From NCBI GenBank assembly GCA_038895395.1, contig JAWANJ010000001.1, positions 298 through 64,297 on the forward strand: a stretch of 64,000 nt of DNA. Reading direction: 5' to 3'. The notes beneath the pieces were generated by a model. The model was given only the letters and a program-made list of their open reading frames with translations. It did not search any database and was not told the origin of the DNA. This document shows, piece by piece, positions 1-64,000 of this stretch. The first letter of the stretch is position 1; every line of letters begins with the position of its first letter. The position numbers were made by a program, and so were the translations under genes. Source of the DNA: Candidatus Iainarchaeum sp. Lineage in GTDB: Archaea; Iainarchaeota; Iainarchaeia; Iainarchaeales; DTGL01.

Positions 1-240
1 ATTGGTAAGGCAAAAACCTTTCAGACTATCTTTATTTGTGATGCCATCATTAACCCGATACTTCTTTGCAGGATAATGTGGAAAACTTCCACCACCATGA
101 GCTACTATGAGCCTTTTATATTTCAAAGTTGATCTTATTTCAGAGGCTAACCTTGCAATCATATCTGTTCTAGCTTTTTCCTTAATGCATTTGTTTGTTA
201 TTAGTGAACCGCCTAACTTAACCAAAACCAGTTCTTTCAA
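1..240 (-). CDS. ipk: isopentenyl phosphate kinase (amino-acid-kinase family), partial; C-terminus lies beyond the window start
   Basis: Manual minus-strand translation of 1..255 gives ...DILKELVLVKLGGSLITNK...LIVAHGGGSFPHYPAKKYRVNDG..., matching the IPK/amino-acid-kinase N-terminal motifs (LKLGGS, HGGGSFGH). No stop before position 1. The only start in frame is TTG at 240-238, which overlaps the TGA stop of the upstream gene (TTGA). Confidence 0.6.
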   Translation of the reverse strand, partial: MKELVLVKLGGSLITNKCIKEKARTDMIARLASEIRSTLKYKRLIVAHGGGSFPHYPAKKYRVNDGITNKDSLKGFCLTN

Positions 241-623
241 AATATCACCTTGGCTTTATCAGCGTCAACTGTTACAAACATGCCATTTTTTATTTTCCCT
301 ATCCTTACTTTATCAACGCAGGGTATTTCTGACAATATAGCACCTGCTGCAACTATAGCCTCACATTCTGCTAATACCATAGCAGCCGGCGCTTTGTTGT
401 TTTTCTTTAATCGATATATTGTATAGGTCCCTACTGTAGAACCTTTTCCATGTGGAAATACTAAAACTTTATCCGCAATACATTTTCCTTCAAGCTCATG
501 TCCTTTTTCTATAACTATGCCTGTTTCTGGATCCACACCACCAAAGAATGATATTGGCTGTTTAGTAACTAAGCACTCACCCTTGACTTTTCCAGAAGCT
601 ATCGTACGACCTTTTAAAATCAT
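237..623 (-). CDS. aconitase X small subunit-like (phosphomevalonate dehydratase small subunit, DUF126 family)
   Basis: 128-aa ORF directly downstream of the AcnX catalytic subunit with a 4-nt overlap. Size and operon position match the two-subunit AcnX-type mevalonate-5-phosphate dehydratase. Confidence 0.55.
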   Translation of the reverse strand: MILKGRTIASGKVKGECLVTKQPISFFGGVDPETGIVIEKGHELEGKCIADKVLVFPHGKGSTVGTYTIYRLKKNNKAPAAMVLAECEAIVAAGAILSEIPCVDKVRIGKIKNGMFVTVDADKAKVIF

Positions 624-1795
624 TTTATCGCCTCTTCAATGCACTCTTTTAATGATGCTATTCTAACCTTGAAATTGTTAGAACCCCTACCATAAAAACA
701 TGCCTTTGCAGAATTTGTCAACATATAGCCAAACCTGTTTTTAAGTGGAGCCACGGCTATGCATGTGTCACATATGATTTTTGCGCCTGCTTTTTCAATA
801 ATTTCAGTGTAGCCCATTGAATCAGCGATTTTTTTAACAGGCCTTGCACAAGTTATCCAAAACTCTTTTTTCACTTTTTTTCCTTTTAGCTCTTTTGCAA
901 TCTCACGTATTTCAACAATAGATGCGTGTGGACAACCTATTGCTATTAAATCAACGCTACCAGAATCACTTAAGGATTTTTTTGCTTTTTCAATATCCTT
1001 TCTTGTTATGTACACTTCTTTTTTCGGTGGCTTCACATTTTCAGGGGTTATATTTTCCATATGAAAAAGAGCGGTACCGCCAAAAGTTGCTATGGAAGCA
1101 CAAAAACTCTTAAGCTCATCTAAGCTAGCATGGCTTATGCCTTTAATGTAGGGTATTGAATTACCAATTTTTTCACCCAATGCTTTGCCAAATGCACCAA
1201 AGTCAGCCACGCCTGAAAGCTCAGCCTTTACCAAAACAGAGTACTTTGGCTTGCGATTTTTATCAAGATGAAAACCATATTCTGGTGTTTTGCCTGTAAG
1301 TGCACTAGCCAAACTTGAAAATCCGCTTTCTCTGTTAGTTCTAGCGCCGAGTACAGAGTTTGCGAAGCAAACAGCACTGCTCTCACTCCATGCTATATGA
1401 GAGCCATACTTTGGAATATTCCCTATCAAGTAAGGCGTGCAAGTACATGTGACTATTACCCCCATCTTCTTGAAAGCCTCTAAGATACGTTCTTGCTTTT
1501 CGACAAAATTTTTATCTATGCCTAGATTTTGCCAGTTTTCTAGATCTATGCCAGCGGGGTTTAAAGTTGTAAGTGGAACTCTTACCTTAGCGTCTTGGGC
1601 GAGTTCTTCAAGCAAGCTAAGGCCAGCGTCTCCCAGGTTTTGGTAACTAACGCCAGCAATCTGCACACTTTCAACTGGTATGAGTCTTTTTGCTGAGTAT
1701 ATGTTACCAAGTGCAACAAGCAGTTCCATTGCCTTTTTCGCAGCTTTTCCGTGTTTACCTTTAAGATATTCCTTTTCTTCGAAGCTTAGTTTCAT
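620..1795 (-). CDS. aconitase X catalytic (large) subunit-like; putative mevalonate 5-phosphate dehydratase
   Basis: 391-aa ORF embedded between the UbiD-like decarboxylase and the small-subunit gene inside the mevalonate operon. This is the architecture expected for archaeal AcnX (DUF521) phosphomevalonate dehydratase. Confidence 0.6.
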   Translation of the reverse strand: MKLSFEEKEYLKGKHGKAAKKAMELLVALGNIYSAKRLIPVESVQIAGVSYQNLGDAGLSLLEELAQDAKVRVPLTTLNPAGIDLENWQNLGIDKNFVEKQERILEAFKKMGVIVTCTCTPYLIGNIPKYGSHIAWSESSAVCFANSVLGARTNRESGFSSLASALTGKTPEYGFHLDKNRKPKYSVLVKAELSGVADFGAFGKALGEKIGNSIPYIKGISHASLDELKSFCASIATFGGTALFHMENITPENVKPPKKEVYITRKDIEKAKKSLSDSGSVDLIAIGCPHASIVEIREIAKELKGKKVKKEFWITCARPVKKIADSMGYTEIIEKAGAKIICDTCIAVAPLKNRFGYMLTNSAKACFYGRGSNNFKVRIASLKECIEEAIK

Positions 1796-3111
1796 TTCTT
1801 TTCACCAAGATATTTTTTAAGATCTACCTTTTCATAAGACACTCTCTTAAAATCATCCTTATTTTTGTTGGCGGGTATTGTGAGGTCGAACCCAACCTTG
1901 CATGTTATTCTGGTTTTTTGATCTGCGCTAGGATCAAGACTTGAGCCTTTTTGACCAGGATAGATATATAGTTGCTTGTCAGCTTGGAATCTAGTAGCTA
2001 AGGCCCATTCAACATCTTGCATGTTGTTTGCATCAATATCCTCATCTACAACAAAAACATGCTTGAGTGAACTATGACCTTTGAAAGCAGCTTTGACTAC
2101 TTTTTTTATTTGTTCATCATTTTCTTTGCGTATTTGTACTACAGCATGAAGCCATGAACAACCACCTTGCGTTATGTTTACATTTATGCATTTAGCAACT
2201 TTGTTAACTTCGTTAAATATTGTTGGTTCTCTTGGCATGCCCATAAGCAAGCCATGCTCATTACCACCAGGAAGAAGCGCATGCCAGATAGCATTTTTTC
2301 TGTGTGTTATTTTTTTTACTTTTAGAATAGGTTGCTTTCTAACAAGGTCCCTTGTACCAGTTAAGTCCAGAAACATACCTTCATTGGCAAGTTCATTCAT
2401 AGTAAGGGTGCCCTCAATAACAAACTCAGAGCTTGCCGGAACGTAAACATTTGCGAATTTTGCTTTTACAACATTAAAATCTTCTAAAGCGCTTGCAATT
2501 TCAAATTCAAATTGACCTATTGGTGGGCTGGTTGCACCAGCAAGTAGAACACTTGCTGGATTACCTATACAAACAGCAACGTCAAGCTCTCCGCCAGCTC
2601 TATTCAAAAATTCATATAGATTACGTTCGCAAACCCTTACTGAAAAATTCTTTTTGTCAAGCTGCATACATCTGTGAAATGATGCGTTCATTCCAAGTTC
2701 TTTGTCACGTGCAACGAAAACGCCAGATGTTATGTAGTTTCCACCATCGATTTTTGTATGCTTTAAAATTGGAAGTTTGTCAAGATCTATTTCTTCATCT
2801 TCAATTACAACCTCCTGACAAGGACCTTTCTTTGAAACCTTGAGCTTTTTTGGTTTATTTAGAGCATCAACCAGGATTCTTATTAGATCTTTTTCCTTGC
2901 AGTTAAAATATTTTGAGATGTAACGTTTTGATGAGAAAACATTTCCGGCAATCATAAAGTTGGATTCTCGAATATTTTCGAAAAGCACTGGTTTTCCATC
3001 TAATGCTTTTAGCACAGCTGCAGCTTCTAAATTTTTTGATACAGGCCTACTTATTTTTATTAGATCCCCCTCTTTTTCGAGTTTTTTTAAGAAGCTCCTA
3101 AAGTCCATCAT
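1792..3111 (-). CDS. UbiD-family decarboxylase; putative trans-anhydromevalonate 5-phosphate decarboxylase
   Basis: 439-aa ORF of UbiD size and character, located immediately downstream of UbiX (14-nt overlap) and upstream of AcnX in the mevalonate operon. Confidence 0.7.
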   Translation of the reverse strand: MMDFRSFLKKLEKEGDLIKISRPVSKNLEAAAVLKALDGKPVLFENIRESNFMIAGNVFSSKRYISKYFNCKEKDLIRILVDALNKPKKLKVSKKGPCQEVVIEDEEIDLDKLPILKHTKIDGGNYITSGVFVARDKELGMNASFHRCMQLDKKNFSVRVCERNLYEFLNRAGGELDVAVCIGNPASVLLAGATSPPIGQFEFEIASALEDFNVVKAKFANVYVPASSEFVIEGTLTMNELANEGMFLDLTGTRDLVRKQPILKVKKITHRKNAIWHALLPGGNEHGLLMGMPREPTIFNEVNKVAKCINVNITQGGCSWLHAVVQIRKENDEQIKKVVKAAFKGHSSLKHVFVVDEDIDANNMQDVEWALATRFQADKQLYIYPGQKGSSLDPSADQKTRITCKVGFDLTIPANKNKDDFKRVSYEKVDLKKYLGEKK

Positions 3112-3646
3112 CCCACCTCTTATACAGGTTATTTTTTACTCCAAGCAGATCAAGTATTTTGCCAACTATAAATGCTTCTAGGTCAGCAATGCTGCGTGGT
3201 TTAGAATAAAACCCAGGAGATAATGGAAATACAACTGCTCCATAAAGGGATATCTCATAGAGGTTCTTAAGCGTTGGTGGGCTCAGCGGAGTTTCCCTTA
3301 TGCAAACAATCAGCTTTTTTTTCTGTCGTAGCATGTTATCGGCACACCTAGCAATAAGAGTATCGGTATGTGCATTGGCTATATCACTAACTGTTTTTAC
3401 ACTAGCTGGAATGATTACCATAGCGTCTGTTATAAAACTAGAGCTAGATATGGAAGCTCCCAAATCATTGTTGTCGTGCATCTTTGACGCGTACCTTTCT
3501 AAGTTAGGCGCTTCTATTTCAGAAACTTTTTTAGACCATTCTGACATCACAAGGTGGGTTTCAATTTTTCTTTTTTTAAGTTCTTTGAGAAGCAACTTTG
3601 TATAGTTTAAACCACTTGCACCACATGCTGCAATTATTATTCGCAT
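3098..3646 (-). CDS. ubiX: UbiX-type flavin prenyltransferase (prFMN synthase)
   Basis: 182 aa. N-terminus MRIIIAACGASG... is the typical flavoprotein fold of the UbiX/Pad1 family. Adjacent to the UbiD-like gene. Confidence 0.8.
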   Translation of the reverse strand: MRIIIAACGASGLNYTKLLLKELKKRKIETHLVMSEWSKKVSEIEAPNLERYASKMHDNNDLGASISSSSFITDAMVIIPASVKTVSDIANAHTDTLIARCADNMLRQKKKLIVCIRETPLSPPTLKNLYEISLYGAVVFPLSPGFYSKPRSIADLEAFIVGKILDLLGVKNNLYKRWDDGL

Positions 3647-4629
3647 TCCTTGACACCCTCCACACCTATTTTAGTTATTATTGCTTGTGCCCCTGTTGAT
3701 TCTATGGCTTTTGCTATTTTTTTCTCTGTTCCATTTTTTGCTAGAGCAAACATTACACCGCCCCAGCCACCACCACTTAGCTTAGCGCCAAGAGCACCCG
3801 CATTTAAAGCTTCTTTTATGCAGTCATCGAGCTTTGGATGACTCAGGCCTAGTTTAGAAAGTATCTTTTGATTTTTGTTCATAAGCGAACCTAGTAAAGG
3901 TTCATCTTCCGTTTGAAGAGCTTTTTCTATTGAATTGCAAATCAAAGCAATCTTTTTGAATTGCTTCTGGACAAATTCAGGATATCTTCGAATTAAAGAG
4001 GGCATGTGCATACCAACGGTAAGAGCTGTTGGAGCTCTTATATTGGTGTTTCCTATAACAACACTAAATCTATGTACCCCAAGGTTTTCAAAGCTGAGAG
4101 AAATTTTGCCTTCTGATCCAATCTTTTGAATCTTGTGATAGCCACCAAAAGAGCTTGAAAGAATCTCACTGCCGGAAGCTTTACCACCATGTACCTTAAC
4201 TTGAAGAGGATAAAGATATTTGAAAAAATCTTCTTTTTTTATACCAAAATCAAAAAGAAGATTTAATGCATGTAGAGATGCACTTAGCACAGCAGTGCTT
4301 GAGCTAAGACCAGACTCAACAGGAACATCAGATTCTATGCTTAGCCTAATGCCTCTTTTAATACCATGTTTTTTAATCAGGATCTCAATTAAGTCAAAAA
4401 AGATGTATAACTCCTTTTTACCGTGTCTGTTCAAAACTTTTTCGGATTTTAAGGATGCCTTGGCTTTACCAAGCTCTCTGCTTTCCACTATGATTGATCT
4501 ACTTTTTAAAATTGAGGCTGTGCAATATGCTCTTAGGTCAACTGCGGTCACTACTGCCGGATAACCATAAACGACAGCATGCTCACCAGCAAAAAATATA
4601 TTTCCTGGAGCACTCGCCTTTACAGACAC
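3637..4629 (-). CDS. mvk: mevalonate kinase (GHMP kinase)
   Basis: 330 aa. N-terminal SAPGNIFFAGEHAVVYG matches the MVK motif APGKxxLFGEHAVVYG. GHMP-kinase Gly-rich ATP loop (LSSSTAV) is present. Confidence 0.8.
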   Translation of the reverse strand: MSVKASAPGNIFFAGEHAVVYGYPAVVTAVDLRAYCTASILKSRSIIVESRELGKAKASLKSEKVLNRHGKKELYIFFDLIEILIKKHGIKRGIRLSIESDVPVESGLSSSTAVLSASLHALNLLFDFGIKKEDFFKYLYPLQVKVHGGKASGSEILSSSFGGYHKIQKIGSEGKISLSFENLGVHRFSVVIGNTNIRAPTALTVGMHMPSLIRRYPEFVQKQFKKIALICNSIEKALQTEDEPLLGSLMNKNQKILSKLGLSHPKLDDCIKEALNAGALGAKLSGGGWGGVMFALAKNGTEKKIAKAIESTGAQAIITKIGVEGVKECE

Positions 4630-4655
4630 TTTAGAAACCTCTTTGATTGATAATA

Positions 4656-5057
4656 TTAACTTATAACTTTGAATTTATAACCATAGGTAATAGTGCCATA
4701 TTTGTCTGGTTCACCTACTCTCCTAAAAACCTTTTTTACTTTTGCACCAATCTTTATAGCTTCTGGTTCGGAGTCAACTATTTGTGCTAAAACCCTTGCT
4801 TTGTTTTCTAGCTCTATTAGGGCTAGGTAGTATGGCACCTCGTTTTTGAAACCTTCTGGTGGCACATATACTCTAGTGTAGCTTATTATTTTGCCAAACC
4901 TAGGCATATCCATTTGAACAAGTTTGCCTTTTCTTCTACAGTTGGGACATATTGCTCTGGGCGGGAAAAAAGCTTGCTTGCAGACTTCACAGTAGTTTCC
5001 TCTCAACAAGTATCTTTCAGGAAATCTTCTCCAGTTGAGAGGTGCAACGTTTTGCAC
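4656..5057 (-). CDS. DUF35 OB-fold/Zn-ribbon protein (scaffold partner of thiolase/HMG-CoA synthase)
   Basis: 133 aa with CxxC...CxxC ribbon (CEVCKQAFFPPRAICPNCRRKG). Sits 4 nt downstream of the thiolase, which is the conserved archaeal thiolase-HMGCS-DUF35 triad. Confidence 0.75.
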   Translation of the reverse strand: MQNVAPLNWRRFPERYLLRGNYCEVCKQAFFPPRAICPNCRRKGKLVQMDMPRFGKIISYTRVYVPPEGFKNEVPYYLALIELENKARVLAQIVDSEPEAIKIGAKVKKVFRRVGEPDKYGTITYGYKFKVIS

Positions 5058-5061
5058 AATA

Positions 5062-6231
5062 TCACCCTTTGAATTTTTTATAAATTGTTACAACCGCTGT
5101 AGCACCTGAACCACCGACATTGTGGCTCAAACCTATCTTTGCTTTTTTCACTTGGCGTTCCTCAGCCATCCCCATTAGCTGGTAATAGGCTTCGACTGCT
5201 TGAGCTACACCAGTAGCGCCAACGGGGTGTCCTTTTCCTTTTAGCCCACCACTTGGGTTTATAGGAATCTTTCCTTTAAGCGAGGTATATCCTTTTTCTG
5301 TTGCAATACCACCTTCACCTTTTTCAAAGAAACCAAGATCTTCAATTGCTAAGATCTCCGCTATTGTAAAACAATCATGCACTTCTGCAAAGTCAATATC
5401 CTTTGGGCTTAGCCCTGTTTTTTTGTACGCTTTTTGTGCAGCCATTCTTGTGGCTTTTAGCTCCACCAAACTTTTCCTTCCAGTTATGGCCAAGGTATCT
5501 GAAGCTTGTTCTGATGCAAGTATTTCAACGCCTTTAAGGCCGAGTTCTTCAGCTTTTTGGTTTGAACATAAAATAAGTGCTGCTGCTCCATCCGTTATTG
5601 GTGAACAATCTAGCACTTTTATTGGTTCTGCTACATATCCTGACTTCATAACTTCTTCTATGGTTATTATGCGATGGAACTGTGCATTGGGGTTTAGCAT
5701 TGCATTTGCGTGGTTTTTAACAGCTACAGCTGCCATTTGTTCTTCGGTTGTGCCAAACTCATTCATATGCGCTCTTGCTAAAAGCGCATACAAACTTGGA
5801 AAAGTAGCACCGTGAAAGAGCTCAATCTCTTGGTCTCCTGCGCCACCTAAAGCAAAGCTAACTCCTTCTGTGCTAAGCTCAGTCATCTTTTCAACACCAC
5901 CAACAGCAACAATATCATGGACACCACTTTTTATTGCGAGATAAGCAGTCCTTAATGCAACACCACCAGAAGCACACGCTGCTTCGACTCTTGTACTAGG
6001 TATTGGATTTAAACCAAGCTGGTCTGCTATCAAAGCACCTATGTGCTCCTGCCCTATGAATCTCCCTGATGCCATACAACCGCCATAAATAGCTTCAATT
6101 TTTTCTCCTTGAAGGCCTGAGCTGCTTATTGCCTTTATTGCTGCATCTAGTATAAGTTCCCTAAACGATAGATCCCAGTGTTCATCAAATTTTGTAACAC
6201 CGGCCCCAACTATTACCACCATTTTATTCAC
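5062..6231 (-). CDS. acetyl-CoA C-acetyltransferase (acetoacetyl-CoA thiolase)
   Basis: 389 aa, archaeal thiolase (SCP-x-type) fold with active-site cysteines. Immediately downstream of HMG-CoA synthase. Confidence 0.85.
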   Translation of the reverse strand: MNKMVVIVGAGVTKFDEHWDLSFRELILDAAIKAISSSGLQGEKIEAIYGGCMASGRFIGQEHIGALIADQLGLNPIPSTRVEAACASGGVALRTAYLAIKSGVHDIVAVGGVEKMTELSTEGVSFALGGAGDQEIELFHGATFPSLYALLARAHMNEFGTTEEQMAAVAVKNHANAMLNPNAQFHRIITIEEVMKSGYVAEPIKVLDCSPITDGAAALILCSNQKAEELGLKGVEILASEQASDTLAITGRKSLVELKATRMAAQKAYKKTGLSPKDIDFAEVHDCFTIAEILAIEDLGFFEKGEGGIATEKGYTSLKGKIPINPSGGLKGKGHPVGATGVAQAVEAYYQLMGMAEERQVKKAKIGLSHNVGGSGATAVVTIYKKFKG

Positions 6232-7272
6232 CTACAAACTTTTTATCTTTCGTCTGTGTTTAAGATATATCGCATAGTCAATATACTCTTTTTCTTTTAT
6301 CATCTCAAGCACAGGTATTTTTGCTCTACGCTCAGAGATAGCATCAGTGGTGTTTATAACAAAAGCATCACTGCCAGCACCACTTCCATAGCTAACAGCA
6401 AGTATTTTTTGACCTGGCTTTGCAATATCAAGAATGCTTGCTAAGCCTATCATGGTAGCACCGCTGTATGTATTTCCTATGTAAGGTGTTAGCAAACCTT
6501 GTTCTATTTTTTTTGAATCTATTCCAAGAATGCTAGCAACCTTTAAAGGAAATTTTCCATTTGGCTGATGAAAAACAGCATAGTCAAAATCGGATGCTTT
6601 ATAACCAGTATCTTCAAGGATCATCTTGGCTGCACCCAAAACATGTTTGAAGTAAGCCTCTGCTGTAAATCTGCCTGTATGCTCAGGAAAATCTGCTTTT
6701 GGTCTACGCCAAAAATCAGGCATGTCACTTGTGTAGCTGCAGGTTGCCTCAATTTCGGCAATGACCTCATCTTTGTTATCGCCTATGAAAAAGGCACCAG
6801 CACCACTTGCAGCTGTAAATTCTAAAGCATCGTTTGGTTTGCTTTGGGCTGTGTCAGAACCTATGGCTAAGCCAACATCAATCATCTTTGCTTTTTTTAA
6901 TGCATAGCATATTTGCATACCAGCAGTACCTGCTTTACAAGCAAACTCAAGGTCAACAGCAAAGTATCTGTTTGTTGTACCTATGGCATCACCTACGATG
7001 CTAGAAGTTGGGTTAACTGCGTAGGGGTGACTTTCAGAACCAACATAAATTGCATTAATTCTTTTTGGATCTATAGAGAAGTCTTCTATGCCACGTCTTG
7101 CTGCCTCAACTGCTAAAGTGCATGCATCTTCGTCTATAGCAGCGACAGCTTTTTCATAAACACCAATCCCACCAGAACTCTTTTGCCATACTCGCTCGAT
7201 TTCGCTAACTTTTATTCTTAATTTAGGTATATATGCGCCATACCCAATAATTCCAACGACCATCTCAAGCAC
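6232..7272 (-). CDS. hydroxymethylglutaryl-CoA synthase
   Basis: 346 aa. N-terminal MVVGIIGYGAYIPKLRIKVSEI is typical of archaeal HMGCS. Overlaps the HMGR stop by 8 nt. Confidence 0.85.
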   Translation of the reverse strand: MLEMVVGIIGYGAYIPKLRIKVSEIERVWQKSSGGIGVYEKAVAAIDEDACTLAVEAARRGIEDFSIDPKRINAIYVGSESHPYAVNPTSSIVGDAIGTTNRYFAVDLEFACKAGTAGMQICYALKKAKMIDVGLAIGSDTAQSKPNDALEFTAASGAGAFFIGDNKDEVIAEIEATCSYTSDMPDFWRRPKADFPEHTGRFTAEAYFKHVLGAAKMILEDTGYKASDFDYAVFHQPNGKFPLKVASILGIDSKKIEQGLLTPYIGNTYSGATMIGLASILDIAKPGQKILAVSYGSGAGSDAFVINTTDAISERRAKIPVLEMIKEKEYIDYAIYLKHRRKIKSL

Positions 7273-8530
7273 CTTGCTTAATTTTTTTCAGGATTTCTCT
7301 TGCAAATGCCTCATTTATTTGGTTATTTTCAATCATGGCCATGGCGACCTTTTCTATTTCGTCTCCTGTTGCACCAGCTTGAATTGCTATGTTTTTGGCA
7401 TGAAGTCGCATATGACCATATTGGATTCCTGTTGTTGCGAGAGCGTAGAGTGCAGCAAAATTTTGAGCTAAACCAACAGCACCCATAACTTCTGCAAGTT
7501 CTTTTGCACTTTTTACCCCCAATATCTTTAAGCACAATTTTGCCATTGGATTTACCCTTGTTGAGCCACCCACTATACCAACTTGAATAGGTATTTCAAT
7601 TTCGCCAACCAAGTTGCCTTGTTTATCTTTCCAGTATTTTGTTAGTGGTTTATATTTACCCGACAGGCTAGCATAGCTATGAGCTCCGGCTTCTAAAGCT
7701 CTGAAATCATTTCCAGTAGCTATTGCTACAGCGTCAATGCCATTCATTATACCCTTGTTGTGTGTTGTTGCCCTAAAGCGATCAGCACAAGCAAATTTCC
7801 AAGCTTTTATTATATCTTCCACCACTCCCTTAGAGGAATCTTTTTCTAGCTCTACCTTGGAAAAAACAGCCCTTGCTTTAACCAGTCTATAGATGGCAAG
7901 ATTTGATATTATTTTAATGCCTGTCTTACATTTACAAATCTGTTCTATGTAAGGTGCTACACGCTCACACATTGTATTTATAGCATTTGCACCCATCGCA
8001 TCTTTGACATCAACTAGCAAATGCAAAACCATGAATTCCTTAAATCTCCTGATTTCTATATCTTTTGCACCACCGCCATAAGAAACAAGTATCTTATCTG
8101 TTGAATTTGCAATTTCCAATATCTTTTCTTTGTTCTGTTTTATTAACCTGGTAACCTTTTGCTGTTTGCTGCCCTTTGCAAAGATTTGTACTTGTCCAAT
8201 CATGATTTGCTCTGTTGCTTTAGATTCAAAACCTCCTAAAAACCTAGCAAACTTTGCACCCTTGCTTGCTGCAGCAACAACACTTGTTTCTTCTATGGCC
8301 ATTGGCACAAGATAGTCCTTTCCGTTTATTAGAAAATGGGTTGCAATGCCCAATGGCAAACCAAAAATGCCGACAACATTTTCAATCATCTTGTCTGCTA
8401 TTTGAAAGCTAATAGGTTTAAGTTCTTTAAGCAATGTGACCTCTTCTTCTGAAAGCCCACACACATATTTTAATATTTGAAGCCTTTCTTCAAAAGTTTT
8501 ATTATAAAAACCACTTATTTTAGAACCCAT
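7265..8530 (-). CDS. hmgA: HMG-CoA reductase (class I)
   Basis: 421 aa, class-I-like HMGR in length and character (specific catalytic motifs not traced), first gene of the operon. An archaeal TATA-like element (reverse complement of ~8570-8585) lies upstream. Confidence 0.85.
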   Translation of the reverse strand: MGSKISGFYNKTFEERLQILKYVCGLSEEEVTLLKELKPISFQIADKMIENVVGIFGLPLGIATHFLINGKDYLVPMAIEETSVVAAASKGAKFARFLGGFESKATEQIMIGQVQIFAKGSKQQKVTRLIKQNKEKILEIANSTDKILVSYGGGAKDIEIRRFKEFMVLHLLVDVKDAMGANAINTMCERVAPYIEQICKCKTGIKIISNLAIYRLVKARAVFSKVELEKDSSKGVVEDIIKAWKFACADRFRATTHNKGIMNGIDAVAIATGNDFRALEAGAHSYASLSGKYKPLTKYWKDKQGNLVGEIEIPIQVGIVGGSTRVNPMAKLCLKILGVKSAKELAEVMGAVGLAQNFAALYALATTGIQYGHMRLHAKNIAIQAGATGDEIEKVAMAMIENNQINEAFAREILKKIKQGA

Positions 8531-8785
8531 TAGAACACACCTTGCAATAAATGTGAACCTACGAAAGAAATTAAAATAGTTCGATTTTTGGCTATTGCAA
8601 TTTCGTCAAAAAGCGATTTTATGAATATGTCTCGAGGGTGGCAAAAATTGTTTTTAATTTTCACGCGGGGGGGTTTTAAGATAGGTTTTTATAGTAAAGG
8701 AGTAAATTTAAATGGTAAAGGAGTACTAGCTAAATTTTATTGAATTATTATGGTGTTTTAGTTTTTAATTAAGATTACATTATTT

Positions 8786-9520
8786 ATGGTGCATGTGATG
8801 CCAAAAATCATAGGCAACAAACCCAAGTTTTATGAAAAAGCTAGGGCTTGGTATAAAAAACAAGGCAAGATAGATGTGCCTGGCTTTAAAAGGATTGAAA
8901 TCAAAAACAATAAGAACAGTCTTTTAGTGGTTTTTAATGGCAAGCGTTATGAGCTTAGGAAGTTTGGTCAAGGTTACGCCAACATATTAAGAAAAAAACC
9001 AATATATACATTTGTATCTGAACAAGGACGCATTTTAGTTGTTACAGAGTTTCTCCATAAAACACTCACAAAAGAACTTGTTCTTGAAATTGACGCATAC
9101 CATGCTGATTTACTTGCTGGGGACGTTGGTTTTAGAAGATTGTTGCATACAAACGTAAACATAATACTAGATCTTGAGATAGCGTACGATAGTTACTTCT
9201 ACTGGTGTCAGGGCGTTAACAAAAAACATTTAACAGGGCAAGCACCTGAATGGCTTAAAGGCAAAGGGTTTGGTTTGTTTGTAGAGTCTCTAAGACAAAT
9301 TAGGCTAGCAAAGCTTGGTGTTAGTAAATGGTTTGCTTCAATAATACCTGAAAAAGAAAGTTTGGAATTTGCTGAGCTTAGAGGTTTTCGTAAGCCAACT
9401 TTGGAAGAGATACTTTTGCTAGCGAAAGCAACATTGCGAAAGGAGCCTGACAAACGTACAATAAGACAAATGTTGAAAATCTATCATGTGAAAGACATTC
9501 CACCAATAAAAGGCAAATGA
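8786..9520 (+). CDS. hypothetical protein (244 aa), no recognisable motif
   Basis: Long ORF with coding-like composition, ending 4 nt before the ThyX-like gene. No catalytic motif identified. Confidence 0.4.
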   Translation: MVHVMPKIIGNKPKFYEKARAWYKKQGKIDVPGFKRIEIKNNKNSLLVVFNGKRYELRKFGQGYANILRKKPIYTFVSEQGRILVVTEFLHKTLTKELVLEIDAYHADLLAGDVGFRRLLHTNVNIILDLEIAYDSYFYWCQGVNKKHLTGQAPEWLKGKGFGLFVESLRQIRLAKLGVSKWFASIIPEKESLEFAELRGFRKPTLEEILLLAKATLRKEPDKRTIRQMLKIYHVKDIPPIKGK

Positions 9521-9524
9521 TTTT

Positions 9525-11045
9525 TTGAGGTGTTTTGGTATGTTTTATTCTGATGATGATAAAAAAATTTTGGAAAATTTTGTAACAAACCTTGACAAGA
9601 ATATTTATATCGTACACAATCTGCCGCCAGAGGTTGTTTCAGTGCTATTTGCTTATGTTAGCAGATCTCCAGAGAGCTTTAGGACAAATCTTTTGAAATT
9701 GGTTAAAGAAGGAAACTTAGATTTGCATACTGGAGAAAAAAGCAAGGAGGTTGTTTTAGAAAAAGCAATAAAAAAAGCCTCCGATTTTCAAAGGAAATGG
9801 GTTGTTGGCTTTGGCCATTTTAGCATAGCTGAGCATGCAGTAGTTCATATTGCAATAGAAAACATAAGCATACTTGCTACCAAGATATTGGAAGACAATA
9901 GGCTTGCAAGTTATACGGAAAAAAGCACAAGATATCAAAAATTTGATAGAAACACTTATTACAAACCAAAAAAAATAATTGAGTCGAAATATGGCAAAAA
10001 CTATGAGGAAACCCTAAACGGTTTATTCGATTTTTATGTTGAGAGTTTCCCTGTTGTTGAAAACTATTTCAAAGAGAAATATCCTAAAAAGGAAGAGATG
10101 AGCGAGCAATATTATGCTTCTTATATAAAGTCAAAAGCTTGTGATGTTCTTAGATACTTGCTTCCAACTGCAACGCTCACTAATTTAGGTGCAACTTTCA
10201 ATGCAAGATCTCTTGCTCACGCTATAGAAAAATTATTGTCGCATCCACTAGAAGAAGCTCAGCAAATTGGACAAGATATAAAAGCCGAGGCTACGAAAAT
10301 TATGCCAACACTTGGTGGTTTTGCTGAGAAAAGCACATACATTCAAGAAACTACAAGAGGGCTTCAAGAGTTGGCCAAAAGTGAGATTTCAATGAAATCA
10401 GGTAAAAGGTCTTTAAAAAAACACAATGAAAACAAGGTAAAATTGGTTAACTATACATTGGATGCTGAAGAAAGACTTATAGCTGCAATTATGTATAAGT
10501 TTGTTGATCTACCTTATCAAAAAGTTTTGGAAAAAGTTAAGAAGATGGACAACAAAAAGAAAAAGATTGTTTTTGAAGAATTTTTTAAAAGGATCTCTAA
10601 CAAAGATGCGCCGTTAAGGGAGCTTGAACATTCATTCTACACTTTTGAGATCACAGTTGATTATGGTGCATATAGAGATCTGCAAAGACACAGGATGTGT
10701 ACTCAAACAACACAAATGTTAACAACCAAGCATGGTTTTTGCATTCCAGAAGAGATGAAAAATTTAGGGCTTGAGAAGGAGTTTGTTGATCACATGAAAA
10801 AGGCCAATGAATTATACTTTTCATTGGTTGATGAGTTCCCATATGAAGCTCAATATTGCGTACCGCTTGCATTTAGAAACCGGACAATCTTTACAATGAA
10901 CGCTAGAGAGCTATACCACATAATAAGGCTTAGGTCTGGCAAGGCAGGCCATAAAAGCTACAGAAAAGTTGCTCAGCAGATGTACTTTGAACTACAAAAA
11001 GCACAGCCATTGATTGCGAAATACTTTGCGGTTGATTTGAGCTAA
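9525..11045 (+). CDS. thyX: FAD-dependent thymidylate synthase ThyX, tandemly duplicated (pseudo-dimeric); N-terminal copy degenerate
   Basis: 506 aa, twice the normal ThyX length. The C-terminal half has RHR (DLQRHRMCTQ) and the downstream MNARELYHIIRLRS...AHKSYRKVAQQM ThyX signature. The N-terminal half has GHFSIAEHAVVHIAIENIS and ...NARSLAHAIEKL but with RHR replaced by EDNRLAS. Confidence 0.55.
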   Translation: MRCFGMFYSDDDKKILENFVTNLDKNIYIVHNLPPEVVSVLFAYVSRSPESFRTNLLKLVKEGNLDLHTGEKSKEVVLEKAIKKASDFQRKWVVGFGHFSIAEHAVVHIAIENISILATKILEDNRLASYTEKSTRYQKFDRNTYYKPKKIIESKYGKNYEETLNGLFDFYVESFPVVENYFKEKYPKKEEMSEQYYASYIKSKACDVLRYLLPTATLTNLGATFNARSLAHAIEKLLSHPLEEAQQIGQDIKAEATKIMPTLGGFAEKSTYIQETTRGLQELAKSEISMKSGKRSLKKHNENKVKLVNYTLDAEERLIAAIMYKFVDLPYQKVLEKVKKMDNKKKKIVFEEFFKRISNKDAPLRELEHSFYTFEITVDYGAYRDLQRHRMCTQTTQMLTTKHGFCIPEEMKNLGLEKEFVDHMKKANELYFSLVDEFPYEAQYCVPLAFRNRTIFTMNARELYHIIRLRSGKAGHKSYRKVAQQMYFELQKAQPLIAKYFAVDLS

Positions 11046-11055
11046 CTTATTTAAC

Positions 11056-13332
11056 TTATTTTCTTGCTAACAAATCCGCGTAGTACTGTTTACATTCCAA
11101 TCTCCAGTTCACTGTAAGAACTATTTTTATTCCATCACCCGTGTAAGCCACATTTATATCCTTATCAGATAGTTTATCACACATTGATGCTCCAGTTCCG
11201 CTATAGAAACCATAGTTAGCATAGCATTGTGGCACTTCGTAGATAAAGTAATACTCTTTTGTAGAGGTATATTTTGCCATATTTTCTTCGGTGAATTTTT
11301 TCAGGGCTTCACACAATGGAAGGATATTTTTTGCAGTGTTGGGATCGTAACCGTAGTAAGTTAAAATCCTGCTCAAGCAATATTGCTTAACCGTCAAATC
11401 AGTGGTGTCAGTAAGGCAGCTTTGCACCTTCGCTTCTATGTTTACGTCCTTTGGTGTGACTGTTGGAGATGGCGTTATCGTATAGTAGCCAAATGAAGGA
11501 TAGCATGATGTTTTATCGCATTTCTTGCCTATGCAGACGTTAAGGTATATTGTGCCATAGTCGCTCAGGTTGCTTTCAACATCTGCTGAGACTTTCTTTA
11601 TTTCCCCGGGTTTTATTTCATAGAAGCCAATGTTTTTGTCGAAAATGATATTTTTCCTATAGTAGTCTGAATAGCCCTTTATTGTCAGGTCTCCAGAATA
11701 ATCTTTTGTAGCATATTTGTTATTTAACCTAAAACTTATGTTGTTTTTGTCGCAAGTCAAGTTGTCTATATAAAAGTAGTTGTACGAATAGCTAGTGCTA
11801 CAATAACCATATTTGACACATTCATCTTCAATGCAAACCTCAAGGGACTCGGAGCCAAAAAGCGTGGTGTTTGGGTTAAACTCAAAGCGTTTCTCTTTGT
11901 ATGATTTTAATGAAACATACCCCAGGTCCTTTTCTACTAAAGTTTCACCTGAAAAGCCATCTTTGAGTTTTGCCTTCAAAGTGCCTTGCATTTCCGAGTA
12001 TGGATACAGCACAAAGGAAACATTTTCATCGCTGCAGCTTGCAGAATATATAGTAAATGTGTAAGTGTAGGGGGAGATATAACAACCGTAGCTCCTGCCC
12101 TTTTGGCATTTGTCGCCTACGCACAACTGGACTTCTTTTGAGCCTTCAGACAAATTTTTATCTGGAACAATCTTAAAGTCCCTGGATTCAAATGCTTTTA
12201 GGCTTATTTCACCAAGGTTCTTCTCAAGTTCGATATTTGAGTCAGCCCCATTTGAAGAGTACTCATCATAGTATAGCCAACTAGAGTATCTTAAAAGAGT
12301 TAGCTTTGCCTGCCCTCTTAGATCTTCTAAGGCGGTTAGCTTTATGGAGATCTGTTTTTTGCTGCAGTTTGCATCTATTAAAAAGGGTACTGGGGGCTTC
12401 AAATCTTGCTCATTAACTTTGCCAAACTCTATTTTTTTCAGTTCAAACTTTAATGACATCTCCATCGGCTTTTTTAGACCTTTCATCTTTATAGAAAAGT
12501 TGGAATCCATTAAAGCTAAAATCCCGTGCTCTTTGTCGAGGCAAACCTCGGCGTTAAACTTTATTTCCTCATAAATTGAATCCTTCTCATAGTTGACATC
12601 TGAAAGTAAAGAAAAACCAGTAGGAAACTTTGGCTGTTCCTGTGTTAATGAATTGCTGCTATTTGCTGCTGCCAAATATGCGCTACTGCTAAGCAGCGGG
12701 ACATTTATATCCTTGCCACTGTAAGAAATTGCGTAGCATCTTGTATTCCTTTCAGCTATTTTTTTCTCATTGATAAAAGAGATATTATAATCTGTCTTTT
12801 TTGTCAAATCTGTGCTTTGGGCCATCTTCGATGGGTCAAATGCTGAGTAATAATCTTCCTTGCCAATTTGGCATTCCCATGTACTTTCTTTTGTTGGGCT
12901 GTGTGTTCCATTAATTGATGCATATCTTGTCTTTTGGCAGGTGATTGATTTGTCGTTTATCAGATAAACTTCAGTTTCAGTTTCGATACTGAGAAAACTC
13001 ACAATCAAACTGGTTTTATTTTGTGATCTTGAGAGGTGAGTTTGTGTTATATCAAAACTATAATTAAGGGCCATGCCAGGGCCATATCCTAAATATCCTA
13101 AACTACTAAAGATGTTTTGGTTTTGCATTGAAAGAGACATTATATAATCTGCTTTGTAGGGCGGCGCATCAAGACCTTTTTGTGAAAGCGCTTTGTATTC
13201 TTCTTCAACGCTCATTGGTTTTGGAAGTATAATTTCTCTTAGCTCAGGGATAAGAAATAATGCAGAAATAGCTGCTGCTGAGATAATTATTAAAACAACC
13301 AAAACAATTAATTCTACCCTCATAAAATCCAC
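11056..13332 (-). CDS. secreted/membrane-anchored Cys-rich surface protein with three internal repeats and many N-glycosylation sequons
   Basis: N-terminal hydrophobic anchor (LIVLVVLIIISAAAISALFLI). More than 12 N-x-S/T sequons. Three ~110-aa repeats each containing C-x(2,3)-C-x(n)-C-x-C-like patterns (LCVGDKCQKGRSYGCY..., LEVCIEDECVKYGYCST..., LNVCIGKKCDKTSCYP...). Confidence 0.6.
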   Translation of the reverse strand: MDFMRVELIVLVVLIIISAAAISALFLIPELREIILPKPMSVEEEYKALSQKGLDAPPYKADYIMSLSMQNQNIFSSLGYLGYGPGMALNYSFDITQTHLSRSQNKTSLIVSFLSIETETEVYLINDKSITCQKTRYASINGTHSPTKESTWECQIGKEDYYSAFDPSKMAQSTDLTKKTDYNISFINEKKIAERNTRCYAISYSGKDINVPLLSSSAYLAAANSSNSLTQEQPKFPTGFSLLSDVNYEKDSIYEEIKFNAEVCLDKEHGILALMDSNFSIKMKGLKKPMEMSLKFELKKIEFGKVNEQDLKPPVPFLIDANCSKKQISIKLTALEDLRGQAKLTLLRYSSWLYYDEYSSNGADSNIELEKNLGEISLKAFESRDFKIVPDKNLSEGSKEVQLCVGDKCQKGRSYGCYISPYTYTFTIYSASCSDENVSFVLYPYSEMQGTLKAKLKDGFSGETLVEKDLGYVSLKSYKEKRFEFNPNTTLFGSESLEVCIEDECVKYGYCSTSYSYNYFYIDNLTCDKNNISFRLNNKYATKDYSGDLTIKGYSDYYRKNIIFDKNIGFYEIKPGEIKKVSADVESNLSDYGTIYLNVCIGKKCDKTSCYPSFGYYTITPSPTVTPKDVNIEAKVQSCLTDTTDLTVKQYCLSRILTYYGYDPNTAKNILPLCEALKKFTEENMAKYTSTKEYYFIYEVPQCYANYGFYSGTGASMCDKLSDKDINVAYTGDGIKIVLTVNWRLECKQYYADLLARK

Positions 13333-13468
13333 CCGCTATTTTTTTTACATTGGATTAAAACACATAATTTAATTGTAAACTTATATAAAAAAGTTTCAAT
13401 GATTGGTGCTCTCACAAGCTGTAATCAAAAGGAATAAAAAGCAAACAACACATAAATAAATAGTAACG

Positions 13469-14260
13469 GTGACTTTTATGGGGGAGATTGTCTCTATTAT
13501 TTCTGGTAAGGGTGGGGTTGGCAAAACAACTGTTGCATTGAACCTCGCATCTGCTTTTAACAAGAAGGGCTACAATACTCTTGTTTTTGATGGAAACGTT
13601 ACAAGCCCAACAGGTGCACTTTATTTGGGATATTTGCCTGCCGAAAAAACAATAAATAATGTACTAAAAGGAGAACTTGAGCTTGGCGGCGCAATCTTAA
13701 CGCATGACTCTGGTGTTAAGCTTTTGACATGTAGCTTGGGCCTAGCAGATCTTAAAAGTGACTATAGAAGAGCCTTTGGACTATTAAGGGAGTTAAAAAG
13801 AAACTATGATATTATATTTATAGATGCCGGTGCTGGCCTAGATGAAGAAGCTCAAATGGCTATAGAAGCAAGCGACTATGTTATTGTAGTCACAAATCCT
13901 GAGCTTCCTGCAACTATAGATGCATTAAGGGCTGTGAGATTAGCAAGGGCTTTTAACAAGAAGGTTCTTGGGGTTATTGTCAATAAGGTAAACTATGGAC
14001 GCCCACAGTTACCTGTTGCAGAAGTTGGTAGCATTGCAGAAGCTCCAGTGATTGGTAGCGTAGTTGAAGATGATGCAGTACAAGAGGCTTTCGCATATAA
14101 TCAACCTGTTGTACATATGAGGCCATATGCTAGAGCTAGTGCTGACTTTATGAACATAGCCGCAAAGATCTTAGGAGAAAAAGAAAGCCACAAAAGCAGG
14201 GTATTGATAGATAGAATTTCTTTCTGGCTCCATAAGATTGGGTTAAAATACTTGCCATAG
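13469..14260 (+). CDS. minD: MinD/ParA-family P-loop ATPase
   Basis: Deviant Walker A GKGGVGKTT at the N-terminus. 263 aa. Confidence 0.8.
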   Translation: MTFMGEIVSIISGKGGVGKTTVALNLASAFNKKGYNTLVFDGNVTSPTGALYLGYLPAEKTINNVLKGELELGGAILTHDSGVKLLTCSLGLADLKSDYRRAFGLLRELKRNYDIIFIDAGAGLDEEAQMAIEASDYVIVVTNPELPATIDALRAVRLARAFNKKVLGVIVNKVNYGRPQLPVAEVGSIAEAPVIGSVVEDDAVQEAFAYNQPVVHMRPYARASADFMNIAAKILGEKESHKSRVLIDRISFWLHKIGLKYLP

Positions 14261-14296
14261 CAAAAAAGCATATTTATTCATTTTAGGAGGGATTTT

Positions 14297-16999
14297 ATGG
14301 TCGAGAAATATGTATATGAATTTTCAGAAGGATCTAAAGAAGATAAACTGCTTTTAGGTGGAAAGGGCGCAAACCTAGCCGAAATGACGAAGCTTGGACT
14401 GCCTGTTCCTCCTGGTTTTATAATAACAACAAAAGCCTGTATCCATTTTTTGAAAAATAATTGCCAGTACCCGAAGGGCATGAAAGAGCAAGTTTTACAG
14501 GGTATAAAAAGGCTTGAGAAAAAAACAAAAAGAAAATTTGGTGGTTCACCAGCTCTTCTTGTTTCGGTGAGAAGTGGTGCACCAATTTCCATGCCAGGCA
14601 TGATGGATACAATACTTAACCTTGGGATGAACGATGACGTAGCTGAGCAGATGATCAAAGAAACCAAGAATGAGCGCTTTGTGTACGATCTCTATAGGCG
14701 TTTGATTCAGATGTTTGGTGAAACTGTAAAAGGCATTGATGCAAAAAAGTTTGATTCTGTTCTAGAACATGCAAAAAAGCAACGTGGCTTAAGATTCGAT
14801 TCAGAGCTTGATGCGAAAGAAATGAAAAAGATTGTGGAAAAGTTTAAGGGGATTTACAAAAAAGAAACACATGAAGATTTTCCCCAGGATGTTTATGTAC
14901 AGTTGTTTGAGGCAATAAACGCTGTTTTCAACTCATGGAATAGTAAGAGAGCTATAACTTACAGAAAGTTGGAGGGCATTCCTGATGGTATGGGCACAGC
15001 TGTGAATGTACAGATGATGGTTTATGGAAACAAAGACAATAAATCAGCAACTGGTGTTTTGTTTACAAGGAATCCATCCACTGGTGAAAAGGTACTATAT
15101 GGAGAATATTTAGTGGCGGCACAAGGTGAAGATGTTGTTGCAGGCATAAGAACCCCAAACGATATAAAGATGCTTGCCAAGGAGATGCCAAAAGTATATA
15201 AACAGATATTAAAGCTAGTGAACAAGCTTGAAAAACATTATCGTGATGTGCAAGATGTTGAATTTACAGTGGAAAGTGGAAAGCTTTATGTGCTACAGAC
15301 AAGAGAGGGCAAGCGTACAGCAATGGCTGCAGTAAAAATTGCAGTGGATATGGTAAAAGAAGGGCTTATAAGCAAAGAAGAGGCAATAATGAGAATCAAG
15401 CCAGAACAGATAAATCAACTTCTCCACAAGCAAATAGACCCAGAAGCTAAGCTCAATGTGGTTGCTAAAGGTTTGCCTGCAAGTCCTGGAGCTGCTTCTG
15501 GAAAGGTAGTATTTGATGCTGATGTTGCTGAAGCGATGGGGCGAAACAACGAAAAGGTAATCCTGGTTAGGCCTGAGACAACCCCCGAAGATATTCATGG
15601 GGTTATTGCAGCTAAAGGAGTATTAACCTCAAGAGGTGGTATGACAAGCCATGCTGCTGTAGTAGCCAGAGGAATGGGAAAACCTTGTGTTGCTGGTTGC
15701 GAGGCATTACAAATAGATCTTGAAAAGAAAGAGGCTAGAATAGGTGCCCTGATCATAAGGGAGTTTGACATAATAACAATAGATGGAAACACTGGAAATG
15801 TTATCTTAGGAGAGGCGCCAACTATTGAACCAAAGATAAGTGGGGAACTAAAAACTTTGCTTAGCTGGGCTGATTCAGTTAGGAAACTTGGGGTAAAAAC
15901 CAATGCAGACAATCCTGTAGACTCAGCAAAAGCAAGAGAATTTGGAGCTGAAGGGATTGGCCTCTGTAGAACAGAGCATATGTTCATGGCCAAAGAAAGG
16001 GTCCCAGTTGTGCATGAGATGATCATGGCAACCACGCTTGAGGAAAGAAAAAAAGCTTTGGACAAACTTTTGCCAATGCAAAGGCAAGACTTTTACGAGA
16101 TGTTTAAAATAATGAACAACCTGCCAGTAACAATCAGGCTTCTTGATCCTCCACTACACGAGTTCTTACCAAGCAAGGATGCTCTAATTAAAGAGATAAG
16201 GATGCTAGAATGCGAGCAATGCAAAAAGAATGTTTCTCTGGCTGAAATAAAGGAAAAGGCTTTACTGCTTGAAAAGGCGAGAATGCTTTCAGAAGCTAAC
16301 CCAATGCTTGGACATCGTGGTGTACGCTTAGGGATAACAATGCCTGAGGTTTATGAGATGCAAGTTCAAGCAATAATTGAGGCTGCGATAAAAGCAATTA
16401 GGGAAGGCTATAAGGTAAAGCTTCAGATTATGATTCCTCTCGTAGGTATAGACAAAGAATTAGCTATAATGTCTGAGCTTGTGAGAAAAAAAGCAGAAGA
16501 GGTTTGCGCGAGAGAAAATGTCAAAGTAAACTACAAGATAGGGACAATGATTGAACTACCCAGGGCTTGTGTTGTGGCTGACCAGATAGCAAAGTATGCT
16601 GAGTTCTTTTCTTTCGGAACAAATGACCTAACTCAAACGACTTTCGGTTTTTCTAGAGATGATGCAGAAGCCAAGTTTTTACCATATTATATTTCCAAAG
16701 GGATTCTTGACGAAAATCCATTTGCAGTTTTGGACACAGAAGGTGTTGGAGCCTTAATGAAGATGGCTGCAGAAAAAGCAAAGAAGGTAAACAAGAACAT
16801 AGAGCTTGGAATTTGTGGCGAGCATGGTGGTAATCCACAATCAATAGAATTTTGCCATTTGATTGGACTTGACTATGTAAGCTGCTCTCCTTTCAGGGTT
16901 CCAGTGGCTAGACTTGCTGCTGCACAGGCAGCAATAAAGCACAATAATAAATCTACCAAGGGAGTAAAAAAGAAATTCAAAGATAAAAAGAAAAAGTAA
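14297..16999 (+). CDS. ppdK: pyruvate, phosphate dikinase
   Basis: 900 aa. PEP-utilising enzyme His-domain motif GGMTSHAAVVARGMGKPCVAGC. N-terminal ATP-grasp and C-terminal PEP/pyruvate domain. Confidence 0.9.
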   Translation: MVEKYVYEFSEGSKEDKLLLGGKGANLAEMTKLGLPVPPGFIITTKACIHFLKNNCQYPKGMKEQVLQGIKRLEKKTKRKFGGSPALLVSVRSGAPISMPGMMDTILNLGMNDDVAEQMIKETKNERFVYDLYRRLIQMFGETVKGIDAKKFDSVLEHAKKQRGLRFDSELDAKEMKKIVEKFKGIYKKETHEDFPQDVYVQLFEAINAVFNSWNSKRAITYRKLEGIPDGMGTAVNVQMMVYGNKDNKSATGVLFTRNPSTGEKVLYGEYLVAAQGEDVVAGIRTPNDIKMLAKEMPKVYKQILKLVNKLEKHYRDVQDVEFTVESGKLYVLQTREGKRTAMAAVKIAVDMVKEGLISKEEAIMRIKPEQINQLLHKQIDPEAKLNVVAKGLPASPGAASGKVVFDADVAEAMGRNNEKVILVRPETTPEDIHGVIAAKGVLTSRGGMTSHAAVVARGMGKPCVAGCEALQIDLEKKEARIGALIIREFDIITIDGNTGNVILGEAPTIEPKISGELKTLLSWADSVRKLGVKTNADNPVDSAKAREFGAEGIGLCRTEHMFMAKERVPVVHEMIMATTLEERKKALDKLLPMQRQDFYEMFKIMNNLPVTIRLLDPPLHEFLPSKDALIKEIRMLECEQCKKNVSLAEIKEKALLLEKARMLSEANPMLGHRGVRLGITMPEVYEMQVQAIIEAAIKAIREGYKVKLQIMIPLVGIDKELAIMSELVRKKAEEVCARENVKVNYKIGTMIELPRACVVADQIAKYAEFFSFGTNDLTQTTFGFSRDDAEAKFLPYYISKGILDENPFAVLDTEGVGALMKMAAEKAKKVNKNIELGICGEHGGNPQSIEFCHLIGLDYVSCSPFRVPVARLAAAQAAIKHNNKSTKGVKKKFKDKKKK

Positions 17000-17044
17000 C
17001 GATTGTAGCACAGAGATATAAATTTTGCCGGCATTATTTTTAAG

Positions 17045-18052
17045 ATGGGCCCAATTAGGTTTGAATTCAATGGTTTTAACAAGGATCTTGTAGAGCAACT
17101 TTGCAGTAGGATTGCTGAGGCATTGAAAGAGTATGAATTTGACAGTTTTCTTGTTGGTTGCACTTTTGAGGATTACCTAAGTGATGAAGGCAAAGAAATA
17201 CTAAGAAAAGAATTTCAACCACTTGTAGTGAAGAGGCTGGAGGAATTATTAAAAAAGAAAGCAGACTATTCTAAACCACAAATTGATATTTTGATAAACT
17301 TTAATCAAGATTTAGTTTATTTTTTAGTGCACTCAGTCTATGTTACTGGCAGGTATAGAAAATATGCCAAATTATACCAAACAAGACATTACTGTTATAG
17401 ATGCAAAGGGCGTGGTTGTGACTTTTGCAAGCAAAAAGGTGTTTTAAGCAACGAGTCTGTTGAAGAACTTATTGCAAAATATCTTGTGCCAGCTTTTGAA
17501 GCATTGAGTGCGAAGTTTCATGGTGCAGGCAGAGAAGATGCTGACGTTAGGATGCTGGGACCTGGCAGAGAGTTTGTGATGCAAATCATAGAACCAAAAA
17601 AAAGAAAGGTAGATTTGAGGCATATAGAAAAGGAAATAAATGAAAAAGAAGCTGGAAAAATTGAAGTGATTGGTCTTTCTTTTTGTGAAAAGGAGACTAT
17701 TGCAAAAATAAAAGCTAAGAAAAGCAGGAAGGTTTACGCTGCAACTGTTAAGTGTGAAAATCTTCCTGATGAAGCAAAAGTTGTTGGCCTTTTAGGACAA
17801 TATGTTGTTGCCCAAAGAACCCCAACCAGGGTACTGAGAAGACGTGCTAACATTTTGAGATATAGAAAGGTTGAAATTAAAAAAGCCTTTATTGAAAATG
17901 GGTTTTTGAAACTTGAGATGATAGCTGATTCAGGGCTTTACATAAAGGAATTTATATCTGGTGACAGTGGAAGAACAGACCCCAGCATCTCGAAAATGCT
18001 TCAGCAGAATTGCGAATGTGTTGAACTTGATGTCGTGGACATAATTGAGTAA
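17045..18052 (+). CDS. pus10: tRNA pseudouridine(54/55) synthase Pus10
   Basis: Zn-ribbon CYRCKGRGCDFCKQKG. Catalytic motif GAGREDADVRMLGPGREFV matches the Pus10 GREDxDVRMLGxGRPF Asp motif. Confidence 0.7.
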   Translation: MGPIRFEFNGFNKDLVEQLCSRIAEALKEYEFDSFLVGCTFEDYLSDEGKEILRKEFQPLVVKRLEELLKKKADYSKPQIDILINFNQDLVYFLVHSVYVTGRYRKYAKLYQTRHYCYRCKGRGCDFCKQKGVLSNESVEELIAKYLVPAFEALSAKFHGAGREDADVRMLGPGREFVMQIIEPKKRKVDLRHIEKEINEKEAGKIEVIGLSFCEKETIAKIKAKKSRKVYAATVKCENLPDEAKVVGLLGQYVVAQRTPTRVLRRRANILRYRKVEIKKAFIENGFLKLEMIADSGLYIKEFISGDSGRTDPSISKMLQQNCECVELDVVDIIE

Positions 18053-18090
18053 ATTGTTTTTTGTATCATTAGCACATTCAAAAAGTTAAC

Positions 18091-19155
18091 TTATATATCT
18101 CTGTTTATAGCAAAATCAGCAAATGCTTTAAGCTCTTGCTTGCCATCATTATTTGGAATTTTTTTGTCAATTTTGGCCCAAGCTTTTTTAACTATGGTTC
18201 TGGCTTTATTTATTGAATAATATATAGCACCTGATTTTTTAATCAAAGCTATTGCTCTTAGAATTTTGTCTTTATCCTTTGTGTGCAAGTTTAGTATTTG
18301 CTCAAGCTCTTCAGCTTCTTTTTTAGGTAAATTTTGAAATGCTTTTATTACTAAAAGCGTGCGTTTACCTTCGCTTATGTCTTCGCCTATTTCTTTCCCC
18401 CAATCTGTGCTTTTTGGAGCAATATTCAAAATATCATCTTGTATCTGAAAGGCAACACCTAGAGCCTCACCAAAATTGCCCAATGCTTCGATTTGGGTTT
18501 TTTTAGCATTGGCAAGCACAGCACCTAACTTTGCAGCAAATCTAGCCAAAACACCAGTCTTGTAAGCACACATTTGAAGATAAGCGGATTCGCTAATAAC
18601 CTTGCTTTTACCTTTATGCCACCATATGTCCATTGCCTGTCCAACACTAAGGCGAAGCATTTCTTGGGCATAAATATTGTATATTTTAATAATCTTTTTT
18701 TCTGGTAGATTATATTTGTTGTTATACAGAATTTCAAGCGGTATGAAGTACATGGCGTTGCCAGTGTTAACAGCACAGTCGATGCCGTATATTTTATGCA
18801 TTGCTGGCTTTCCACGCCTTAAATCTGCATTATCTTCAACATCATCCACAAGCAAAGTACCTTCATGTACAAACTCAATTAGCGGTGCAAATTTAACTGC
18901 AAGTTCCTCTGGGCCATTAAGAGCTTTGCAAGCAGAAATCATAAGTGCTGGTCGCCAGCGTTTGCCCCCTCTGTTTAGAAATTCCCAAACTTGATCTGTC
19001 AGGCCTTCTTGTATGGTCTTTGTATCATAGCAATATTTTGGTTCACCAAGAGCTCTTTTAACCCAAAACTTTGCACTTTTTGGAAAAACATTTTCAAGTT
19101 CTTTGTCAATTGCTTTTTTCTTTTCAGATATTATATCCATGGCATCTAAAGTCAT
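18091..19155 (-). CDS. (all-E) polyprenyl diphosphate synthase (GGPP synthase-type)
   Basis: First DDxxD-type motif LLVDDVEDNADLRRG and second FQIQDDILN are present. Confidence 0.85.
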   Translation of the reverse strand: MTLDAMDIISEKKKAIDKELENVFPKSAKFWVKRALGEPKYCYDTKTIQEGLTDQVWEFLNRGGKRWRPALMISACKALNGPEELAVKFAPLIEFVHEGTLLVDDVEDNADLRRGKPAMHKIYGIDCAVNTGNAMYFIPLEILYNNKYNLPEKKIIKIYNIYAQEMLRLSVGQAMDIWWHKGKSKVISESAYLQMCAYKTGVLARFAAKLGAVLANAKKTQIEALGNFGEALGVAFQIQDDILNIAPKSTDWGKEIGEDISEGKRTLLVIKAFQNLPKKEAEELEQILNLHTKDKDKILRAIALIKKSGAIYYSINKARTIVKKAWAKIDKKIPNNDGKQELKAFADFAINRDI

Positions 19156-19209
19156 AAGAATTATAAGCTGGGATTTATTTAATAAGCTTGCTAAGTTTTT
19201 ACTAAAAAG

Positions 19210-20628
19210 TCATTGTATTTCAAGACATCTAAAGATTTGTTCATCAAGTTTTTTATCCAGGATTTCTATGAATTCTTGGAGTTTTTCTCGCGGTATTTTT
19301 GCTCCAGCAGCTACTTGATGGCCGCCACCCTCAGCTTTTGTATCAAGTAATTCGCAACATAGCCTCATTAAAAGCCCAAGGTTCAAACCTTTTTTTACAA
19401 GTTCATAGTTTGCTCTTACACTGACTTTAATAAAGCCATCATCCGTTTCAGCAAAAGCAACTATGGGCTTTGTTGGGGATATCACATTGCTTGAGTAAAG
19501 CATTCCTGCCACAATCCCAATTATAGAATCTTTTATGCGTTTACCTGCGTTAAAATAGTAGAAATTTTTGGCTTCTTGAATGCCTTCCTTTAGCATGAGC
19601 TCTAAACCCTCACGAATGTTTTTTCTGTGTTCAACAAGCATGCTTAAAGCTTGTTTATAGTAATAACCCCTGTCGCCCATGCATATTTCAAATCCAATTT
19701 TTGAAAAGTTGTTCCTGCCACAGGCATTTAGAAGCGTTGCATACTCTTTTGCATCTCTAAGAGGCCCAGAAGACTCTTTGAGTAGTGTGTAAACGTTTCC
19801 GATGAGACGCGTTATTTTCCATTCAGGAACCTCATTTGAGCGCAAGTAAACTATAAGTGCTGTTGCCAATCTTTGTTTTTCTTCTAGCATAAGGTCTTCA
19901 TAACAGAGCCAGTGATCATTTCTTTTTAACTCAAAACCATTTTCTATTAGAAAGTGTGTTGTGTTTTCTTCGTTGCCTGTAAGTCCTGGAAGTATTGGGT
20001 CTAAGGAATATGCAATAAATTGCACTAAAGGCCTTGTAAATCTTCCATAAAGCCTTATGTCTTTTTTTACTTCTATTAGATTTTTGTTTTCAGCCTCTTT
20101 TAGTATTAAATTATTGAGCCCTTTTAGAGAGCCATCAATATCCTGAATGTCCCCCAAAGAACCAATTATGGCAAGATGTGCTGAGTCCTCAACATTTGAA
20201 ATTTTTTTAGCAACCAGGTAAGTAAGGGTTGAGCTACTGGCGTCTGTTGAGCCATTTATGTTAAAGTGCCAACAATTTAGAATATTGTCTGTTTTAGGAG
20301 CTTTTGGCTGATGGTGATCTATCACAACAAAGTTATTGCCAAGGGTTTCTTTTAACTCATCTATGTAGGATGACCCAAAATCTAAAAATACAAAAAATTT
20401 GTTCAATTCTGCGAGCTCTTTAGCAGTGTCTTTGTACATCTGCTTTAGCGCTTTTGAGGAAAAACTTTTGTTTGCATCTTGAAGGGCTTTTGCCATTATT
20501 GCCGCACTTGCTATGCCGTCTGCATCGTAATGGTGAATTATTAGGATGTCATCACTATGAAGTATTTTTTCAGCTACTATAGTTGCATGCAGCTCTAGGT
20601 TTTTTATTTTATCATCTTGGCAAGTCAT
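19210..20628 (-). CDS. DHH/DHHA1 phosphoesterase (RecJ-like / NrnA-like)
   Basis: DHH motifs (IIHHYDADGIASA, VIDHHQP) and the DHHA1 GGGH motif (EGGGHQVAAGA). Confidence 0.7.
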   Translation of the reverse strand: MTCQDDKIKNLELHATIVAEKILHSDDILIIHHYDADGIASAAIMAKALQDANKSFSSKALKQMYKDTAKELAELNKFFVFLDFGSSYIDELKETLGNNFVVIDHHQPKAPKTDNILNCWHFNINGSTDASSSTLTYLVAKKISNVEDSAHLAIIGSLGDIQDIDGSLKGLNNLILKEAENKNLIEVKKDIRLYGRFTRPLVQFIAYSLDPILPGLTGNEENTTHFLIENGFELKRNDHWLCYEDLMLEEKQRLATALIVYLRSNEVPEWKITRLIGNVYTLLKESSGPLRDAKEYATLLNACGRNNFSKIGFEICMGDRGYYYKQALSMLVEHRKNIREGLELMLKEGIQEAKNFYYFNAGKRIKDSIIGIVAGMLYSSNVISPTKPIVAFAETDDGFIKVSVRANYELVKKGLNLGLLMRLCCELLDTKAEGGGHQVAAGAKIPREKLQEFIEILDKKLDEQIFRCLEIQ

Positions 20629-20726
20629 TACTAATATGTGCTTTTATTATTGTTTAAAACTTAATCTTGGTGCTTTTCCCTTAAAAGCCGGAAATAGTTT
20701 AGGTTGGGGTTAAATATATTTTACCT

Positions 20727-22043
20727 TTGTTGAAAAGTTTTTTTATGAGTCTTTTCAAAAAGTTTCTCAAGATTTTCTTTAGAGCACGGAGAGAAAAAAC
20801 TTTAAAGATGAGCGTCGAAAATGCAAAAAAAAGGTTGAGTGATTTAAGAAACAGAAATCGTGCACTCAAAGAAGAAATACCACGCTTATTTTCAGAAATA
20901 AGGGAAGAACTTGCAGAGCTAAGAAAACTCGTCGGTGAGCTTGAATTTGAGTCTCCAGAGATGGAAAACGTGCACTTTAAGAAGGTTGTACAGACTAGCA
21001 AAAAAGATTTTGTGAGAAAGGCTTTGATGCTTTTAGATAAGCTTGAACCACCGCTTAAAATAAATGTGACCTCTGTAAAGAGATACTATGAAAATGCTAA
21101 TAAAGAGATTGAGAGGAGTATTTTCAGCAGCAGAAAAAACATAAGTTATGCTTCTGTAGGGCTTCCAAAACATATGAGGGCTATTGGGCAAAACTTTGAC
21201 TCAATTTCTAAAAGACTTCAAACACTTGGAAGCGTAATCTCAGAAAATAAAGATATTTTTTCTGAAGTTGTTGACATCAAGATTTCTGATTTAGAAAAGG
21301 TTGATGGAAAAATAAAAGAGCTCAACAATGAACTAAAAGAATTGGATGCAAAAATCGCCCCCATAGAAGCTGAGCTACAAATGCTAAATAGAGAGATTTC
21401 ATTACTGATGGAATCAAAAGAAGCAAAAACAGCTTTTGCACTTATTGATGAGAAAAAAAATTTAGAAGAAAAAAAAGCAAAAATCAAAGACGGGGTTGTT
21501 TCTGAGCTAACTTCACTTAGAAGAATGCTGAAGAAGTTTGAAAATTTATGCAAAAAAGGTGGTTATGAGCTAAGCCATGATGTTTTGTCAAATCTTGAAA
21601 AGATGATTCGAAACAGTGAGCTTTTGTTAAAGGCAGATCCCAAGGGCGAAAGCATTAAGCAAGTGCTAAAAGAGCTTAAACACAGCATAGAAACAAGGGC
21701 TTTACCAGTTAAAGAAGAGGAAGTTGAAATTTATCTAAAAAGGGTCGATAACCTATTGGCTAAAGATTTTTTCAGCGATTTCTTTTGGCCTTTAAATGAG
21801 ATTGACGCGAGGATTATACAAATTGATAAGGAACTTAAAGATAATACGACAAGCACAAAAATTGCTGATATTAAGCAAGAGATCTCAAGGTTAGAGCGTG
21901 AGATAAGCTCTTTGAAGCTCAGCAGAGAGAAGATTTATAAAAGCATGGATCTTTTGAATGAAGAACTTAAGAGAAAGGCTGAAGAGCTTTCCGTAGTGCT
22001 TTCAGAGATTTTTTGTCAAAAAGTTTTAGTAGAGGTGCACTGA
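20727..22043 (+). CDS. hypothetical coiled-coil protein (438 aa)
   Basis: Heptad-rich, K/E/L-dominated sequence. No enzymatic motif. Confidence 0.4.
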   Translation: MLKSFFMSLFKKFLKIFFRARREKTLKMSVENAKKRLSDLRNRNRALKEEIPRLFSEIREELAELRKLVGELEFESPEMENVHFKKVVQTSKKDFVRKALMLLDKLEPPLKINVTSVKRYYENANKEIERSIFSSRKNISYASVGLPKHMRAIGQNFDSISKRLQTLGSVISENKDIFSEVVDIKISDLEKVDGKIKELNNELKELDAKIAPIEAELQMLNREISLLMESKEAKTAFALIDEKKNLEEKKAKIKDGVVSELTSLRRMLKKFENLCKKGGYELSHDVLSNLEKMIRNSELLLKADPKGESIKQVLKELKHSIETRALPVKEEEVEIYLKRVDNLLAKDFFSDFFWPLNEIDARIIQIDKELKDNTTSTKIADIKQEISRLEREISSLKLSREKIYKSMDLLNEELKRKAEELSVVLSEIFCQKVLVEVH

Positions 22044-22597
22044 TGGTTTTGGTCGCAATAACAGGAAACATTGCCTGTGGCAAAAGCACATTATTAAATG
22101 AGTTTAGAAAATTAGGAGAAAAATGCATAGATTGTGATGAGATAAGCCGTGAAGTTTATAAGCTAAAAACTGTAAAAAAGATGTTGGTAAAAACTTTTGG
22201 TACTTGTGACAGAAAAAAGATTGCAAAAATTGTTTTCAGAGATCACAAAGCAAGAAAAAAATTGGAAGCCATAATTCACCCATTTATTTTAAGAAGGTTA
22301 AAAAGGTTTATAGATTCGAGAAGTGAAGACAGGTTTTTTATTGAAGTTCCATTATTGTATGAATGCTCACTTGAAAAGTTTTTTGACTATGTGGTTGTTG
22401 TGAAGGCCCCAAAGAAGATACAATTAAAAAGAATTGTCAGCCGTGGGTTAACTGAAGAAGAAGCTTTATTGAGAATCAAAACACAGTTTCCTCTAAGCAA
22501 AAAGATAAAGATGGCTGACTTTGTTGTTGATGGCACTAAAAACAAAAGTCAATTAAAACAGATTGCAAAAGATATTATTGAGAGGGTGAAAACTTGA
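22043..22597 (+). CDS. coaE: dephospho-CoA kinase, bacterial type
   Basis: P-loop VAITGNIACGKST near the N-terminus, ~185 aa. The ATG overlaps the upstream TGA (TGATG). Confidence 0.75.
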   Translation: MVLVAITGNIACGKSTLLNEFRKLGEKCIDCDEISREVYKLKTVKKMLVKTFGTCDRKKIAKIVFRDHKARKKLEAIIHPFILRRLKRFIDSRSEDRFFIEVPLLYECSLEKFFDYVVVVKAPKKIQLKRIVSRGLTEEEALLRIKTQFPLSKKIKMADFVVDGTKNKSQLKQIAKDIIERVKT

Positions 22598-23097
22598 AAA
22601 ACCAAAGCACAAACCCCAAGGTTGCCGTATATCCTGGAACATTTGATCCTATAACTTATGGTCATATTGATGTAATCGAGCGCGCCAGCAAAATTTTTGA
22701 TAAGGTTATTGTTGCTGTAACAAACAATCCTCGGAAACAACCTTTGTTTACAGTAGAAGAGAGGGTTACTCTAGCAAAAGAAGCGTTAAAACACATACCA
22801 AACATCGAAGTTGATAGTTTCGAAGGTTTGCTTGTGAACTATATGAAAAGCAAAAAAGCAAAGACCGTTTTGCGCGGCCTACGTGAAATGAGTGATTTTA
22901 GCTATGAGTTTCAGCAGGCGATAATTAATAGAAAACTCTACGAAGAGATTGACACTGTTTTTATTATGACGAGTCCAAAGTATTTTTACATCAATTCTAG
23001 TGTTGTTAAAGAGCTGGCCTCGTTAGGTGCATGCATCAAAGAGCTTGTACCACCAGTTGTTGAAAAAAAGATTTTTGAGAAATTCAAGAAATCTTAG
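22594..23097 (+). CDS. coaD: phosphopantetheine adenylyltransferase, bacterial type
   Basis: VYPGTFDPITYGHIDVIERA (T/HxGH nucleotidyltransferase motif), 167 aa. TTG start overlaps the coaE TGA (TTGA). Confidence 0.85.
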   Translation: MKNQSTNPKVAVYPGTFDPITYGHIDVIERASKIFDKVIVAVTNNPRKQPLFTVEERVTLAKEALKHIPNIEVDSFEGLLVNYMKSKKAKTVLRGLREMSDFSYEFQQAIINRKLYEEIDTVFIMTSPKYFYINSSVVKELASLGACIKELVPPVVEKKIFEKFKKS

Positions 23098-23929
23098 CAT
23101 GTTTTGTGCCTTTTAACAGGTTATCTTTGTATTTTCTGAATTCGAGAATAATATCAATTGCGCGCTCTCTTTCTCTTTCTTTGTTTAAATATCTTTTTTC
23201 ACGATCAGCAAGCATCAGAAGATGTTTCATTTTTTTCTCTATTTGATATGGTTCCAGAAGTGGTTTTTCAGATTTTTTAATGTTAGATTTAAGCTCTTGT
23301 TCAGTTATGTTATATTTTACCAGGATTTCCTTTTCTATTGCTTCTAGTTGCTCAACTTTTATCTTTTCAAATATGTTACAAAGAGCAATGCTTTGCACGC
23401 CTTTAAAGGGGATTGTTCTTTTGTGCATTGCACTAACAAAAGAAGGCACCTTTTTAAACAATGCTAAGTTGTCCTGTGTTTCCAAGAGTAATTTTTGAAG
23501 TTTGTCTGTACTTAGCTGCAAATATAGGAGCCTTGTTTTTATTGGCTCTATCATGTGTTTGTATTCTCGAATTGTTAAGGACCTCTTCAGGAAATCATGT
23601 TTTAGGGTGGTCTCTATTGACTTTAAGAATTGCATTTCTGATTTATTTTTGTTTATAAGTGTATGGCACACTTTGGCGAGGTTTTCGAAGCCTATCTGCT
23701 CCGTTTTATTCTTTAGAACATCCTTTTTTAGTTTATTGATTTCCTTTATCACATGCTTTTCAATATCCGTGCTAGGAATTTTACTTAGCAAAAAAGCGTC
23801 AATCTCTTTTAGTCGCTGCTGCCTTATACGTTTTAGGGCTTTCTTTAGGTTGTCTTTGTTTGTAAACGCTGTTACAGTCATATATCTAGTAACCTTCTTT
23901 TCTTTAAAAAAATATGTTTTGTTTTTCAA
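23084..23929 (-). CDS. hypothetical K/E-rich alpha-helical protein (281 aa)
   Basis: Long ORF, low-complexity helical. No motif. Confidence 0.35.
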   Translation of the reverse strand: MKNKTYFFKEKKVTRYMTVTAFTNKDNLKKALKRIRQQRLKEIDAFLLSKIPSTDIEKHVIKEINKLKKDVLKNKTEQIGFENLAKVCHTLINKNKSEMQFLKSIETTLKHDFLKRSLTIREYKHMIEPIKTRLLYLQLSTDKLQKLLLETQDNLALFKKVPSFVSAMHKRTIPFKGVQSIALCNIFEKIKVEQLEAIEKEILVKYNITEQELKSNIKKSEKPLLEPYQIEKKMKHLLMLADREKRYLNKERERERAIDIILEFRKYKDNLLKGTKHAKIS

Positions 23930-23970
23930 TGTTTGGTTAAGTCGATTTTTTACAAAAACACAGCAGATAC

Positions 23971-24735
23971 GTGAAAAGCATAATGGTTTTAAGTAGTTTC
24001 ATTCATAATTATGTATATATGGAAAGTGAATGTAAAAACTGTGCAGAACTAAAGCTTAAGATTGCAAAACTTCAAAAAGAATTGAAAGAGAAAGAAAGGG
24101 TGATAAGCGATTTAAAATCAAAGGTTGGATCGGCGAGCCTTTTTGAGTTTTCTGAAAAAGGATTGAGGCTGCAGCTTTATAGGCTTCTTCTAAAAAAATA
24201 TGCCTCGATAATAAATGAAAGGGAAAAGAAAACAGTGGGAGAAATAAAGGGCCTTATAAACAAAGATGACCTTACAGTACAAACATTAGCAGAACAATTC
24301 AAAAAGGATGGCTATAGTTATGAAAAGGATTTTTTGAGTGCAGCAAAAAAGGCCTTTGAGTTTATTAAGAAGGAGGTAAAGTATGTAAGTCTAGACATCG
24401 ACCTAAATTTTTGGCTCACACCAAATGAAATTTTGACTGGAAAGGTCGCAGATGATGAAGACCTAGCTGTTTTTCTTTGTTCTATCCTTTATGCCTTAGG
24501 AAACGAAAACGCAAGCGTCACAATAGCAGAACTTGAAGATTTAAGGACTCACGCTTTTGTTATGTTTGATTACAAGGGCAAAACATATTTTTTGGACCCT
24601 ACACAGGATCACGAGTTTGAACAGTACTCGGGCGATATCTTTGAGCTCTTCCAAAAGTTCTCCTTTGATGGTTTTAAGATAAGACGTCTTCTATACAAGT
24701 TTAACCACTTTGAGTATCGACAATTTATTGAGTAG
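23971..24735 (+). CDS. hypothetical protein, possible transglutaminase-like Cys-His-Asp fold
   Basis: Ordered FLCSILYALG (Cys) ... THAFVMF (His) ... LDPTQD (Asp), reminiscent of transglutaminase-like cysteine peptidases. Weak. Confidence 0.35.
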   Translation: MKSIMVLSSFIHNYVYMESECKNCAELKLKIAKLQKELKEKERVISDLKSKVGSASLFEFSEKGLRLQLYRLLLKKYASIINEREKKTVGEIKGLINKDDLTVQTLAEQFKKDGYSYEKDFLSAAKKAFEFIKKEVKYVSLDIDLNFWLTPNEILTGKVADDEDLAVFLCSILYALGNENASVTIAELEDLRTHAFVMFDYKGKTYFLDPTQDHEFEQYSGDIFELFQKFSFDGFKIRRLLYKFNHFEYRQFIE

Positions 24736-24768
24736 ATTATTTATTACTTTTCAAGAGTTTTCTGTAGT

Positions 24769-25197
24769 ATGAACAAAGAAAAAAGCGCAGGTGCAGTTGT
24801 TTTTTATGGTTTTGACCCTAGATTGTATTTGCTTTTGCATTACTCGAAAGGACATTGGGACTTTCCAAAAGGGCATGTTGAAAAAAATGAAAGCGACCTT
24901 GAGGCAATGCTTCGAGAGCTAAAAGAAGAAACAGGCATAAGTGACGTAGTTGTAATTCCAGGGTTTCGAGAAACTATATCGTATTTTTTTTCAGAAAATG
25001 GAAGAAAGGTCAGCAAAACAGTTACTTTGTTTCTTGTCAAGAGTAAAACACAAAACGTGGTTTTATCTAGCGAGCATGTTGGTTACGCTTGGCTTCCTTA
25101 TGAAGAAGCTTTAAAGAAAATAACTTTTAAGAATGCTGCAGAAGTATTAAAAAAAGCCAACGATTTTTTGAAACAGAAACGCCTTTTTGAGACTTAA
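24769..25197 (+). CDS. Nudix hydrolase
   Basis: Canonical Nudix box GHVEKNESDLEAMLRELKEETGI. Confidence 0.75.
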   Translation: MNKEKSAGAVVFYGFDPRLYLLLHYSKGHWDFPKGHVEKNESDLEAMLRELKEETGISDVVVIPGFRETISYFFSENGRKVSKTVTLFLVKSKTQNVVLSSEHVGYAWLPYEEALKKITFKNAAEVLKKANDFLKQKRLFET

Positions 25198-26221
25198 AAT
25201 TTATTGTTCCTATTTTAAAATTTTTCCATGGTTGCTATATTTCATGCATGAGTATAGGAAAGATTACTTAACCGATGAATGGGTCATAATAGCTACTTCA
25301 AGAATGCAAAGACCTCACCACTTAAAAACAGTAGTAAAGAGAACTCCAAAAAGCAAGTGTCCTTTTTGTCCAGAGCACGAATCTTGGACACCACAGGAAA
25401 TAAAACGTTATCCGGAAGGTTCAAAAAAATGGAGAAAAAGGGTGGTACCAAACAAATTCCCAGCAGTGGTTAATAAAGGGAATATAAACTATGTTAAAGA
25501 AAATTTTTTGGAAAGAATGACTGCTTTTGGCGTACATGAGGTTATTATAGAAACACCGGATCACACGAAAGATTTGTGTGATTTGAGCGAGGATGAAATT
25601 GCGGAGTTATTTTTTGTTTATAAGGAATGTTTCGAAAGAGTAGCAAAGGATAAGAGAATTTCAGAGGTTGTTATTTTTAAAAACCAAGGCGCAAATGCCG
25701 GGGCAAGTCTTTCTCACGCACATTCACAGATAATTGCAACAAACAGGATATCAGAACGCTTTGGCTCAAAGCTTAAGGCATTTGTGAAATACAAGCAAAA
25801 GCACAAGTTTTGCCCATATTGTAAGATTATAGAAATTGAAGAAAAATCAAAACGTGCTGTTTATTCTGGCAAGAATGTTGTTGCTTTTACACCTTTTGCA
25901 TCAAGAGCCGCGTATGAGCTTTGGCTTTTCCCGAGAAAGCACACCCCAAATATTTTGAACCTAGACATTGAAACTATGAAAGAATTTGCTGCAGTGCTTA
26001 AGAGGGTTTTGATTTCTTTAAGAAAAATAAACGCTGACTTTAATTATTTTATCCATATGCCATGCAAGGGCGACTTTCATATGCACATGTGCATATTGCC
26101 CAGAGTTATTCAACGTGCAGGTTATGAAGAAGCAACTGAGTGCGTAATAAATGTCGTTTCTCCAGAAGACGCTGCTGCTTTATATAGAAAAAATATTAAA
26201 GACCTAAAATGCCAGAAGTAA
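25187..26221 (+). CDS. galactose-1-phosphate uridylyltransferase family (HIT-like nucleotidyl transferase/phosphorylase)
   Basis: Zn site CPFCPEHE...RVVPNKFPAV and the active-site SHAHSQII (HxHxQ) motif. Confidence 0.75.
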   Translation: MRLKIYCSYFKIFPWLLYFMHEYRKDYLTDEWVIIATSRMQRPHHLKTVVKRTPKSKCPFCPEHESWTPQEIKRYPEGSKKWRKRVVPNKFPAVVNKGNINYVKENFLERMTAFGVHEVIIETPDHTKDLCDLSEDEIAELFFVYKECFERVAKDKRISEVVIFKNQGANAGASLSHAHSQIIATNRISERFGSKLKAFVKYKQKHKFCPYCKIIEIEEKSKRAVYSGKNVVAFTPFASRAAYELWLFPRKHTPNILNLDIETMKEFAAVLKRVLISLRKINADFNYFIHMPCKGDFHMHMCILPRVIQRAGYEEATECVINVVSPEDAAALYRKNIKDLKCQK

Positions 26222-27606
26222 AATCAGAAATTTTCAGAGAATATGATATCAGGGGCCATGAATCGGAACTTGATGATAAAACCACATATCTTATTGGCAA
26301 AGCATTTGGAAGCTTTGTTTTAAGAACATCTGGAGATGAGATTGTAGTAGGTAGAGACAATAGAAAAAGCAGTGAGAGAATAAAAAAGGCTTTTTGCAAG
26401 GGTGTTATAGACAGTGGATGTAATATCATAGATATTGGCTTGGTGCCTATCCCTGCACTGTATTTTGCAATAATAGAGCTTAACACATACGGCGGCGCGA
26501 TGATCACAGGCTCTCACTTAGCAAAAGATTTTAACGGCTTAAAGCTAAGTGCATCGAAAAACGCATTAACATTGTATGGCCCTCAGATTGCAAAGCTCAG
26601 AGAAATGATCATAGGCGAAGATTTTGAGTCTGGCAATGGTAAATTAGAAAAAAGCGAAATCTTAGACATTTATGTTGAAAATGTTCTAAAGAGAATAAAA
26701 ATTGAGGAGCCTCTCAAGGTTGTTGTTGACTGCGGTAATGGTTGTTCTTCACTTGTCGCTGAACAGATTTTTGAGGGTGCTGGGTGCAAAGCAAAAATGC
26801 TTTTTTGTGAATTGGATGGAAACTTTCCTAATCATCACCCCGACCCAGCGGAGCCAGAAAATTTGCACACTCTAATAAAAGAAGTAAAAAAGCAAAAGGC
26901 GGCCTTGGGAGTGGCTTTTGATGGTGACGCTGATAGAATTGGTGCAGTAAGCGAAAATGGAACAATAGTTGCGGGGGACTATTTATTGGCTATATTTGCC
27001 AAAGATTTACTTAAGAGGAAAAAAAATGCAAAGATAGTCTTTGAGGTGAAGTGTTCCCAAGCGTTAAAAGAAATTATTGAGGCTTATGGTGGCATACCAA
27101 TTATGTATAAGACCGGTCACTCGCTAATAAAAAATAAAATGGTTGAGGAAGGCGCACTGCTAGCAGGAGAAATGTCTGGGCATATGTTTTTTAGGGAAAA
27201 TTATTATGGTTTTGACGATGCAGTTTATGCTTCTATGAAGCTGTGTGAGATCTTGTCTAAAGAGGATAAAAGTTTGAGTAAAATTATTGGTGAGTTACCT
27301 CGCTATTATATTACACCAGAAATTAGACTTTCATGCACTGAGTCTGATAAGTGGAAAATTGTTGAAAAGATAATTGATCACTTTGAAGGAAAATATAATG
27401 TAATAAAAATTGATGGAGCAAGGGTGTTGCTTGATGATGGCTGGTTTTTGGTAAGGGCGAGCAACACCAGCGCAAAGATCATAGTTAGGGCAGAATCAAA
27501 GAGCAAAACTAAATTAAACAACACGCTAAATTTACTTTCTAAAAAGCTCATTGAAATTGGGCTAAAAAAAGAGGAGGCAATCAAGATACTTGACTATAGA
27601 GTTTAA
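26209..27606 (+). CDS. phosphoglucomutase/phosphomannomutase
   Basis: Mg-binding loop GVAFDGDADRIG. Active-Ser loop ITGSHLA, a variant of the canonical TASHNP. 465 aa. Confidence 0.8.
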   Translation: MPEVKSEIFREYDIRGHESELDDKTTYLIGKAFGSFVLRTSGDEIVVGRDNRKSSERIKKAFCKGVIDSGCNIIDIGLVPIPALYFAIIELNTYGGAMITGSHLAKDFNGLKLSASKNALTLYGPQIAKLREMIIGEDFESGNGKLEKSEILDIYVENVLKRIKIEEPLKVVVDCGNGCSSLVAEQIFEGAGCKAKMLFCELDGNFPNHHPDPAEPENLHTLIKEVKKQKAALGVAFDGDADRIGAVSENGTIVAGDYLLAIFAKDLLKRKKNAKIVFEVKCSQALKEIIEAYGGIPIMYKTGHSLIKNKMVEEGALLAGEMSGHMFFRENYYGFDDAVYASMKLCEILSKEDKSLSKIIGELPRYYITPEIRLSCTESDKWKIVEKIIDHFEGKYNVIKIDGARVLLDDGWFLVRASNTSAKIIVRAESKSKTKLNNTLNLLSKKLIEIGLKKEEAIKILDYRV

Positions 27607-27678
27607 CTGCTTTTTTGAAGATGTAATTTGGAGTTTAAGTTGGGGTTATTGGATTAGTTTTAAATTATTTTAGACTGT

Positions 27679-28703
<1,025 letters not shown>

Positions 28704-28707
28704 TTAG

Positions 28708-29944
28708 ATGGCTGGGCTAAAATTAAATGAAATTGTTAAGAACATTGAGGAGGTTAATTTCAGCGAGGTTGAAAACAAGGTTGTTTTGCTAAGAGTTGAT
28801 TTAAACAGCTCAGTTAAGGATGGAAAGCTTCTAAAAAGCCCAAGAATTGTGGGTCACTTTCGTACCATAAAAACCTTTTTAGATCACAAGGCCAGGTTAG
28901 TTATACTAGCACATCAGGGACGAAAAAGGCAGAGAAGATTTTATCTCTTTGAAACAGCATGTTGAAATGTTAAAGCAAATGCTAGGAGATGAAATCGAAT
29001 TCTGTACTTGGGACGAAGATTATGTTGCTAAGATAAAAAACCTTAAACCTGGCAAGGCCTTAATGCTAGAAAACACCAGGTTTTTAGACTTTGAAACCAA
29101 TGAGATAAGCAAAGAAGAGCACGCAAAGAATCCTGTGATTCAGAAGATTGCTTCAGTCAGCGACATGTTTGTGTTGGATGCTTTAAGTGTGTCACATAGG
29201 TGCCATGCGAGCGTTGTTGGTTTTATACCTTTGTTGAAAAGCTACGCTGGGCCTATTTTATATTCTGAACTTAAGGCTTTGGCAAAGATGTCTAAAATAA
29301 AGGGCAAATCAACCTTCGTGTTAGGTGGTATGAAACCGGATGACTCTATTTATATAATGGAAAAGATGCTTAGTTCAGGAAAGGCGAGCAAAGTACTATT
29401 AGGTGGAGGCTTAGGTGAGTTAGCGTTAATTGCTAATGGTGTAAAACTTGGTGGTAAAGAGCAGGTACTTAAAGATAAAGGCATGATGGAATTTGTACCA
29501 AAACTTAGAGATCTTATTAAGAAGTATAAAAAAGAGATTGTATTACCACAAGATTTAGCGATTGAAAAAAACACCCTTCGCGAGGAGGTTTCTATAAAGA
29601 GTTTACCTGTAAACGAAATGACTTTTGACATAGGTGAAAAAACAGCAGACCTATATTCTAAAGAGATAAAAAAAGCGAAGGTTATAATTGCAAACGGTCC
29701 AGTAGGCAAATTCGAAGCAGAGTACTTTTCGTTTGGCACAAGAAAGGTTCTTGATGCAATGGCAAATTCAAAAGGATTTAGTTTGGTTGGCGGAGGAGAC
29801 ACAGTAACAGCGATAGCCAGACTGGGTTTCAAAGAAAGTGAGTTCGACCATGTAAGCTTGGCAGGGAAAGCCTTGCTTGAGCTGCTTGCTGGTGAAGAGT
29901 TGTTTGGTCTTGAAGCTCTTGCCGAAGCAAAGTACAAAAAATAA
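28708..29944 (+). pseudogene. pgk: phosphoglycerate kinase interrupted by a +1 frameshift in an A5 homopolymer (28923-28927); could equally be a sequencing error
   Basis: ORF 28708-28965 is the PGK N-terminus (…VLLRVDLNSSVKDGKL…LVILAHQGR). ORF 28949-29944 is the rest. Removing one A from cgaAAAAAggc restores ...HQGRKGEDFISLKQHVEML... Confidence 0.7.
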
Positions 29945-30048
29945 ATAGCTTGTTTTGTTTTTACTAGTTTTATTTTCACTTATTTTTGAAAGCAATTCTT
30001 TTTAAATCTAAAAGTCATTATTTATTATAAAATCATTTTGTGATATAG

Positions 30049-31236
30049 ATGAATAGTTTTCACGTTTTAATGTTAGGTTGGGAATTTCCACCATTCAAGT
30101 CAGGGGGTCTTGGCACTTATTTGTTGGGTTTCACAAAAGCATTAAACTCCCTAGGCGTTAAAATAACTTTCATTATGCCATATACTGGCAAAAGTTTAAA
30201 ATACGATTTCATTGACATCATACAGGCTGACGGTATTGAAATTTTTGGCATAAGCTCAGGCTTGACACCATACTTTGTAAAAGGTGTTGATGGTGAAAAT
30301 AGAACTTCTGTTAGTAGCGTGTATGGTTGGCGGTTTTTCGATGAGGTGAAATATTACACTCAAAGGGCAATAGCAATAGGATCTAAAATAGAATGTGATG
30401 TGATTCACTGCCATGATTGGATGACTTACATGGCAGGCATAGCGCTTAAGAAGATTCTGAAAAAGCCTCTGGTTGTGACAATACATAGCACAGAATATGA
30501 CCGCACTGGAAACCTTTTTCCCAATGCTGAAATAGTCAGTATTGAAAGACGGGGTCTTACCGAGGCAGATATGGTAATAACAGTGAGTGAATATGAAAAA
30601 AGGCAGATTATTGAAAAGTATGGCATTGAACCAAACAAAGTTGCTGTTGTTTATAACGCCATAGACCTTGAACAATATAAGCGCAAAAATATTGAGAAGT
30701 ATTTGAACGACAGAATTGTTCTTTTCGTTGGGAGGCTTACAGTACAAAAGGGCGTAGATTTTTTCATCGAAGCTGCAAAGAAGGTACTTGAAAAGAATAA
30801 AAGTGTGAGGTTTGTTATTGTTGGCTCCGGAGATCAAATGCCACATCTAATACAAAAAAGCATCAGCTTGGGAATAGCAGACAGAGTACATTTCGTTGGT
30901 TTTGAAAATGATGTTTCTAAGTATTATTCGATTGCTGATGTTTTTGTGATGCCAAGTGTTTCTGAACCATTTGGTTTAACTGCATTAGAAGCACTTGCAT
31001 GTGAAGTGCCTGTGATAATAAGTAAACAGAGTGGAGTTAGTGAAGTTATAAGGAACTGTTTAAAGGTTGATTTTTGGGACACTCAAGAGTTGGCTAACAA
31101 GATAATTGCAATGTTGTATTATCAACCACTGTATGAAGAATTGAAAGAAAGATCAAAAATGGAAATTTTGAAGTATAGAAGTTGGAGGGATGTCGCCATA
31201 GAATGCCTGGAAATTTATCGCTTAGTTGCAAGGTGA
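30049..31236 (+). CDS. glycosyltransferase, glycogen synthase-like (GT5/GT4, KxGGL type)
   Basis: N-terminal MLGWEFPPFKSGGLGTYL resembles the GlgA K-T-G-G-L motif. 395 aa GT-B fold. Confidence 0.65.
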   Translation: MNSFHVLMLGWEFPPFKSGGLGTYLLGFTKALNSLGVKITFIMPYTGKSLKYDFIDIIQADGIEIFGISSGLTPYFVKGVDGENRTSVSSVYGWRFFDEVKYYTQRAIAIGSKIECDVIHCHDWMTYMAGIALKKILKKPLVVTIHSTEYDRTGNLFPNAEIVSIERRGLTEADMVITVSEYEKRQIIEKYGIEPNKVAVVYNAIDLEQYKRKNIEKYLNDRIVLFVGRLTVQKGVDFFIEAAKKVLEKNKSVRFVIVGSGDQMPHLIQKSISLGIADRVHFVGFENDVSKYYSIADVFVMPSVSEPFGLTALEALACEVPVIISKQSGVSEVIRNCLKVDFWDTQELANKIIAMLYYQPLYEELKERSKMEILKYRSWRDVAIECLEIYRLVAR

Positions 31237-32440
31237 TATTTTGAAAAAAATATGTTTTTACTTTCAAGTGCACCAACCTATGCGCATAGGAAAATATTCT
31301 TTTTTTGATATTGGAACAGGTAAAAGTTACTTCGATGAAGAAAAGAACAGGGCGTATTTGGAACGCGTAGTAAAAAAATGCTATGGACCAGCAACTGCAC
31401 TAATAAATGAGCTTATTAATGAAACTGATGGTGCTTTCAAGGTTAATTTTAGTATTACAGGCACTTTAATTGAACAGCTAGAAAAATATTTTCCAAAAAT
31501 TCTTGAAAGCTTTATTGCAGTTGTTGAAACGGGTTGTGCGGAATTGTTTAATGAAACTTATTATCATTCACTTTCCTTTTTGATTTCAGAAAGGGAATTT
31601 AAAGAGCAGATAAAGCTTCACAGAAAAAAGATAAAGGCTGTTTTTGGTGTTAAACCCAAGGTATTTAGAAACACTGAGGCAGTATATAACAATGACATAG
31701 CTAAAATTGTTTCGAAACTTGGGTTTAAGGCTATTGTGACTGAGGGTAGTGAGAAGATATTAGGTTGGAGAAGCCCAAATTACTTGTATAAAGCAAAGGG
31801 AGAAGATATCTTACTTCTTTTAAGAAACTATAGGCTTAGTGATGACATTGCGTTTAGATTCTCTGAGAGAAGCTGGACGGAATATCCTTTGACAGCAGAT
31901 AAGTATGCATATTGGATAGCGGCCACACAAGGAGAATGTGTAAACATATTTATGGACTATGAAACCTTTGGTGAGCATCAGTGGCCTGAAACAGGAGTTT
32001 TTGATTTCTTAAGACATTTGCCAATGGAGATTTTAAAGTATCGTGACTGTGAATTTGCTTGTGCATCTGAAGTTATAAAGAAACTTGAACCAAAAGATGA
32101 GCTGGATGTTCCGTATTTTTTGTCATGGGCTGATATAGATAGAGACTTGTCAGCTTGGCTGGAAAACAGAATACAAAGGCATGCTTTCGAGGAGATCAGG
32201 GCTCTAGAAAAAGCAGTTAGGAAAAGCAAAAATCTGGATATTTTGCATAGCTGGCGCTTGCTGCAAACATCAGACCACTTTTATTATATGTGCACAAAGT
32301 GGTTTGCGGATGGCGATGTACACAAATATTTCAATCCTTACGAGACGCCTTATGATGCATATATAAATTATATTAATGTGCTAAACGATCTAAAGATGCG
32401 CTTAGGTATTAACGCCCAGCAGCAAGCTCATATGCGTTAA
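31226..32440 (+). CDS. glycoside hydrolase family 57 protein
   Basis: N-terminal FYFQVHQPMRI matches the GH57 HxHQP signature. 404 aa. Confidence 0.65.
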   Translation: MQGDILKKICFYFQVHQPMRIGKYSFFDIGTGKSYFDEEKNRAYLERVVKKCYGPATALINELINETDGAFKVNFSITGTLIEQLEKYFPKILESFIAVVETGCAELFNETYYHSLSFLISEREFKEQIKLHRKKIKAVFGVKPKVFRNTEAVYNNDIAKIVSKLGFKAIVTEGSEKILGWRSPNYLYKAKGEDILLLLRNYRLSDDIAFRFSERSWTEYPLTADKYAYWIAATQGECVNIFMDYETFGEHQWPETGVFDFLRHLPMEILKYRDCEFACASEVIKKLEPKDELDVPYFLSWADIDRDLSAWLENRIQRHAFEEIRALEKAVRKSKNLDILHSWRLLQTSDHFYYMCTKWFADGDVHKYFNPYETPYDAYINYINVLNDLKMRLGINAQQQAHMR

Positions 32441-34220
32441 GATAGTTTGTTATTAAATTTGACCAAGACAAGTTGTAACTCAACTGCTTTGCAACTATTT
32501 TTAAGTCACCACGTTCTCTTTTAGGAAGCATGTATATGTACTTCAGATATTCCACAAGCTCAGCCAAAGTTTTCTCGTAAGGTGTGTTTGCTCTTGACAG
32601 CACTTTTATTGCATTTTTTGCAAGATCAGTATTTAGATGGTTCTTTATGTATTGACCAAAACCGCTTAAATCTGTTGTAACTGCCGGTAGACCAAGTGCA
32701 ATGGTTTCTAAAGGTGTGTATCCCCAGGATTCATAATAGCTTGGAAATACTCCTAAATGGCAGCCCATTACTGCTTGATAATATTCAAGACCTAAAAGGC
32801 CATCAGCAGTACTAAGGTAGGTAGGATAATACAGCACTTTAACTTTATCTGTTTCCCTATTGAAAAGATTGTTTTTCTTTATTCTTGTGAGGATTTCATC
32901 ACTTTCATCGACTTCTAGCACACTTATTGGTGGCACTTCATTTTTTTCATGTTTTAGTTCAAACAACATTTTTTTAACTTTATATAAAAATTCGTCATCA
33001 AGCAGATTCTTACCTGTTGGGGGCTCACCTTTTGAAATGCTGTAATAAAGCCTGTTTTTTATTTTTCGTATTTCATCCTCAATTTCGTCCTCTAATCGCT
33101 CATACAATGCCATATGTTTCAGAAGCTCGATGTTTTTGCCTCTGTTAGGCGCTGGGACAAATATAAAAGCGAATATTGTTGTTGTGTTTTTAGTATCTTT
33201 TAACTCATTGTTTAATCGCCCCAAGGCGTCTATAAACAGGTCTATGCCTTTGTTTCTTACCTCATAGCGGCCTGAAAGGAAGTAAAACAGGCTATCTTCA
33301 ACGTTTATGTAATAATATGGTGCAAAGTAGTCAAGCACGAAACGTCTAATGATGTTTCTGTAGATAACATGGAGATTTGCAAGCTCTTCCATAACATAAA
33401 ATTTTTCTACGTTTAGGCCATTTGGGGTTAAAATATCAGGTCTTCTGCCAAGAATGTACTGAGATTCGTTAGCACAAGTCTCGGATACTGTAGTAAACAC
33501 AGTAGCTTTGTGAGCGCATGCTTTTTCTGTAAGATGTTTTGCTTGAACTCCATATTTATATGCACGTTCATTTGGCACTGTTTCATTTGCCTGTATCTTT
33601 GAGATTATTTCTTCGTGCAATGGCTCTCCTGATCCAGCAATGCACCTTCCAAGCACGGTTGCATGTGTTGTAAAAATAGTTTTTATTTCTGGTTTATAGT
33701 GCACTATGTGAAGAAGTGCGCCTCCCGATAGCCACTCATGACAATGAACTATGCATTTTTTTATGTCATGCTCTTTTGCAAAAACAACCGTAATCAATTT
33801 TTCTAATAATAGGCCAACTGCCTTACCCCAAACAATAGGTTCGTTGTAATCATCGCCCGTGCCCAGAGAGTCTATTTGATAAAGATCCCAAAATTCTCGT
33901 TTTATATCATTTGTCTTTGCCTTTAGTTCATTTGGATCAACTAATATGCACTTTGGTCTGCCAGGTACAAGCCAATGGCCAGAATAGCAGTTAATTCCAT
34001 ATGTTTTTTTCAGGTAATCGAATACTTCAGCAAATTCGGGCGATGGTGTTTCTTCTTCAAATTCAACAGCGGCGCTTCTTTTGAAATAAGGACCAATTGT
34101 AAAAAAGTTTTTCAGGGAATTTTTTGCTTCAGCAGCCTTTGTGGATAGGACAGTATATATTCCGCCTACTTTGTTAGAAACTTCCCATCCAACCTCAAAA
34201 ACAGTGAAATCTTTTTGCAT
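32409..34220 (-). CDS. glycogen synthase, eukaryote-like GT3 family
   Basis: N-terminus FEVGWEVSNKVGGIYTVLSTKA is the GT3 glycogen synthase signature (EVSWEVANKVGGIYTV). 603 aa. Confidence 0.8.
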   Translation of the reverse strand: MQKDFTVFEVGWEVSNKVGGIYTVLSTKAAEAKNSLKNFFTIGPYFKRSAAVEFEEETPSPEFAEVFDYLKKTYGINCYSGHWLVPGRPKCILVDPNELKAKTNDIKREFWDLYQIDSLGTGDDYNEPIVWGKAVGLLLEKLITVVFAKEHDIKKCIVHCHEWLSGGALLHIVHYKPEIKTIFTTHATVLGRCIAGSGEPLHEEIISKIQANETVPNERAYKYGVQAKHLTEKACAHKATVFTTVSETCANESQYILGRRPDILTPNGLNVEKFYVMEELANLHVIYRNIIRRFVLDYFAPYYYINVEDSLFYFLSGRYEVRNKGIDLFIDALGRLNNELKDTKNTTTIFAFIFVPAPNRGKNIELLKHMALYERLEDEIEDEIRKIKNRLYYSISKGEPPTGKNLLDDEFLYKVKKMLFELKHEKNEVPPISVLEVDESDEILTRIKKNNLFNRETDKVKVLYYPTYLSTADGLLGLEYYQAVMGCHLGVFPSYYESWGYTPLETIALGLPAVTTDLSGFGQYIKNHLNTDLAKNAIKVLSRANTPYEKTLAELVEYLKYIYMLPKRERGDLKIVAKQLSYNLSWSNLITNYLNAYELAAGR

Positions 34221-34287
34221 CTAATCGCCTTTCAATAGTAATTAAAATAATAAAGGTTAAAATAACTTTCATTTTAACAATTAGAAT

Positions 34288-36168
34288 GTGGTTTCACCGA
34301 TAAACAAAAATTCGGAATTGGGAAAATATTCTTATTTTTTGAGCAATAAGGATTGTTTTTTTCACAGATATTACGATACTGGTTTCAAGACAAAATGGAC
34401 TGGCTTTTGGTCCAATGGCAAAAAGTATATTGAATTTTTTGACTTTAAGGTTTTTGGAAAATATCTTTCAGAGTCAAATTGCATAAAAGCAACATATGAT
34501 TTTACGAAAGCAACTCATGTTCATGCTATTGATGATGGTGTTTTTATTCAATCTGTTTGGACCCCGCTTTCTGGAGCTAAACTAGTTGTAGAGCTCCAAA
34601 GTGCAAACAACAAAAATTTTGAAGCTGAGTTTGAGTTTGCCATTAACATACGAAAGCGAGAAGAAAATTGGCATGATCGCGATTATGTAGTAAAACAGGA
34701 TGAAAATGAAAATTGTATAAATGTTTCTTCTAGTTTGGGTCAAATAAATATTTGTGTTTCTGGAAGCGAAAGCCAGTTTGTGCCTTTGCATCAGTATTTT
34801 GACCATTATCCATCTGGGGAAAAACAGCGATATTTTTTGCCGGGCATACTGAAACTAAAGGGCACAACTGTACGAATATTGTTTTCTTTGGAGAATGAGT
34901 CAGGTTTTGGTGACAACGAGCTTTTAAGCAAAAGAAGCTTTTATCGACAGCTCACCAACTGCATAGAGTGTGATGACCCTTTGATCTCTGGGTTATACAA
35001 AAAAGCCATTTTAAACATGGAGCTGCTTTTTTGTGGTAACTGTTATTACGCGGGTTTGCCCTGGTTTTTGCAGTTTTGGGCAAGAGATATGTTTTGGAGC
35101 TTACCAGCTTTCTTGTATGCGGGTTTTTTAAATCGAGCTAAATCAGCATTAGAGGTTTTTTCAGATAAGGTTATCAATGGAAGAGTTCCAAATTATATCT
35201 ACGGAGATGAAGTAAATTACTCTTCCATTGACTCCAGCATAATGTTTATATCTGCTTTAAGGGATTATATTGCGTTTTCAGGAGACACGGATTTTTTAGA
35301 GAATAAAATCGACTTAGTTTGTGATATAATGCAGAGGCTTCTTGCAGTTACTGACAGCAGAGGGTTTATATCACATGATAGCAAAGAAAACGAAACTTGG
35401 ATGGACAGTCTAAATAGGTATGAAACTGCCATAGAAATACAAGCCCTTTTTGTAAAGGCCCTTTCAGATTTTTCTGAGCTTGTATTTTTGGCAAAAAAAC
35501 CAAGTGGTGCTGCTATGGCCTTAGCATTTGAGGCAGAGGGGCTTGCAAGAAGACAACAGCACTTATTTGAAAAAGTTTTTTACAACGATGGCAAGTATGC
35601 CGACAGAATATGCGGTGAGCAAAAAGATTTCTCTAAAAGGCCAAATGCGCTTGTGCCTATTATGTTGGGGTTAAGCAAGTTTGGAATCGAAGAGTTTGAA
35701 AAGAGCGATATTTTATGCGAAAAAGGTGTAATGAGTCTTTCAAGTGAAAACAATGGATTTGATAGTGCTTCGTATCACAACGGCCAGGCATGGTCTCTTT
35801 GCACTGGTTGGCTTGCATGTGCGGAGTTTGCTATGAATCGGGTTGAAAAAGGCTATGAAATACTTAAGATCATTGATGATTACACTTACGGTGACACGCC
35901 TGGCTGCATAGGAGAATCATGGAATAGCAAAACGTTTGAGCGTATGGGGTGTAATATCCAACTTTGGGGCGCAGCACTTGCTATAAGAGCTATAGATGAG
36001 TTTATGCTTGGGATAAAACCATATGCTCCACGTCAAGAGATAGAAGTTTGCCCAAGGTTACCATCAAGTGTTGGATATGTTAAAAGGACTATAAATTTGG
36101 GTGGAAAAGAAACAAGCATCATTGTTAAGAAACAAGGCACATCAGTGAAAGTAGGCCTTTCACGTTAG
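34288..36168 (+). CDS. glycogen debranching enzyme / amylo-alpha-1,6-glucosidase (six-hairpin GDE C-terminal domain)
   Basis: 626 aa. GDE_C-like (alpha/alpha)6 region (…LPWFLQFWARDMFWSLPAF…). GTG start. Confidence 0.7.
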   Translation: MVSPINKNSELGKYSYFLSNKDCFFHRYYDTGFKTKWTGFWSNGKKYIEFFDFKVFGKYLSESNCIKATYDFTKATHVHAIDDGVFIQSVWTPLSGAKLVVELQSANNKNFEAEFEFAINIRKREENWHDRDYVVKQDENENCINVSSSLGQINICVSGSESQFVPLHQYFDHYPSGEKQRYFLPGILKLKGTTVRILFSLENESGFGDNELLSKRSFYRQLTNCIECDDPLISGLYKKAILNMELLFCGNCYYAGLPWFLQFWARDMFWSLPAFLYAGFLNRAKSALEVFSDKVINGRVPNYIYGDEVNYSSIDSSIMFISALRDYIAFSGDTDFLENKIDLVCDIMQRLLAVTDSRGFISHDSKENETWMDSLNRYETAIEIQALFVKALSDFSELVFLAKKPSGAAMALAFEAEGLARRQQHLFEKVFYNDGKYADRICGEQKDFSKRPNALVPIMLGLSKFGIEEFEKSDILCEKGVMSLSSENNGFDSASYHNGQAWSLCTGWLACAEFAMNRVEKGYEILKIIDDYTYGDTPGCIGESWNSKTFERMGCNIQLWGAALAIRAIDEFMLGIKPYAPRQEIEVCPRLPSSVGYVKRTINLGGKETSIIVKKQGTSVKVGLSR

Positions 36169-36173
36169 ATTGC

Positions 36174-36180
36174 TTTTTTT
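36174..36180 (+). terminator. T7 run immediately after the GDE stop (archaeal oligo-T terminator candidate)
   Basis: TAG stop at 36166-36168 followed by tgcTTTTTTT. Confidence 0.35.
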
Positions 36181-36211
36181 AAATAAAGTTGCTTTTATTT
36201 ATTAGAGCAGC

Positions 36212-37108
36212 ATGGGTATGAACCAAACAAATGAGAACAAGGAAAATATTGGAAACATAGTTGAAAAATATGTTGAGAACTTCAAAAGAGAACTGATTGT
36301 TGGTGGTTTTTCCAATAGGACCATTAAAATGTATCTGCTATATATCCGAGAATTTCTTGAGTTTATAAAAAAAGACCCATTGCTTGCAACTCGAGAGGAT
36401 GTTATAGCATACATGGCACACAAAAAAGAAAATAAGGCCACTGATTCTACGATGTGTTTGGTTTATTCTGCATTGAGACATTTCTTTAAAGAATATTTAA
36501 AAAGCGATGTGATGGAAGATATAAAGAGGCCAAAAAAGGGGACAAAGTTACCAGTTGTGATGACTAAAGAAGAGGTTATACGGATGATAAATGCTGCTGA
36601 AAGAAAAAAAGACAGACTGATAATGATGCTTCTTTACTCTAGCGGTATGCGTGTTAGCGAGGTAACAAAGCTGAAAATAAATGATATTAATTTTGCTGAT
36701 AGAACAGCAATAGTGCGCGGCGGTAAAGGGAATAAGGATAGAATAGTAATCTTGTCTGAGTCTTGGTTAAAAGATTTGAGTGATTATTTGAAAAAAAGAA
36801 AGGCAAAGACAGAATATGTTTTTTCAGATTATTTGGGCAGACCAATTTCAGTGGATACTATTCAGAGAATTGTAAGAAAGGCCAGAATTAAAGCAGGTAT
36901 CGAAAAAAATGTGACACCACACAGTTTTAGACATACATTTGCTACACACCTTCTCGAGCGTGGTGAAAACATTAGAAAAATACAGGAGCTTTTGGGTCAT
37001 AGCAACTTATCTACAACGCAGATATATACAAAAGTTTCTGTAGAGGAATTAAAGAAGGTCAAAAGCCCGTTGGACAATTTAGAAAAATTTGATAAATGCA
37101 ATGGATAA
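36212..37108 (+). CDS. xerA: tyrosine recombinase, XerA/XerC/XerD family
   Basis: C-terminal catalytic region HSFRHTFATHLLERGENIRKIQELLGHSNLSTTQIYTKV (HxxR...H...Y) and the N-terminal SAM-like core-binding domain. Confidence 0.85.
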   Translation: MGMNQTNENKENIGNIVEKYVENFKRELIVGGFSNRTIKMYLLYIREFLEFIKKDPLLATREDVIAYMAHKKENKATDSTMCLVYSALRHFFKEYLKSDVMEDIKRPKKGTKLPVVMTKEEVIRMINAAERKKDRLIMMLLYSSGMRVSEVTKLKINDINFADRTAIVRGGKGNKDRIVILSESWLKDLSDYLKKRKAKTEYVFSDYLGRPISVDTIQRIVRKARIKAGIEKNVTPHSFRHTFATHLLERGENIRKIQELLGHSNLSTTQIYTKVSVEELKKVKSPLDNLEKFDKCNG

Positions 37109-37227
37109 AAACAGCACAGAGGGTATTGTTCCGATAATGAAGCTCTAGCAAAAGTTTTAGGTGAGAAGATTGATTATAAAGATTTGGATCATAAACACAA
37201 AATTTAAATATTAAAAAAACATATATT

Positions 37228-37521
37228 ATGTGGTTCTTAGTTTTATTTATGAAGGGAGGGTTTGAGATGACTGTGAGGCTTTCAGAGCTTTTTGGAAAGG
37301 AGATATATACTGTTGACGGGGAAAGAAAAGGCAAGGTTTTTGACCTTGTAATAAATTTAGAAAAAGGACGTATAGAAACCATAACTACTGAACCTTTAAG
37401 AGCAAGTTCTAAAGCAGAGGCTAGAAAGATAATAACTGAAAAAAGCATACCTTATAGTAAAGTCATATCTGCAAAAGACATATTGTTGATTTCTACAAGA
37501 CAGGAAGTTTCAAAGCAATAA
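37228..37521 (+). CDS. PRC-barrel domain protein
   Basis: 97 aa. LSELFGKEIYTVDGERKGKVFDLVINLEKGRI is typical PRC-barrel. Confidence 0.5.
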   Translation: MWFLVLFMKGGFEMTVRLSELFGKEIYTVDGERKGKVFDLVINLEKGRIETITTEPLRASSKAEARKIITEKSIPYSKVISAKDILLISTRQEVSKQ

Positions 37522-37690
37522 CTCTTTGTTAAGGTTTCAACAATTGCATCTACGTTACTAACGTTAAAATGCTACCATGGTTTAGTAGCCAATTCTAAAA
37601 AGATTGTTATGTACAAAGCAAAGTTTTTAATTTTTTTCAAATATTTTTATACATAAACATCGTCAAAACAATTGTTTTTTATTATCGGAA

Positions 37691-38275
37691 GTGCAGAGGG
37701 GGTCTAAAACGTTAAAAGCACATTTCTTACAATATAAGTTTATTGTGCCAAAAACACTAAGCAGGTCTTCTTACACCTATCAAAAACTTTTTAGAGCGCT
37801 TTACGGTTATACTCAAGTAGTAAATAAATCAAATGGGAAAAGGTATAGGTATCATAGAAAAGGAATACTTTCTGATGTTCCTTTTATAAGGCCTTCTAAA
37901 AATTCCCTTATAATACCAACTGATGCTTTGCAAAAATTGATTAACTTTTTTAATACTGGTGAAAATCCCGCTCATCGATGGACTGCTAAAGGTGATTGGA
38001 AGGCGGTTTATTACTTAAGTGACAAACAAATTAGTGAACAAAGTGTCGCTAGAGCATTTGAGCAAGTTTTGGATAGGCAATGGGTAAACTATGGCGGTGA
38101 AAAAATGCTTTTGGAAGATTTCTTATCAAAATTTGTGCCAAAAAAAGAAGAATTAAAAAATAAAAAAATAGTGCAATTCTGCAATTACTTAACTTCCCAC
38201 GAATGGTTTGCTAAAAGTTATGTATATTCTGACAGACTTAAAAAATTCAAAACTCTCTGCGAAAATCTATCTTAA
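37691..38275 (+). CDS. hypothetical protein (194 aa)
   Basis: ORF only. No motif recognised. Confidence 0.3.
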   Translation: MQRGSKTLKAHFLQYKFIVPKTLSRSSYTYQKLFRALYGYTQVVNKSNGKRYRYHRKGILSDVPFIRPSKNSLIIPTDALQKLINFFNTGENPAHRWTAKGDWKAVYYLSDKQISEQSVARAFEQVLDRQWVNYGGEKMLLEDFLSKFVPKKEELKNKKIVQFCNYLTSHEWFAKSYVYSDRLKKFKTLCENLS

Positions 38276-38278
38276 TGC

Positions 38279-38728
38279 TTATTTGCTTACAAGCTTTTTT
38301 ATTAACTTTTTTTCTTTTTCTTTAGAGTACTCATCAGCATTATTTTCAGATACTGCTATTTCGAATAAGCATTCCTTTTTTCTCCACTTCATCCTACCAC
38401 CTACGCTATGTGTCTCTACTAAGTTAATGTCTACGAGTGTTTTCAAATATGGGTAAAGACTTCTTTCGTTTTTATAGTCAACACCAAAAAGCTCTTTTAT
38501 TCTTCGTCTTATTTCTGGCATGTCAACCCATTCATCAAAGCCAAGTACATTAACTAAATGGTATGCTTGTGTGTTCTCGTTAAAAGACAAAAAATCCCAT
38601 AGGGACCTTATTTCTTTTTTTACTTCTTCTTCAGGTATGCTTTTGTAAATTCGCTCTTCTTCTGTAGCCCAATTTTTTATCCTACTGCCTATTTTTATAA
38701 GAAATCTTATCAATCTTTTCATTACCAT
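38279..38728 (-). CDS. hypothetical protein (149 aa), possible winged-helix
   Basis: ORF only. Weak wHTH-like C-terminal segment. Confidence 0.3.
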   Translation of the reverse strand: MVMKRLIRFLIKIGSRIKNWATEEERIYKSIPEEEVKKEIRSLWDFLSFNENTQAYHLVNVLGFDEWVDMPEIRRRIKELFGVDYKNERSLYPYLKTLVDINLVETHSVGGRMKWRKKECLFEIAVSENNADEYSKEKEKKLIKKLVSK

Positions 38729-39075
38729 ATTTATAGTTAATACTGTATTTACTTAAAAATTTTACTGTAAAAACTAGTAATGTAAGTAATTACAAGTAAT
38801 GATAAAAAGAAAAAAATTACACAGTTTATTCGTCTTTTTTATGATCCCTAACCATAACAAACTTAAAAATCTGTTTGTATTTTATTTTGTAACTTATTTT
38901 TTTACATATTTGAAAAAATGCAAAAAATTTGGTTTTGTAAAAATTAATTAAAAATTACATAGATTAACCACCAAAACATTTTGCAATTTTAATTAAAACC
39001 ATAATTAGCGTGAATTACAAACTACAATAATGAATAATTAAAATTTAGAAATTTCGCTTAGGTGAAATTTTAACT

Positions 39076-39150
39076 TAGCGGGGGATGGATTTGAACCATC
39101 GACCTTCGGGTTATGAGCCCGACGGGCACTCCAAGCTGCCCCACCCCGCT
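39076..39150 (-). tRNA. initiator tRNA-Met (CAT)
   Basis: Reverse complement folds as a cloverleaf: acceptor AGCGGGG/CCCCGCT (A1:U72), anticodon arm TCGGG-CTCATAA-CCCGA with three G:C pairs, T arm GATGG-TTCAAAT-CCATC, discriminator A. Confidence 0.85.
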
Positions 39151-39325
39151 TTTGTTTTTAAATAAAACATCTTTTTGTTTTTCTTTTTAAAATATTTTCA
39201 AATTTATTTTATAACAACCATCAGAGATTTATTAAAACTATTTTTTCTAAAATAAATGTTTTTAGGCGATATTTTTTTAAATCAAATCTTTATTATCTTG
39301 TGTAAAACTTGTCCAATATTTTGTG

Positions 39326-39856
39326 TTATTTTATCTTACTAAGACCATCTATCTGTTTTCTTATCGCACTTATTCTTTTATTTATTTCAGTTTGCATTTT
39401 TCTTGGGTTTAAACAATCCATGTCTAAACCACATTCTGGGCACTTAAAGTTATACTCTGCTGCAATCTCAAAAGGAACCTCACAACAACCTTTTTTACAT
39501 ATAAATAAAGTGTAATTTTCTTTTAATGCTCTTTCTTTTTCAAGTTTTTCAGCAACCTCACAAAGTTCGTTTATAATAAGCTCTACAAGTTTTTTTTTGT
39601 CAATATACCATGTATAGTTATACCAACCGCTTTTCTCATCACGATCTTTTTCATAGTTTACTATCCCTCTATAGTGCAACCTGTTAAGTATGGTTCTTAC
39701 TTCGGTAACCTTTAAACCGGTTTTTTCAGCTATCTTTTCATCTTTTAAAGGCCTCTTACTTTCCCAAAGAACTGCAGCAACTTTTTCAGATCCGACACCA
39801 GCGCTTTTTTGTAGGAAATCAACCAATATTTGTTCCTTATAGATTTTGGATTTCAT
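39326..39856 (-). CDS. tfe: transcription factor E (TFE/TFIIE-alpha homologue)
   Basis: N-terminal winged helix plus C-terminal Zn ribbon (CKKGCC...CPECGLDMDC). ~175 aa. Confidence 0.8.
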   Translation of the reverse strand: MKSKIYKEQILVDFLQKSAGVGSEKVAAVLWESKRPLKDEKIAEKTGLKVTEVRTILNRLHYRGIVNYEKDRDEKSGWYNYTWYIDKKKLVELIINELCEVAEKLEKERALKENYTLFICKKGCCEVPFEIAAEYNFKCPECGLDMDCLNPRKMQTEINKRISAIRKQIDGLSKIK

Positions 39857-40380
39857 TAGCTCAACCCCTGTTTGCATTTTTTTTCTCCAGCTTTTATAAT
39901 TGCTCCATGAAACTCTTTTTTAAGCTCTTTCCCATCAAAATACCAATCTAGAAAAACAGCCAATGCTGCAATCTCGCTATGTGGCTGCTTAGTTATTGCA
40001 ATGTTATAATCACTTTCACAGTAAACGCGTGCTTCAACCTTTTTTGATCCGATTATAACCCCTATTTTTTCATTTTCCCTTATTTTATCAATTTCATTTT
40101 CTATTGGCTTACCATACATTGTGAGATGAACAATTTTATAACCCTGCTTCTTAAGGTTTTTTACCTCTTCTAACCAACTGTTTTTAAATTCTATGCTGAA
40201 AGAACCGCCCCATCTTTTAACAACACTTCTTATGGTTTTTATAATTCCCTCATCTTTTGGACCGAATATGACTATTCCATCTGAGCCAAAAGCTCTTGCT
40301 ACTAAACAGCAATGTGTAGTAACCCTTTCATCCCTTTTTGGTCTGTGTCCATATCTTAGTACTATTACAGAAGGCATCAA
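39856..40380 (-). CDS. trm56: tRNA (cytidine56-2'-O)-methyltransferase aTrm56 (SPOUT)
   Basis: VIVLRYGHRPKRDERVTTHCCLVARAFGSDGIV matches the aTrm56 N-terminus ([23 protein letters not shown]). Confidence 0.8.
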   Translation of the reverse strand: MMPSVIVLRYGHRPKRDERVTTHCCLVARAFGSDGIVIFGPKDEGIIKTIRSVVKRWGGSFSIEFKNSWLEEVKNLKKQGYKIVHLTMYGKPIENEIDKIRENEKIGVIIGSKKVEARVYCESDYNIAITKQPHSEIAALAVFLDWYFDGKELKKEFHGAIIKAGEKKCKQGLS

Positions 40381-40513
40381 AAATTATTTTTCCAGCAAAA
40401 TTATTAATTAATTTTGTATTAAAACTTATTATTGCTAATACCTAGAGCATGCTGTTTTTAAACAGCTTACAGTAAAAATTTTATGTGTTTTCCCCAACCA
40501 AATATGTGTTTAA

Positions 40514-40586
40514 GGGCCCGTAGCTCAGCTGGCAGAGCACTGGACTTTTAATCCAGGTGTCGCGGGTTCAAATCCCGTCGGGCCCA
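40514..40586 (+). tRNA. tRNA-Lys (TTT)
   Basis: GGGCCCG...CGGGCCC acceptor stem, anticodon loop CTTTTAA, T arm GCGGGTTCAAATCCCGT. Confidence 0.9.
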
Positions 40587-40587
40587 T

Positions 40588-40678
40588 GGGGCTGTGGTGT
40601 AGTCTGGTCTAGCATACCAGCTTTGGGAAATTAAATTCAAAAAAGCTGGAGACCCGGGTTCAAATCCCAGCAGCCCCA
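40588..40678 (+). tRNA. tRNA-Pro (TGG) with a ~16-nt intron after position 37
   Basis: Acceptor GGGGCTG/CAGCCCC. Anticodon stem CCAGC/GCTGG flanks TTTGGG + aaattaaattcaaaaa + A. T arm CCGGG-TTCAAAT-CCCAG has one C·A mismatch. Confidence 0.7.
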
Positions 40679-40696
40679 ATAAATTGAGGTGAGTTT

Positions 40697-42187
40697 TTGA
40701 AGGATTTAATCACAGATGAAGAAATTAAAAAACTGGGGTTTGACGAATCTAAATTAAAAAAGCTAAGAGAAATTTTGGCAAAAGGCATAAACCCATATGC
40801 ATATAGCTTTAAAGAAACCACTAAAATAAAGGACATTCTAAAAAAATATGATAAAATAACTCATGAAAAAACAAAAGAAAAGCTGCGCGTAGCAGGCCGT
40901 TTGTATACTATCAGATATCACGGTAAAGCTATCTTTGCAGACATAAGAGATTCAGACGAAAAGATCCAATTGTACCTTAGAGAAGACGAAATTGGAAAAG
41001 ACAAATACTCTTTTTTCAGAAACTTTATAGATGTTGGAGACATAATTGGAGTTGAAGGTCATGTCTTTAGAACAAAGCTTGGTGAGATAACCATATGGGC
41101 CACAAGCTATGAGCTACTTGCAAAGTCTCTTATTGTCATGCCTGAAAAGTTTCATGGTTTGCAAGACATAGAACGACGATATAGAGAAAGATACCTGGAT
41201 CTTATCTGCAATCAAGAAACACGGGAAGTGTTTAAAATAAGAACAAAAATACTCTACCTGATGAGAAAATACTTGATTTCAAAAGGTTTTTTGGAAGTGG
41301 AAACTCCAATCCTCCAACCTTTGTATGGTGGTGCAAATGCAAAACCATTTGAAACGTACCATAATTTTCTCAAACAGAAGCTATACTTAAGGATTGCCCC
41401 GGAGCTTTATTTAAAGCGCCTTGTAGTTGGTGGTTTTGATAAAGTTTTTGAGATAGCAAAAAATTTTAGGAACGAAAGCATAGATACCCTGCATAATCCT
41501 GAATTTACAATGATCGAAATATATGAGGCCTATAAAGACTATGCTGACATGATAGAACTCACTGAAGATATGCTAAGCTATATTGTAAAAGAAACCATAG
41601 GTTCATACAAAGTAAAATTTTTTGAAAATGAGATAGATTTTAAACCAAAATGGAAAGTTGCCACGATGTGTGACTTGATTGAAAGTAACATTGGCATAGA
41701 CGTGACTGGCAAAGAGCTAGCTGAACTCAAAAAATTGGCAGAAAAAAAAGGCATTAGAGACGCTAAAAATTTAAATAACAGGGGTGAAATAATTGTTGCG
41801 CTTTTTGAAAACTTTGTAGAAGATACTTTGATTCAACCAACATTTGTAACTGAGTTTCCAGTAGAGGTATCACCGCTGGCTAAAGAGAGCAGAACTAAAA
41901 AAGGCTTTAGCGAAAGGTTTGAACTTTTTATAAATGGTTGGGAAATAGCAAACGGTTTTTCAGAACTAAACGATCCTATAAACCAAAAGGTAAGGTTTGA
42001 AGAGCAAATTGCTTCTAAAAAAGAAACTCCAAAAGTGCTGGATTATGACTACATCAAAGCATTGGGCTATGGTTTACCGCCAACTGGCGGCGTAGGCATA
42101 GGAATAGATCGCTTTACAATGTTGCTCACAAATAAAAATTCAATAAAAGAAGTAATTTTGTTCCCACACATGAGGCCATCGGAGTGA
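40697..42187 (+). CDS. lysS: lysyl-tRNA synthetase, class II
   Basis: N-terminal OB anticodon-binding domain and class-II catalytic core (FLEVETPILQPLYGGANAKPF, motif-3 region GLPPTGGVGIGIDR). Confidence 0.85.
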   Translation: MKDLITDEEIKKLGFDESKLKKLREILAKGINPYAYSFKETTKIKDILKKYDKITHEKTKEKLRVAGRLYTIRYHGKAIFADIRDSDEKIQLYLREDEIGKDKYSFFRNFIDVGDIIGVEGHVFRTKLGEITIWATSYELLAKSLIVMPEKFHGLQDIERRYRERYLDLICNQETREVFKIRTKILYLMRKYLISKGFLEVETPILQPLYGGANAKPFETYHNFLKQKLYLRIAPELYLKRLVVGGFDKVFEIAKNFRNESIDTLHNPEFTMIEIYEAYKDYADMIELTEDMLSYIVKETIGSYKVKFFENEIDFKPKWKVATMCDLIESNIGIDVTGKELAELKKLAEKKGIRDAKNLNNRGEIIVALFENFVEDTLIQPTFVTEFPVEVSPLAKESRTKKGFSERFELFINGWEIANGFSELNDPINQKVRFEEQIASKKETPKVLDYDYIKALGYGLPPTGGVGIGIDRFTMLLTNKNSIKEVILFPHMRPSE

Positions 42188-42189
42188 TG

Positions 42190-42198
42190 TTTAAAAAA
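42190..42198 (+). promoter_or_regulatory. TATA-like box (TTTAAAAAA) ~24-32 nt upstream of tRNA-Phe
   Basis: A/T box at the position expected for an archaeal promoter relative to the tRNA 5' end. Confidence 0.3.
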
Positions 42199-42221
42199 TC
42201 TATAAACAATTTCTATCTTAT

Positions 42222-42293
42222 GGGGCGGTAGCTCAGAGGGAGAGCACACGGCTGAAGACCGTGGTGTCGCGAGTTCGAGTCTCGCCCGCCCCA
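42222..42293 (+). tRNA. tRNA-Phe (GAA)
   Basis: GGGGCGG...CCGCCCC acceptor, anticodon arm CACGG-CTGAAGA-CCGTG, T arm GCGAG-TTCGAGT-CTCGC. Followed by a T6 run at 42300-42305. Confidence 0.9.
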
Positions 42294-42325
42294 ATAATAT
42301 TTTTTCAAACAGTAATAGGCTGGTT

Positions 42326-43060
42326 TTACACATTAGGCTCTTCAATTTTTTTGACTTCGATGCCCCTCTTTGTTATTTCCATTGGGTGTATGTACTCCGA
42401 ATGTTTAGATCCACGCATTTTAACAACTTGTATAGCCCTAGTTATTCCACCACCAACACCTATGTAATGAAGTAGTATAACCCCATCACATAGAAACTCT
42501 TCAATTCCATACTTGCTAAACTTTTTGTCATCAACTTCAACCTCAGATATTAAAACAGAAGTAGTCCCAGCTTTTCCCAACAAATAGCTTAACTTCAAAA
42601 GGCCACGCCTTATTTCATCTTCAGATCGCATGCTAAGACCTAAAGCCGCTACGGAGTCAATCACAATTCTTTTTGCGCCAAATCTTTTTATAGAAGCAAT
42701 GATTTCAAGTAACAGTTTGTCCAAATCTAAAGTGCTGCTTGGTAATGCAAATTCTTCTTCACTAGGAAATCCCAGCCTTGCAACAGTGCCATCTATGATT
42801 CTAATCATATTTTTGTTTTCAAGCTCTCTCAGATCCCAACCAAAACTTAAACAATCTTCACGAAGAAGGGACGGTCTCTCATCAAGCGTTACGTATATAC
42901 CTGGCTCATCATATAGCACAGCACCATTATAGATGAACTGCAAGCCAAAAGTAGTTTTTCCAGAGCCACAAGAACCACTTACTAATATTGTTCTACCTGT
43001 GGGAAAACCCCCCTCTATTAACTCGTCAAGACCATATATGCCAGTTTTGGTTCTTTTCAT
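42326..43060 (-). CDS. KaiC-like/RecA-superfamily ATPase (COG0467-type)
   Basis: GIYGLDELIEGGFPTGRTILVSGSCGSGKTTFGLQF (Walker A). Confidence 0.7.
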   Translation of the reverse strand: MKRTKTGIYGLDELIEGGFPTGRTILVSGSCGSGKTTFGLQFIYNGAVLYDEPGIYVTLDERPSLLREDCLSFGWDLRELENKNMIRIIDGTVARLGFPSEEEFALPSSTLDLDKLLLEIIASIKRFGAKRIVIDSVAALGLSMRSEDEIRRGLLKLSYLLGKAGTTSVLISEVEVDDKKFSKYGIEEFLCDGVILLHYIGVGGGITRAIQVVKMRGSKHSEYIHPMEITKRGIEVKKIEEPNV

Positions 43061-43123
43061 TAATATCACCAAAAAAATTATATGCATACAACAATATATA
43101 TTTTTACCCCTATAGACACAAAA

Positions 43124-44950
43124 TTAGACTCTTTTTACATAAATTATATTCTGTATTTTTTGTAGGTTTTCAATTATCTGCTCTAAATGTGTTCTATCTT
43201 TTATATACAAATCAAATAACCCTTTTACTATGTTCCCAGATTCAACCATAAGCTCACTTCTAACGATTTTCGCATCCATTTTTTTTAATTCTTCTAAAAG
43301 ATCCCTTAAAAGCACACCGCTTTCAAATGCCTTGATTTCAATTCTAATCACATATCGGTTCATTTCAAGTAAATGGGTTGCAATTAAAAATTTCTTTTTT
43401 TTAGGTAAACAGAAAAGCAATCTACAGTCAGTTCTGTGCACTGTTATTTTATCTCTCGAAGTTTTATACGCAACTACATCATCTCCAGGGAGGGGATTGC
43501 AGCACTTTGCAAAAATTATGTCACTTCTGTTGGCTTTATTTGGATTAAAAACCCTAAAACCTTTTGTACTTTCAAGTTCCTTCCTTATTGCAGACCTTGC
43601 TTTTGATGTTCTTGCAAAGTTTAACCAACTAGCTTTTACTGTTTTTTTTGTATCAACAAAAACACGGATTTTATCACCACTTTCTAAAACATAATTGGCT
43701 GGCCTCCTTACTCCATTTACATTTGCAAACTTAAACCTATTCCCTAAATCAGTATGAACAGCATATGCAAAATCTAAAACTGTTGCCTTTTTAGGTAAAG
43801 CAATAATATCGTGCTTTGGTGTTAGAACAAATATTGTGTTGTCAGTTAGTTTAAATTTAACATAGTTTAAGAGTCCCTTCATGTCTTTTTGCTGAAGTTC
43901 AAATAATTTTCTAGCAGCCAAAAGCGCCCCATCAAAATTAGTATATTGTTCACCTCTCTTATAACGCCAGTGAGCAGCAGCACCATACTCTGCTTCTCTG
44001 TGCATATGCACTGTCCTAATCTGTACTTCTACAGGTATGTTGGAAACTTTTGTCATAACATGTATTGACTGATAATTATTTTCCTTTGGCTTTTTAATGT
44101 AGTCATAGATTTTCCCATGTATCCCAAAATTTTGTTTTATAATGTTTAACACCTTATAGCAGTCTTCTACAGAATCGCACACCACCCTAACCCCGATGAT
44201 GTCTTTAATCTTATCGATCTCTAGATTTTCTTCAATGCTTTTTCTATAGATGCTGTAAACCCCTTTTACACGCCCCTGTACTAAGGCCTTTATTCCAAAC
44301 ATTGAGACTAACTTTTCAATATCACATTTTGCCTTCGCAAGTACTTTTTCCCCACAAACAATCTTTTCATAAATTAGCGCTTTTGTTTTTTTGTACTCTT
44401 TTGGCATAAGTATAGCCATACCCAAATCTTGTAATTCCTTACACATTTCAACTAGACCTAGTTTTTGACATATATTTGAGTAAACCTCAAGTGACAGTTT
44501 TGCTGCACGTAGTTCTCTTACGCTTGGTTTCTTTGAAGTTTTGTATATCTGACGCATTTCATCTAGGTGTGAAGCAAGCTCAACAATTATACTTCTTAAA
44601 TCCTTTGATATCGCAAGAAGTATGTTTGCCAAACCAACACTGTTTAAGTGCTCAATATTTCTTTCTTTGGCTTCGTAAATCTTGTTAACCTCCATCACAA
44701 TTTCCCTTACGTCTTCATCTACGGGTGCTAAGTTTATACAGTCCTTAAGTTCATGCAACAGTGCGGCAGAAATAGATTTTTGATCAAGACTCAAATCAAA
44801 AACAATTTTTGCAGTTCTTAGCTGATGCAAAAACCGTGTCCTTTTAGAGTTTTTCTTTGAAAACTCTAATACTTCAATAATTTTCGCAGCGTCTTTATCG
44901 AACTCTCTAAATAGCTCATCTTCTGTGAGATATAAACCACTGCCTTTCAC
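43124..44950 (-). CDS. long RelA/SpoT homologue (HD-like + (p)ppGpp synthetase + TGS + ACT domains)
   Basis: Synthetase motifs GRVKGVYSIYRKS...IGVRVVC...YQSIHVMT...RTVHMHREAEYGAAAHWRYK. TGS region VFVLTPKHDIIALPKKATVLDFAYAVHTDLG. N-terminal HD-like region with ALLHELKD (HD altered to HE). 608 aa. Confidence 0.85.
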   Translation of the reverse strand: MKGSGLYLTEDELFREFDKDAAKIIEVLEFSKKNSKRTRFLHQLRTAKIVFDLSLDQKSISAALLHELKDCINLAPVDEDVREIVMEVNKIYEAKERNIEHLNSVGLANILLAISKDLRSIIVELASHLDEMRQIYKTSKKPSVRELRAAKLSLEVYSNICQKLGLVEMCKELQDLGMAILMPKEYKKTKALIYEKIVCGEKVLAKAKCDIEKLVSMFGIKALVQGRVKGVYSIYRKSIEENLEIDKIKDIIGVRVVCDSVEDCYKVLNIIKQNFGIHGKIYDYIKKPKENNYQSIHVMTKVSNIPVEVQIRTVHMHREAEYGAAAHWRYKRGEQYTNFDGALLAARKLFELQQKDMKGLLNYVKFKLTDNTIFVLTPKHDIIALPKKATVLDFAYAVHTDLGNRFKFANVNGVRRPANYVLESGDKIRVFVDTKKTVKASWLNFARTSKARSAIRKELESTKGFRVFNPNKANRSDIIFAKCCNPLPGDDVVAYKTSRDKITVHRTDCRLLFCLPKKKKFLIATHLLEMNRYVIRIEIKAFESGVLLRDLLEELKKMDAKIVRSELMVESGNIVKGLFDLYIKDRTHLEQIIENLQKIQNIIYVKRV

Positions 44951-45071
44951 AAATGAATTTAATTAAATAAACAATAAAAAGCGATATTTGTATAAAACTC
45001 TTTTACAGATATTTTCTTCAAATGTGAGCTTACAGTATGCTTAAAAAATCATTTAAACAATATTTTATTGT

Positions 45072-45318
45072 GGGCTAGGCTGGGGAGCTAGCGGTTCCCT
45101 GTATCGGAAATCCGCTATATGCCGGGCCGAAGTTCTGGGGAAGGCTTTAGGCTAAAGGCAAAGCCATAGCATCACGTTGATGCTTTGACCCCATTGACTT
45201 CACTTTGTGGTGAACCCGCTAGGCCTGGAAGGGAGCAACGGTAGCCACACTGTGAGGTGCTATGGGAAATCAGAGCTGAGTGTTGCTATGGGGTTAACTT
45301 GTCTTTAGCCTATTGTCG
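45072..45318 (+). ncRNA. signal recognition particle RNA (7S/SRP RNA) candidate
   Basis: GC-rich structured 250-nt island in an otherwise AT-rich 385-bp intergenic gap. Contains the helix-8 signature AGGCCUGGAAGGGAGCAACGGUAGCC (compare AGGUCCGGAAGGAAGCAGCC). Also has a GNRA-capped hairpin and 5'/3' complementarity (UAGGCU...AGCCUA). Confidence 0.6.
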
Positions 45319-45336
45319 ACTTCAGAACGTGCCCAC

Positions 45337-46458
45337 TCATACTCTTTTTTTCAAACGTTCTTGTTTCCCTTTTTTTAAAGCTTCTTTAAAAAGCAAGTCA
45401 AGGCAATCCTCAAGTGCTGTTAAAAAATTCCAAGACTCAGAAAAAGCATTCAAAGAAATATTTCCGCAGGAGACTTTTGCTTTTACTGAATGTTTAACTC
45501 TCATACCTTGCTTTTTACAAGATTTAAAATGTATTGCTAAGCTAAACTCTCCTGGCAGTATCCTACTAAGCTTTTCATACATCATATTTATTTTTCTTAA
45601 AGCTCTTTCTTCATCTGGTTTTGTAAGCGGTGGCATATTTGAAAGCTGTATTTTAACTCCCTCTTTTCCCAAAGAAATTATTGCCCTTAACAAATCTTTT
45701 GTTGTAACAATTCCCTTTACCTTTTTATCATCCACCAGTAGTATGCTATCAGACTTTACTAATTCGCTTTTTGCATCAGCAACTTTTTGTGTAGGTCTAA
45801 AGCTTTTAGCTTCTTCGACAATGTCTCTAAGCCTAACTTTCAATATTTTTTTTGCTTCAGGTTCATGTCCAGTTAATGAAAAAAGACCACGTTTTGGATC
45901 CTCATGAATGAAGTACTTTTCTATTAGCCCTTCTAAAGTTATCACGCCAATGCAATTGTTTTCTCTATCAACTATTGGCACCTGCTTTATTTCATTTTTA
46001 CGCATAACTGACAAAACCTTCGCTAAATTATCATCTTCATTTAGTGTTATCGCCTCCGAGCTAAGTGCTTTCAGTTCTTTTCTAGCAAGATCTTCATCTT
46101 CTAGTGCCTTTGCCAAAATATCTTCAACTCGAACAAACCCGACTAGTGTACCACCCCTAAAAACAGGCAATATTCTCGCATTTGAGTGGTACATCAAACT
46201 TGCAATTTTTAATAGATCATCTTTTTCCGAGATACTCGGAACCTTGGTGTCAGCGATAGTTTTTACCTTCGCTTCAGAGTAAATCCTCTTTCTTTTAATG
46301 AGTTCTCTCTGAGTTAATATGCCAAAATAAGATCCATCTAAAAAAATAACCAAGTTTTTTTCTTTATTCTTCAGCATTAAACTAAATGCTTCAGAGATCT
46401 TAGATTCCCCACCTACTTGAATAATTTTAGAAGTAACCAAATCGGATGCTAAAACCAA
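45337..46458 (-). CDS. CBS-domain protein (tandem CBS pairs)
   Basis: 373 aa with four CBS-like repeats. Not checked by motif. Confidence 0.65.
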   Translation of the reverse strand: MVLASDLVTSKIIQVGGESKISEAFSLMLKNKEKNLVIFLDGSYFGILTQRELIKRKRIYSEAKVKTIADTKVPSISEKDDLLKIASLMYHSNARILPVFRGGTLVGFVRVEDILAKALEDEDLARKELKALSSEAITLNEDDNLAKVLSVMRKNEIKQVPIVDRENNCIGVITLEGLIEKYFIHEDPKRGLFSLTGHEPEAKKILKVRLRDIVEEAKSFRPTQKVADAKSELVKSDSILLVDDKKVKGIVTTKDLLRAIISLGKEGVKIQLSNMPPLTKPDEERALRKINMMYEKLSRILPGEFSLAIHFKSCKKQGMRVKHSVKAKVSCGNISLNAFSESWNFLTALEDCLDLLFKEALKKGKQERLKKRV

Positions 46459-46467
46459 AAAATCACC

Positions 46468-47145
46468 TCATTTGAAACCAGCAAGAAGATCAATAACTGC
46501 TGCTTTTTTGTCCTTAGCTTTCATAATACCTGAAGCCACAAATATGCCCTGACACCCAAGCTCTAATGCCTTTTTTACATCTGCTGTGTTCTTTATTCCA
46601 GCACCGGCTATTATTGGTATGCCACTCTTTTTACCAACTTGCAAAACCACATCGGTTATTAGCTCAGGTCTTGCTGTTGAAACTGATATGTCGCCGGATA
46701 TAAGCTCTGGAGGCTCAATTGCAATCAAATCTGGCTTTACCTCAAAGGTCACTATTTTTTTAGCTCTCTCTAGTGACTCAGCACAAGCCATAACAATTAG
46801 GCCTGCTTGCTTAGCTCTTTTTACAGCCTCGGATAAAAAATCGTCATTTTTTTTGTTTTCCGCATGGTTCAATATGGTTCCGATAGCTCCTGCCTCTTTA
46901 ACTGCTTCAGGCAATATGTGTCCCGTATACGCACCATAACTTATTGGATCTACGTGCTGAGCAAAAACAGGTAACTTGACCTTCTGTGCAATAAGCCTTA
47001 TATCGCAAGCTTGTACAACTAAAACAGTAGTTATGCCACTGCCCTTTGACGTTTGTTCAATAATCTTCGCTGTTTCAACTGCTTTAGATCCAGTGCCAGT
47101 TTCATATGTTTTAAAATTTACAAAAAGCGCTGGCAGTTTAAACAT
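46468..47145 (-). CDS. tpiA: triosephosphate isomerase, archaeal short type
   Basis: 225 aa. N-terminus LPALFVNFKTYE matches archaeal TIM. Confidence 0.8.
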   Translation of the reverse strand: MFKLPALFVNFKTYETGTGSKAVETAKIIEQTSKGSGITTVLVVQACDIRLIAQKVKLPVFAQHVDPISYGAYTGHILPEAVKEAGAIGTILNHAENKKNDDFLSEAVKRAKQAGLIVMACAESLERAKKIVTFEVKPDLIAIEPPELISGDISVSTARPELITDVVLQVGKKSGIPIIAGAGIKNTADVKKALELGCQGIFVASGIMKAKDKKAAVIDLLAGFK

Positions 47146-47215
47146 GTATCTAATTTAGGATATTAGTTTTAATAAAACTTTTGTTTGAAGTCTCATATTG
47201 TTTTTGCCACTGTCT

Positions 47216-48175
47216 TTATTCATCCACATCTTCTATTCCACGTTCGGTTATTTTATAAATAGCTTCACCATCCGGAAGGCTTGGCGAGTCAATAAGTCTT
47301 GCTATTCTCTTTTCACCCTTGCTTTGTCTTAAGTATAATCTTGTTTTTGATGCATGACCTACTATGTTTCCTCCAACAGGTGCTGTTGGGTCTCCAAAAA
47401 GTATGTCAGGTCTTTCCATTACTTGATTTGTAACCAGAACACAAAGGTTATGCATTTCAGCCATTTTTGCTAACTGGTGCATATGCTTATTCAATTTTTG
47501 TTGTCTTTCAGCTAACATGCCACGCCCAATATACTCTGCCCTGAAATGTGATGTTAATGAATCTACAATTACTAGCTTTACTCCCTCTTTTTTGACCAAA
47601 TCTTCCGCTTTTTCGGCAAGAAGTATCTGATGATCTGCATTGTAAGCCCTTGCAACAAATATGTTCTTTAGAACAGTTTTTGGGTCTAAGCCTCTTGCTT
47701 CTGCAATCTGAACTATACGTTCAGGTCTAAAACTAGACTCCGAATCAATATAAACAACCTTTCCACCCAACCCTCCTTTTTCTGGAGGTAATTGTACCAT
47801 AACACTTAATTGGAAACACCACTGAGTTTTACCTGATGCCATTTTTCCATAAACTTCTGTTATGCTCTGACTTTCAACACCACCACCTAAAAGAGCATCG
47901 AGTTCCTTGCTGCCTGTGCTTATGCGACCTATTTTTGCTCTTCTTTCATGAACCCTGTCAGCAGTTTCAAACCCCATACCAAGAGCTTCTCTAGCAGCAT
48001 TTATGGCCTTTTCAGCAGTCTTTTCTCCAAGCCCCGCTATTTCAGTAAGCTCAATAGGTGAAGCAATTGCTATGCTTTCTAATGTTTTGTAGTTCGCAGC
48101 GAAAAGCTTTTCAGCTGCTTGTGGCCCTATTCCTGGAAGATCAGTAATATCTTTGATTTTCTGTGATGAAGCCAT
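47216..48175 (-). CDS. radA: DNA repair and recombination protein RadA
   Basis: N-terminal HhH ([13 protein letters not shown]) plus RecA core with Walker A (GKMASGKTQ). 319 aa. Confidence 0.9.
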
Positions 48176-48241
48176 AAAATAACACCTGCTTCAAATATTT
48201 CATTATGTAATTATTACACCAAATATCTTTTTAAGTGGTTT

Positions 48242-49630
48242 TCAAGAGGTGGCTTCCGATAAAAGAGCAAATCTTCTTTCAATCTCCTCTTTTATTTTTA
48301 AAGGCAAGATGTCATCGGCAACCAACTCGTACTCTTCGTTGTCTCCTAGCTTTCTACGCGCACTTCCACGTACTAAAATAAAGGCACCGAGAAACCTTTG
48401 CCTTAATTTTTCAGTTAATGCTTCAGCACCCTCTTTGTCAATCCCATCAAAAATTTCACTAGCGCTAAGGCCTAGCAAGTTTTCAGCATTTCTTCCAAAA
48501 AAGATGCAATCAAGTGAGCCACTACCATCATCAAGTCTGACAGAAATTAACAATCTCTTTCTTGTTTTAGTGCCACATATCTCGCAAGTGTCTCCAGACG
48601 CTTTGCTTTTACAGCTTGGGCAAAACATATAAAAAAACCTCCCACGTGCAATATCTACTATTTCGGCAAAGATTTCAAAATAACCCTCTTTATTTATATT
48701 GCTAATTTTAGTTTTCTCATAACTCTTACCACCAACTAATTCTATGCTTGGGAGTTCAAAGTCACAATTGGGTTCTTCGATAATTCTTGCTTTTGAGCCA
48801 AGATGAATCTCCAACCCATTTGTACCCTCTTTTACATCGGCACCTTCTACCTTTATAAGCTCCCCCGCATATAATCTTTTAGCCTTAAATGCCAAGTTGC
48901 GCCAGGCTACCGCCTTAAATTTAGCTGTTCCATCCCACACTTCAAAATGTATTGTAGTAGCTTTTTTACCATCACGTTCAAATTCGATAGGGTCAAAAAC
49001 CCTCACCACACGAGAAAAAAAATCTAAATTTTTGATTGGTTTTTTTATTTCTGAAAGTTTGACAGTTTGCAGACTTACTTCTGGTAAACCACTAACATCA
49101 ATGCTTGGATCAGCACGCCTTATTTTCCCATTTGAATGAAGCGAAAGAGAAAGAGAACCATTGAACTCAGTTACATAGCAACCATCAGCAACAATTGCGT
49201 CACCTTTGCATATGTTGTTGGATTCAATCATTCCTATTTTTTTGTCCCAAAGAGTGAGGGTTGTTTCCCCAGTAGAGTCAGCAATCAAAATCTTGCAGTA
49301 ATTTCCCTTTCTATCCCCCTTCTGGAAAATCCTTGCCTCGCTTATTCCTGTAACCCTGGCTAAAACACATATGTTTTTCATCCCATTCTTTAGTTCACCA
49401 ATTTTTACAAATCTGCCTTTTTGTGGTTCTAGTTCAATGTCCAAGCCAAGCTCTTTTGCAACCATGAACGCAGCACCCTCTTCTGTAAGTAGCCCAGCAA
49501 ATCTATCTATCTTGTCGCTTATCATTCCCCTGACTTCGTTTTCACTTTTACCTGTTGCATTTACTATCTTTTCTACAATCTTTTTGTAATCCAAAAGTTT
49601 TGTCATAAAATAAGTTTTGCTAGAAACCAT
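48242..49630 (-). CDS. rpa: replication protein A (multi-OB-fold ssDNA-binding protein with Zn ribbon)
   Basis: Repeated OB-fold modules and a C4 ribbon CPSCKSKASGDTCEICG. Confidence 0.75.
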   Translation of the reverse strand: MVSSKTYFMTKLLDYKKIVEKIVNATGKSENEVRGMISDKIDRFAGLLTEEGAAFMVAKELGLDIELEPQKGRFVKIGELKNGMKNICVLARVTGISEARIFQKGDRKGNYCKILIADSTGETTLTLWDKKIGMIESNNICKGDAIVADGCYVTEFNGSLSLSLHSNGKIRRADPSIDVSGLPEVSLQTVKLSEIKKPIKNLDFFSRVVRVFDPIEFERDGKKATTIHFEVWDGTAKFKAVAWRNLAFKAKRLYAGELIKVEGADVKEGTNGLEIHLGSKARIIEEPNCDFELPSIELVGGKSYEKTKISNINKEGYFEIFAEIVDIARGRFFYMFCPSCKSKASGDTCEICGTKTRKRLLISVRLDDGSGSLDCIFFGRNAENLLGLSASEIFDGIDKEGAEALTEKLRQRFLGAFILVRGSARRKLGDNEEYELVADDILPLKIKEEIERRFALLSEATS

Positions 49631-50354
49631 TTTTATTTTGATGCCGAATTTAGTTTACGTAAAGAATAAAAACAATAAACAGTATCTCTTAAATATGCTT
49701 GAAAAACTCTCCAAAAATCTTTTCGTGTTTTATTCTCCAAACATAGGCAGTAATGTTTATGTTTTGTGCGGCAAGCAAGTGGCTTTAATTGACACAAGTA
49801 TAGGCGCCAATGAAAAACTGCTTTTAGATTCTTTAATGGATATAAAAATTGATCCAAAAGAGGTATCTCTTATATTATTCACTCATGTACACATAGATCA
49901 CATTGGTTGCACCCATCTCTTCAAAAATGCTGAAAAAAGGATGCACAAAGCAGATGCTGAAGCCATAGAGCTTCAAGATTCTCATTACACTCTTGGAAAT
50001 GTAACTGGTCAAATAAACTTTTTTGAAATAAACAACTATCTTAAGGATGGTGAAATAATAAAGTTAGAACCATTTTCCCTTTTAGTTATTCACACCCCCG
50101 GTCATACAAAAGGTTCAGTCTGCTTCTATGATCAGCACAACAAATTGCTTTTCTCTGGTGACACTTTGTTTGCAGGCGCTTGTGGAAGAACCGATCTTCC
50201 AGGCGGTGATGAAAAAAAGTTAATAAACTCAATATCAAAACTTCAAGAGTTGGATTTTAAGTTGCTTTTGCCTGGTCATGGCAAAATACTCGATGAAAAC
50301 CAAAAAGAGAATATTAGCTTTATATTAAAAACTCTTAAGAGCAGATATTTATGA
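49617..50354 (+). CDS. metallo-beta-lactamase-fold hydrolase
   Basis: THVHIDHIG, HTPGHTKGS and LPGHG metal-binding motifs. Confidence 0.7.
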   Translation: MLETIFILMPNLVYVKNKNNKQYLLNMLEKLSKNLFVFYSPNIGSNVYVLCGKQVALIDTSIGANEKLLLDSLMDIKIDPKEVSLILFTHVHIDHIGCTHLFKNAEKRMHKADAEAIELQDSHYTLGNVTGQINFFEINNYLKDGEIIKLEPFSLLVIHTPGHTKGSVCFYDQHNKLLFSGDTLFAGACGRTDLPGGDEKKLINSISKLQELDFKLLLPGHGKILDENQKENISFILKTLKSRYL

Positions 50355-50364
50355 GTGGTGTTAT

Positions 50365-51159
50365 ATGAAAAAACTTGAAGAACATTTTGGCAGAGTCTAC
50401 AAATACATACTGGAAAAGATTGAAAGAAAAGAGGGGCTTGTTTTTCTTGTGATTGACCCTCCAAATCAAACACCTGAAACAGCCGGCTTTCTGGCAAAAA
50501 TTGCAGAGAGAGCTGGAATTTCTGCAATAAGCGTAGGTGGCTCAATAGGAGCACAAGGAACATTGCTTGATGACACTATATCAGCAATAAAAGAAAACTG
50601 CAATATACCTGTTATACTTTTTCCAGGAAATATAGCAACTTTATCATCTAAAGCAGACGCGATCTATTTTATGAGCATGCTTAATTCCCTTGATCCTTAC
50701 TATATAAGCGGGGCTCAAATAGCTTCAAGTTACCCTGTTAAAAAATCAGGATTAGAAGTTATACCAACATCTTATGTACTTATTGAGCCTGGGAGAGCAG
50801 CTGGCTGGGTTGGAAGGGCCAAGCTCATCCCGAGAGATATGCCTTATTTGGCAGCATATACTGCCTTAGCAGGGCAATACATGGGTTCTCACATCGTTAT
50901 ACTCGAAGCTGGTGGTGGCGCCAAAGAACATGTGCCACTAGCAATGATTTCAGAAACAAGAGCAACAGTAGACATCCCTATTGTTGTTGCAGGTGGGATA
51001 AAAACAAGCAAACAGGCTTATAACTGTATAAAAGCTGGTGCAGATATAATACACGTGGGAGCAATAATTGAAAAATTGTCTAATGATCCAAAAAAAGCAG
51101 AAAAACACATGCAAAGCCTAGTCAATGCTGCAAAAAATGCAGCAAAAGTTAGAAAATAA
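50365..51159 (+). CDS. geranylgeranylglyceryl phosphate synthase (PcrB/GGGPS family)
   Basis: TIM-barrel PcrB-like sequence with ...VILEAGGGAKEHV... and ...IVVAGGIKT... phosphate-binding segments. 264 aa. Confidence 0.75.
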   Translation: MKKLEEHFGRVYKYILEKIERKEGLVFLVIDPPNQTPETAGFLAKIAERAGISAISVGGSIGAQGTLLDDTISAIKENCNIPVILFPGNIATLSSKADAIYFMSMLNSLDPYYISGAQIASSYPVKKSGLEVIPTSYVLIEPGRAAGWVGRAKLIPRDMPYLAAYTALAGQYMGSHIVILEAGGGAKEHVPLAMISETRATVDIPIVVAGGIKTSKQAYNCIKAGADIIHVGAIIEKLSNDPKKAEKHMQSLVNAAKNAAKVRK

Positions 51160-51197
51160 TGTTTTGGCTTTTTGTAAAAAATCACGAAGGTTAAAAA

Positions 51198-52295
51198 ATG
51201 CCTAACATATTAAGGGCTTACGCGGACCTTAGAGGAATTCCAATAGAAGAAAATGTAGAAGATACTCTAAACAATATATTAGTCAGCTTACAAAATGAAC
51301 CTGAAAATGTTTTTGAGGGTCCTTTCAGAAAAGAGCTGTTGTCTGCCTGTGCAGTTGTTTTAAACGGAATGCCAAAAATAAAAGATCCAGTAAAGCTATT
51401 CAAAAATTTAGTGCTCGCATTCGAAAGGAGGGGCTATTGCATATTTACTAACACAGTCCGACTAGCTTTCAAAAGGCTTTGGGCTGTTGCTAAAAAGCAG
51501 AATAGAACCAATGAAATGATTGCAATATGGCGCACAATAAAAAATCCTTTTGCAAGAGGCGAAAACGCAAGATACTTGCCAAGAGAAGAACTTTTACAAG
51601 CATTAAAAACTAGAGATGATTTTGTGAAAGAAATTGCAGCAGAAACCCTTGTGTCAAGAAAAGATTTTACAATAAAGGAAATTAAAGCACTGCTTTCAGA
51701 AAAAAATTTTTTTATTGTTAAAGGTGCTGCAAATGGCCTAGCTAAAAGACCCGATCTTCCATTGCGCTTTCTTGAAAGCCTACTGTCACACCCTTCAGAA
51801 GAAATTGCTGCCAAGGCCGCATTTGCAATCGCAATTAGAAAAGATATAAATCCAGACTATCTCGAGAAATTAATTTTTTGTAGCAAGTCAAAAAGGTCAA
51901 AGATCAATCATTGCGGTGTTTTATATGGAATTGCCGATGCTATTAGAGAAAGAAAGGATTTGCCTGAAAAGTTTCTGCTAAAACTAATAACCATAAAAAT
52001 TCCAGACAAAGATCTGCTTTATTTGAACTATTATCTCATAAGATACAATGCTGCTTATTCTTTAGCAATGAGTGGTGTCTCTAAAAGCTTTATAAACAAC
52101 CTTTTAAATAGATTTCCAGACGAGTCAATCAGGCGTGCTATAATCGATGCTGAAAAAGCAAAACAAAGAAAAGCAGAAGAAGCTAAGATTGCTATTCTTA
52201 AACACATCAGAGGCAGTCGTGGCAAAAGGAAACGTACAATGGAAAAGCTAACTTCACCTTTAAGAACCAAAAAAATAAAACCTAAGCATGCATAG
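51198..52295 (+). CDS. hypothetical alpha-helical protein, possibly HEAT/PBS-lyase-like repeats
   Basis: Repeated ~30-aa helical units with small-residue cores (VKGAANGLAKR, AAKAAFAIAIRKD). Weak. Confidence 0.35.
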   Translation: MPNILRAYADLRGIPIEENVEDTLNNILVSLQNEPENVFEGPFRKELLSACAVVLNGMPKIKDPVKLFKNLVLAFERRGYCIFTNTVRLAFKRLWAVAKKQNRTNEMIAIWRTIKNPFARGENARYLPREELLQALKTRDDFVKEIAAETLVSRKDFTIKEIKALLSEKNFFIVKGAANGLAKRPDLPLRFLESLLSHPSEEIAAKAAFAIAIRKDINPDYLEKLIFCSKSKRSKINHCGVLYGIADAIRERKDLPEKFLLKLITIKIPDKDLLYLNYYLIRYNAAYSLAMSGVSKSFINNLLNRFPDESIRRAIIDAEKAKQRKAEEAKIAILKHIRGSRGKRKRTMEKLTSPLRTKKIKPKHA

Positions 52296-53202
52296 CTTCT
52301 TCTTTTTTAAAGATTTTGGCAACCTCTCTTACGCCTTTTTTAGCATCCCATTTTGGTTTCCAACCAAGGCTCTTTATCTTGTCTATAGAATAGCACCTGT
52401 TTCTTACAAGTCTTTCAATGTGCTCTGGTGTTACTATAGACTTTCTAAAAAAAATTATGTATAAATAGGCAATAAGTTTGCCGATAAAAATCGGTATCTT
52501 TCTGACTCTGGGCTTTAAGCCAAGTGCCTTTCTAATCTCTATGTAAATTTCTTCTAAAGAGAGCGCATCATCTTCAGCAACAATAAATTTTTCCCCTTCG
52601 GTTGAATCATTCTCAATGCAAAATTTGATAGCATCTACTAGATCATCTATATATATAATTTGCCATTTGTTCTTTCCACTTCCAATTAAAGGAAAACCTT
52701 TCTTCACCAAAGCAAATATCTTTTTCCAATATTCGTTGTTACCTAGCACGATTGCAGGCCTAATTATCGTTACATTTATAAGCTCTTGGTATTCCTCTAC
52801 CTTTTGTTCAGCCAAAGCCTTAGATTTTTCATATCTTGTTTCCGGTTTCAAAGGACTTTCTTCAGTTATCGTTCCTTTTTGATCACCATGTACGCCTGCA
52901 GTGCTTATAAAAATAAATCTATCAACCTTTGATTCGCAAGCAGCCCTTATAATGTTTTCAGTGCCATCAACATTGACACTGAAAAGCATTGGCGAATGCT
53001 CGTCAAGTATTGCCGCGCAATGTACTACGGCATAACAACCTTTTACAGCCTCTTTGCACTCATCGTAGTTCAATATGTTGTTGCCTCTTTTGTAGTCAAA
53101 TTCCTTTACAACAAAACCAACTCTTTTTAGTTCTTTCACAAGTCTCTCTCCAACAAAACCGCTGCTCCCTGTAACAAGGATTTTTTTCTCTTTTGTAGGC
53201 AT
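52282..53202 (-). CDS. NAD-dependent epimerase/dehydratase (extended SDR)
   Basis: N-terminal Rossmann motif VTGSSGFVGERL. Confidence 0.8.
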   Translation of the reverse strand: MPTKEKKILVTGSSGFVGERLVKELKRVGFVVKEFDYKRGNNILNYDECKEAVKGCYAVVHCAAILDEHSPMLFSVNVDGTENIIRAACESKVDRFIFISTAGVHGDQKGTITEESPLKPETRYEKSKALAEQKVEEYQELINVTIIRPAIVLGNNEYWKKIFALVKKGFPLIGSGKNKWQIIYIDDLVDAIKFCIENDSTEGEKFIVAEDDALSLEEIYIEIRKALGLKPRVRKIPIFIGKLIAYLYIIFFRKSIVTPEHIERLVRNRCYSIDKIKSLGWKPKWDAKKGVREVAKIFKKEEAMHA

Positions 53203-53279
53203 ACTAAAAATAAAATGGCAAATTATTAATAAGACTTCTTAAATTCTTGTTAAAAAAATATTCGCCCTGAAACAATATT

Positions 53280-54329
53280 ATGGAAGAGCTTGATTGTTCA
53301 TTTGGTGAAGGCGGTGGACAGATAGTCAGAACAGCGCTTGCTTTGGCTGCTCTAACCGGGAAAAGCATAAAGTTAAAAAACATAAGAGCAAAAAGGCCTA
53401 AGCCAGGCCTAATGCCACAGCATCTAACAGCAGTAAAAACACTTGCAAGCATATGTGGTGCCGAACTTAAAGGCGCTTACCTCGGAAGTGAAAATCTTAC
53501 CTTTATACCGAAAAAAATTCATAGCGCCAATCTAACTGCAAACATAGGCACTGCAGGAAGTACTTCTCTTTTAATTCAGCAAGTTTTGCCCGTATCACTT
53601 GCAGCTTATATAAAATTGCGAGTTTTGGGTGGTACTGACGTAAACTTTGCTCCAAGTGCAAAATATCTTCAAAAGGTTACTTTTAGCTTTCTGAGTAAAA
53701 TGGGGGCTAAGATATCTTTAGATATTATTTCTAGAGGCTATTTTCCAAAAGGTAAAGGGTCTGTTATATTTCAATCAGAGCCAAGCTTTCCATTAAAACC
53801 TTTAAATTTGACTTCTAGAGGTGAGTTAATCTCAATACATTGCTTTTCTCACTGTGCAGGTATGCCTTCAAAAGTTGCAGCAGATATGGCAAAGATTGCA
53901 AAAAAGTACCTTCAAGATTTTGTTGGGGACTTTGAATGGCAAGAGACAATAGAAGCAAAATCCGAAAGCAAAGAAATAAAAGGTTTAGGTATTGATATTT
54001 TCGCAAACTACAGAAACTGCGTACTTGGGGCTAGTTATTCCGCACCACAAGGCACCTCTGCAGATAGTGTTGCAAAAAAAGCAGCCTTTGAACTTGTAAA
54101 TGAAATTAATTCACTTGCACCTTTTGACTCGCACATGATTGATCAAATAATACCTTTTTTAGCACTTGCACAAGGCAAAAGCATGGTATACGGTAAAATG
54201 ACAGACCACACAAAAACAAATATAGAAATAACTGAAAGATTACTTTCAGTCAAGTTTGATATTAAAGAAGATAATGGTTTCGCTTTAATCTCAGTTGACG
54301 GTGTTTCATTCACTAACCCTTCGTTGTAA
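53280..54329 (+). CDS. rtcA: RNA 3'-terminal phosphate cyclase
   Basis: FGEGGGQIVRTALALAALTGKSIKLKNIRAKRPKPGL matches the RtcA N-terminal signature. Confidence 0.85.
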   Translation: MEELDCSFGEGGGQIVRTALALAALTGKSIKLKNIRAKRPKPGLMPQHLTAVKTLASICGAELKGAYLGSENLTFIPKKIHSANLTANIGTAGSTSLLIQQVLPVSLAAYIKLRVLGGTDVNFAPSAKYLQKVTFSFLSKMGAKISLDIISRGYFPKGKGSVIFQSEPSFPLKPLNLTSRGELISIHCFSHCAGMPSKVAADMAKIAKKYLQDFVGDFEWQETIEAKSESKEIKGLGIDIFANYRNCVLGASYSAPQGTSADSVAKKAAFELVNEINSLAPFDSHMIDQIIPFLALAQGKSMVYGKMTDHTKTNIEITERLLSVKFDIKEDNGFALISVDGVSFTNPSL

Positions 54330-54393
54330 AATAATAACATTAACTAATAAAAATAAAAATTTCACAAAGTGTTGAAATGTTTTTATCTAAAAA

Positions 54394-56415
54394 ATGAGCT
54401 ATTTATCTTGCGATAACTTTTTATATACCTGTGGTATATATGTGTATAGAATTTTAAATGGTGATTTAATGGTCCAGCTTTTTGTCCCTGGGAAGAAAGA
54501 TGTAATTTCTGAAAAGATAAAACCTTTGGAAGAAAAATTTGATCTCATAAAGCAAAGGATTATTGATGAAAACATACAAGATGATAATGTAAGTGCCTTT
54601 CTCTATCAATTCGAAAAAGAGCTAGAAAAAGCCAGAGCAGGTGATGAAAGTGCTTTGAAGAGAGCTGCACTAATTGCAAACACACTAGAAGAACAAATAC
54701 AACAATTATCCCAAAAATATACTTTGGATGAGCTTAGAAGTAAAATAAGGAAACCAATTATTGAGGCACAAGTAAATGCAGAAATCACCCAAAAGCAAAC
54801 CCAGCCTAAAGAAGAGGTTTTTAATAATGCGCAAGGCGTAGTAAAACCAACTGAAGAAGAAATTAAAACAAAAGAGGCCTTGCCTAAAGAAGAGCCTAAA
54901 ACACCAAAAACTTCTTTAAAGGAACAAGAAACTGAAGCAAAGGAAGAACTAGCTAAATACACCAAAGATATTTTTGAACCTATAATTGAAGAGAAGCCAA
55001 CATATGAGGCTGAAAAGGAAGAGATTCCTGAGGAGCTTTTGGAGAAACCTTTGACTGCAGAGGAAATTGAAGAGGAAGAACGACTAACTCGTGCTTTAAA
55101 AGAAGAGGCAGAAGAACTTGTAGAAAATGTTGAAGAAGAACAAAAAGAAGAGCAAACACTATCTGAAGAACAACCTTTGATACAAACTGAGAAAAAGCCA
55201 AAGAAAAGCAAGCACAAGCCAAGCATTTCAATAGCATCTTTTGACAAGGAAACTGCTGAAGCTATATTTAAAAAATCACTGGATCTTATCAAAAAGTCTC
55301 AGCTAGAAACAGGTGGTATAACAGTAGGTACAACCACATCTCTTCACTATATTTATCCAAGAGCTCACTTGCTATCGACTCTTGGGTTGATTCGTGCGGG
55401 AAAATATGAAGAAGCAAAGAAAGCATTGCTGTTTGCAATAAAGGGTCAAAACAAGCATACGGGTGCACTGCCTCAAAGATGGGACTATAATGGTAATGAT
55501 GTAAGTTATCGCAAAGTAGAACCTGACTGTACAGCACTTTTCTTGTATGTTTTTGCAGATTATGTACTGAAAAGCTCTGATTATGAATTTGCAGAACATT
55601 ACTGGGAAAGAATTGAAAAGGCCATCGACTTTATTGATTCTAAGATAGTACCTGGCAAAAACCTTGTGTTAACTCCAGCATCTATTCACGAATATCCTCC
55701 AATGGATGCAGGCTATGAAATTTGGTGTAATGCAGTTTGTGGAGCGGCTTTTAGAGACATAAGCATTGTTGCTGACAGAATAAGACTCCAGCATCGTGCC
55801 TTAGATAAGCAAAATCTCTTACGTGAAGCCATAATGTCTTTCATGTGGAACAGTCGCTTAAACACATTCATAAAAACAATAAAGGTCGAAGACGCTACGA
55901 GTGTTATCCTAGGTCCAGACGCTTCTGTATTGGCTCTTTCCTTCTTTAATATATTCCCACCAACAGATGATAGGCTAAAGAGCACAGTGGAATTTACATC
56001 AAAGAACTTGAAATATCAGCCATTAGGTGGCATAATGGATTATCCACCAACTTATGGCCAAGAGAATAGTGGCACAGGAGCAAACACTCTATTTACGCTA
56101 CTCCTTACAGATTATTACATCTCTCAAAACAACTTTGAAGAGGCAAAGAGCTACCTGCAATGGGCTCTAAGTGTAGCTTATGATGGAAAACTTCCAAAGT
56201 ATATAGCAACGGTAGAGGATTTCGAAGCACTTGTTTCCGACCTCAACGATGCTGGCCTATTAGATCGAGAAACCCTTTCTATGATTGAAAACACAAGAAA
56301 GCATCCTGACTATTCAAATAGCATAGCACACATACTCGAACCATACTTGCCAGCACATAGCATGTACGTAGTTGTGTGGGAGCATTTCAAGTCACAATTT
56401 GGAGACAAAATATAA
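54394..56415 (+). CDS. fusion protein: N-terminal coiled coil + E/K-rich acidic linker + C-terminal six-hairpin (glucoamylase/GH15-like) glycosidase domain
   Basis: Residues ~120-270 are low-complexity EEKPKT-type. The C-terminal 400 aa shows (alpha/alpha)6 glucoamylase-like character. The true start may be the Met at 54469. Confidence 0.45.
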   Translation: MSYLSCDNFLYTCGIYVYRILNGDLMVQLFVPGKKDVISEKIKPLEEKFDLIKQRIIDENIQDDNVSAFLYQFEKELEKARAGDESALKRAALIANTLEEQIQQLSQKYTLDELRSKIRKPIIEAQVNAEITQKQTQPKEEVFNNAQGVVKPTEEEIKTKEALPKEEPKTPKTSLKEQETEAKEELAKYTKDIFEPIIEEKPTYEAEKEEIPEELLEKPLTAEEIEEEERLTRALKEEAEELVENVEEEQKEEQTLSEEQPLIQTEKKPKKSKHKPSISIASFDKETAEAIFKKSLDLIKKSQLETGGITVGTTTSLHYIYPRAHLLSTLGLIRAGKYEEAKKALLFAIKGQNKHTGALPQRWDYNGNDVSYRKVEPDCTALFLYVFADYVLKSSDYEFAEHYWERIEKAIDFIDSKIVPGKNLVLTPASIHEYPPMDAGYEIWCNAVCGAAFRDISIVADRIRLQHRALDKQNLLREAIMSFMWNSRLNTFIKTIKVEDATSVILGPDASVLALSFFNIFPPTDDRLKSTVEFTSKNLKYQPLGGIMDYPPTYGQENSGTGANTLFTLLLTDYYISQNNFEEAKSYLQWALSVAYDGKLPKYIATVEDFEALVSDLNDAGLLDRETLSMIENTRKHPDYSNSIAHILEPYLPAHSMYVVVWEHFKSQFGDKI

Positions 56416-56432
56416 TATAAGCATTTTTTTTA

Positions 56433-57044
56433 CTAGGTCTTTATTACCTTACCAACCTCTCTTTTTACGCTTTCAAAAACTTCGTCAGTTGTTTTGTTTG
56501 CATCAATTATTTTTATGTTCTCATCTGGCAAAATGTCTGGAAGTCTCAAATAAACACTTCTTACGTCTGCCAAGAAATCTTTTTTTTCAAATTTTTCCCT
56601 GGTTTTTCTTTCTGCACTCATTCTTGCCATAGCAATGTCAACATCTACGTCGAGTATAAGCACAAGATCTGGGATAAGCATCCTTTTATGTGCTGCTATG
56701 ATTTTTTCTATGGGAATTCCTTGTGTGTGCTGATAGCATATTGTAGAATACTTGTATCTGTCGCATAAAACTATTGAATTCAAACGAAGTGCCGGTTTTA
56801 TCACATTTTCAATATGTTGTTTTCGATCTTCTAAATATAAACTTAGCATGAGCTTTGCCTTTTCACTAGGCTCTTTATCCAACCTCAATATATTCCTTAT
56901 ATGTTTCCCAGCACCTGAATAAGTGGGCTCTCTGGTCAGCAATATATTGTCAAATTCCATAGAAAAAAGCCACTTTGCTGTAAGACTTAACATAGTACCT
57001 TTTCCACAACCGTCTATACCTTCAAAAACTATAAACTTTCCCAT
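56433..57044 (-). CDS. tmk: thymidylate kinase
   Basis: P-loop FIVFEGIDGCGKGT. Confidence 0.85.
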   Translation of the reverse strand: MGKFIVFEGIDGCGKGTMLSLTAKWLFSMEFDNILLTREPTYSGAGKHIRNILRLDKEPSEKAKLMLSLYLEDRKQHIENVIKPALRLNSIVLCDRYKYSTICYQHTQGIPIEKIIAAHKRMLIPDLVLILDVDVDIAMARMSAERKTREKFEKKDFLADVRSVYLRLPDILPDENIKIIDANKTTDEVFESVKREVGKVIKT

Positions 57045-57123
57045 CCCAACCACAAGAGTATTAGAACAAAAATATATAAAAATCAATTCAATAAAGAATC
57101 AATAAGTAAAAATAAAAATGCAA

Positions 57124-57195
57124 GCGGCTGTGGTCTAATGGCAGGATACCAGCTTCCCAAGCTGGTTGTCCGGGTTCAAATCCCGGCAGCCGCAA
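57124..57195 (+). tRNA. tRNA-Gly (CCC)
   Basis: GCGGCTG...CAGCCGC acceptor, anticodon arm CCAGC-TTCCCAA-GCTGG, T arm CCGGGTTCAAATCCCGG. Confidence 0.9.
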
Positions 57196-57214
57196 AATTT
57201 GGTGGTGTTTTAAA

Positions 57215-57757
57215 TTGGATGACTTTTTCAATGATGAAAATGAAGAACTTGAGTATTTTGACTCTGCAGGATTTTTCAAAGGTTTTTCGAATAGAAAAAC
57301 TATCCATGAAAATGGCTTTTGGCATAAAGGGGTTCATGTTTGGGTTTTTAACAGCAAAGGACAACTTTTCCTAAAAAAAAGATCTAAATACAAGAAGATA
57401 CACCCTTTACACTGGGAAGACGTTGGAGAACACCTAAAACCAAATGAAGACTTTAAAGACGCGGCGTTAAGGGGCTTAAAAGAGGAACTTAACGTTGATG
57501 AGAGCAAAATAAAAGAATTGTATAAAGTTAAAAGTTTGAAGATGGAGTTTGGTAAAGATCGCGAGTTCATAGAGCTTTGGTTTTGCGTATATGATGGTCC
57601 TTTACAAGAATCTAAAGAAAGTTTTGGTGGGAGATTTTTTGAAATTGAAGAAATTAAAAACATGCTAAAAAACAGATCGATGATTACACCATGGTTTAAG
57701 GAACTTTTTTACTGGTGTTTGAAGGAAGTAGCATGGCCAAAGAAAAAATTTCAATGA
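57215..57757 (+). CDS. Nudix hydrolase with features of type-1 isopentenyl-diphosphate isomerase
   Basis: Nudix-like box GEHLKPNEDFKDAALRGLKEELNV. N-terminal H-x2-G-x3-H (IHENGFWHKG), KRSKYKKIHPLHW, EFIE and C-terminal ITPWFKELFYW parallel IDI-1 landmarks. The IDI-1 catalytic Cys is not present. Confidence 0.5.
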   Translation: MDDFFNDENEELEYFDSAGFFKGFSNRKTIHENGFWHKGVHVWVFNSKGQLFLKKRSKYKKIHPLHWEDVGEHLKPNEDFKDAALRGLKEELNVDESKIKELYKVKSLKMEFGKDREFIELWFCVYDGPLQESKESFGGRFFEIEEIKNMLKNRSMITPWFKELFYWCLKEVAWPKKKFQ

Positions 57758-58098
57758 AGGAAGAGATGCGCATAGTTGCCTTGAATCGAATCCACAAACT
57801 TTTTGAACAAGCTGAAAAAAATTTTACTCAAAGGCCTGACAGAAGCAAGCGTTATGTTGAACTTGCAAGAAAAATAGCAATGCGCCATAATATTAAATTT
57901 GATGTTAAGCTTAAAAAAAAGTTTTGTAAAAAATGCGGTGCATATCTTGTAATTGGAAAAAACGCAAAGATCAGAGTTTCTGGAAGATTATTAAAGATAA
58001 CATGTTGCGAGTGTAACTTCACGAGAAAAATTGGGTTAAAAGAGAAAAAGAGCACTAAAGATGTCGGGAAAAACATACGAAATAACGATCCCAAATAA
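57733..58098 (+). CDS. rnp4: RNase P protein component 4 (Rpp21/Rpr2)
   Basis: ...RYVELARKIAMRHNIKF...CKKCGAYLVIGKNAKIRVSGRLLKITCCECNF, the Rpr2 Zn-ribbon signature. Confidence 0.7.
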   Translation: MAKEKISMKEEMRIVALNRIHKLFEQAEKNFTQRPDRSKRYVELARKIAMRHNIKFDVKLKKKFCKKCGAYLVIGKNAKIRVSGRLLKITCCECNFTRKIGLKEKKSTKDVGKNIRNNDPK

Positions 58099-58863
58099 AA
58101 GAAAAGGAGCAAAAGGTGGTAGATTCCTGTAAACAGGAACTTTCTTTACGCCTTTTCTTTTCAAAAGCTTTTTGTCTTTTTCTGAGATTACTCCCTTAAA
58201 ACCACCAAATAGCTTTGCTAGATTAGTATCCAAATGTTCCTTGGCTATGATTTCGTCCTCTTCAAGTGCATCCACATTTACCCAATGAAGAAACAAAGTA
58301 TCTTGTATCTGTGTTCTGAAAGATAAAAAAATAATTGATAAAAATAGTGGTATTGACATAAGCGCAAGCGCGACTATGCTAATTGCGTTAAACACAAAGT
58401 AAAGCAAGTAAAAATAAAACATCAAAAATAGCCCCAAAATCGAAGCAATAAAAAAATCTTTTCCTATGATTAACTTTTTTTTCTTATTATTCAAAAACTT
58501 TACAATGCTTGCTGCAGATATTATGCCTGTACTCGTAAGTGACGCAACTAGCACAACATTGAAAAAAAATGGTTGTCCTTTGTAAAAAGGTAACAAAAGC
58601 GATAGCCCCACTAAGAACTTTACATCTCCTCCGCCTATTTTGCCTGCATAATATAGCAAATAAGTAAAACAAAAAACAAAGGCGGGTATCAAAAGAACGA
58701 TCGGATCTTCACCTAAAAAAACATCCAGGATAATAAAAAGCAACCCACTTGTTATCATTGGATACGTAACCTTATCATATATTAAGCCTTTTCTTATGTC
58801 GGTATATGCTGACACTAAAGCACAAATAAATGCAATAAAAAACCTTGCCTCTTCAAGCAACAT
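58036..58863 (-). CDS. A24-family prepilin/preflagellin peptidase-like membrane protein
   Basis: Polytopic membrane protein with the two catalytic-Asp contexts: ...AYTDIRKGLIYDKV... and ...GKIGGGDVKFLVG... (GxGDxK). Confidence 0.55.
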   Translation of the reverse strand: MLLEEARFFIAFICALVSAYTDIRKGLIYDKVTYPMITSGLLFIILDVFLGEDPIVLLIPAFVFCFTYLLYYAGKIGGGDVKFLVGLSLLLPFYKGQPFFFNVVLVASLTSTGIISAASIVKFLNNKKKKLIIGKDFFIASILGLFLMFYFYLLYFVFNAISIVALALMSIPLFLSIIFLSFRTQIQDTLFLHWVNVDALEEDEIIAKEHLDTNLAKLFGGFKGVISEKDKKLLKRKGVKKVPVYRNLPPFAPFLLFGIVISYVFPDIFSALFLF

Positions 58864-58864
58864 G

Positions 58865-60241
58865 CTATCGCCAGAACTTTTTTCTCTTCTTTATTGAAAA
58901 TTTTTTAAGAATCTTTTCCATATCAATATCTTCTAAAGACTCTCTATTTGCAAACTTTTTCAATTTATTAAACATCCTTTCCATCTTTTTGTAATTTCTT
59001 AGAAGCTCTCTAACACTGGCCTCAGTGCTTCCAGAACCTCTGGCTATGCGCTTTATTCTGCTACTGTTTATTATATCTGGGTTTTTTCTTTCTTGTATTG
59101 TCATTGAATCCATTATTATTTTAAATCTCTTAAGTTTTTCTTCAGTTATTTCAATTTCCTCCTTTGGTAGTGCTTGCTTAAGGCCGAGCATCTCAGCTAT
59201 TTTGTCCAACGGACCCATGCTCATTGTAGCTTTCAGTTGCTTATAAAATATATCTAAGTTAAAGTCCTCCCCAATAAGCTCCTCTGGGCTTTCTATATCA
59301 ATTTCTTTAGCCTTTTCTAGTAAACCTTGAAGATCGGGGTACCCCATTATTCTTGCAATATATCGTTTTGCATCAAAAATTTCCAAGTCCTCTATCTTTT
59401 CACCAGTTCCTATGAAATAAACAGGTGCTTTTGTTTCTGCACATGCTGCTAAAGTGCTTCCAGCTTTAGCCGAGCCATCTGCTTTGGCTATTATTATTCC
59501 GTTAACACCAACAGCTTCGTGAAATGCCTTTGCTTGTTTTTTAGCTAACTGTCCAATATCAGCACTGAGCACAAGCCAAATCTGATCTGGTTTTAGTACA
59601 TCCTTTACTTCTTTAATCTCTTGAACCAACTCAGGGTCAAGTGCTGATCTTCCTGCAGAGTCGACAATTATAAGGCCTTTCTTTTTGAAAACTTCAACTC
59701 CTTGTTCAACAATCTTTTTAGCGCTTTTTTCACCTTTTATGCCAAAAAAATCAACTTCAATCTTCTCTGCAAGCTGTTTCAGTTGTTCGTAACTAGCAGG
59801 CCTATGAACATCAGCACATATCAATGCAACACTCAGGCCCCTCTTTTTGTAAAACCTCGCGAGCTTTGCAGCAGTTGTTGTCTTCCCTTGACCAAACAGG
59901 CCTAGCAAAAGTATGGTCTTAGGCCTTTCAGGAACTTTTGGAGAACCACCCAAAAGAGCAGAAAGTAGCTCATAGGTATTCTTTATTATAAATTCTTTTC
60001 TAGTGAGATTTTCAGGTGGTTTTTTCTTTGACAGAGCACGAATCTCATTGGTTAGGTTATATACTAGGTTTACATCAACGTCACTGGCAATTAGTGCTCT
60101 TTGAATATCTCTTATAGATTCCTCAATAGTGTCATCACTTAAAAACTTAGCACTGCTGATCTTGTCTATTGCTTTTCTAAGACCTTCGCCAAGCATAATG
60201 AAATAAGCAAGGCAAAATATTAAAATAAGGTCTTTAATCAA
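58865..60241 (-). CDS. srp54: signal recognition particle protein SRP54
   Basis: NG domain with GLFGQGKTTTAAKLA, DTAGR motif and a Met-rich M domain. Confidence 0.9.
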   Translation of the reverse strand: MIKDLILIFCLAYFIMLGEGLRKAIDKISSAKFLSDDTIEESIRDIQRALIASDVDVNLVYNLTNEIRALSKKKPPENLTRKEFIIKNTYELLSALLGGSPKVPERPKTILLLGLFGQGKTTTAAKLARFYKKRGLSVALICADVHRPASYEQLKQLAEKIEVDFFGIKGEKSAKKIVEQGVEVFKKKGLIIVDSAGRSALDPELVQEIKEVKDVLKPDQIWLVLSADIGQLAKKQAKAFHEAVGVNGIIIAKADGSAKAGSTLAACAETKAPVYFIGTGEKIEDLEIFDAKRYIARIMGYPDLQGLLEKAKEIDIESPEELIGEDFNLDIFYKQLKATMSMGPLDKIAEMLGLKQALPKEEIEITEEKLKRFKIIMDSMTIQERKNPDIINSSRIKRIARGSGSTEASVRELLRNYKKMERMFNKLKKFANRESLEDIDMEKILKKFSIKKRKKFWR

Positions 60242-61224
60242 ACGATTTTACTTATAATTTCCTCAGAATTAAACTCTTTAAGTGCATCGTAGTTCTGACC
60301 AGTTCCTACAAATATAATCGGCTTTTTAAGTTCGTATAAAATGCTTAGCATTGTGCCACCTTTCGGGTCTGCATCAACCTTTGTCATTATGAACGCATCA
60401 ACGCCTATTGCTTCATCAAATGCTTTTGCTTGGTCTAAAAGTGCTTTGCCAGCAAAAGCTTCACCTACAAAAATTTTAATGTCCGGTGATGTAACCCTTG
60501 CTATTTTCTTTAGCTCCTGAACAAGGTTTACATTGGTTTCTTGCCTCCCAGCGGTGTCAATCATTACAACATCGATTTTCTTTGCTTTTGCAGAGCTTAT
60601 GGCATCAAATGCAACTGCTGCTGGATCTGCACCGTAGCGATGTTTCACAACAGGAATATCCAACCTTTTGGCGTGCTCTTCAAGCTGTTCTATAGACGCC
60701 GCTCTAAAGGTATCACTAGCTGCAAATATTGTGCTTAGCCCATTTTCTTTGAACTTCATGGCAAGCTTTGCCATTGTGGTTGTTTTCCCCGCACCATTTG
60801 GGCCTAAAAAGAGAATCTTGAATGGTTTCTGCGCCTTTTTTGCCATTTCTACTATGTCAATACGCTCAGTTTCTGTAAGTTCTTTTAATGTATCTTTTAT
60901 AGTGTTTCTGACAAATTCATCCAGATTTTTCTTTGGTACACTTTTGCTTGTAAGTCTATTCTTTATTTCTTCGCAAAATTTTTTAGCAGTTTTGTCATTA
61001 ACATCTGCTTCTAGCAATGCGAGCTCTAGCTCTTCTATAGATTCTTTTACATCAGCTTCCCTGAGTTTTAGCTCAGCCCCAAAAACAGACTTAACCTTTG
61101 TAACTGCTTTTAGCTCTGGTGTAAAATCACGCTTTTCGATGTTTTCCACTTCTTTTAGCTCTGGGGCTTTTCTGATAATATTTGAAACAAAAGAAGAGAG
61201 CTTGTTTTTTAAAACATCAAACAT
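60238..61224 (-). CDS. ftsY: SRP receptor FtsY
   Basis: NG domain with LFLGPNGAGKTTTMAKLA and DTAGR. 4-nt overlap with srp54. Confidence 0.9.
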   Translation of the reverse strand: MFDVLKNKLSSFVSNIIRKAPELKEVENIEKRDFTPELKAVTKVKSVFGAELKLREADVKESIEELELALLEADVNDKTAKKFCEEIKNRLTSKSVPKKNLDEFVRNTIKDTLKELTETERIDIVEMAKKAQKPFKILFLGPNGAGKTTTMAKLAMKFKENGLSTIFAASDTFRAASIEQLEEHAKRLDIPVVKHRYGADPAAVAFDAISSAKAKKIDVVMIDTAGRQETNVNLVQELKKIARVTSPDIKIFVGEAFAGKALLDQAKAFDEAIGVDAFIMTKVDADPKGGTMLSILYELKKPIIFVGTGQNYDALKEFNSEEIISKIV

Positions 61225-61232
61225 CTTAGCAC

Positions 61233-61730
61233 CTAAGCTACGCCAGGGGTGCTTTTTTCAGCAATTTTTCTTTGTGCTTCATTTATCAATCTCTCTAATT
61301 GAGCCAGCGATGCTATGGTTTGTTTCCTTCTTTTTGAAATCTCTTGTAGATTTGCCCTGAGTTGTGCTTTTCTTGCTTCAAGCCTTTCAATAGCTTTCAA
61401 AATTGGCATACGCTCAAAATAATTTGCCCCTATATCTAACTTCACCATTGTGTTGTCAACTATCTTAGCATAAGCAAAAACACCTGCACCTAAAGGCACC
61501 AAAATGTTTACATCTTTTTCAGCAGCTTTTAGTTCCCGCATGCAATCCTGTGAAGCTTCTATCTCTGCTATTATTGTGTTAAGAAGCTGTTCTTGTGAGA
61601 TCAAAGACTCCAAAGCTTGCTTATTTTGTTGATACATTCCAAGGACTTGATCAAAAGTTAACCTAATTTCTTTCTTTTTTGATTTTTCTTCTTCAGCATT
61701 AATTTCAGCAGATTCTTTCTTTTTAGCCAT
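61233..61730 (-). CDS. pfdA: prefoldin alpha subunit
   Basis: 165-aa coiled-coil with central beta-hairpin region. Conserved position between rplX and ftsY. Confidence 0.7.
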   Translation of the reverse strand: MAKKKESAEINAEEEKSKKKEIRLTFDQVLGMYQQNKQALESLISQEQLLNTIIAEIEASQDCMRELKAAEKDVNILVPLGAGVFAYAKIVDNTMVKLDIGANYFERMPILKAIERLEARKAQLRANLQEISKRRKQTIASLAQLERLINEAQRKIAEKSTPGVA

Positions 61731-61734
61731 GAGA

Positions 61735-61932
61735 TCACTCCTTTTTGTTTTTAGTATCTTCTTGCTTAATTACAGATTCAATCTTCACAAATCTTCTGGG
61801 AATCCCATGTTCAGATCCAAATAACCCATAAAGCTTTTCTCTTGCGAAATTCTCTGTAGATGCTTTTATCAATCTTGTGAAAGGTCTCCATTCACCCTTA
61901 ATCCTTATCTTCCCCTTAAATTCAAATTCCAT
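61735..61932 (-). CDS. rplX: 50S ribosomal protein LX (L18Ae/L20A)
   Basis: 65 aa basic protein in the conserved aIF6-LX-PfdA-FtsY position. Confidence 0.6.
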   Translation of the reverse strand: MEFEFKGKIRIKGEWRPFTRLIKASTENFAREKLYGLFGSEHGIPRRFVKIESVIKQEDTKNKKE

Positions 61933-61936
61933 ATTA

Positions 61937-62593
61937 TCACCCTAAAACATCCTGAATCCTAAGCAGCTCATATGTTGTTGTTTTATCACCTAAAAGTGCA
62001 CCACATGAGTTCATTACTGCGTTGTTTCCTACAAATTTATCACCATAGTTTAATGTGACCGCTGTGCCTTCAACCCCAAATGCTTTTTTAAGAACTTCAA
62101 ATTCCTTTGGTGTTACTGCCGGATTAACAATAAAACATGAATCTGAAGCTAAAACAGAAGAACCAACAATATCCAGTGATGCTATCTTTGTCTGATAAAA
62201 TTTAACCCCTAAAAAATCCTCTATTTCATTAATCTGTTTTTTTGTGAGAACCATGCTTGCTACTCCTCCTTTTCTGTTGGCCCTTATTAAATTTCCTATT
62301 GCAGTAGCGCCTTCGATCCTCTTTACCTTAATACCAATTGACTCAAGATACTCAATTTCAGAGTCAAGTGCTAACTCTGAAACCACTAGTCTATCATCAA
62401 TGCCGGAGCATAGAACACCAAGCAAGGTACTGTCAGCAAGCTTTGTCTTTATGAATTCAGTGTCAAATGTTTTTTTTATCTTTAGCTCTTCTTTTTGCAT
62501 TATGTTTGGAGGCATCAGTGTTATCTTCTCGGTTACAACCAAAAAAACCCCTACAAAAGGGCTTGAATTAACAGTACCTTTGTTTATCTTCAT
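61937..62593 (-). CDS. eif6: translation initiation factor 6 (aIF6)
   Basis: 218 aa with five pseudo-repeats. Confidence 0.85.
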   Translation of the reverse strand: MKINKGTVNSSPFVGVFLVVTEKITLMPPNIMQKEELKIKKTFDTEFIKTKLADSTLLGVLCSGIDDRLVVSELALDSEIEYLESIGIKVKRIEGATAIGNLIRANRKGGVASMVLTKKQINEIEDFLGVKFYQTKIASLDIVGSSVLASDSCFIVNPAVTPKEFEVLKKAFGVEGTAVTLNYGDKFVGNNAVMNSCGALLGDKTTTYELLRIQDVLG

Positions 62594-62601
62594 GTTGGAA
62601 C

Positions 62602-63099
62602 CTATTTATCTTGCCTTCTCTTTATTGCAGTTCTTTGCGCTGCTTTTTCCATCTCTTTTTTTTCTTCAAGCTTTTTTTTCTCTGCAACTTCTTCGACTTC
62701 CTTAACCTCTTTTTTCGACTTATCTTCCTTGCTTTCATCTTTCTTTTCAGAGGCCTCCTTTTTCACTTCTTTTGTTTTTGCCGCCTCCTTTTCGACTTCT
62801 TTTCCTTTTGTTGCGACCTTTTCTTCAACAACTACTTTTTCATCAGCCAAGTATGCTTTTATCTTTTCACCGTCTTTTAATACCTGAATTGACAAGCTAC
62901 GTGGGATCTTTTGAGGCCCTCTTGCAAAGATTGTTTCATTTATCTTTTGAGATATGAAAACTTTATCTTCAACCACTTTGTATTTCTTTGCAAGGTAACG
63001 CCTTAGCCTTAGCATAGCACGTCTTGCTCTTTTAGTGCACGGGTGATTGAAAAGCTCCTTAAGAGGAAAAACTATACTTTCTATTTTGTTTTCTGCCAT
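62602..63099 (-). CDS. rpl31e: 50S ribosomal protein L31e with ~75-aa K/E-rich C-terminal extension
   Basis: N-terminal 90 aa matches L31e (…HPCTKRARRAMLRLRRYLAKKYK…). The rest is KEVEKEAAKTKEVKKE…-type low complexity. Confidence 0.8.
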   Translation of the reverse strand: MAENKIESIVFPLKELFNHPCTKRARRAMLRLRRYLAKKYKVVEDKVFISQKINETIFARGPQKIPRSLSIQVLKDGEKIKAYLADEKVVVEEKVATKGKEVEKEAAKTKEVKKEASEKKDESKEDKSKKEVKEVEEVAEKKKLEEKKEMEKAAQRTAIKRRQDK

Positions 63100-63100
63100 A

Positions 63101-63313
63101 TCATGCCTCCTTTCTCAGTTTTTTCCTTTTTTTTATCTTTCTGTACAATTTTCCGAAGTCGCAATTTTTCCAACTTCTCTTTTGCTTTGGGGTGAATATC
63201 CTTTTGTTTGCTTTTTGGAATATCCAAACAGGTGCACTTCCTATGCCTGACTTTATGCTTTTTCTTTTGCTTATTATAAAATCCTTAAACTCCTTCTCCT
63301 TGTTTGAGCTCAT
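63101..63313 (-). CDS. rpl39e: 50S ribosomal protein L39e
   Basis: 70 aa, very basic, ...KRSWKNCDFGKLYRKIKKRKK... Confidence 0.7.
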   Translation of the reverse strand: MSSNKEKEFKDFIISKRKSIKSGIGSAPVWIFQKANKRIFTPKQKRSWKNCDFGKLYRKIKKRKKLRKEA

Positions 63314-63317
63314 ATGA

Positions 63318-63650
63318 TCACTTTCTTATAATTCTTGTCTCTCTTTTTTCTGAGAACTTGAGCAGTAATTTTTTCAAAAGCTCATCATCTACAGGTTTTG
63401 AAATCTGGCCTGCCTGTGCAGCAGCAATAATTGATTGTACGACCTTGTAGTAAAGCTCTTGATTAACTAAACGCACATTTTTTAGACGCTCTCTTGCAGG
63501 AGCTGTAAGCAACTTTCTTAGCAGTAGATTGATCTTTCTTTCGGCCTCGATTTGCTTAGCAAGCTCCTTTTGCATATTATAATATCTTTTTACTTCTTCA
63601 GCTTGGTGTTCTTCCGTTTCCATATCGGTACCTTTACAAATTTTCAGCAA
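63318..63650 (-). CDS. PDCD5/TFAR19-family dsDNA-binding protein
   Basis: 110 aa helical. Lies in the conserved rps19e-PDCD5-rpl39e-rpl31e archaeal cluster. Confidence 0.55.
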   Translation of the reverse strand: MLKICKGTDMETEEHQAEEVKRYYNMQKELAKQIEAERKINLLLRKLLTAPARERLKNVRLVNQELYYKVVQSIIAAAQAGQISKPVDDELLKKLLLKFSEKRETRIIRK

Positions 63651-64000
63651 GCTTTTCTTTGAGCTCAGAAACTATTTCCGCCTTCTTCTTGCTCTTTTCT
63701 TCTGATTTATCTTCAGATGATTTAACTGCTTGAGCCTTTTCTAGTGCTGACTTATCATCTTTTTTTGCGCTTTGTTTCTCTTCTAATCTCTTCTTTGTTT
63801 TTAAAGCCATCCTTGAAAGATATGAATGTCCCTTTGGTGTTAATGTTCTGCCTTTTTGCACCTTTTTAACCAAACCCAAGCTCTCAAGCTGCTGTAGAGC
63901 ATACCTTATGATTTTTCCACCAGCTCGCCTAAACTTGTGCTTTCGTCTTCCACGGTTTTTGCGACCACCATAATAAGTTCTCAAAGCACCTGTGCCAAGT
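63634..64000 (-). CDS. rps19e: 30S ribosomal protein S19e, partial (N-terminus beyond window end), with K/E-rich C-terminal tail
   Basis: ...LRTYYGGRKNRGRRKHKFRRAGGKIIRYALQQLESLGLVKK... matches the S19e C-terminal half. The reading frame is open through position 64000. Confidence 0.75.
   Translation of the reverse strand, partial: LGTGALRTYYGGRKNRGRRKHKFRRAGGKIIRYALQQLESLGLVKKVQKGRTLTPKGHSYLSRMALKTKKRLEEKQSAKKDDKSALEKAQAVKSSEDKSEEKSKKKAEIVSELKEKLAENL

What the first reader, a model, noticed from the sequence alone, without database searches (positions are those of the whole stretch)
25187..36168. Glycogen-metabolism island containing a eukaryote-type GT3 glycogen synthase alongside a GT5-like synthase, GH57, debranching enzyme, GalT-like and PGM, interleaved with gap/pgk
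GalT-family transferase, PGM/PMM, GAPDH, PGK, GT5-like GlgA, GH57, GT3 synthase and GDE form a contiguous cluster. The GT3 signature is the eukaryotic-type glycogen synthase, which is rare in prokaryotes. No glgC-type NDP-glucose pyrophosphorylase is visible, so the GalT-family enzyme may supply the sugar nucleotide or act as an NDP-glucose phosphorylase. Two distinct synthases, GT3 and GT5-like, in one locus is unusual.
Basis: partly seen in the sequence, partly recalled or inferred. Interest (0 to 1): 0.55.

Follow-up and report, generated by a model that had tools for sequence, protein, structure and literature searches.

The report
DPANN archaeal glycogen gene cluster
This is the usual glycogen-storage gene cluster of a tiny DPANN archaeon, already described in outline, but it carries an ADP-glucose-phosphorylase-like enzyme that also sits next to glycogen synthases in many bacteria, a link I found discussed nowhere.

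Summary
Window 24.8-36.2 kb encodes NUDIX, a GalT/HIT-like protein, PGM, class I GAPDH, PGK (frameshifted), a GT4/GT5-like synthase, GH57, a full-length GT3 glycogen synthase and a GH133-type debranching enzyme.

The host is a DPANN archaeon (Candidatus Diapherotrites MAG). In that group, GT3 together with a GT4/5-like synthase, GH57 and GH133 is the normal arrangement. It recurs in all five related loci I fetched. A 2024 review already describes GT3 in DPANN. So "rare" and "unusual" do not hold in context.

The more interesting part is the GalT-like protein:
- Its closest solved relative is Arabidopsis ADP-glucose phosphorylase (163 bits, against 45 for E. coli GalT).
- Its HxHxQ nucleophile motif and zinc ligands are intact.
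- In 80 species-representative genomes centred on this protein, it lies directly beside a glycogen synthase in 37. The partner is GT3 in 9 of 27 archaea and GT5 GlgA in 28 of 53 bacteria.

No glgC-type gene, phosphorylase, galK or galE lies in the window.

Thermodynamics argue that the enzyme drains NDP-glucose to glucose-1-phosphate rather than supplying it. Its role, the nucleotide it uses and the division of labour between the two synthases are untested.

The parts
24769..25197 (+). NUDIX hydrolase of the Ap4A-hydrolase (NUDT2) type, first gene of the co-directional string
   Evidence: Pfam NUDIX 2.8e-18. Best PDB match is 3U53, bis(5'-nucleosyl)-tetraphosphatase, 65.8 bits. Conserved at this position only in L001.
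25244..26221 (+). Class I GalT/HIT-family protein that resembles ADP-glucose phosphorylase. The longest ORF starts at TTG 25187, but the likely start is ATG 25244.
   Evidence: PF01087 6.9e-16. It scores below the NCBIfam galT cut-offs (82.5 against 102.1). PDB matches: 1Z84 At5g18200 163 bits, 6K5Z 113 bits, E. coli GalT 44.7 bits. CxxC, the H of HEV and the SHAHSQ motif are invariant in the orthologue alignment A1.
26209..27606 (+). Phosphoglucomutase/phosphomannomutase. Its start overlaps the end of the GalT-like gene by 13 nt.
   Evidence: All four PGM_PMM domains. NCBIfam PgmG 459 bits, below the cut-off of 600.
27699..28703 (+). Class I (bacterial-type) glyceraldehyde-3-phosphate dehydrogenase
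   Evidence: TIGR01534 GAPDH-I 454.7 bits, above the cut-off of 367.2.
28708..29944 (+). Phosphoglycerate kinase, interrupted by a +1 frameshift in an A-run at about 28922-28926
   Evidence: PF00162 3.8e-76 on the C-terminal ORF, matching profile positions 68-379. The N-terminal 74 aa lie in another frame. DNA alignment to the intact L001 pgk shows one extra A.
30049..31236 (+). GT4/GT5-like retaining glucosyltransferase (archaeal GlgA-like), the upstream partner of GH57
   Evidence: Pfam. Best PDB match is P. abyssi GlgA 2BIS, 88 bits over residues 5-381; GlgM 6TVP scores 75.8 bits. KSGGL and E-x7-E motifs are visible in the translation. It is adjacent to GH57 in L001-L005.
31226..32440 (+). 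Short (404 aa) GH57 enzyme of the amylase-like type. It is a candidate for branching or trimming.
   Evidence: PF03065 2.3e-81. The orthologue profile aligns E151 and D244 with the nucleophile and acid/base of T. litoralis 4-alpha-glucanotransferase 1K1W. No closer solved structure was found.
32409..34220 (-). GT3 (eukaryote-type) glycogen synthase core without regulatory tails
   Evidence: PF05693 1.9e-140. Human GYS1 381 bits over residues 6-601. Catalytic motifs are conserved in 12 DPANN orthologues, but the six-Arg regulatory helix is not.
34288..36168 (+). GH133-type amylo-alpha-1,6-glucosidase (archaeal GDE), divergently transcribed from GT3 across a 67-nt AT-rich spacer
   Evidence: PF06202 3.4e-28. 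TIGR01561 scores 54 bits, below the cut-off of 364. Weak PDB match to 7VMA, an archaeal-type Gde, 3.7e-4.

Best explanation
This is the standard glycogen (alpha-glucan) storage and mobilisation cluster of a DPANN archaeon, joined to lower-glycolysis genes.

Proposed flow:
- PGM interconverts glucose-6-phosphate and glucose-1-phosphate.
- An NDP-glucose pool feeds two retaining glucosyltransferases: a GT3 synthase with a complete catalytic core, and an archaeal GlgA-like GT4/5 enzyme.
- The GlgA-like enzyme is always paired with a short GH57 that has an intact catalytic Glu and Asp. By analogy with the Sulfolobus amyA-glgA pair, this pair is the likely build-and-branch module.
- The GH133-type glucosidase debranches.
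- The GalT-like HIT enzyme is an NDP-glucose:phosphate nucleotidyltransferase. It acts through a nucleotidyl-histidine intermediate and interconverts NDP-glucose + Pi with glucose-1-phosphate + NDP.

Synthase plus this enzyme sums to the glycogen phosphorylase reaction. The favoured direction in a cell is therefore NDP-glucose to glucose-1-phosphate. That makes the enzyme a phosphate-sensitive valve or recycling link into PGM, GAPDH and PGK, not the primary supplier of sugar nucleotide. The supplier must lie elsewhere in the genome.

Shown: family memberships, catalytic motifs and conserved synteny.
Inferred: substrates, the nucleotide used, the direction of flux, and the roles of the two synthases and of GH57.
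For: Archaeal DPANN origin:
- Pus10, TFIIE-alpha, aTrm56, RPA, RadA, GGGP synthase and XerA are in the window.
- Proteins 100% identical to NCBI Candidatus Diapherotrites MAG proteins, on a contig of 69,991 bp.

Families.

GT3:
- 381 bits to human GYS1 over the full length.
- The motifs KVGGI, HEW, THAT, GRYE..NKG and E-x7-E are conserved in 12 DPANN orthologues.

Cluster conservation: GT4>GH57, GT3 and a GDE or GDE-like gene occur in all of L001-L005, from Diapherotrites, Aenigmatarchaeota, Micrarchaeota and an unnamed DPANN-like groundwater contig.

GalT-like protein:
- Best PDB match is ADP-glucose phosphorylase.
- Motifs are conserved.
- At5g18200 is 40-43% identical to the bacterial GlgA-linked members and 31-34% identical to the DPANN members.
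- In 80 genomes centred on this protein, it lies within 300 bp and on the same strand as GT3 in 9 of 27 archaea, as GDE in 7 and as PGM in 5. It lies so beside KTGGL-type GlgA in 28 of 53 bacteria and beside an NTP_transf_4 protein in 14.
- No galK or galE is in the window. The GHMP kinase is mevalonate kinase, and the SDR scores 50.7 bits against the GalE cut-off of 262.

Literature:
- GT3 in DPANN, and GH57 amylase as a possible missing branching enzyme (PMC11046441).
- Sulfolobus amyA-glgA are co-transcribed and the amyA knockout lowers glycogen (PMC8158581).
- Glycogen is called a hallmark of DPANN (PMC7443923).

Thermodynamics, from established knowledge: the phosphorylase equilibrium [Pi]/[G1P] is about 3.6 at pH 6.8. 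From my recollection of McCoy et al. 2006, ADP-glucose phosphorolysis has a Keq of roughly 5-40 toward glucose-1-phosphate.
Against: - No enzyme was assayed, and no archaeal GT3 has ever been characterised.
- The NDP-glucose source is not identified. Only 64 kb of the genome is visible.
- In DPANN operons of the form GT3>GalT-like>PGM>GDE, the GalT-like gene occupies exactly the slot where a glucose-1-phosphate-activating enzyme would be expected. No PF00483 protein appeared among the 25 commonest families listed for 136 neighbouring proteins of 25 archaeal loci.
- The GalT-like gene is absent within 10 kb of the Aenigmatarchaeota cluster L003, so it is not obligatory.
- Nine of the 27 archaeal loci centred on the GalT-like gene have no glycogen gene nearby.
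- The PGK frameshift could mean the locus is decaying, although it is more likely a homopolymer sequencing error.
Confidence: 0.65

Rival explanations
1. The GalT-like enzyme is the supplier of NDP-glucose and replaces GlgC or UGPase. It would run either as reverse phosphorolysis (NDP + glucose-1-phosphate gives NDP-glucose + Pi) or as a HIT-type pyrophosphorylase (NTP + glucose-1-phosphate gives NDP-glucose + PPi through a nucleotidyl-histidine).
For: - The operon order GT3>GalT-like>PGM in Woesearchaeota and Nanoarchaeota puts it in the activation slot.
- No PF00483 nucleotidyltransferase is in the window. None appears among the common neighbours of 25 archaeal loci.
- The genome has a true PPDK, so PPi is metabolically relevant.
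Against: - Reverse phosphorolysis plus synthase equals the phosphorylase reaction, which cannot drive net synthesis at normal Pi/G1P ratios (established thermodynamics).
- Use of NTP or PPi is, to my knowledge, unreported for class I GalT-family enzymes.
- In bacteria the gene is often preceded by a separate sugar nucleotidyltransferase-like gene, NTP_transf_4 plus hexapeptide repeats, in 14 of 53 loci. That leaves no gap to fill there.
Confidence: 0.2
2. Split phosphorylase. GT3, the GalT-like enzyme, PGM and GDE form a degradative module. The synthase would run backwards (glucan + NDP gives NDP-glucose). The GalT-like enzyme would pull the reaction by phosphorolysis to glucose-1-phosphate. 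Together they would replace a GT35 glycogen phosphorylase. The GT4/5-GH57 pair would be the synthetic module.
For: - There are two separable modules: GT4>GH57 is always adjacent, and GT3 is adjacent to the GalT-like gene, with PGM and GDE.
- GDE is catabolic in Sulfolobus (PMC8158581; PMC11046441).
- No phosphorylase is in the window.
- Ca. Nanohalobium glycogen catabolism is described with hydrolases only (PMC7443923).
- The overall reaction is thermodynamically downhill in cells.
- GT3 and GT35 are grouped as related GT-B families (PMC11046441).
Against: - The glycogen synthase equilibrium lies far toward synthesis, so steady-state NDP-glucose would be only micromolar.
- No physiological reversal is known for GT3 or GT5 synthases.
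- The same GalT-like gene is linked to ordinary GlgA in bacteria, most of which would be expected to have GlgP. I did not check this.
- Absence of GT35 from DPANN genomes was not verified here. Table 3 of the review is not held as text.
Confidence: 0.12
3. The GalT-like protein is an ordinary Leloir-pathway UDP-glucose:galactose-1-phosphate uridylyltransferase. It would feed galactose into glucose-1-phosphate, and its closeness to glycogen genes would be incidental.
For: - The best named profile hits are GalT models.
- The second-best PDB relative (6K5Z, 318 aa, deposited name galactose-1-phosphate uridylyltransferase) is probably the Pyrobaculum aerophilum GalT cited as a class I GalT in bioRxiv 10.64898/2026.09.13.751320. 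The link between the PDB code and that organism is my inference.
- PGM is also a Leloir partner.
Against: - It scores below both NCBIfam galT cut-offs (82.5 against 102.1, and 102.6 against 448).
- It is much closer to ADP-glucose phosphorylase (163 bits) than to E. coli or human GalT (about 45 bits).
- No galK or galE is in the window or among recurrent neighbours.
- It is adjacent to a glycogen synthase in 37 of 80 genomes, across two synthase families.
Confidence: 0.1
4. The GT4/GT5-like protein is not a glucan-elongating synthase. It could be another GT4 activity, such as a GlgM-like maltose-1-phosphate synthase, a primer-forming substitute for glycogenin, or a glycosyltransferase for a compatible solute.
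For: - Scores to GlgA (88 bits), BshA-type GT4 (about 80 bits) and GlgM (75.8 bits) are close.
- It is far below the NCBIfam glgA cut-offs (110 against 328; glgA_Coryne 143.7 against 302).
- The review marks archaeal GT4 roles with question marks and asks what primes GT3 in DPANN.
Against: - The only full-length PDB alignment is to P. abyssi GlgA.
- It has the KxGGL motif typical of GT5 and GT3 synthases.
- It is invariably paired with GH57, as in Sulfolobus amyA-glgA.
- No GlgE, TreS or Mak is in the window or the related loci.
Confidence: 0.15

Closest known systems
Archaeal/DPANN glycogen gene sets described in Cifuente et al., Chem Rev 2024 (PMC11046441)
   Same: GT3 glycogen synthase in DPANN. 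GT4, GH57-amylase and GH133 genes clustered together. No classical branching enzyme. Enzymes uncharacterised.
   Different: The archaeal-glycogen sections of the review never mention a GalT/HIT-family gene: 'uridylyltransferase' occurs only in unrelated sections and 'ADP-glucose phosphorylase' not at all in the held text. Here that gene, PGM and lower-glycolysis genes are part of the string.
Sulfolobus acidocaldarius glg cluster (glgX GH133 - gaa GH15 - glgC; amyA GH57 - glgA), PMC8158581
   Same: GH57 and a GlgA-type synthase form an adjacent, co-oriented pair. A GH133-type debranching enzyme is in the same locus. There is no GH13 GlgB.
   Different: Sulfolobus has GlgC and a GH15 glucoamylase in the cluster and no GT3. 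This locus has GT3, a GalT-like gene and PGM, and no GlgC or GH15.
Eukaryotic glycogen synthase (human GYS1, yeast Gsy2p; CAZy GT3)
   Same: End-to-end alignment (381 bits, residues 28-613 of GYS1) with all catalytic motifs conserved.
   Different: It lacks the N- and C-terminal phospho-regulatory tails. Only one of the six arginines of the glucose-6-phosphate/phosphate-sensing helix is invariant across DPANN orthologues. No glycogenin is evident. The donor nucleotide is unknown.
Arabidopsis thaliana At5g18200 ADP-glucose phosphorylase (PDB 1Z84/2H39)
   Same: Class I GalT/HIT fold family. HxHxQ nucleophile motif and CxxC/His zinc site. 33% identity over 328 residues.
   Different: The plant enzyme is closer (40-43%) to the bacterial GlgA-linked members. 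Nucleotide specificity of the DPANN branch is unknown. As far as I know, the plant enzyme's physiological role is also unsettled.
Mycobacterium tuberculosis Rv3031 (GH57) - Rv3032 (GT4 alpha-1,4-glucosyltransferase) pair (recalled from memory, not checked here)
   Same: An adjacent GH57 and GT4-type alpha-1,4-glucosyltransferase pair.
   Different: The mycobacterial pair serves methylglucose lipopolysaccharide as well as glycogen. Its GH57 is longer (branching-enzyme type). No sequence comparison was run.

Membership tests
CAZy GT3 / Pfam PF05693 glycogen synthase | Full-length match to the family profile above the curated cut-off | tested here: met
   469.9 bits against a cut-off of 27, profile positions 1-582 of 639. 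381 bits to human GYS1.
CAZy GT3 / Pfam PF05693 glycogen synthase | GT-B catalytic motifs (KxGG loop, HEW, THAT, R..K phosphate binders, E-x7-E) | tested here: met
   NKVGGIYTV, HCHEWLSG, FTTHATVLGR, GRYEVRNKGID and FPSYYESWGYTPLET all align with the GYS1 motifs and are conserved in 12 DPANN orthologues.
CAZy GT3 / Pfam PF05693 glycogen synthase | Eukaryote-type regulation: arginine-cluster helix for glucose-6-phosphate and phosphate, plus N- and C-terminal phosphosite tails | tested here: not met
   The alignment stops at GYS1 residues 28-613, so there are no tails. Human SRRQRIIQRNRTER aligns with PKRERGDLKIVAKQ, and only one Arg is invariant across DPANN. This is a feature of the eukaryotic subgroup, not of the family.
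CAZy GT3 / Pfam PF05693 glycogen synthase | Alpha-1,4-glucan elongation from UDP-glucose | not testable with these tools
   Needs an enzyme assay. No archaeal GT3 has been characterised (PMC11046441).
GT5 glycogen/starch synthase (GlgA) | PF08323 N-terminal domain and KxGGL motif | tested here: met
   PF08323 2.2e-25 over profile positions 1-228 of 239. KSGGL at residues 17-21.
GT5 glycogen/starch synthase (GlgA) | Score above the curated glgA model cut-offs | tested here: not met
   TIGR02095 110.1 against 328.45. PRK00654 models 60-72 against 459-845. Pfam GT4 domains score equally well. So the GT4-versus-GT5 assignment stays open, and I call it GT4/5-like.
GH57 | PF03065 match, and the catalytic Glu (CSR3) and Asp (CSR4) present | tested here: met
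   273.7 bits. RNTE151 and MD244YETFGEH align with WLTE123R and HDD214GEKFG of 1K1W and are invariant in six orthologues.
GH57 glycogen branching enzyme subgroup | Length of about 520 aa or more with the C-terminal helical domain, and close similarity to solved GH57 branching enzymes | tested here: not met
   404 aa. There was no PDB hit with the single sequence. With the profile, the only hit was the 4-alpha-glucanotransferase 1K1W at 1.5e-4. Branching activity is not excluded (PMC11046441).
GH133-type amylo-alpha-1,6-glucosidase (GDE_C) | PF06202 match above cut-off | tested here: met
   99.1 bits against a cut-off of 21, profile positions 17-364 of 367. But TIGR01561 gde_arch scores 54 against 364, and PDB 7VMA only 3.7e-4.
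GH133-type amylo-alpha-1,6-glucosidase (GDE_C) | Catalytic acid residues of the (alpha/alpha)6 barrel | not tested
   No reliable alignment to a structurally characterised GH133 domain was made.
Class I GalT (HIT superfamily, GalT branch) | HxHxQ motif with nucleophilic second His, and a CxxC + His zinc site | tested here: met
   SHAHSQ, CPFC and HEV are invariant in A1. HxHxQ is present in all 71 family ORFs and C.FC in 67 of 71.
Leloir GalT (UDP-glucose:galactose-1-phosphate uridylyltransferase, equivalog) | Score above the curated equivalog cut-off, and a genomic context with galK and galE | tested here: not met
   TIGR00209 82.5 against 102.1. PRK11720 102.6 against 448. No galK or galE was found.
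ADP-glucose phosphorylase (At5g18200 type) | Closest characterised relative, and phosphorolysis of NDP-glucose | tested here: inconclusive
   It is the closest solved relative by a wide margin (163 bits), but identity is only 33%. Activity and nucleotide preference need assays.

The most novel reading that the evidence does not exclude
The ADP-glucose-phosphorylase-like HIT enzyme is a dedicated partner of glycogen synthases in DPANN archaea (GT3) and in many uncultured bacterial phyla (GT5 GlgA). Together with the synthase it would form a two-enzyme, NDP-catalysed equivalent of glycogen phosphorylase. That would be a reversible, ATP-free gate between glucan and glucose-1-phosphate. It could explain why these reduced genomes carry two synthases and no visible GT35, and it would give the long-orphan At5g18200 family a physiological role.
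Probability: 0.15. Interest if true: 0.7.

Novelty: new member of a known kind. Interest (0 to 1): 0.4.

Why it matters
The island itself adds only another example of the DPANN glycogen toolkit.

The conserved placement of the ADP-glucose-phosphorylase-like gene is different. It sits beside glycogen synthases of two unrelated families, in archaea and in bacteria. I found no discussion of this in the searchable literature.

It gives a concrete, testable handle on three open points:
- How DPANN archaea make or control NDP-glucose.
- What archaeal GT3 synthases do and what primes them.
- What ADP-glucose phosphorylases are for.

All the proteins are small and soluble-looking, so the assays are straightforward.

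Tried and rejected
- **Alternative genetic code for the PGK break.** Rejected. DNA alignment to L001 shows a single extra A in a homopolymer.
- **Leloir pathway context.** The window's GHMP kinase is mevalonate kinase and sits in a mevalonate operon. The only SDR epimerase-like gene is not GalE.
- **Trehalose or sucrose synthase for the GT4/5-like protein.** No TreT hit appeared among 58 PDB matches. Sucrose-phosphate-synthase-like hits cover only the C-terminal domain.
- **An apparent 858-aa GalT-like/GlgA fusion in L064.** This is an ORF-calling artefact: an alternative-frame read-through in high-GC DNA. The two genes are merely adjacent.
- **Pairs of unannotated ~450-aa and ~660-aa ORFs in the clusters of L002 and L004.** The pairs are not homologous to each other. 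The L004 660-aa protein is a divergent GDE-like protein. The L002 453-aa protein and the window ORF 20727-22043 share only coiled-coil-like similarity.
- **Ap4A phosphorylase identity for the GalT-like protein**, prompted by the neighbouring Ap4A-hydrolase-like NUDIX. No Apa-type PDB hit appeared at E <= 1e-3.
- **Sources I could not reach.** The McCoy et al. 2006 kinetics paper. Table 3 of the 2024 review, for GT35 content of DPANN. The supplement of La Cono et al. 2020.
- **Tools skipped.** The sigma-70 promoter and terminator scan was not used because the host is an archaeon.

Full report
**What is there.** The genes on the + strand, in order:
- NUDIX (24769-25197).
- A GalT/HIT-family protein (longest ORF 25187-26221; likely start 25244).
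- PGM/PMM (26209-27606), whose start overlaps the end of the previous gene by 13 nt.
- Class I GAPDH (27699-28703).
- PGK (28708-29944).
- After a 104-nt AT-rich spacer, a GT4/GT5-like glycosyltransferase (30049-31236).
- GH57 (31226-32440).

A GT3 glycogen synthase lies on the - strand (32409-34220) and converges on GH57. A GDE_C/GH133-type glucosidase (34288-36168, + strand) is divergent from GT3 across 67 nt. XerA follows.

PGK is split by one extra A in an A-run at about 28922-28926. The 84%-identical relative L001 has an intact 411-aa gene at the same place. A homopolymer error is more likely than a real pseudogene, but I cannot tell which.

**Whose genome.** The window is archaeal. It encodes Pus10, TFIIE-alpha, aTrm56, RPA, RadA, GGGP synthase, the archaeal mevalonate pathway and XerA above its equivalog cut-off. 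The GT3 and GT4/5-like proteins are 100% identical to NCBI proteins of a "Candidatus Diapherotrites archaeon" MAG, on a contig of 69,991 bp. This changes how the finding should be read.

**Is the GT3 real, and is it rare?**
- It matches PF05693 at 1.9e-140 over almost the whole profile.
- It aligns end to end with human GYS1 (381 bits).
- Every catalytic motif I checked is conserved in it and in 12 DPANN orthologues.
- It lacks the eukaryotic N- and C-terminal tails. The six-arginine regulatory helix is not conserved: only one Arg is invariant.

It is not rare in this setting. The homologue search returned more than 7,900 proteins at E <= 1e-10. The nearest come from Diapherotrites, Aenigmarchaeota, Micrarchaeota and Nanoarchaeota. 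A 2024 review states that archaeal GT3 synthases are confined to DPANN and Euryarchaeota. It places the DPANN sequences near the PVC and eukaryotic ones, and it notes that none has been characterised (PMC11046441). Another paper calls glycogen storage a hallmark of DPANN (PMC7443923).

**Are two synthases unusual?** Not here. I fetched five related loci through GT3 homologues of 46-84% identity:
- Two Diapherotrites MAGs.
- One contig with a protein named Aenigmatarchaeota.
- One named Micrarchaeota.
- One unnamed groundwater contig.

All five carry both GT3 and the GT4/5-like gene. In all five the GT4/5-like gene sits immediately upstream of GH57 on the same strand. All five also carry a GDE; in the Micrarchaeota locus it is a divergent 660-aa GDE-like protein.

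The GT4/5-like protein has a KSGGL motif and an E-x7-E motif. Its only full-length PDB alignment is to Pyrococcus abyssi GlgA (88 bits). GlgM (76 bits) and BshA-type GT4 enzymes (80 bits) are close behind. It is far below the curated glgA cut-offs. I therefore call it GlgA-like but leave GT4 versus GT5 open.

The pairing with GH57 mirrors Sulfolobus acidocaldarius. There amyA (GH57) and glgA are co-transcribed, and loss of amyA lowers glycogen (PMC8158581). The review raises the possibility that such GH57 "amylases" are the missing archaeal branching enzyme.

The window GH57 is short (404 aa). It has no close solved relative. It keeps the catalytic Glu and Asp when its orthologue profile is aligned to the T. 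litoralis 4-alpha-glucanotransferase.

**The GalT-like protein.** This is where the locus goes beyond what I found described.
- By sequence it is a class I GalT-family HIT protein with the HxHxQ motif (SHAHSQ) and the CxxC/His zinc site.
- It is below both NCBIfam GalT cut-offs.
- Its closest solved relative is Arabidopsis At5g18200, a characterised ADP-glucose phosphorylase (163 bits).
- Next comes 6K5Z (113 bits), probably the Pyrobaculum aerophilum GalT. That link is my inference.
- E. coli and human GalT score only about 45 bits.

I then scanned one genome per species with an alignment of five orthologues and kept the 80 best loci. I called ORFs, clustered the neighbours and named the recurrent clusters by Pfam. 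"Adjacent" below means within 300 bp on the same strand.

| Neighbour of the GalT-like gene | 27 archaeal loci | 53 bacterial loci |
|---|---|---|
| GT3, adjacent | 9 | - |
| GDE, adjacent | 7 | - |
| PGM, adjacent | 5 | 1 |
| GlgA-like cluster, adjacent | 0 | 28 |
| NTP_transf_4, adjacent | - | 14 |

- The common archaeal order is GT3>GalT-like>PGM>GDE. Eighteen of the 27 archaeal loci have at least one glycogen-related neighbour within 10 kb.
- The bacterial loci come from Zixibacteria, Ignavibacteria, Elusimicrobia, WOR-3, Acidobacteria and others.
- The bacterial GlgA is typical GT5: PF08323 at 2.4e-88 for the representative, and a KTGGL motif in 24 of the 31 bacterial ORFs of that cluster.
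- The NTP_transf_4 protein also carries hexapeptide repeats.

So the same small enzyme is tied to glycogen synthases of two different GT families in two domains. Shared ancestry within DPANN cannot explain that. At5g18200 is 40-43% identical to the bacterial GlgA-linked members and 31-34% to the DPANN ones.

Searches of the paper library for DUF4921, DUF4931, NTP_transf_4, ADP-glucose phosphorylase, and uridylyltransferase together with DPANN lineage names found no discussion of this linkage. Absence from that library is not proof of novelty.

**What it most likely does.** The chemistry of the family is transfer of a nucleotidyl group from NDP-hexose to a phosphate acceptor through a nucleotidyl-histidine. 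Together with the closest relative, this points to NDP-glucose + Pi <-> glucose-1-phosphate + NDP.

The operon position, between PGM and a synthase, fits that. No PF00483 nucleotidyltransferase is in the window. None is among the listed commonest families for 136 neighbours of 25 archaeal loci.

However, synthase plus NDP-glucose phosphorylase sums to glucan(n) + glucose-1-phosphate <-> glucan(n+1) + Pi. That is the phosphorylase reaction, whose equilibrium ([Pi]/[G1P] about 3.6; textbook value) favours breakdown at cellular phosphate levels.

I therefore rank the readings as follows:
1. **Valve or recycling role, first.** NDP-glucose to glucose-1-phosphate, then PGM and glycolysis.
2. **Supplier role, second.** It would need either unusual metabolite ratios or an unreported NTP/PPi-using HIT chemistry.
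3. **Split phosphorylase, a less likely but more interesting third.** GT3 would run in reverse, pulled by this enzyme.
4. **Leloir role, unlikely.** The only GHMP kinase in the window is mevalonate kinase, and the only epimerase-like SDR is not GalE.

All of these are inferences. None is shown.

**Verdict.** The family assignments are correct. The phosphorylase suggestion is reasonable. The claims of rarity do not hold once the host is recognised. The island is a new member of a known kind. The conserved linkage between the GalT-like gene and glycogen synthases is a modest, testable addition.

Noticed in passing
window 28708-29944 (shift at about 28922-28926): PGK is split by a +1 frameshift in a run of five A. 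The 84%-identical relative L001 has four A and an intact 411-aa gene. This is either a homopolymer assembly error or a very recent pseudogene.
   Followed up: yes
window 24769-25197: The NUDIX gene directly upstream of the GalT-like gene is of the Ap4A-hydrolase (NUDT2) type (PDB 3U53, 65.8 bits). It sits next to a GalT-branch HIT protein. The pairing is kept only in the closest relative, L001.
   Followed up: partly
window 27699-28703: The GAPDH is the bacterial class I type (TIGR01534 454.7 bits, above cut-off; archaeal type II only 27 bits) in an archaeal genome. This is probably horizontal acquisition.
   Followed up: no
window 43124-44950 (-): A long RelA/SpoT homologue (HD, RelA_SpoT, TGS and ACT domains; TIGR00691 390 bits, below its cut-off of 499) in an archaeon. 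It is also present in L001. (p)ppGpp enzymes of this architecture are unusual in archaea.
   Followed up: no
window 14297-16999: A genuine pyruvate, phosphate dikinase (TIGR01828 1344 bits), so PPi-linked glycolysis or gluconeogenesis is likely. This may matter for any PPi-producing sugar-nucleotide step.
   Followed up: no
window 54394-56415: A 673-aa ORF with no Pfam hit. The N-terminal half is Glu/Lys-rich and low in complexity. The C-terminal ~400 aa are weakly GDE-like (phmmer 8e-5 to the L005 GDE; PDB MmpH 0.064). It may be a divergent (alpha/alpha)6 glycoside hydrolase.
   Followed up: partly
window 40587-40679: ARAGORN reports a 93-nt 'tRNA-???' with a two-base anticodon call, abutting tRNA-Lys (40514-40586). 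It could be an intron-containing or otherwise atypical archaeal tRNA.
   Followed up: no
L020, L023, L031, L033, L034, L036, L038, L046, L054, L060 (downstream of GlgA); L024, L032: In bacteria the GalT-like>GlgA pair is often followed by a ~630-aa multi-pass membrane protein, or by DUF5693. Polysaccharide pyruvyl transferase and Wzy-like proteins also recur among these neighbours. The glucan made there may be a surface polymer rather than storage glycogen.
   Followed up: partly
L005 16339-16740; L006 3550-3960; L007 6029-6466; L009 5969-6364: Small ORFs recur next to DPANN glycogen clusters. Those of L006, L007 and L009 form one sequence cluster. The L005 ORF has a weak DUF5752 hit, and three of the 136 archaeal neighbours scanned match DUF5752, but I did not check which ones. 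Function is unknown.
   Followed up: no
L004 6484-8466 and L018 7037-9019: The Micrarchaeota cluster has a 660-aa protein with no Pfam hit on record that is distantly GDE-like (phmmer 1.8e-4 to the L002 GDE). It may be a divergent debranching-enzyme subfamily.
   Followed up: partly

Follow-up and report, generated by a model that had tools for sequence, protein, structure and literature searches.

A tyrosine recombinase gene followed by a PRC-barrel gene, two convergent open reading frames, an AT-rich stretch and an initiator tRNA-Met gene raises the question of whether a mobile element has been integrated at this locus, or whether the recombinase is the chromosomal XerA, with a dif site or the terminus nearby. 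Both possibilities had been raised in the initial annotation, and all of the elements that it named are present, at the coordinates given below. The whole stretch of DNA analyzed (the window) is 64 kb in length with a GC content of 36.5%, and the relatives were examined over ±10 kb around each locus; gene identities, conservation, synteny, the absence of att repeats and the motif positions were computed directly. The analysis suggests that the interval very probably belongs to the core chromosome of a DPANN archaeon similar to Candidatus Iainarchaeum (Iainarchaeia) and was inherited vertically, rather than being a mobile element.

Gene content and colinearity of the xerA locus

The genes follow each other in the series XerA, PRC, orf194, orf149, tRNA-iMet, TFE and Trm56, with the following coordinates as far as the tRNA:

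36212–37108, + strand: xerA, 298 aa, identified by Pfam, NCBIfam and PDB matches and by synteny
37267–37521, + strand: PRC-barrel protein, 84 aa, with a single domain (Pfam PF05239)
37691–38275, + strand: orf194, a conserved Iainarchaeia-specific protein
38279–38728, − strand: orf149, a winged-helix DNA-binding protein, convergent with orf194
39076–39150, − strand: initiator tRNA-Met (CAU), detected by ARAGORN and by the Rfam tRNA model (62.5 bits)

The order XerA-PRC-orf194-orf149 is kept colinear across 42 related Iainarchaeia loci, among which the identity of XerA falls from 86% down to ~50%, and TFE and Trm56 come next wherever the contig extends far enough. In 32 of these 42 loci, orf149 and TFE are separated by a tRNA-Met on the minus strand; another seven are colinear as far as the contig end. 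The gene block, headed by xerA, is class-wide in Iainarchaeia. Three loci, namely L042 and L047, which are Iainarchaeia-like and have sufficient flank, together with L067, contain a XerA homologue without the block, so either the linkage is not universal or paralogues exist. The xerA-PRC-orf194-orf149 neighbourhood was absent from the Aenigmarchaeota loci examined, and it goes unmentioned in a gene-neighbourhood survey of PRC-barrel proteins (bioRxiv 10.1101/2023.03.28.534520).

The recombinase and the question of an integrated element

The recombinase is full-length and catalytically intact, as had been reported: it harbors a SAM-like core-binding domain (Phage_int_SAM_4, PF13495, E = 9e-14) and a catalytic domain (Phage_integrase, PF00589, E = 1.3e-48), with the full set of six catalytic residues (R147, K172, H237, R240, H263 and Y272) when aligned to the XerA of P. 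abyssi. It scored 281.1 bits against the NCBIfam equivalog NF040815 (recomb_XerA_Arch; cut-off 220), and fell under the cut-off of each of the XerC, XerD and integron-integrase models. The nearest solved structure is P. abyssi XerA (4A8E, E = 1.9e-61, full-length alignment), and the XerA of Thermoplasma acidophilum (5HXY) also aligns from end to end (E = 2.5e-43). An exact-protein look-up of the window XerA returned no record, and no second recombinase was found in the 64-kb window. The NF040815 score, the alignment to 4A8E, the catalytic residues and the stable synteny together support a housekeeping archaeal XerA, which the initial annotation had offered as its alternative. By homology, this protein would resolve chromosome dimers through site-specific recombination at a dif site, which probably lies elsewhere in the genome.

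The competing proposal, that a lambda- or pNOB8-type integrase brought cargo into the 3′ end of tRNA-iMet and left an integrated element or its remnant, draws on the 2-kb distance between the recombinase gene and the 3′ side of the tRNA, on intervening genes that lack library annotation and on the AT-rich stretch. The tRNA itself is intact and single-copy within the 64-kb window, with its 3′ end toward the AT-rich stretch. When three probes covering the whole tRNA were searched against the 64-kb window with ≤3 mismatches, only the tRNA itself was matched, so that the earlier failure to see a direct repeat of the tRNA by eye holds at this threshold and no portion of it recurs as an att repeat; a repeat-family search of the window likewise gave no family matching a tRNA duplication. 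In 42 genomes, with XerA identities down to ~50%, the entire segment (tRNA and spacer included) is found at the equivalent location without att duplication, and no presence/absence polymorphism was seen among these loci, the outcome which the initial annotation itself had named as speaking against an element. Sequence identity declines in parallel for XerA and the neighbouring genes, consistent with vertical descent, and the recombinase belongs to the XerA equivalog, being of the Xer type rather than a mobile-element integrase. Among the PHROGs, XerA obtained generic integrase matches, and the only viral affinity of the other genes is one weak match of orf149 to an uncharacterised family (E = 4.4e-4), with no structural match for orf194. 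An integrated element is therefore very improbable here, and the locus should be left out of any count of integrations at tRNA-iMet, its XerA being an ordinary housekeeping protein.

Genes and conserved motifs between xerA and tRNA-iMet

Beyond the genes, the housekeeping XerA locus contains several non-coding features, which are as follows:

37119–37138, − strand: M′ element, GAGGGTATTG-TTCCGATAAT, a reverse-complement copy of a motif of ~18 nt (ATTA-S-Y-GGAAGT-R-N-GGGG)
37203–37233, + strand: promoter of the PRC gene, read from the sequence, with a TATA box TTTAAATA (37203–37210) and a TTATGTGG motif (37226–37233)
37607–37656, + strand: TTATGTAC (37607–37614) and ATACATAA (37649–37656), upstream of orf194
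37681–37704, + strand: M element, ATTATCGGAAGTGCAGAGGGGGTC, just ahead of or overlapping the orf194 start
38729–38810, − strand: promoter and putative operator of orf149, with a TATA-like TTTTTAAG and TTAC/GTAA palindromes around it
38811–39075, − strand: distal AT-rich spacer between the tRNA-iMet 3′ end and orf149

The PRC open reading frame had been listed as 37228–37521, while its true start is the ATG at 37267, with a GGGAGGG ribosome-binding site ahead of it. The PRC domain (PF05239) was detected with E = 2e-9 over residues 16–91 of the listed frame, and the protein is 60–93% identical across the 42 syntenic loci. The TATA position upstream of the gene reads TTTAAATA or TTTATATA in every locus, and the TTATGTGG motif lies close to the expected transcription start. 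The match to the solved archaeal PRC-barrel proteins 8QZO and 8ONW is weak (E = 1.4e-3), while the size of the protein fits the ~80–100 aa of single-domain CdpB-type proteins. Judged from these sequence features, the PRC protein is possibly CdpB-like, and hence might have a role in cell division.

The two convergent reading frames had been described as unrecognisable orphans. Although neither matches anything in the family libraries, calling them orphans is incorrect: orf194 has 381 homologues with 44 invariant alignment columns, and orf149 has 252 homologues with 27 invariant columns, and both are real, conserved lineage-specific genes. The ancestral ATG of orf194 is ACG in the window, and the gene starts at the GTG at 37691 or at a later GTG; the NCBI annotation of orf194 is 176 aa in length. 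Its structural model is confident and comprises a ferredoxin-like domain at the N terminus followed by a helical bundle at the C terminus, for which no known structural relative was found, nor any match in a fold search of viral proteins (BFVD). The AlphaFold model of orf149 (pLDDT 81) was matched by Foldseek to the winged-helix proteins Fur, PadR, RosR and F-93, while the sequence resembles PadR and RosR weakly (PadR, 18 bits against a Pfam cut-off of 27) and falls under every Pfam threshold.

The sharp rise in AT content noticed earlier across 38729–39075 is real, with 19.3% GC over 347 bp. The promoter and putative operator of orf149 take up the first ~100 bp of this stretch. The TATA-like TTTTTAAG ends 24 nt ahead of the orf149 ATG, implying a leaderless mRNA, and the palindromes around it are GTATTTAC, TTACTGTAA and GTAATTAC (38786–38793). 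The last of these occurs in 32 of 33 spacers, lies ≤130 bp from the orf149 start in ~40 of 43 loci and is found almost nowhere else in 710 kb of loci, and when the three closest genomes are compared, no part of the spacer other than this promoter/operator block aligns well. We infer that orf149 is probably an autoregulator, which would most likely repress its own leaderless promoter via the GTAATTAC-type palindromes bracketing the TATA box.

The other ~250 bp are a spacer following the highly transcribed tRNA-iMet, which is co-directional with orf149. The tRNA has the A1:U72 pair and a GGG/CCC anticodon stem, as read from its sequence, which marks it as an archaeal initiator. In the window, the distal spacer carries AAAAATTACAYAG twice (38812 and 38950), with the transcribed strand reading CTRTGTAATTTTT. 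Among relatives the orf149-tRNA spacer ranges from 270 to 516 bp, with a GC content below that of the locus in 32 of 33 cases, and in other clades it contains AAAGT[GA]AG[TC] 40 times in the forward and never in the reverse orientation, an enrichment of ~70–100-fold, with up to five copies ~52 nt apart. In one locus (L025) the final copy directly adjoins the tRNA 3′ end; TRF found nothing in this spacer because only 12-nt cores repeat. Such oriented, oligo-T-ended repeats probably halt read-through from the tRNA, and the distal spacer is probably a zone of termination and insulation. Rfam searches at gathering and E-value thresholds detected the tRNA and nothing in the intergenic DNA, and scans for sigma-70 promoters and hairpin terminators, whose models do not apply to archaea, remained at chance level.

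Three motif sets were observed across the block: an inverted pair of ORB-like 18-mers, Xer-arm-like TTATGTAT repeats with a palindrome, and the putative GTAATTAC operators. M′ lies 10–100 nt past the xerA stop codon in relatives, at an equivalent position in most loci, and its G-string is degenerate in the window's clade. M holds a Shine-Dalgarno-like GGAAGTG and a G-string, and is kept at the nucleotide level irrespective of the frame in which the start codon lies. Both elements fit one common position-weight pattern, and the inverted pair is kept in most loci. Pairing of M′ with M as an RNA processing stem was considered and rejected: both copies conform to a single consensus and covary little in a locus-specific manner, so that a protein site or a leader is the more probable function. 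As for the second set, most related genomes carry both halves as one palindrome, TTATGTAT-N7-ATACATAA, with the 7-nt spacing predominating, while in the window and its clade the halves are about 35–45 nt apart. The ATACATAA half was found in 39–41 of 43 PRC-orf194 spacers against a shuffle maximum of 12, and TTATGTAT-type motifs occur 46 times across 43 xerA-PRC spacers. The M/M′ and TTATGTAT motifs are not accounted for by a plain housekeeping reading of the locus.

Chromosome-maintenance readings and known systems

Several functions could be proposed for these motifs. The block of xerA, a CdpB-like PRC gene, two lineage-specific proteins and three motif sets might form a control region for chromosome maintenance, a reading that we consider unlikely; if true, the region might be a replication origin distal to orc1, or a site coupling dimer resolution to cell division. 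An origin or chromosome-maintenance locus, in which M′ and M would act as ORB-like initiator sites on either side of AT-rich DNA and orf149, orf194 or both would be lineage-specific origin or segregation factors, is a little less likely still. The euryarchaeal ORB consensus, GTTCCAGTGGAAAC-AAA----GGGGG (PMC1868953), has AGTGGAA and a downstream G-string in common with M, and, as with archaeal ORB and mini-ORB elements (PMC1868953, PMC1904270), an inverted pair kept in most loci lies near AT-rich DNA; short oriented repeats are found nearby, and the block encodes a DNA-binding winged-helix protein, orf149. However, M lacks the left half of the ORB dyad (TTCC), its gap to the G-string is 2–3 nt as against 7, a protein-coding gene is enclosed between M′ and M, and M overlaps the ribosome-binding region of orf194, so it may be a plain 5′ leader. 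Neither the window nor any of the 71 loci contained an orc1/cdc6-like ORF within ±10 kb (a search by Walker-A ORFs gave only KaiC-like, RFC and SRP54 proteins), and gene orientation and skew show no consistent divergence across loci.

A dif-proximal or terminus region, with a XerA substrate such as the Xer-arm-like TTATGTAT motifs in or beside the interval, is quite improbable. The xerA-PRC and PRC-orf194 spacers show strong enrichment of the TTATGTAT(A) motif, which resembles the Xer arms of P. abyssi (TTATATCTAAA) and E. coli (TTATGTTAAAT) and matches the arm start, the consensus arm of Thermococcales being TTATATSHMAA (PMC4640148); but TTATGTAT-N7-ATACATAA has its TTAT ends outward, which is the reverse of the dif geometry, and in the window the halves are separated by about 35 nt. 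All 11-(4..10)-11 inverted repeats with ≥9/11 complementarity were searched for, along with their conservation in the two closest genomes: within ±10 kb, conserved matches fell only in coding regions, with neither a classical 11-6-11 site nor any conserved non-coding inverted repeat, and a fuzzy search for ATACATAA-N5-8-TTATGTAT gave noise only. The dif site that had been supposed nearby is thus not borne out. Known archaeal dif sites lie away from xerA, and in Thermococcales dif is not adjacent to the gene (PMC2958812), so the missing nearby site is no argument against XerA. The cumulative GC skew that had been proposed as a check for the terminus does peak at ~38 kb in the window, where orf194 and orf149 converge, but this peak tracks the orientation of the local genes and does not recur in related genomes, and the non-syntenic left flank is unbiased in orientation and skew across 33 loci (+ fraction 0.52). 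Least probable of all, to the point of being negligible, is an invertible switch in which the XerA-like recombinase flips the PRC segment between M′ and M. Inverted repeats of ~18 nt do bound a 0.5–1 kb segment just downstream of the tyrosine recombinase gene, but M has no internal dyad or spacer as required by tyrosine recombinases, and the identity between M and M′ within a locus (16.7 of 26) barely exceeds that between loci (15.8), giving no sign of recombinational homogenisation. The orientation of the PRC gene is identical in the 42 syntenic loci and the window, and for this reason an inversion switch was rejected.

The housekeeping reading leaves a conserved Iainarchaeia gene block with two uncharacterised, strongly constrained protein families, and with precisely placed non-coding motifs around a putative division gene beside xerA. 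Only the M/M′ and TTATGTAT motifs might merit follow-up. Archaea have no FtsK, and the means by which they control Xer recombination are an open question (PMC8371274); the conserved linkage of xerA with a PRC-barrel gene provides a speculative but testable lead on it.

Among known systems, the tyrosine-recombinase superfamily groups XerA with the pNOB8 and SNJ2 integrases (PMC8371274), and the window XerA shares with these tRNA-targeting enzymes the broad superfamily and a position near a tRNA 3′ end, while the locus differs from such elements in having no att duplication, presence/absence polymorphism or mobile-element cargo. Like the CdpB1–3 and CdvA-type division proteins, the window PRC protein consists of a single PRC-barrel domain of ~85 aa, although the sequence similarity is marginal and a SepF or FtsZ neighbour is absent. 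With the PadR/RosR/Fur-like regulators that have palindromic operators, orf149 has in common the winged-helix fold and a palindrome in its own promoter, and differs in its additional N- and C-terminal helices. With the archaeal XerA proteins (Pyrococcus abyssi PAB0255/4A8E and T. acidophilum 5HXY), the window XerA shares the two-domain organization, the R-K-H-R-H-Y residues, chromosomal encoding and vertical inheritance, whereas a fixed linkage with a PRC-barrel gene and a pair of lineage-specific genes sets the Iainarchaeia gene apart.

The recombinase and its gene neighbourhood

An archaeal SRP RNA, TFE, aTrm56 and RadA are all encoded in the window, which indicates its archaeal origin, and its nearest relatives are Candidatus Iainarchaeum (Diapherotrites, DPANN) MAGs. 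The layout described in the initial annotation proved accurate; its elements and the genes around them are listed below in order.

Features of the interval around the recombinase gene
32409-34220, minus strand: glycogen synthase, eukaryote-type (PF05693)
34288-36168, plus strand: debranching-enzyme homologue (amylo-alpha-1,6-glucosidase homologue)
36212-37108, plus strand: recombinase (xerA)
37267-37521, plus strand: PRC-barrel gene, 37267 being the real start (ATG)
37691-38275, plus strand: orf194
38279-38728, minus strand: orf149
38729-39075: 347-bp stretch, 19% GC
39076-39150, minus strand: tRNA-Met(CAU)
Beyond tRNA-Met(CAU), minus strand: TFE and aTrm56

The recombinase scored 281 bits against the archaeal XerA equivalog model NCBIfam NF040815 (cut-off 220) and fell short of the cut-off for each of the XerC, XerD and integron-integrase models. 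Its top solved relative was P. abyssi XerA (4A8E, E = 1.9e-61, residues 18-283), with T. acidophilum XerA (5HXY) also among the best. The full catalytic set (R147, K172, H237, R240, H263 and Y272) was found, bearing out the earlier description of a catalytically intact enzyme, and no second tyrosine recombinase is encoded in the 64-kb window. The protein is the housekeeping XerA, within a conserved core-genome block. The tRNA-Met(CAU), as read from its sequence, carries the archaeal initiator marks A1:U72 and a GGG/CCC anticodon stem.

Three other features were observed. Directly 5′ of xerA, a glycogen-metabolism gene cluster (30049-36168) comprises a GT4 glycosyltransferase-like ORF, a possibly-GH57 ORF, the glycogen synthase and the amylo-alpha-1,6-glucosidase homologue. 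A 93-nt tRNA-like gene (40587-40679; Rfam tRNA 50.9 bits) abuts tRNA-Lys(UUU) with a spacer of 0; its anticodon was left unassigned by ARAGORN, and it is probably an intron-containing tRNA. Two related MAG contigs (L065:10001-12091 and L067:902-2932) harbor a xerA with an in-frame insertion of ~415 aa between ...TPHTLRH and SYATHLLE. Cys is the first residue of the insertion and His-Asn are its last two, Ser comes next, and a LAGLIDADG-type motif (LAGFYDAEGN) lies within it; it looks like an intein within the catalytic HxxR-H motif of XerA.

Conservation of the block in related genomes

Related genomes were scanned with one genome per species, giving 71 loci, and synteny was assessed by tblastn of the window proteins. 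The order and orientation of XerA-PRC-orf194-orf149 were kept in 42 loci, across which XerA identity falls from 86% to about 50%, and 7 further loci are colinear up to the contig end. TFE and Trm56 come next wherever the contig reaches far enough. In 32 of these 42 loci ARAGORN placed a tRNA-Met on the minus strand between orf149 and TFE. The left flank of glycogen genes is common to only the two closest genomes (L001 and L002), so on its left side the conserved block stops at xerA. In Aenigmarchaeota, the neighbours at XerA loci differ from those of this Iainarchaeia block.

The initial annotation had offered two readings, an integrated-element remnant next to the tRNA or a XerA with a nearby dif site, and the comparison with relatives is the decisive test against the former. 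The segment is present and colinear in the related loci, the outcome that the annotation itself had named as refuting, and three probes jointly covering the tRNA, with up to three mismatches allowed, detected no second tRNA-Met copy in the 64 kb, in agreement with the failure to find a direct repeat by eye; a repeat finder likewise revealed no tRNA-derived repeat family in the window. The colinear block and the lack of a tRNA duplicate refute an integrated element. As for the second reading, its XerA half is supported, its nearby dif site is not. In Thermococcales, dif follows the consensus WTKDSMTATAA-TVDDYM-TTATATSHMAA (PMC4640148, Table 2) and is not adjacent to xerA (PMC2958812). An ATAA-N6-TTAT core occurs in just one inverted repeat of the window, which falls within a coding gene, and the two closest genomes conserve none of the non-coding 11-(4..10)-11 repeats found within ±10 kb. 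Cumulative GC skew, suggested earlier as a check for the terminus, peaks near 38 kb, where it coincides with the convergent genes; the coding strands of these genes are rich in purines. In the non-syntenic left flanks of 33 loci the mean fraction of coding bases on the plus strand is 0.52, which argues that there is no conserved replichore boundary at the block; the dif-proximal reading is unsupported. As first filed the locus is of low interest; a modest lead comes from the conservation of the xerA-PRC-orf194-orf149 module together with its motifs.

Proteins of the module

The two ORFs previously regarded as orphan and unrecognisable are conserved genes, with 381 homologues of orf194 and 252 of orf149. 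The orf194 homologues are about 195 aa in length, come mostly from Diapherotrites MAGs and all lack Pfam domains, and an alignment of 47 sequences contains 44 invariant columns. A confident AlphaFold model (pLDDT 91, pTM 0.86) predicts an N-terminal ferredoxin-like domain and a C-terminal helical domain. When 1.8 billion representatives were searched with a profile, only 93 proteins were retrieved, including ~100-135-aa relatives of the N-terminal domain, likewise without Pfam domains. These stand-alone remote relatives (P0290-P0332) carry the pattern ERNKFYRGLYGWKQ...Y.Y.R.GLL..PH and are an uncharacterised small-protein family. The orf194 start ATG conserved in other genomes is ACG in the window (37691-37712), so the start is either the upstream in-frame GTG at 37691, inside the motif M, or a downstream GTG; NCBI annotates the near-identical MAG protein at 176 aa.

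The predicted orf149 fold (pLDDT 81) has its matches among DNA-binding proteins of the winged-helix type, for example Fur, PadR, RosR and F-93, with weak sequence matches to PadR and RosR. The PRC protein consists of one domain, a PRC barrel, weakly matching solved archaeal PRC-barrel proteins. PRC-barrel proteins of this sort include the haloarchaeal CdpB division proteins (bioRxiv 10.1101/2023.03.28.534520), in a report that makes no mention of a xerA neighbourhood.

Motifs of the spacers

The orf149-tRNA spacer is long in every locus measured (270-516 bp), with a GC content below that of its own locus in 32 of 33. Good alignment among the three closest genomes is limited to the first ~100 bp beside orf149, and sequence conservation is poor further out. 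Of 33 spacers, 32 contain the palindrome GTAATTAC (shuffle maximum 15). In about 40 of 43 loci its 1-3 copies sit no more than 130 bp from the orf149 start, and it is almost absent from the remainder of the 710 kb of loci. Interleaved with its copies is a TTAAAA(A) box ending 24 nt before the orf149 ATG on the coding strand, a spacing at which the mRNA would probably be leaderless; the TTACGGTAA element likewise belongs to this pattern. Judged by sequence, a core promoter is here surrounded by a putative operator, for which the winged-helix protein of orf149 is the obvious candidate binder.

In the distal spacer of many clades, AAAGT[GA]AG[TC] was found 40 times in the forward orientation and 0 times in reverse, a density of 2.0 per kb, compared with 0.02-0.03 per kb elsewhere. 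Up to five copies of AAAAAGTGAGTG, ~52 nt apart, are present in the related loci L018 and L025 (L025:12595-12825), the last copy in L025 adjoining the tRNA 3′ end. The repeats read CACTCACTTTTT on the strand of both the tRNA and orf149, and their window counterpart is CTRTGTAATTTTT, in 2 copies. We read them as putative oligo-T termination signals that would insulate orf149 from tRNA read-through, the alternative being protein-binding iterons.

Around the PRC gene, TTATGTAT occurs 46 times in 43 xerA-PRC spacers, in a single orientation throughout, and ATACATAA in 39-41 of 43 PRC-orf194 spacers. The palindrome TTATGTAT-N7-ATACATAA is placed 30-45 nt ahead of orf194; in the clade of this window about 35-45 nt separate its halves (37607-37656). 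Directly before the orf194 start is M (37681-37704), an asymmetric ~18-nt element, ATTA-S-Y-GGAAGT-R-N-GGGG, conserved regardless of the reading frame of that start. Its reverse complement M′ follows 10-100 nt past the xerA stop (37119-37138), so that an inverted M′/M pair flanks the PRC gene, with equivalents in about 35 loci. Both share one consensus, with slight locus-specific co-variation (16.7 vs 15.8 identities of 26).

Shared regulatory sites and a 5′ leader are the simplest reading of these motifs, and an origin or segregation role is of low probability. The latter draws on the AGTGGAA and G-string that M has in common with the euryarchaeal ORB consensus (PMC1868953); however, the TTCC half-dyad, an invariant feature of Pyrococcus mini-ORBs (PMC1904270), is missing from M, orc1/cdc6 was absent within 10 kb in every locus, and an inverted PRC gene was never found among the compared loci. 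Compared with Xer/dif sites, the 8-mer TTATGTAT is like the inner part of their arms, but the arms of the TTATGTAT-N7-ATACATAA palindrome are oriented opposite to those of a dif core, giving a reversed geometry.

Follow-up and report, generated by a model that had tools for sequence, protein, structure and literature searches.

A long RelA/SpoT homologue with a predicted dead hydrolase and live synthetase adjoins a KaiC-like ATPase gene in DPANN archaea

We find that a genome of Candidatus Iainarchaeum, as read from its sequence, very probably encodes a long RelA/SpoT homologue (RSH) combining a dead hydrolase with a live synthetase in a real archaeon. The gene lies in a window of 64,000 nucleotides, the whole stretch of DNA that was analyzed, and is followed on the same strand by a gene for a KaiC-like ATPase (Table 1). 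The use of (p)ppGpp by archaea is an old question, and the locus comes from a large and diverse clade of archaeal RSHs. In model archaea, control of a stringent-like kind is seen but (p)ppGpp is not detectable, and a review from 2023 holds that the alarmone seems to be of no importance there (PMC10249747). The RSH–KaiC locus points to alarmone signaling in a domain of life from which such signaling was believed to be absent.

Table 1. Features of the RSH–KaiC locus, with positions counted from the first letter of the window
Feature	Positions	Strand	Details
Class II lysyl-tRNA synthetase	40697-42187	+	Pfam tRNA-synt_2 2e-94
Single-domain KaiC-like RecA-superfamily ATPase	42326-43060	-	244 aa; Pfam KaiC (PF06745) 1e-73
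RSH–KaiC spacer	43061-43123	-	63 nt
Shine-Dalgarno GGTGAT	43065-43070	-	in spacer
T7 run	43071-43077	-	in spacer
BRE/TATA-like box AAAAATATATATT	43093-43105	-	in spacer
Long RSH gene	43124-44950	-	608 aa; GTG start
ACT/RRM domain	43130-43360	-	aa 531-607; Pfam ACT_4 1e-11; Foldseek matches to Rel ACT domains
Zinc-finger/ribosome-intersubunit (RIS) domain	43385-43513	-	aa 480-522; AKCCNPLPGD...VHRTDC
Residual TGS-to-zinc-finger linker	43514-43657	-	aa 432-479; site of the ~130-aa alpha-helical (AH) domain in bacterial long RSHs
TGS domain	43658-43834	-	aa 373-431; Pfam 7e-18
Synthetase (RelA_SpoT) domain	43949-44275	-	aa 226-334; Pfam 3e-35
Pseudo-hydrolase (HD_4) domain	44453-44857	-	aa 32-166; Pfam 2e-15
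Archaeal SRP RNA	45068-45338	+	Rfam RF01857; 146.3 bits; E 1.4e-33; full length

Genomic setting of the locus

The SRP RNA, which lies 117 nt upstream of the RSH gene and is transcribed divergently from it, anchors the latter in archaeal DNA. The call of an archaeal contig in the earlier note is borne out by this RNA together with the surrounding genes for RadA, RPA, TFE, Trm56 and PcrB; an archaeal-size TIM and SRP54 are encoded in the same window, and the lysyl-tRNA synthetase gene is convergent with the KaiC-like gene. The RSH family is overwhelmingly bacterial, as would be expected if bacterial contamination or chimeric assembly had brought the gene into an archaeal bin, the circumstance that the note had named as fatal to its reading. 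However, the gene sits on a single contig between the archaeal SRP RNA and archaeal genes, its GC and GC3 are those of the host, and NCBI, JGI, ENA and Logan together supply at least 10 independent assemblies with the same layout. The flanks, the GC3 and the recurrence effectively refute an artefact, whose probability we put close to nil.

In the wider genomic context, which we drew from the loci of homologues after a look-up of contigs by the exact sequence of the window RSH gave no match, the gene order RPA–RadA–TIM–CBS–RSH was found again in independent MAGs and metagenomes, and an NCBI entry from a 'Candidatus Diapherotrites archaeon' MAG matches the RSH protein at 100% identity. The upstream neighbor of the RSH gene codes for a protein with four CBS domains, recalling DarB, the CBS-domain partner of Bacillus subtilis Rel.

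A long RSH with a shortened helical region

The RSH protein is organized as a pseudo-hydrolase, a synthetase, a TGS domain, a short linker, a zinc-finger domain and an ACT/RRM domain. A profile search of the kind proposed earlier recovered HD_4, RelA_SpoT, TGS and ACT_4 with E-values far past chance (Table 1). The four domains previously reported are hence all there; the description of the protein as full-length does not hold, as the AH domain is largely deleted. The AlphaFold2 model (mean pLDDT 83) has RelA, SpoT and Rel as its top PDB matches, with ribosome-bound RelA (5iqr) the best by Foldseek, and the closest PDB match at the sequence level is Mycobacterium tuberculosis Rel (8fr8; 7e-76). 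In the alignment with the latter there is a jump, query residues 457–480 pairing with Rel residues 545–663. Likewise, W442 and C483 are spaced by 41 aa in the window protein and by 41–49 in its clade, as against 115–145 (median 134) in bacterial-type matches, and the AH profile PF19296 finds no match in the window RSH, unlike in the 700–790-aa bacterial matches. By these alignments, about 90 residues of the AH domain between the TGS and the zinc finger are gone. The score of 390.4 bits against NCBIfam TIGR00691 (spoT_relA), under its cut-off of 499.2, fits a divergent, shortened subfamily.

A dead hydrolase joined to an intact synthetase

M. tuberculosis Rel and E. coli RelA served as the aligned references for mapping the pseudo-hydrolase residues. 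The HD dyad indeed reads HE, in the ALLHELKD stretch at aa 62–69 that had drawn attention to the gene, but the degeneration goes further than was claimed: relative to intact relatives, Asp is replaced by E67, the ED pair by D70–C71, the last metal-ligand Asp by S127 and Asn by E131, with H42 and H66 retained. The AlphaFold2 model is all helical with high pLDDT over aa 10–217. On these substitutions the hydrolase site is predicted to be dead, with the HD fold kept and catalytic and metal-binding residues lost. With both His ligands present, the change from D to E conservative, and some homologues automatically annotated by NCBI as 'bifunctional (p)ppGpp synthetase/...pyrophosphohydrolase', it might be supposed that metal binding survives in the HE variant and that the enzyme is both synthetase and hydrolase. 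This is very improbable and was down-weighted in light of the four further active-site positions that are lost (ED to DC, Asp to Ser, Asn to Glu). Moreover, the score against an HMM of intact HD domains drops from about 270 bits (266–272 in intact archaeal relatives) to 90–165 in pseudo-HD relatives and 87 in the window RSH. Furthermore, the active-site HD positions vary freely across the crown clade, some members having lost both His, which points to no selection on the hydrolase site.

The same pattern emerges on a broader scale from the homologue set, namely the best 150 representatives (clusters at 50% identity) of a library of 1.84 billion proteins. Among these, the HD signature is HHDEDDRHN in 78 of the 96 bacterial-type proteins; the short linker is common to 53 representatives, and in about three-quarters of these the HD signatures are divergent and mutually different.

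As to the synthetase, the motifs described earlier as intact proved so on alignment: the nine catalytic and substrate residues R227, K229, D250, R255, Y293, H297, E308, Q310 and R312 are all there, and none of them varies across the clade alignment (A1). The catalytic set looked for consists of Arg and Lys residues that bind ATP, the Mg-binding Asp of DxxGxR, YxSxH and ExQIRT. Of 56 short-linker proteins, 54 carry the signature of the nine residues, RKDRYHEQR, without change, and the remaining two depart from it at one or two places. The position equivalent to the RxKD/ExDD motif reads KIYD in the window protein and varies in the clade (EYDD, RFDD, KFYD, QFND); the significance of ExDD as against RxKD was reportedly set out by Sajish et al. 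in 2007 and 2009. The zinc-finger CCHC (C483, C484, H505 and C509) is intact, invariant in A1 and kept in all full-length short-linker members, and PF28438 is precomputed for this domain in the RSH cluster. H399 of the TGS domain corresponds by alignment to H432 of E. coli RelA and H420 of B. subtilis Rel, the histidine that stacks on the tRNA's 3'-CCA end (PMC7797070); it is likewise invariant in A1, and among short-linker proteins only the outlier P0353 is without it. Mean pairwise identity is 54% for the synthetase, 57% for the TGS and 53% for the zinc finger, as compared with 35% for the pseudo-HD.

With a degenerate hydrolase and intact synthetase motifs, a RelA-like, synthetase-only enzyme, as first suggested by the HE dyad, is the best reading of this protein. 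In common with E. coli-type RelA of beta- and gamma-proteobacteria, it has a structurally preserved dead HD beside an active synthetase (the activity being predicted in the window protein), a TGS with the CCA-sensing His, a CCHC zinc finger and a C-terminal ACT/RRM. However, it is not RelA sensu stricto: it reaches 249 bits against the RelA equivalog NF008124 (cut-off 728); it reads KIYD where RelA has ExDD, though some clade members have EYDD; the approximately 90 AH residues are missing; its HD died independently, within an archaeal clade in which the HD is intact at the base; and its host and the host's ribosome are archaeal, with a KaiC-like gene next to it. With the bifunctional Rel proteins (RelSeq and those of M. 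tuberculosis, B. subtilis and T. thermophilus) it shares the domain order and the synthetase catalytic set, but differs in the destroyed hydrolase site, the truncated helical domain and the TIGR00691 score (390 vs. 499 bits).

An archaeal RSH clade of ancient bacterial origin

Neighbor-joining trees of the top matches placed the pseudo-HD proteins in one clade (bootstrap 98%), which groups with two archaeal intact-HD assemblages (88% and 99.5%). Thus, the phylogenetic placement that had been proposed as a check puts the window RSH in a single monophyletic archaeal (DPANN) clade, as judged from its sequence relationships, with intact HD domains in the basal members. Upon wider sampling, the crown clade comprises 35 representatives at 50% identity, all of them predicted to be hydrolase-dead and synthetase-intact. 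We take the size of the clade from the search of the representative library, a profile of the pseudo-HD on its own having returned just 3 matches. A profile scan of genome contigs with the clade alignment matched universal RSH motifs, and the 79 bacterial loci and one Iainarchaeum locus among the matches listed are hence no census of the clade.

That the archaeal proteins form one clade inside a bacterial family fits a bacterial origin of the gene, which would have passed from bacteria to an early DPANN lineage and been inherited vertically since. The transfer is old, as the GC3 is fully host-like and the gene is embedded in conserved core-gene synteny. The horizontal origin suggested for the two-gene module therefore stands for the RSH, with the qualification that it is ancient, and falls for the KaiC-like protein, which is closest to the archaeal PH0186. 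Nor does the premise that long RSHs are rare in archaea apply to this lineage, given that RelA/SpoT was recorded in 69% of Diapherotrites genomes (PMC8407392). That report, Li et al. 2021, mentions RelA/SpoT in DPANN in one annotation-based sentence, and its genes are almost certainly these archaeal RSHs; it says nothing of how the clade is structured, of the inactivated hydrolase or the lost helical domain, or of KaiC, a word that is absent from its text (PMC8407392). The features of the subfamily and the link to KaiC appear to be undescribed so far.

The KaiC-like ATPase

The protein encoded downstream displays the motifs of a P-loop ATPase, with GSCGSGKT as Walker A, then VTLDERP, RIVIDS as Walker B, and KMRGSKHSE; all eight aligned partners keep GSCGSGKT, LDER, RIVIDS and KMRGSKHSE. 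Its PDB matches are the KaiC CI domain and Pyrococcus horikoshii PH0186 (5e-58), and on a per-domain basis the single-domain archaeal PH0186 is nearest. Like PH0186, PH0284 and ArlH it has about 245 aa with one KaiC/RecA-type domain, the Walker A and B motifs, the catalytic Glu and KMRG-x-KH. Nevertheless, it falls below every cut-off of the archaeal KaiC equivalogs of NCBIfam (best thermo_KaiC_1, 178 vs. 307 bits) and is not the archaellum protein ArlH (34 bits vs. a cut-off of 215). With circadian KaiC it shares the P-loop ATPase core, with Walker A, Walker B, the catalytic Glu and the Arg finger region, but the latter has tandem CI and CII domains as opposed to a single PF06745 domain in 244 aa; the window protein scores 154 bits to CI and 60 to CII, has no S-T pair at the position of the CII phosphosite, and reaches 151–196 bits against KaiC equivalogs with cut-offs of 408–546. 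It makes up a distinct DPANN subfamily that adjoins an RSH gene in every case examined. The orthologues adjoining RSH genes are 52–84% identical, as against 33–51% for the RSHs.

A KaiC-family ATPase on the same strand downstream was correctly noted before; the distance of 36 nt from the RSH stop applies only to the longest ORF (42326–43087, minus strand). The annotated NCBI protein (P0121; 244 aa, 100% identical) begins at the second Met (ATG 43060), as do all the orthologues (244–247 aa), which makes the true spacer 63 nt. This spacer holds a promoter-like box and a Shine-Dalgarno element (Table 1). By eye, and in AT-rich DNA, a similar A-rich TATA-like box is seen in eight orthologous spacers (48–106 nt) and at one further junction (L092), and a GGTG-type Shine-Dalgarno in most orthologous spacers. 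Scans for sigma-70 promoters and hairpin terminators gave no more matches than expected from shuffled sequence, these models not being applicable to archaea. Hence, the KaiC-like gene may have its own promoter, and the two genes need not be co-expressed.

Conservation of the RSH–KaiC pair

The pairing is conserved well beyond the window genome. The same KaiC-like gene lies 48–110 nt downstream of the RSH in 10 of 11 independent loci, although the flanks are rearranged (it comes immediately after the RSH and on its strand in the window and at L001, L002, L003, L005, L008, L090, L091, L092 and L093; L094 and L095 are the same sequence in two further assemblies), the exception being a crown-clade locus (L006) with a different small ORF after the RSH. 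It was also reached from a KaiC homologue labelled 'Micrarchaeota', and a scan of metagenome contigs with the KaiC protein yielded one locus, with an RSH present. A lysyl-tRNA synthetase gene, of class I or class II, is found just downstream of the pair in seven loci.

From this gene order we tentatively propose, at close to even chances, that the KaiC-like protein is a functional partner of the RSH. Somewhat below even, yet a serious contender, is the view that it is a DPANN housekeeping ATPase of unrelated function that has stayed beside the RSH by descent. Consistent with such an inherited neighbor are: (i) the TATA/BRE-like element and Shine-Dalgarno of the spacer, with similar elements in orthologous spacers; (ii) the large size of the KaiC family, in which clusters sharing 56% identity or more number at least 120; (iii) the location of the pair in a conserved core-gene block with RPA, RadA, TIM and LysRS; and (iv) the derivation of all the loci from related DPANN lineages. 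On the other hand, the pair holds at three loci where both flanks have changed (L005, L090 and L093), and TIM and CBS flip orientation or vanish among related loci while it stays. Further, two KaiC homologues whose context was examined independently of the RSH (L092 and L093) both adjoin one, and no KaiC gene lies beside intact-HD archaeal RSHs at the two loci examined (L007 and L088; n = 2). Were the link synteny only, the finding would shrink to a well-characterized new subfamily of a known enzyme.

Function and product

Overall, we favor, with some reserve, the explanation that this archaeal long RSH works as a synthetase-only, RelA-like alarmone synthetase; that its product would be (p)ppGpp is, taken by itself, quite likely. 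Briefly, we advance the following mechanism. With ATP as the donor, the RSH would add pyrophosphate to GDP or GTP, yielding (p)ppGpp, when uncharged tRNA, on or off the ribosome, lifts autoinhibition by the C-terminal region. The KaiC-like ATPase might be a dedicated regulator, for instance a gate for ATP or energy state, or alternatively an off-switch in place of the lost hydrolase and helical-domain control. Removal of the alarmone would occur in trans by a separate enzyme. Custom HD and synthetase HMMs found no second RSH or small alarmone hydrolase in the 64-kb window and 12 related loci; with no (p)ppGpp hydrolase in the window or related flanks, an unopposed synthetase might be toxic. 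Counting against tRNA sensing, loss of the helical domain may weaken tRNA binding. Against RelA-like activation, archaeal ribosomes are unlike the bacterial ribosomes that activate RelA. In bacteria, the TGS domain alone gives no stable tRNA binding (PMC7797070).

The lack of a hydrolase in cis, a two-gene layout like that of toxSAS toxin–antitoxin pairs (bioRxiv 10.1101/575399) and a weak PADLOC match of the synthetase domain to the candidate family PDC-S33 would be in line with another product, such as (p)ppApp or pyrophosphorylated tRNA, and with a toxin or defence effector whose regulator or antitoxin is the KaiC-like protein. This is improbable. In contrast to the small single-domain synthetase plus antitoxin of toxSAS, the window protein is a 608-aa multidomain RSH that falls among the long RSHs in searches and trees, apart from the small alarmone synthetases; the Tyr and His of YQSIH that stack on guanine are retained in it, as is the complete catalytic set of the RelSeq type. 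Moreover, the synteny is of the housekeeping type, with no defence island, the PADLOC match of the KaiC-like protein is marginal (3e-4), and PADLOC on the window genes gave no meaningful defence-system assignment. A toxin or defence role was down-weighted on the long-RSH grouping and the housekeeping neighborhood.

To return to the alarmone synthetase, a conserved synthetase site, tRNA-sensing His and zinc finger alongside a decayed hydrolase are hard to explain unless an alarmone is made in vivo. The boldest extension is doubtful, namely that DPANN of the Iainarchaeia/Micrarchaeia type mount a real (p)ppGpp stringent response through a hydrolase-dead, helical-domain-less RSH gated by a dedicated hexameric KaiC-type ATPase in place of the bacterial logic of hydrolase, helical domain and ribosome, the pair being positionally tied to lysyl-tRNA synthetase. 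If true, this would add a new class to the known modes of alarmone control and give Archaea a first physiological alarmone system. The clade supplies concrete proteins for testing archaeal alarmone synthesis, and a natural experiment that bears on the parts played by the alpha-helical domain and the hydrolase in controlling RSHs. KaiC-like ATPases are said, by Makarova et al. in 2017, to be archaeal signaling hubs, of which the KaiC-like partner would be a specific, testable case. The idea resembles that of B. subtilis Rel with the CBS protein DarB (PDB 8acu), where a small partner sets the balance of synthetase and hydrolase; the partner proposed here differs in being a RecA-superfamily ATPase, known from gene order.

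Domain architecture and active-site residues

The RSH carries the four domains that an earlier note had claimed for it, each recovered by profile search, and the structural matches of its AlphaFold2 model (pLDDT 83) are RelA, SpoT and Rel; its score lies under the NCBIfam RelA/SpoT subfamily cut-off (390 bits versus the 499 needed). It is full-length as regards these domains, but not as regards the alpha-helical (AH) domain, most of which is absent: residues 457-480 cover M. tuberculosis Rel 545-663; W442 and C483 lie 41 aa apart, the median being 134 in bacterial-type matches; and PF19296, present in bacterial matches of 700-790 aa, was found neither in this protein nor in its relatives. In B. 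subtilis Rel, the AH domain helps specific tRNA binding (PMC7797070). In bacteria, too, there is a long RSH shortened to 652 aa, whose linker is 71 aa and whose HD domain is intact (P0022 at locus L089, P0021 and P0024), and the L089 neighborhood (DNA polymerase III delta', S21, LptFG) is itself bacterial. This type branches apart from the archaeal clade; hence, AH-domain truncation arose independently in bacteria.

Features of the RSH–KaiC-like locus and its surroundings
Feature	Position	Strand	Details
RSH ORF	43124-44950	-	608 aa, GTG start, intact
HD_4 domain	aa 32-166 of RSH		Pfam 2e-15
RelA_SpoT (synthetase) domain	aa 226-334 of RSH		Pfam 3e-35
TGS domain	aa 373-431 of RSH		Pfam 7e-18
ACT_4 domain	aa 531-607 of RSH		Pfam 1e-11
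BRE/TATA-like box	43093-43105		AAAAATATATATT; within 63-nt spacer
T7 run	43071-43077		within RSH-KaiC spacer
Shine-Dalgarno GGTGAT	43065-43070		within RSH-KaiC spacer
KaiC-like ATPase	42326-43060 (longest ORF 42326-43087)	-	single domain, PF06745, 1e-73
tRNA-Phe	42221-42294	+	between LysRS and 3' end of KaiC-like gene
LysRS	40697-42187	+	class II
tRNA-Lys(UUU) and abutting tRNA	40514-40679	+	directly upstream of LysRS
Archaeal SRP RNA	45068-45338		RF01857, 146 bits; divergent from RSH, 117 nt upstream of its start
Four-CBS-domain protein	45337-46458	-	373 aa
NUDIX hydrolase	57215-57757	+	Pfam 1e-13
Tyrosine recombinase	36212-37108	+	Phage_integrase and SAM-like N-terminal domain
Two ORFs without Pfam match, tRNA-Met, lowest-GC stretch	37691-38728, 39076-39150		GC 0.30; adjoin recombinase
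Glycogen/alpha-glucan gene cluster	30049-36168

The residue anatomy was worked out by alignment to M. tuberculosis Rel and E. coli RelA, and also to 120 homologues. In the hydrolase site, with residue roles assigned from the RelSeq structure (Hogg et al. 2004), H42 and H66, the first two His ligands, are retained; the change of HD to HE, first noticed in the raw sequence, is borne out; the catalytic ED pair has become DC; and 'ADRLHNMR' reads 'ASHLDEMR', with the last metal-ligand Asp replaced by Ser and the Asn by Glu. As an empirical reference, these nine positions read HHDEDDRHN in 78 of the 96 bacterial-type representatives. The synthetase motifs are intact as had been claimed, with every catalytic and substrate residue in place (R227, K229, D250, R255, Y293, H297, E308, Q310 and R312). 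Likewise, H399 of the TGS domain aligns with E. coli RelA H432, a His that stacks on the 3'-CCA end of tRNA and whose mutation abolishes activation by deacylated tRNA (PMC7797070), and the zinc-finger CCHC is complete (C483, C484, H505 and C509).

Archaeal context and phylogeny

The possibility that the gene comes from a contaminating bacterial contig, raised in the earlier note itself, is effectively ruled out by several features: the adjacent archaeal SRP RNA; surroundings that encode RadA, RPA, a 225-aa archaeal-type TIM, the four-CBS-domain protein, TFE, Trm56, PcrB, SRP54 and RtcA; a GC content that is flat along the window, with an RSH GC3 of 0.287 inside the host range of 0.25-0.355; and the recurrence of the RPA-RadA-TIM-CBS-RSH-KaiC block, or rearranged forms of it, in independent NCBI, JGI, ENA and Logan assemblies. 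The RSH is also 100% identical to an NCBI protein from a 'Candidatus Diapherotrites archaeon' MAG.

Its nearest homologues (606-631 aa, 31-51% identical) all combine a degenerate HD domain with an intact synthetase, and every one that could be located lies on an archaeal contig. In two more groups from archaeal contigs, of 638-650 aa, the HD site is fully intact: L007 has eIF2-gamma and S6e nearby, and L088 has RNA polymerase Rpb1, Rpb2 and Rpb5, S17e and Alba. Phylogenetic placement, suggested earlier as a check, brings the archaeal groups together: neighbour-joining bootstrap values are 98% for the pseudo-HD clade, 88% with the first intact group added and 99.5% for all three.

When 1.84 billion representatives (50% identity) were searched with a profile, 53 of the best 150 matches were short-linker RSHs. 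Their tree has a crown clade of 35 representatives, including the window protein, all of them hydrolase-dead, and basal archaeal groups with a mixture of intact and independently decayed HD domains. Among the 53, the TGS His is present in all bar the outlier P0353, the CCHC in all full-length proteins, and the synthetase signature is constant except in two, with one or two positions changed; the HD positions vary protein by protein. By domain, mean pairwise identity reaches 57% in TGS, 54% in the synthetase and 53% in the zinc finger, compared with 35% in the pseudo-HD and 32% in the RRM. Such a pattern is that expected of an active synthetase joined to a hydrolase freed from selection. One basal group (linker 57-59 aa; P0312, P0383, P0326, P0315, P0293 and P0282 compared with P0036, P0264, P0280 and P0378) mixes intact and decayed hydrolase signatures among close relatives; thus, the hydrolase was lost more than once in archaeal RSHs.

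Linkage to a KaiC-like ATPase

A same-strand KaiC-like ATPase gene adjoins the RSH downstream, as had been observed, but across a spacer of 63 nt rather than 36: its start is the second Met (ATG 43060), as in the NCBI-annotated protein (P0121; 244 aa, 100% identical) and all orthologues. Its best matches per domain are P. horikoshii PH0186 and, in cyanobacterial KaiC, the CI half; it scores below every NCBIfam cut-off for archaeal KaiC and ArlH.

A same-strand KaiC-like gene of 244-247 aa directly follows the RSH, after a spacer of 48-110 nt, in the window and in L001, L002, L003, L005, L008, L090, L091, L092 and L093 (L094 and L095 are the L093 sequence again, from two further assemblies). 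The exception is L006, where the RSH is followed by an opposite-strand ORF of 158 aa and then the contig end. The flanks of the pair vary, with TIM and CBS co-directional, divergent or missing, and with DsbA and HIT upstream in L005 and an Na/Ca exchanger and PolX in L090. Starting from KaiC leads to the same link: the sole metagenome match to the KaiC-like protein (L092) sits 3' of a pseudo-HD RSH, as does that of L093 (62% identical; from a MAG labelled 'Micrarchaeota'). The KaiC-like partners are 52-84% identical, far more conserved than the RSHs, and keep all ATPase motifs; neither archaeal locus with an intact-HD RSH (L007 and L088; n=2) has a KaiC. Taken together, the differing flanks, the KaiC-side recovery, the partner conservation and the lack of KaiC at the intact-HD loci are evidence for a link exceeding shared descent.

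Judged by eye in AT-rich DNA, A-rich TATA-like boxes recur 25-48 nt before the ATG in eight orthologous spacers and the L092 junction, and GGTG-type Shine-Dalgarno sequences in most of them; this recurrence suggests that the KaiC-like gene can be transcribed on its own. Bacterial sigma-70 promoter and hairpin-terminator models matched no more often than in shuffled sequence, and such models have no bearing on an archaeal host.

Relation to previous work and a proposed mechanism

Atkinson et al. 2011 (PMC3153485) found no long RSHs in archaea, and according to a 2023 review there is no description of (p)ppGpp from this domain (PMC10249747). The earlier statement that long RSHs are rare in archaea does not apply to this lineage: in one sentence, silent on KaiC, Li et al. 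2021 (PMC8407392) report RelA/SpoT from 69% of Diapherotrites as well as from other DPANN phyla, describing it as 'acquired from Bacteria'; hence, the presence of RSHs in DPANN is itself already known. Our search found no further literature linking ppGpp with DPANN. What appear to be new are the RelA-like hydrolase-dead crown clade, the largely missing AH domain, a strict conservation of residues in the synthetase, TGS and zinc finger, and the linkage to KaiC together with adjacency to an aminoacyl-tRNA synthetase. The earlier note's observation of an RSH beside a KaiC-like ATPase is thus confirmed and its interpretation supported in part.

At the level of sequence comparison, our analysis establishes an archaeal RSH clade that unites conserved tRNA-sensing and zinc-finger residues, a conserved synthetase, a hydrolase predicted to be dead and KaiC adjacency; all functional claims for the pair are likewise sequence-based. 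Briefly, we propose the following. Because it retains the guanine-stacking YxSxH motif along with the complete RelSeq-type catalytic set, the RSH would use ATP and either GDP or GTP to make (p)ppGpp. Uncharged tRNA engaging the TGS domain would activate it, the KaiC-like ATPase might modulate it, and alarmone degradation would probably fall to another enzyme. Loss of the AH domain and of the hydrolase 'off' state may leave a gap in regulation for a dedicated partner to fill, a suggestion we offer tentatively and rate at slightly under an even chance. The question of archaeal alarmones thereby gains a concrete, apparently selected enzyme and a candidate partner. Custom HD and synthetase HMMs detected neither a small alarmone hydrolase nor a second RSH in the window or in 12 related loci; within the window, the NUDIX hydrolase alone is a candidate for alarmone degradation.

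Neighboring genes

The four-CBS-domain protein, the upstream neighbor of the RSH, stays nearby in L001, L002 and L003. It could possibly be a second regulator, given that a CBS protein, DarB, regulates Rel in B. subtilis (PDB 8acu, among the matches). In 7 loci, a LysRS of varying orientation lies just 3' of the RSH-KaiC pair; it is class II in the window, L005, L008 and L092, and class I in L090, L091, L093 and L088, and the next aminoacyl-tRNA synthetase downstream in L001 and L003 is SerRS. The two LysRS classes are unrelated; this looks like an in situ class swap at a conserved position beside a putative tRNA-sensing enzyme. The tRNA-Lys(UUU) upstream of LysRS abuts, without a spacer, a 91-93-nt tRNA that was not assigned by ARAGORN and probably carries an intron.

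Further away, synteny in L001 and L003 indicates that the tyrosine recombinase is probably the chromosomal XerA and not the integrase of a prophage. The glucan cluster encodes a GT4/GT5 starch-synthase-like protein, a GH57 enzyme, an amylo-alpha-1,6-glucosidase-like protein and a eukaryote-type glycogen synthase (PF05693, 2e-140); its presence suggests that this archaeon, despite a small genome, stores carbon.
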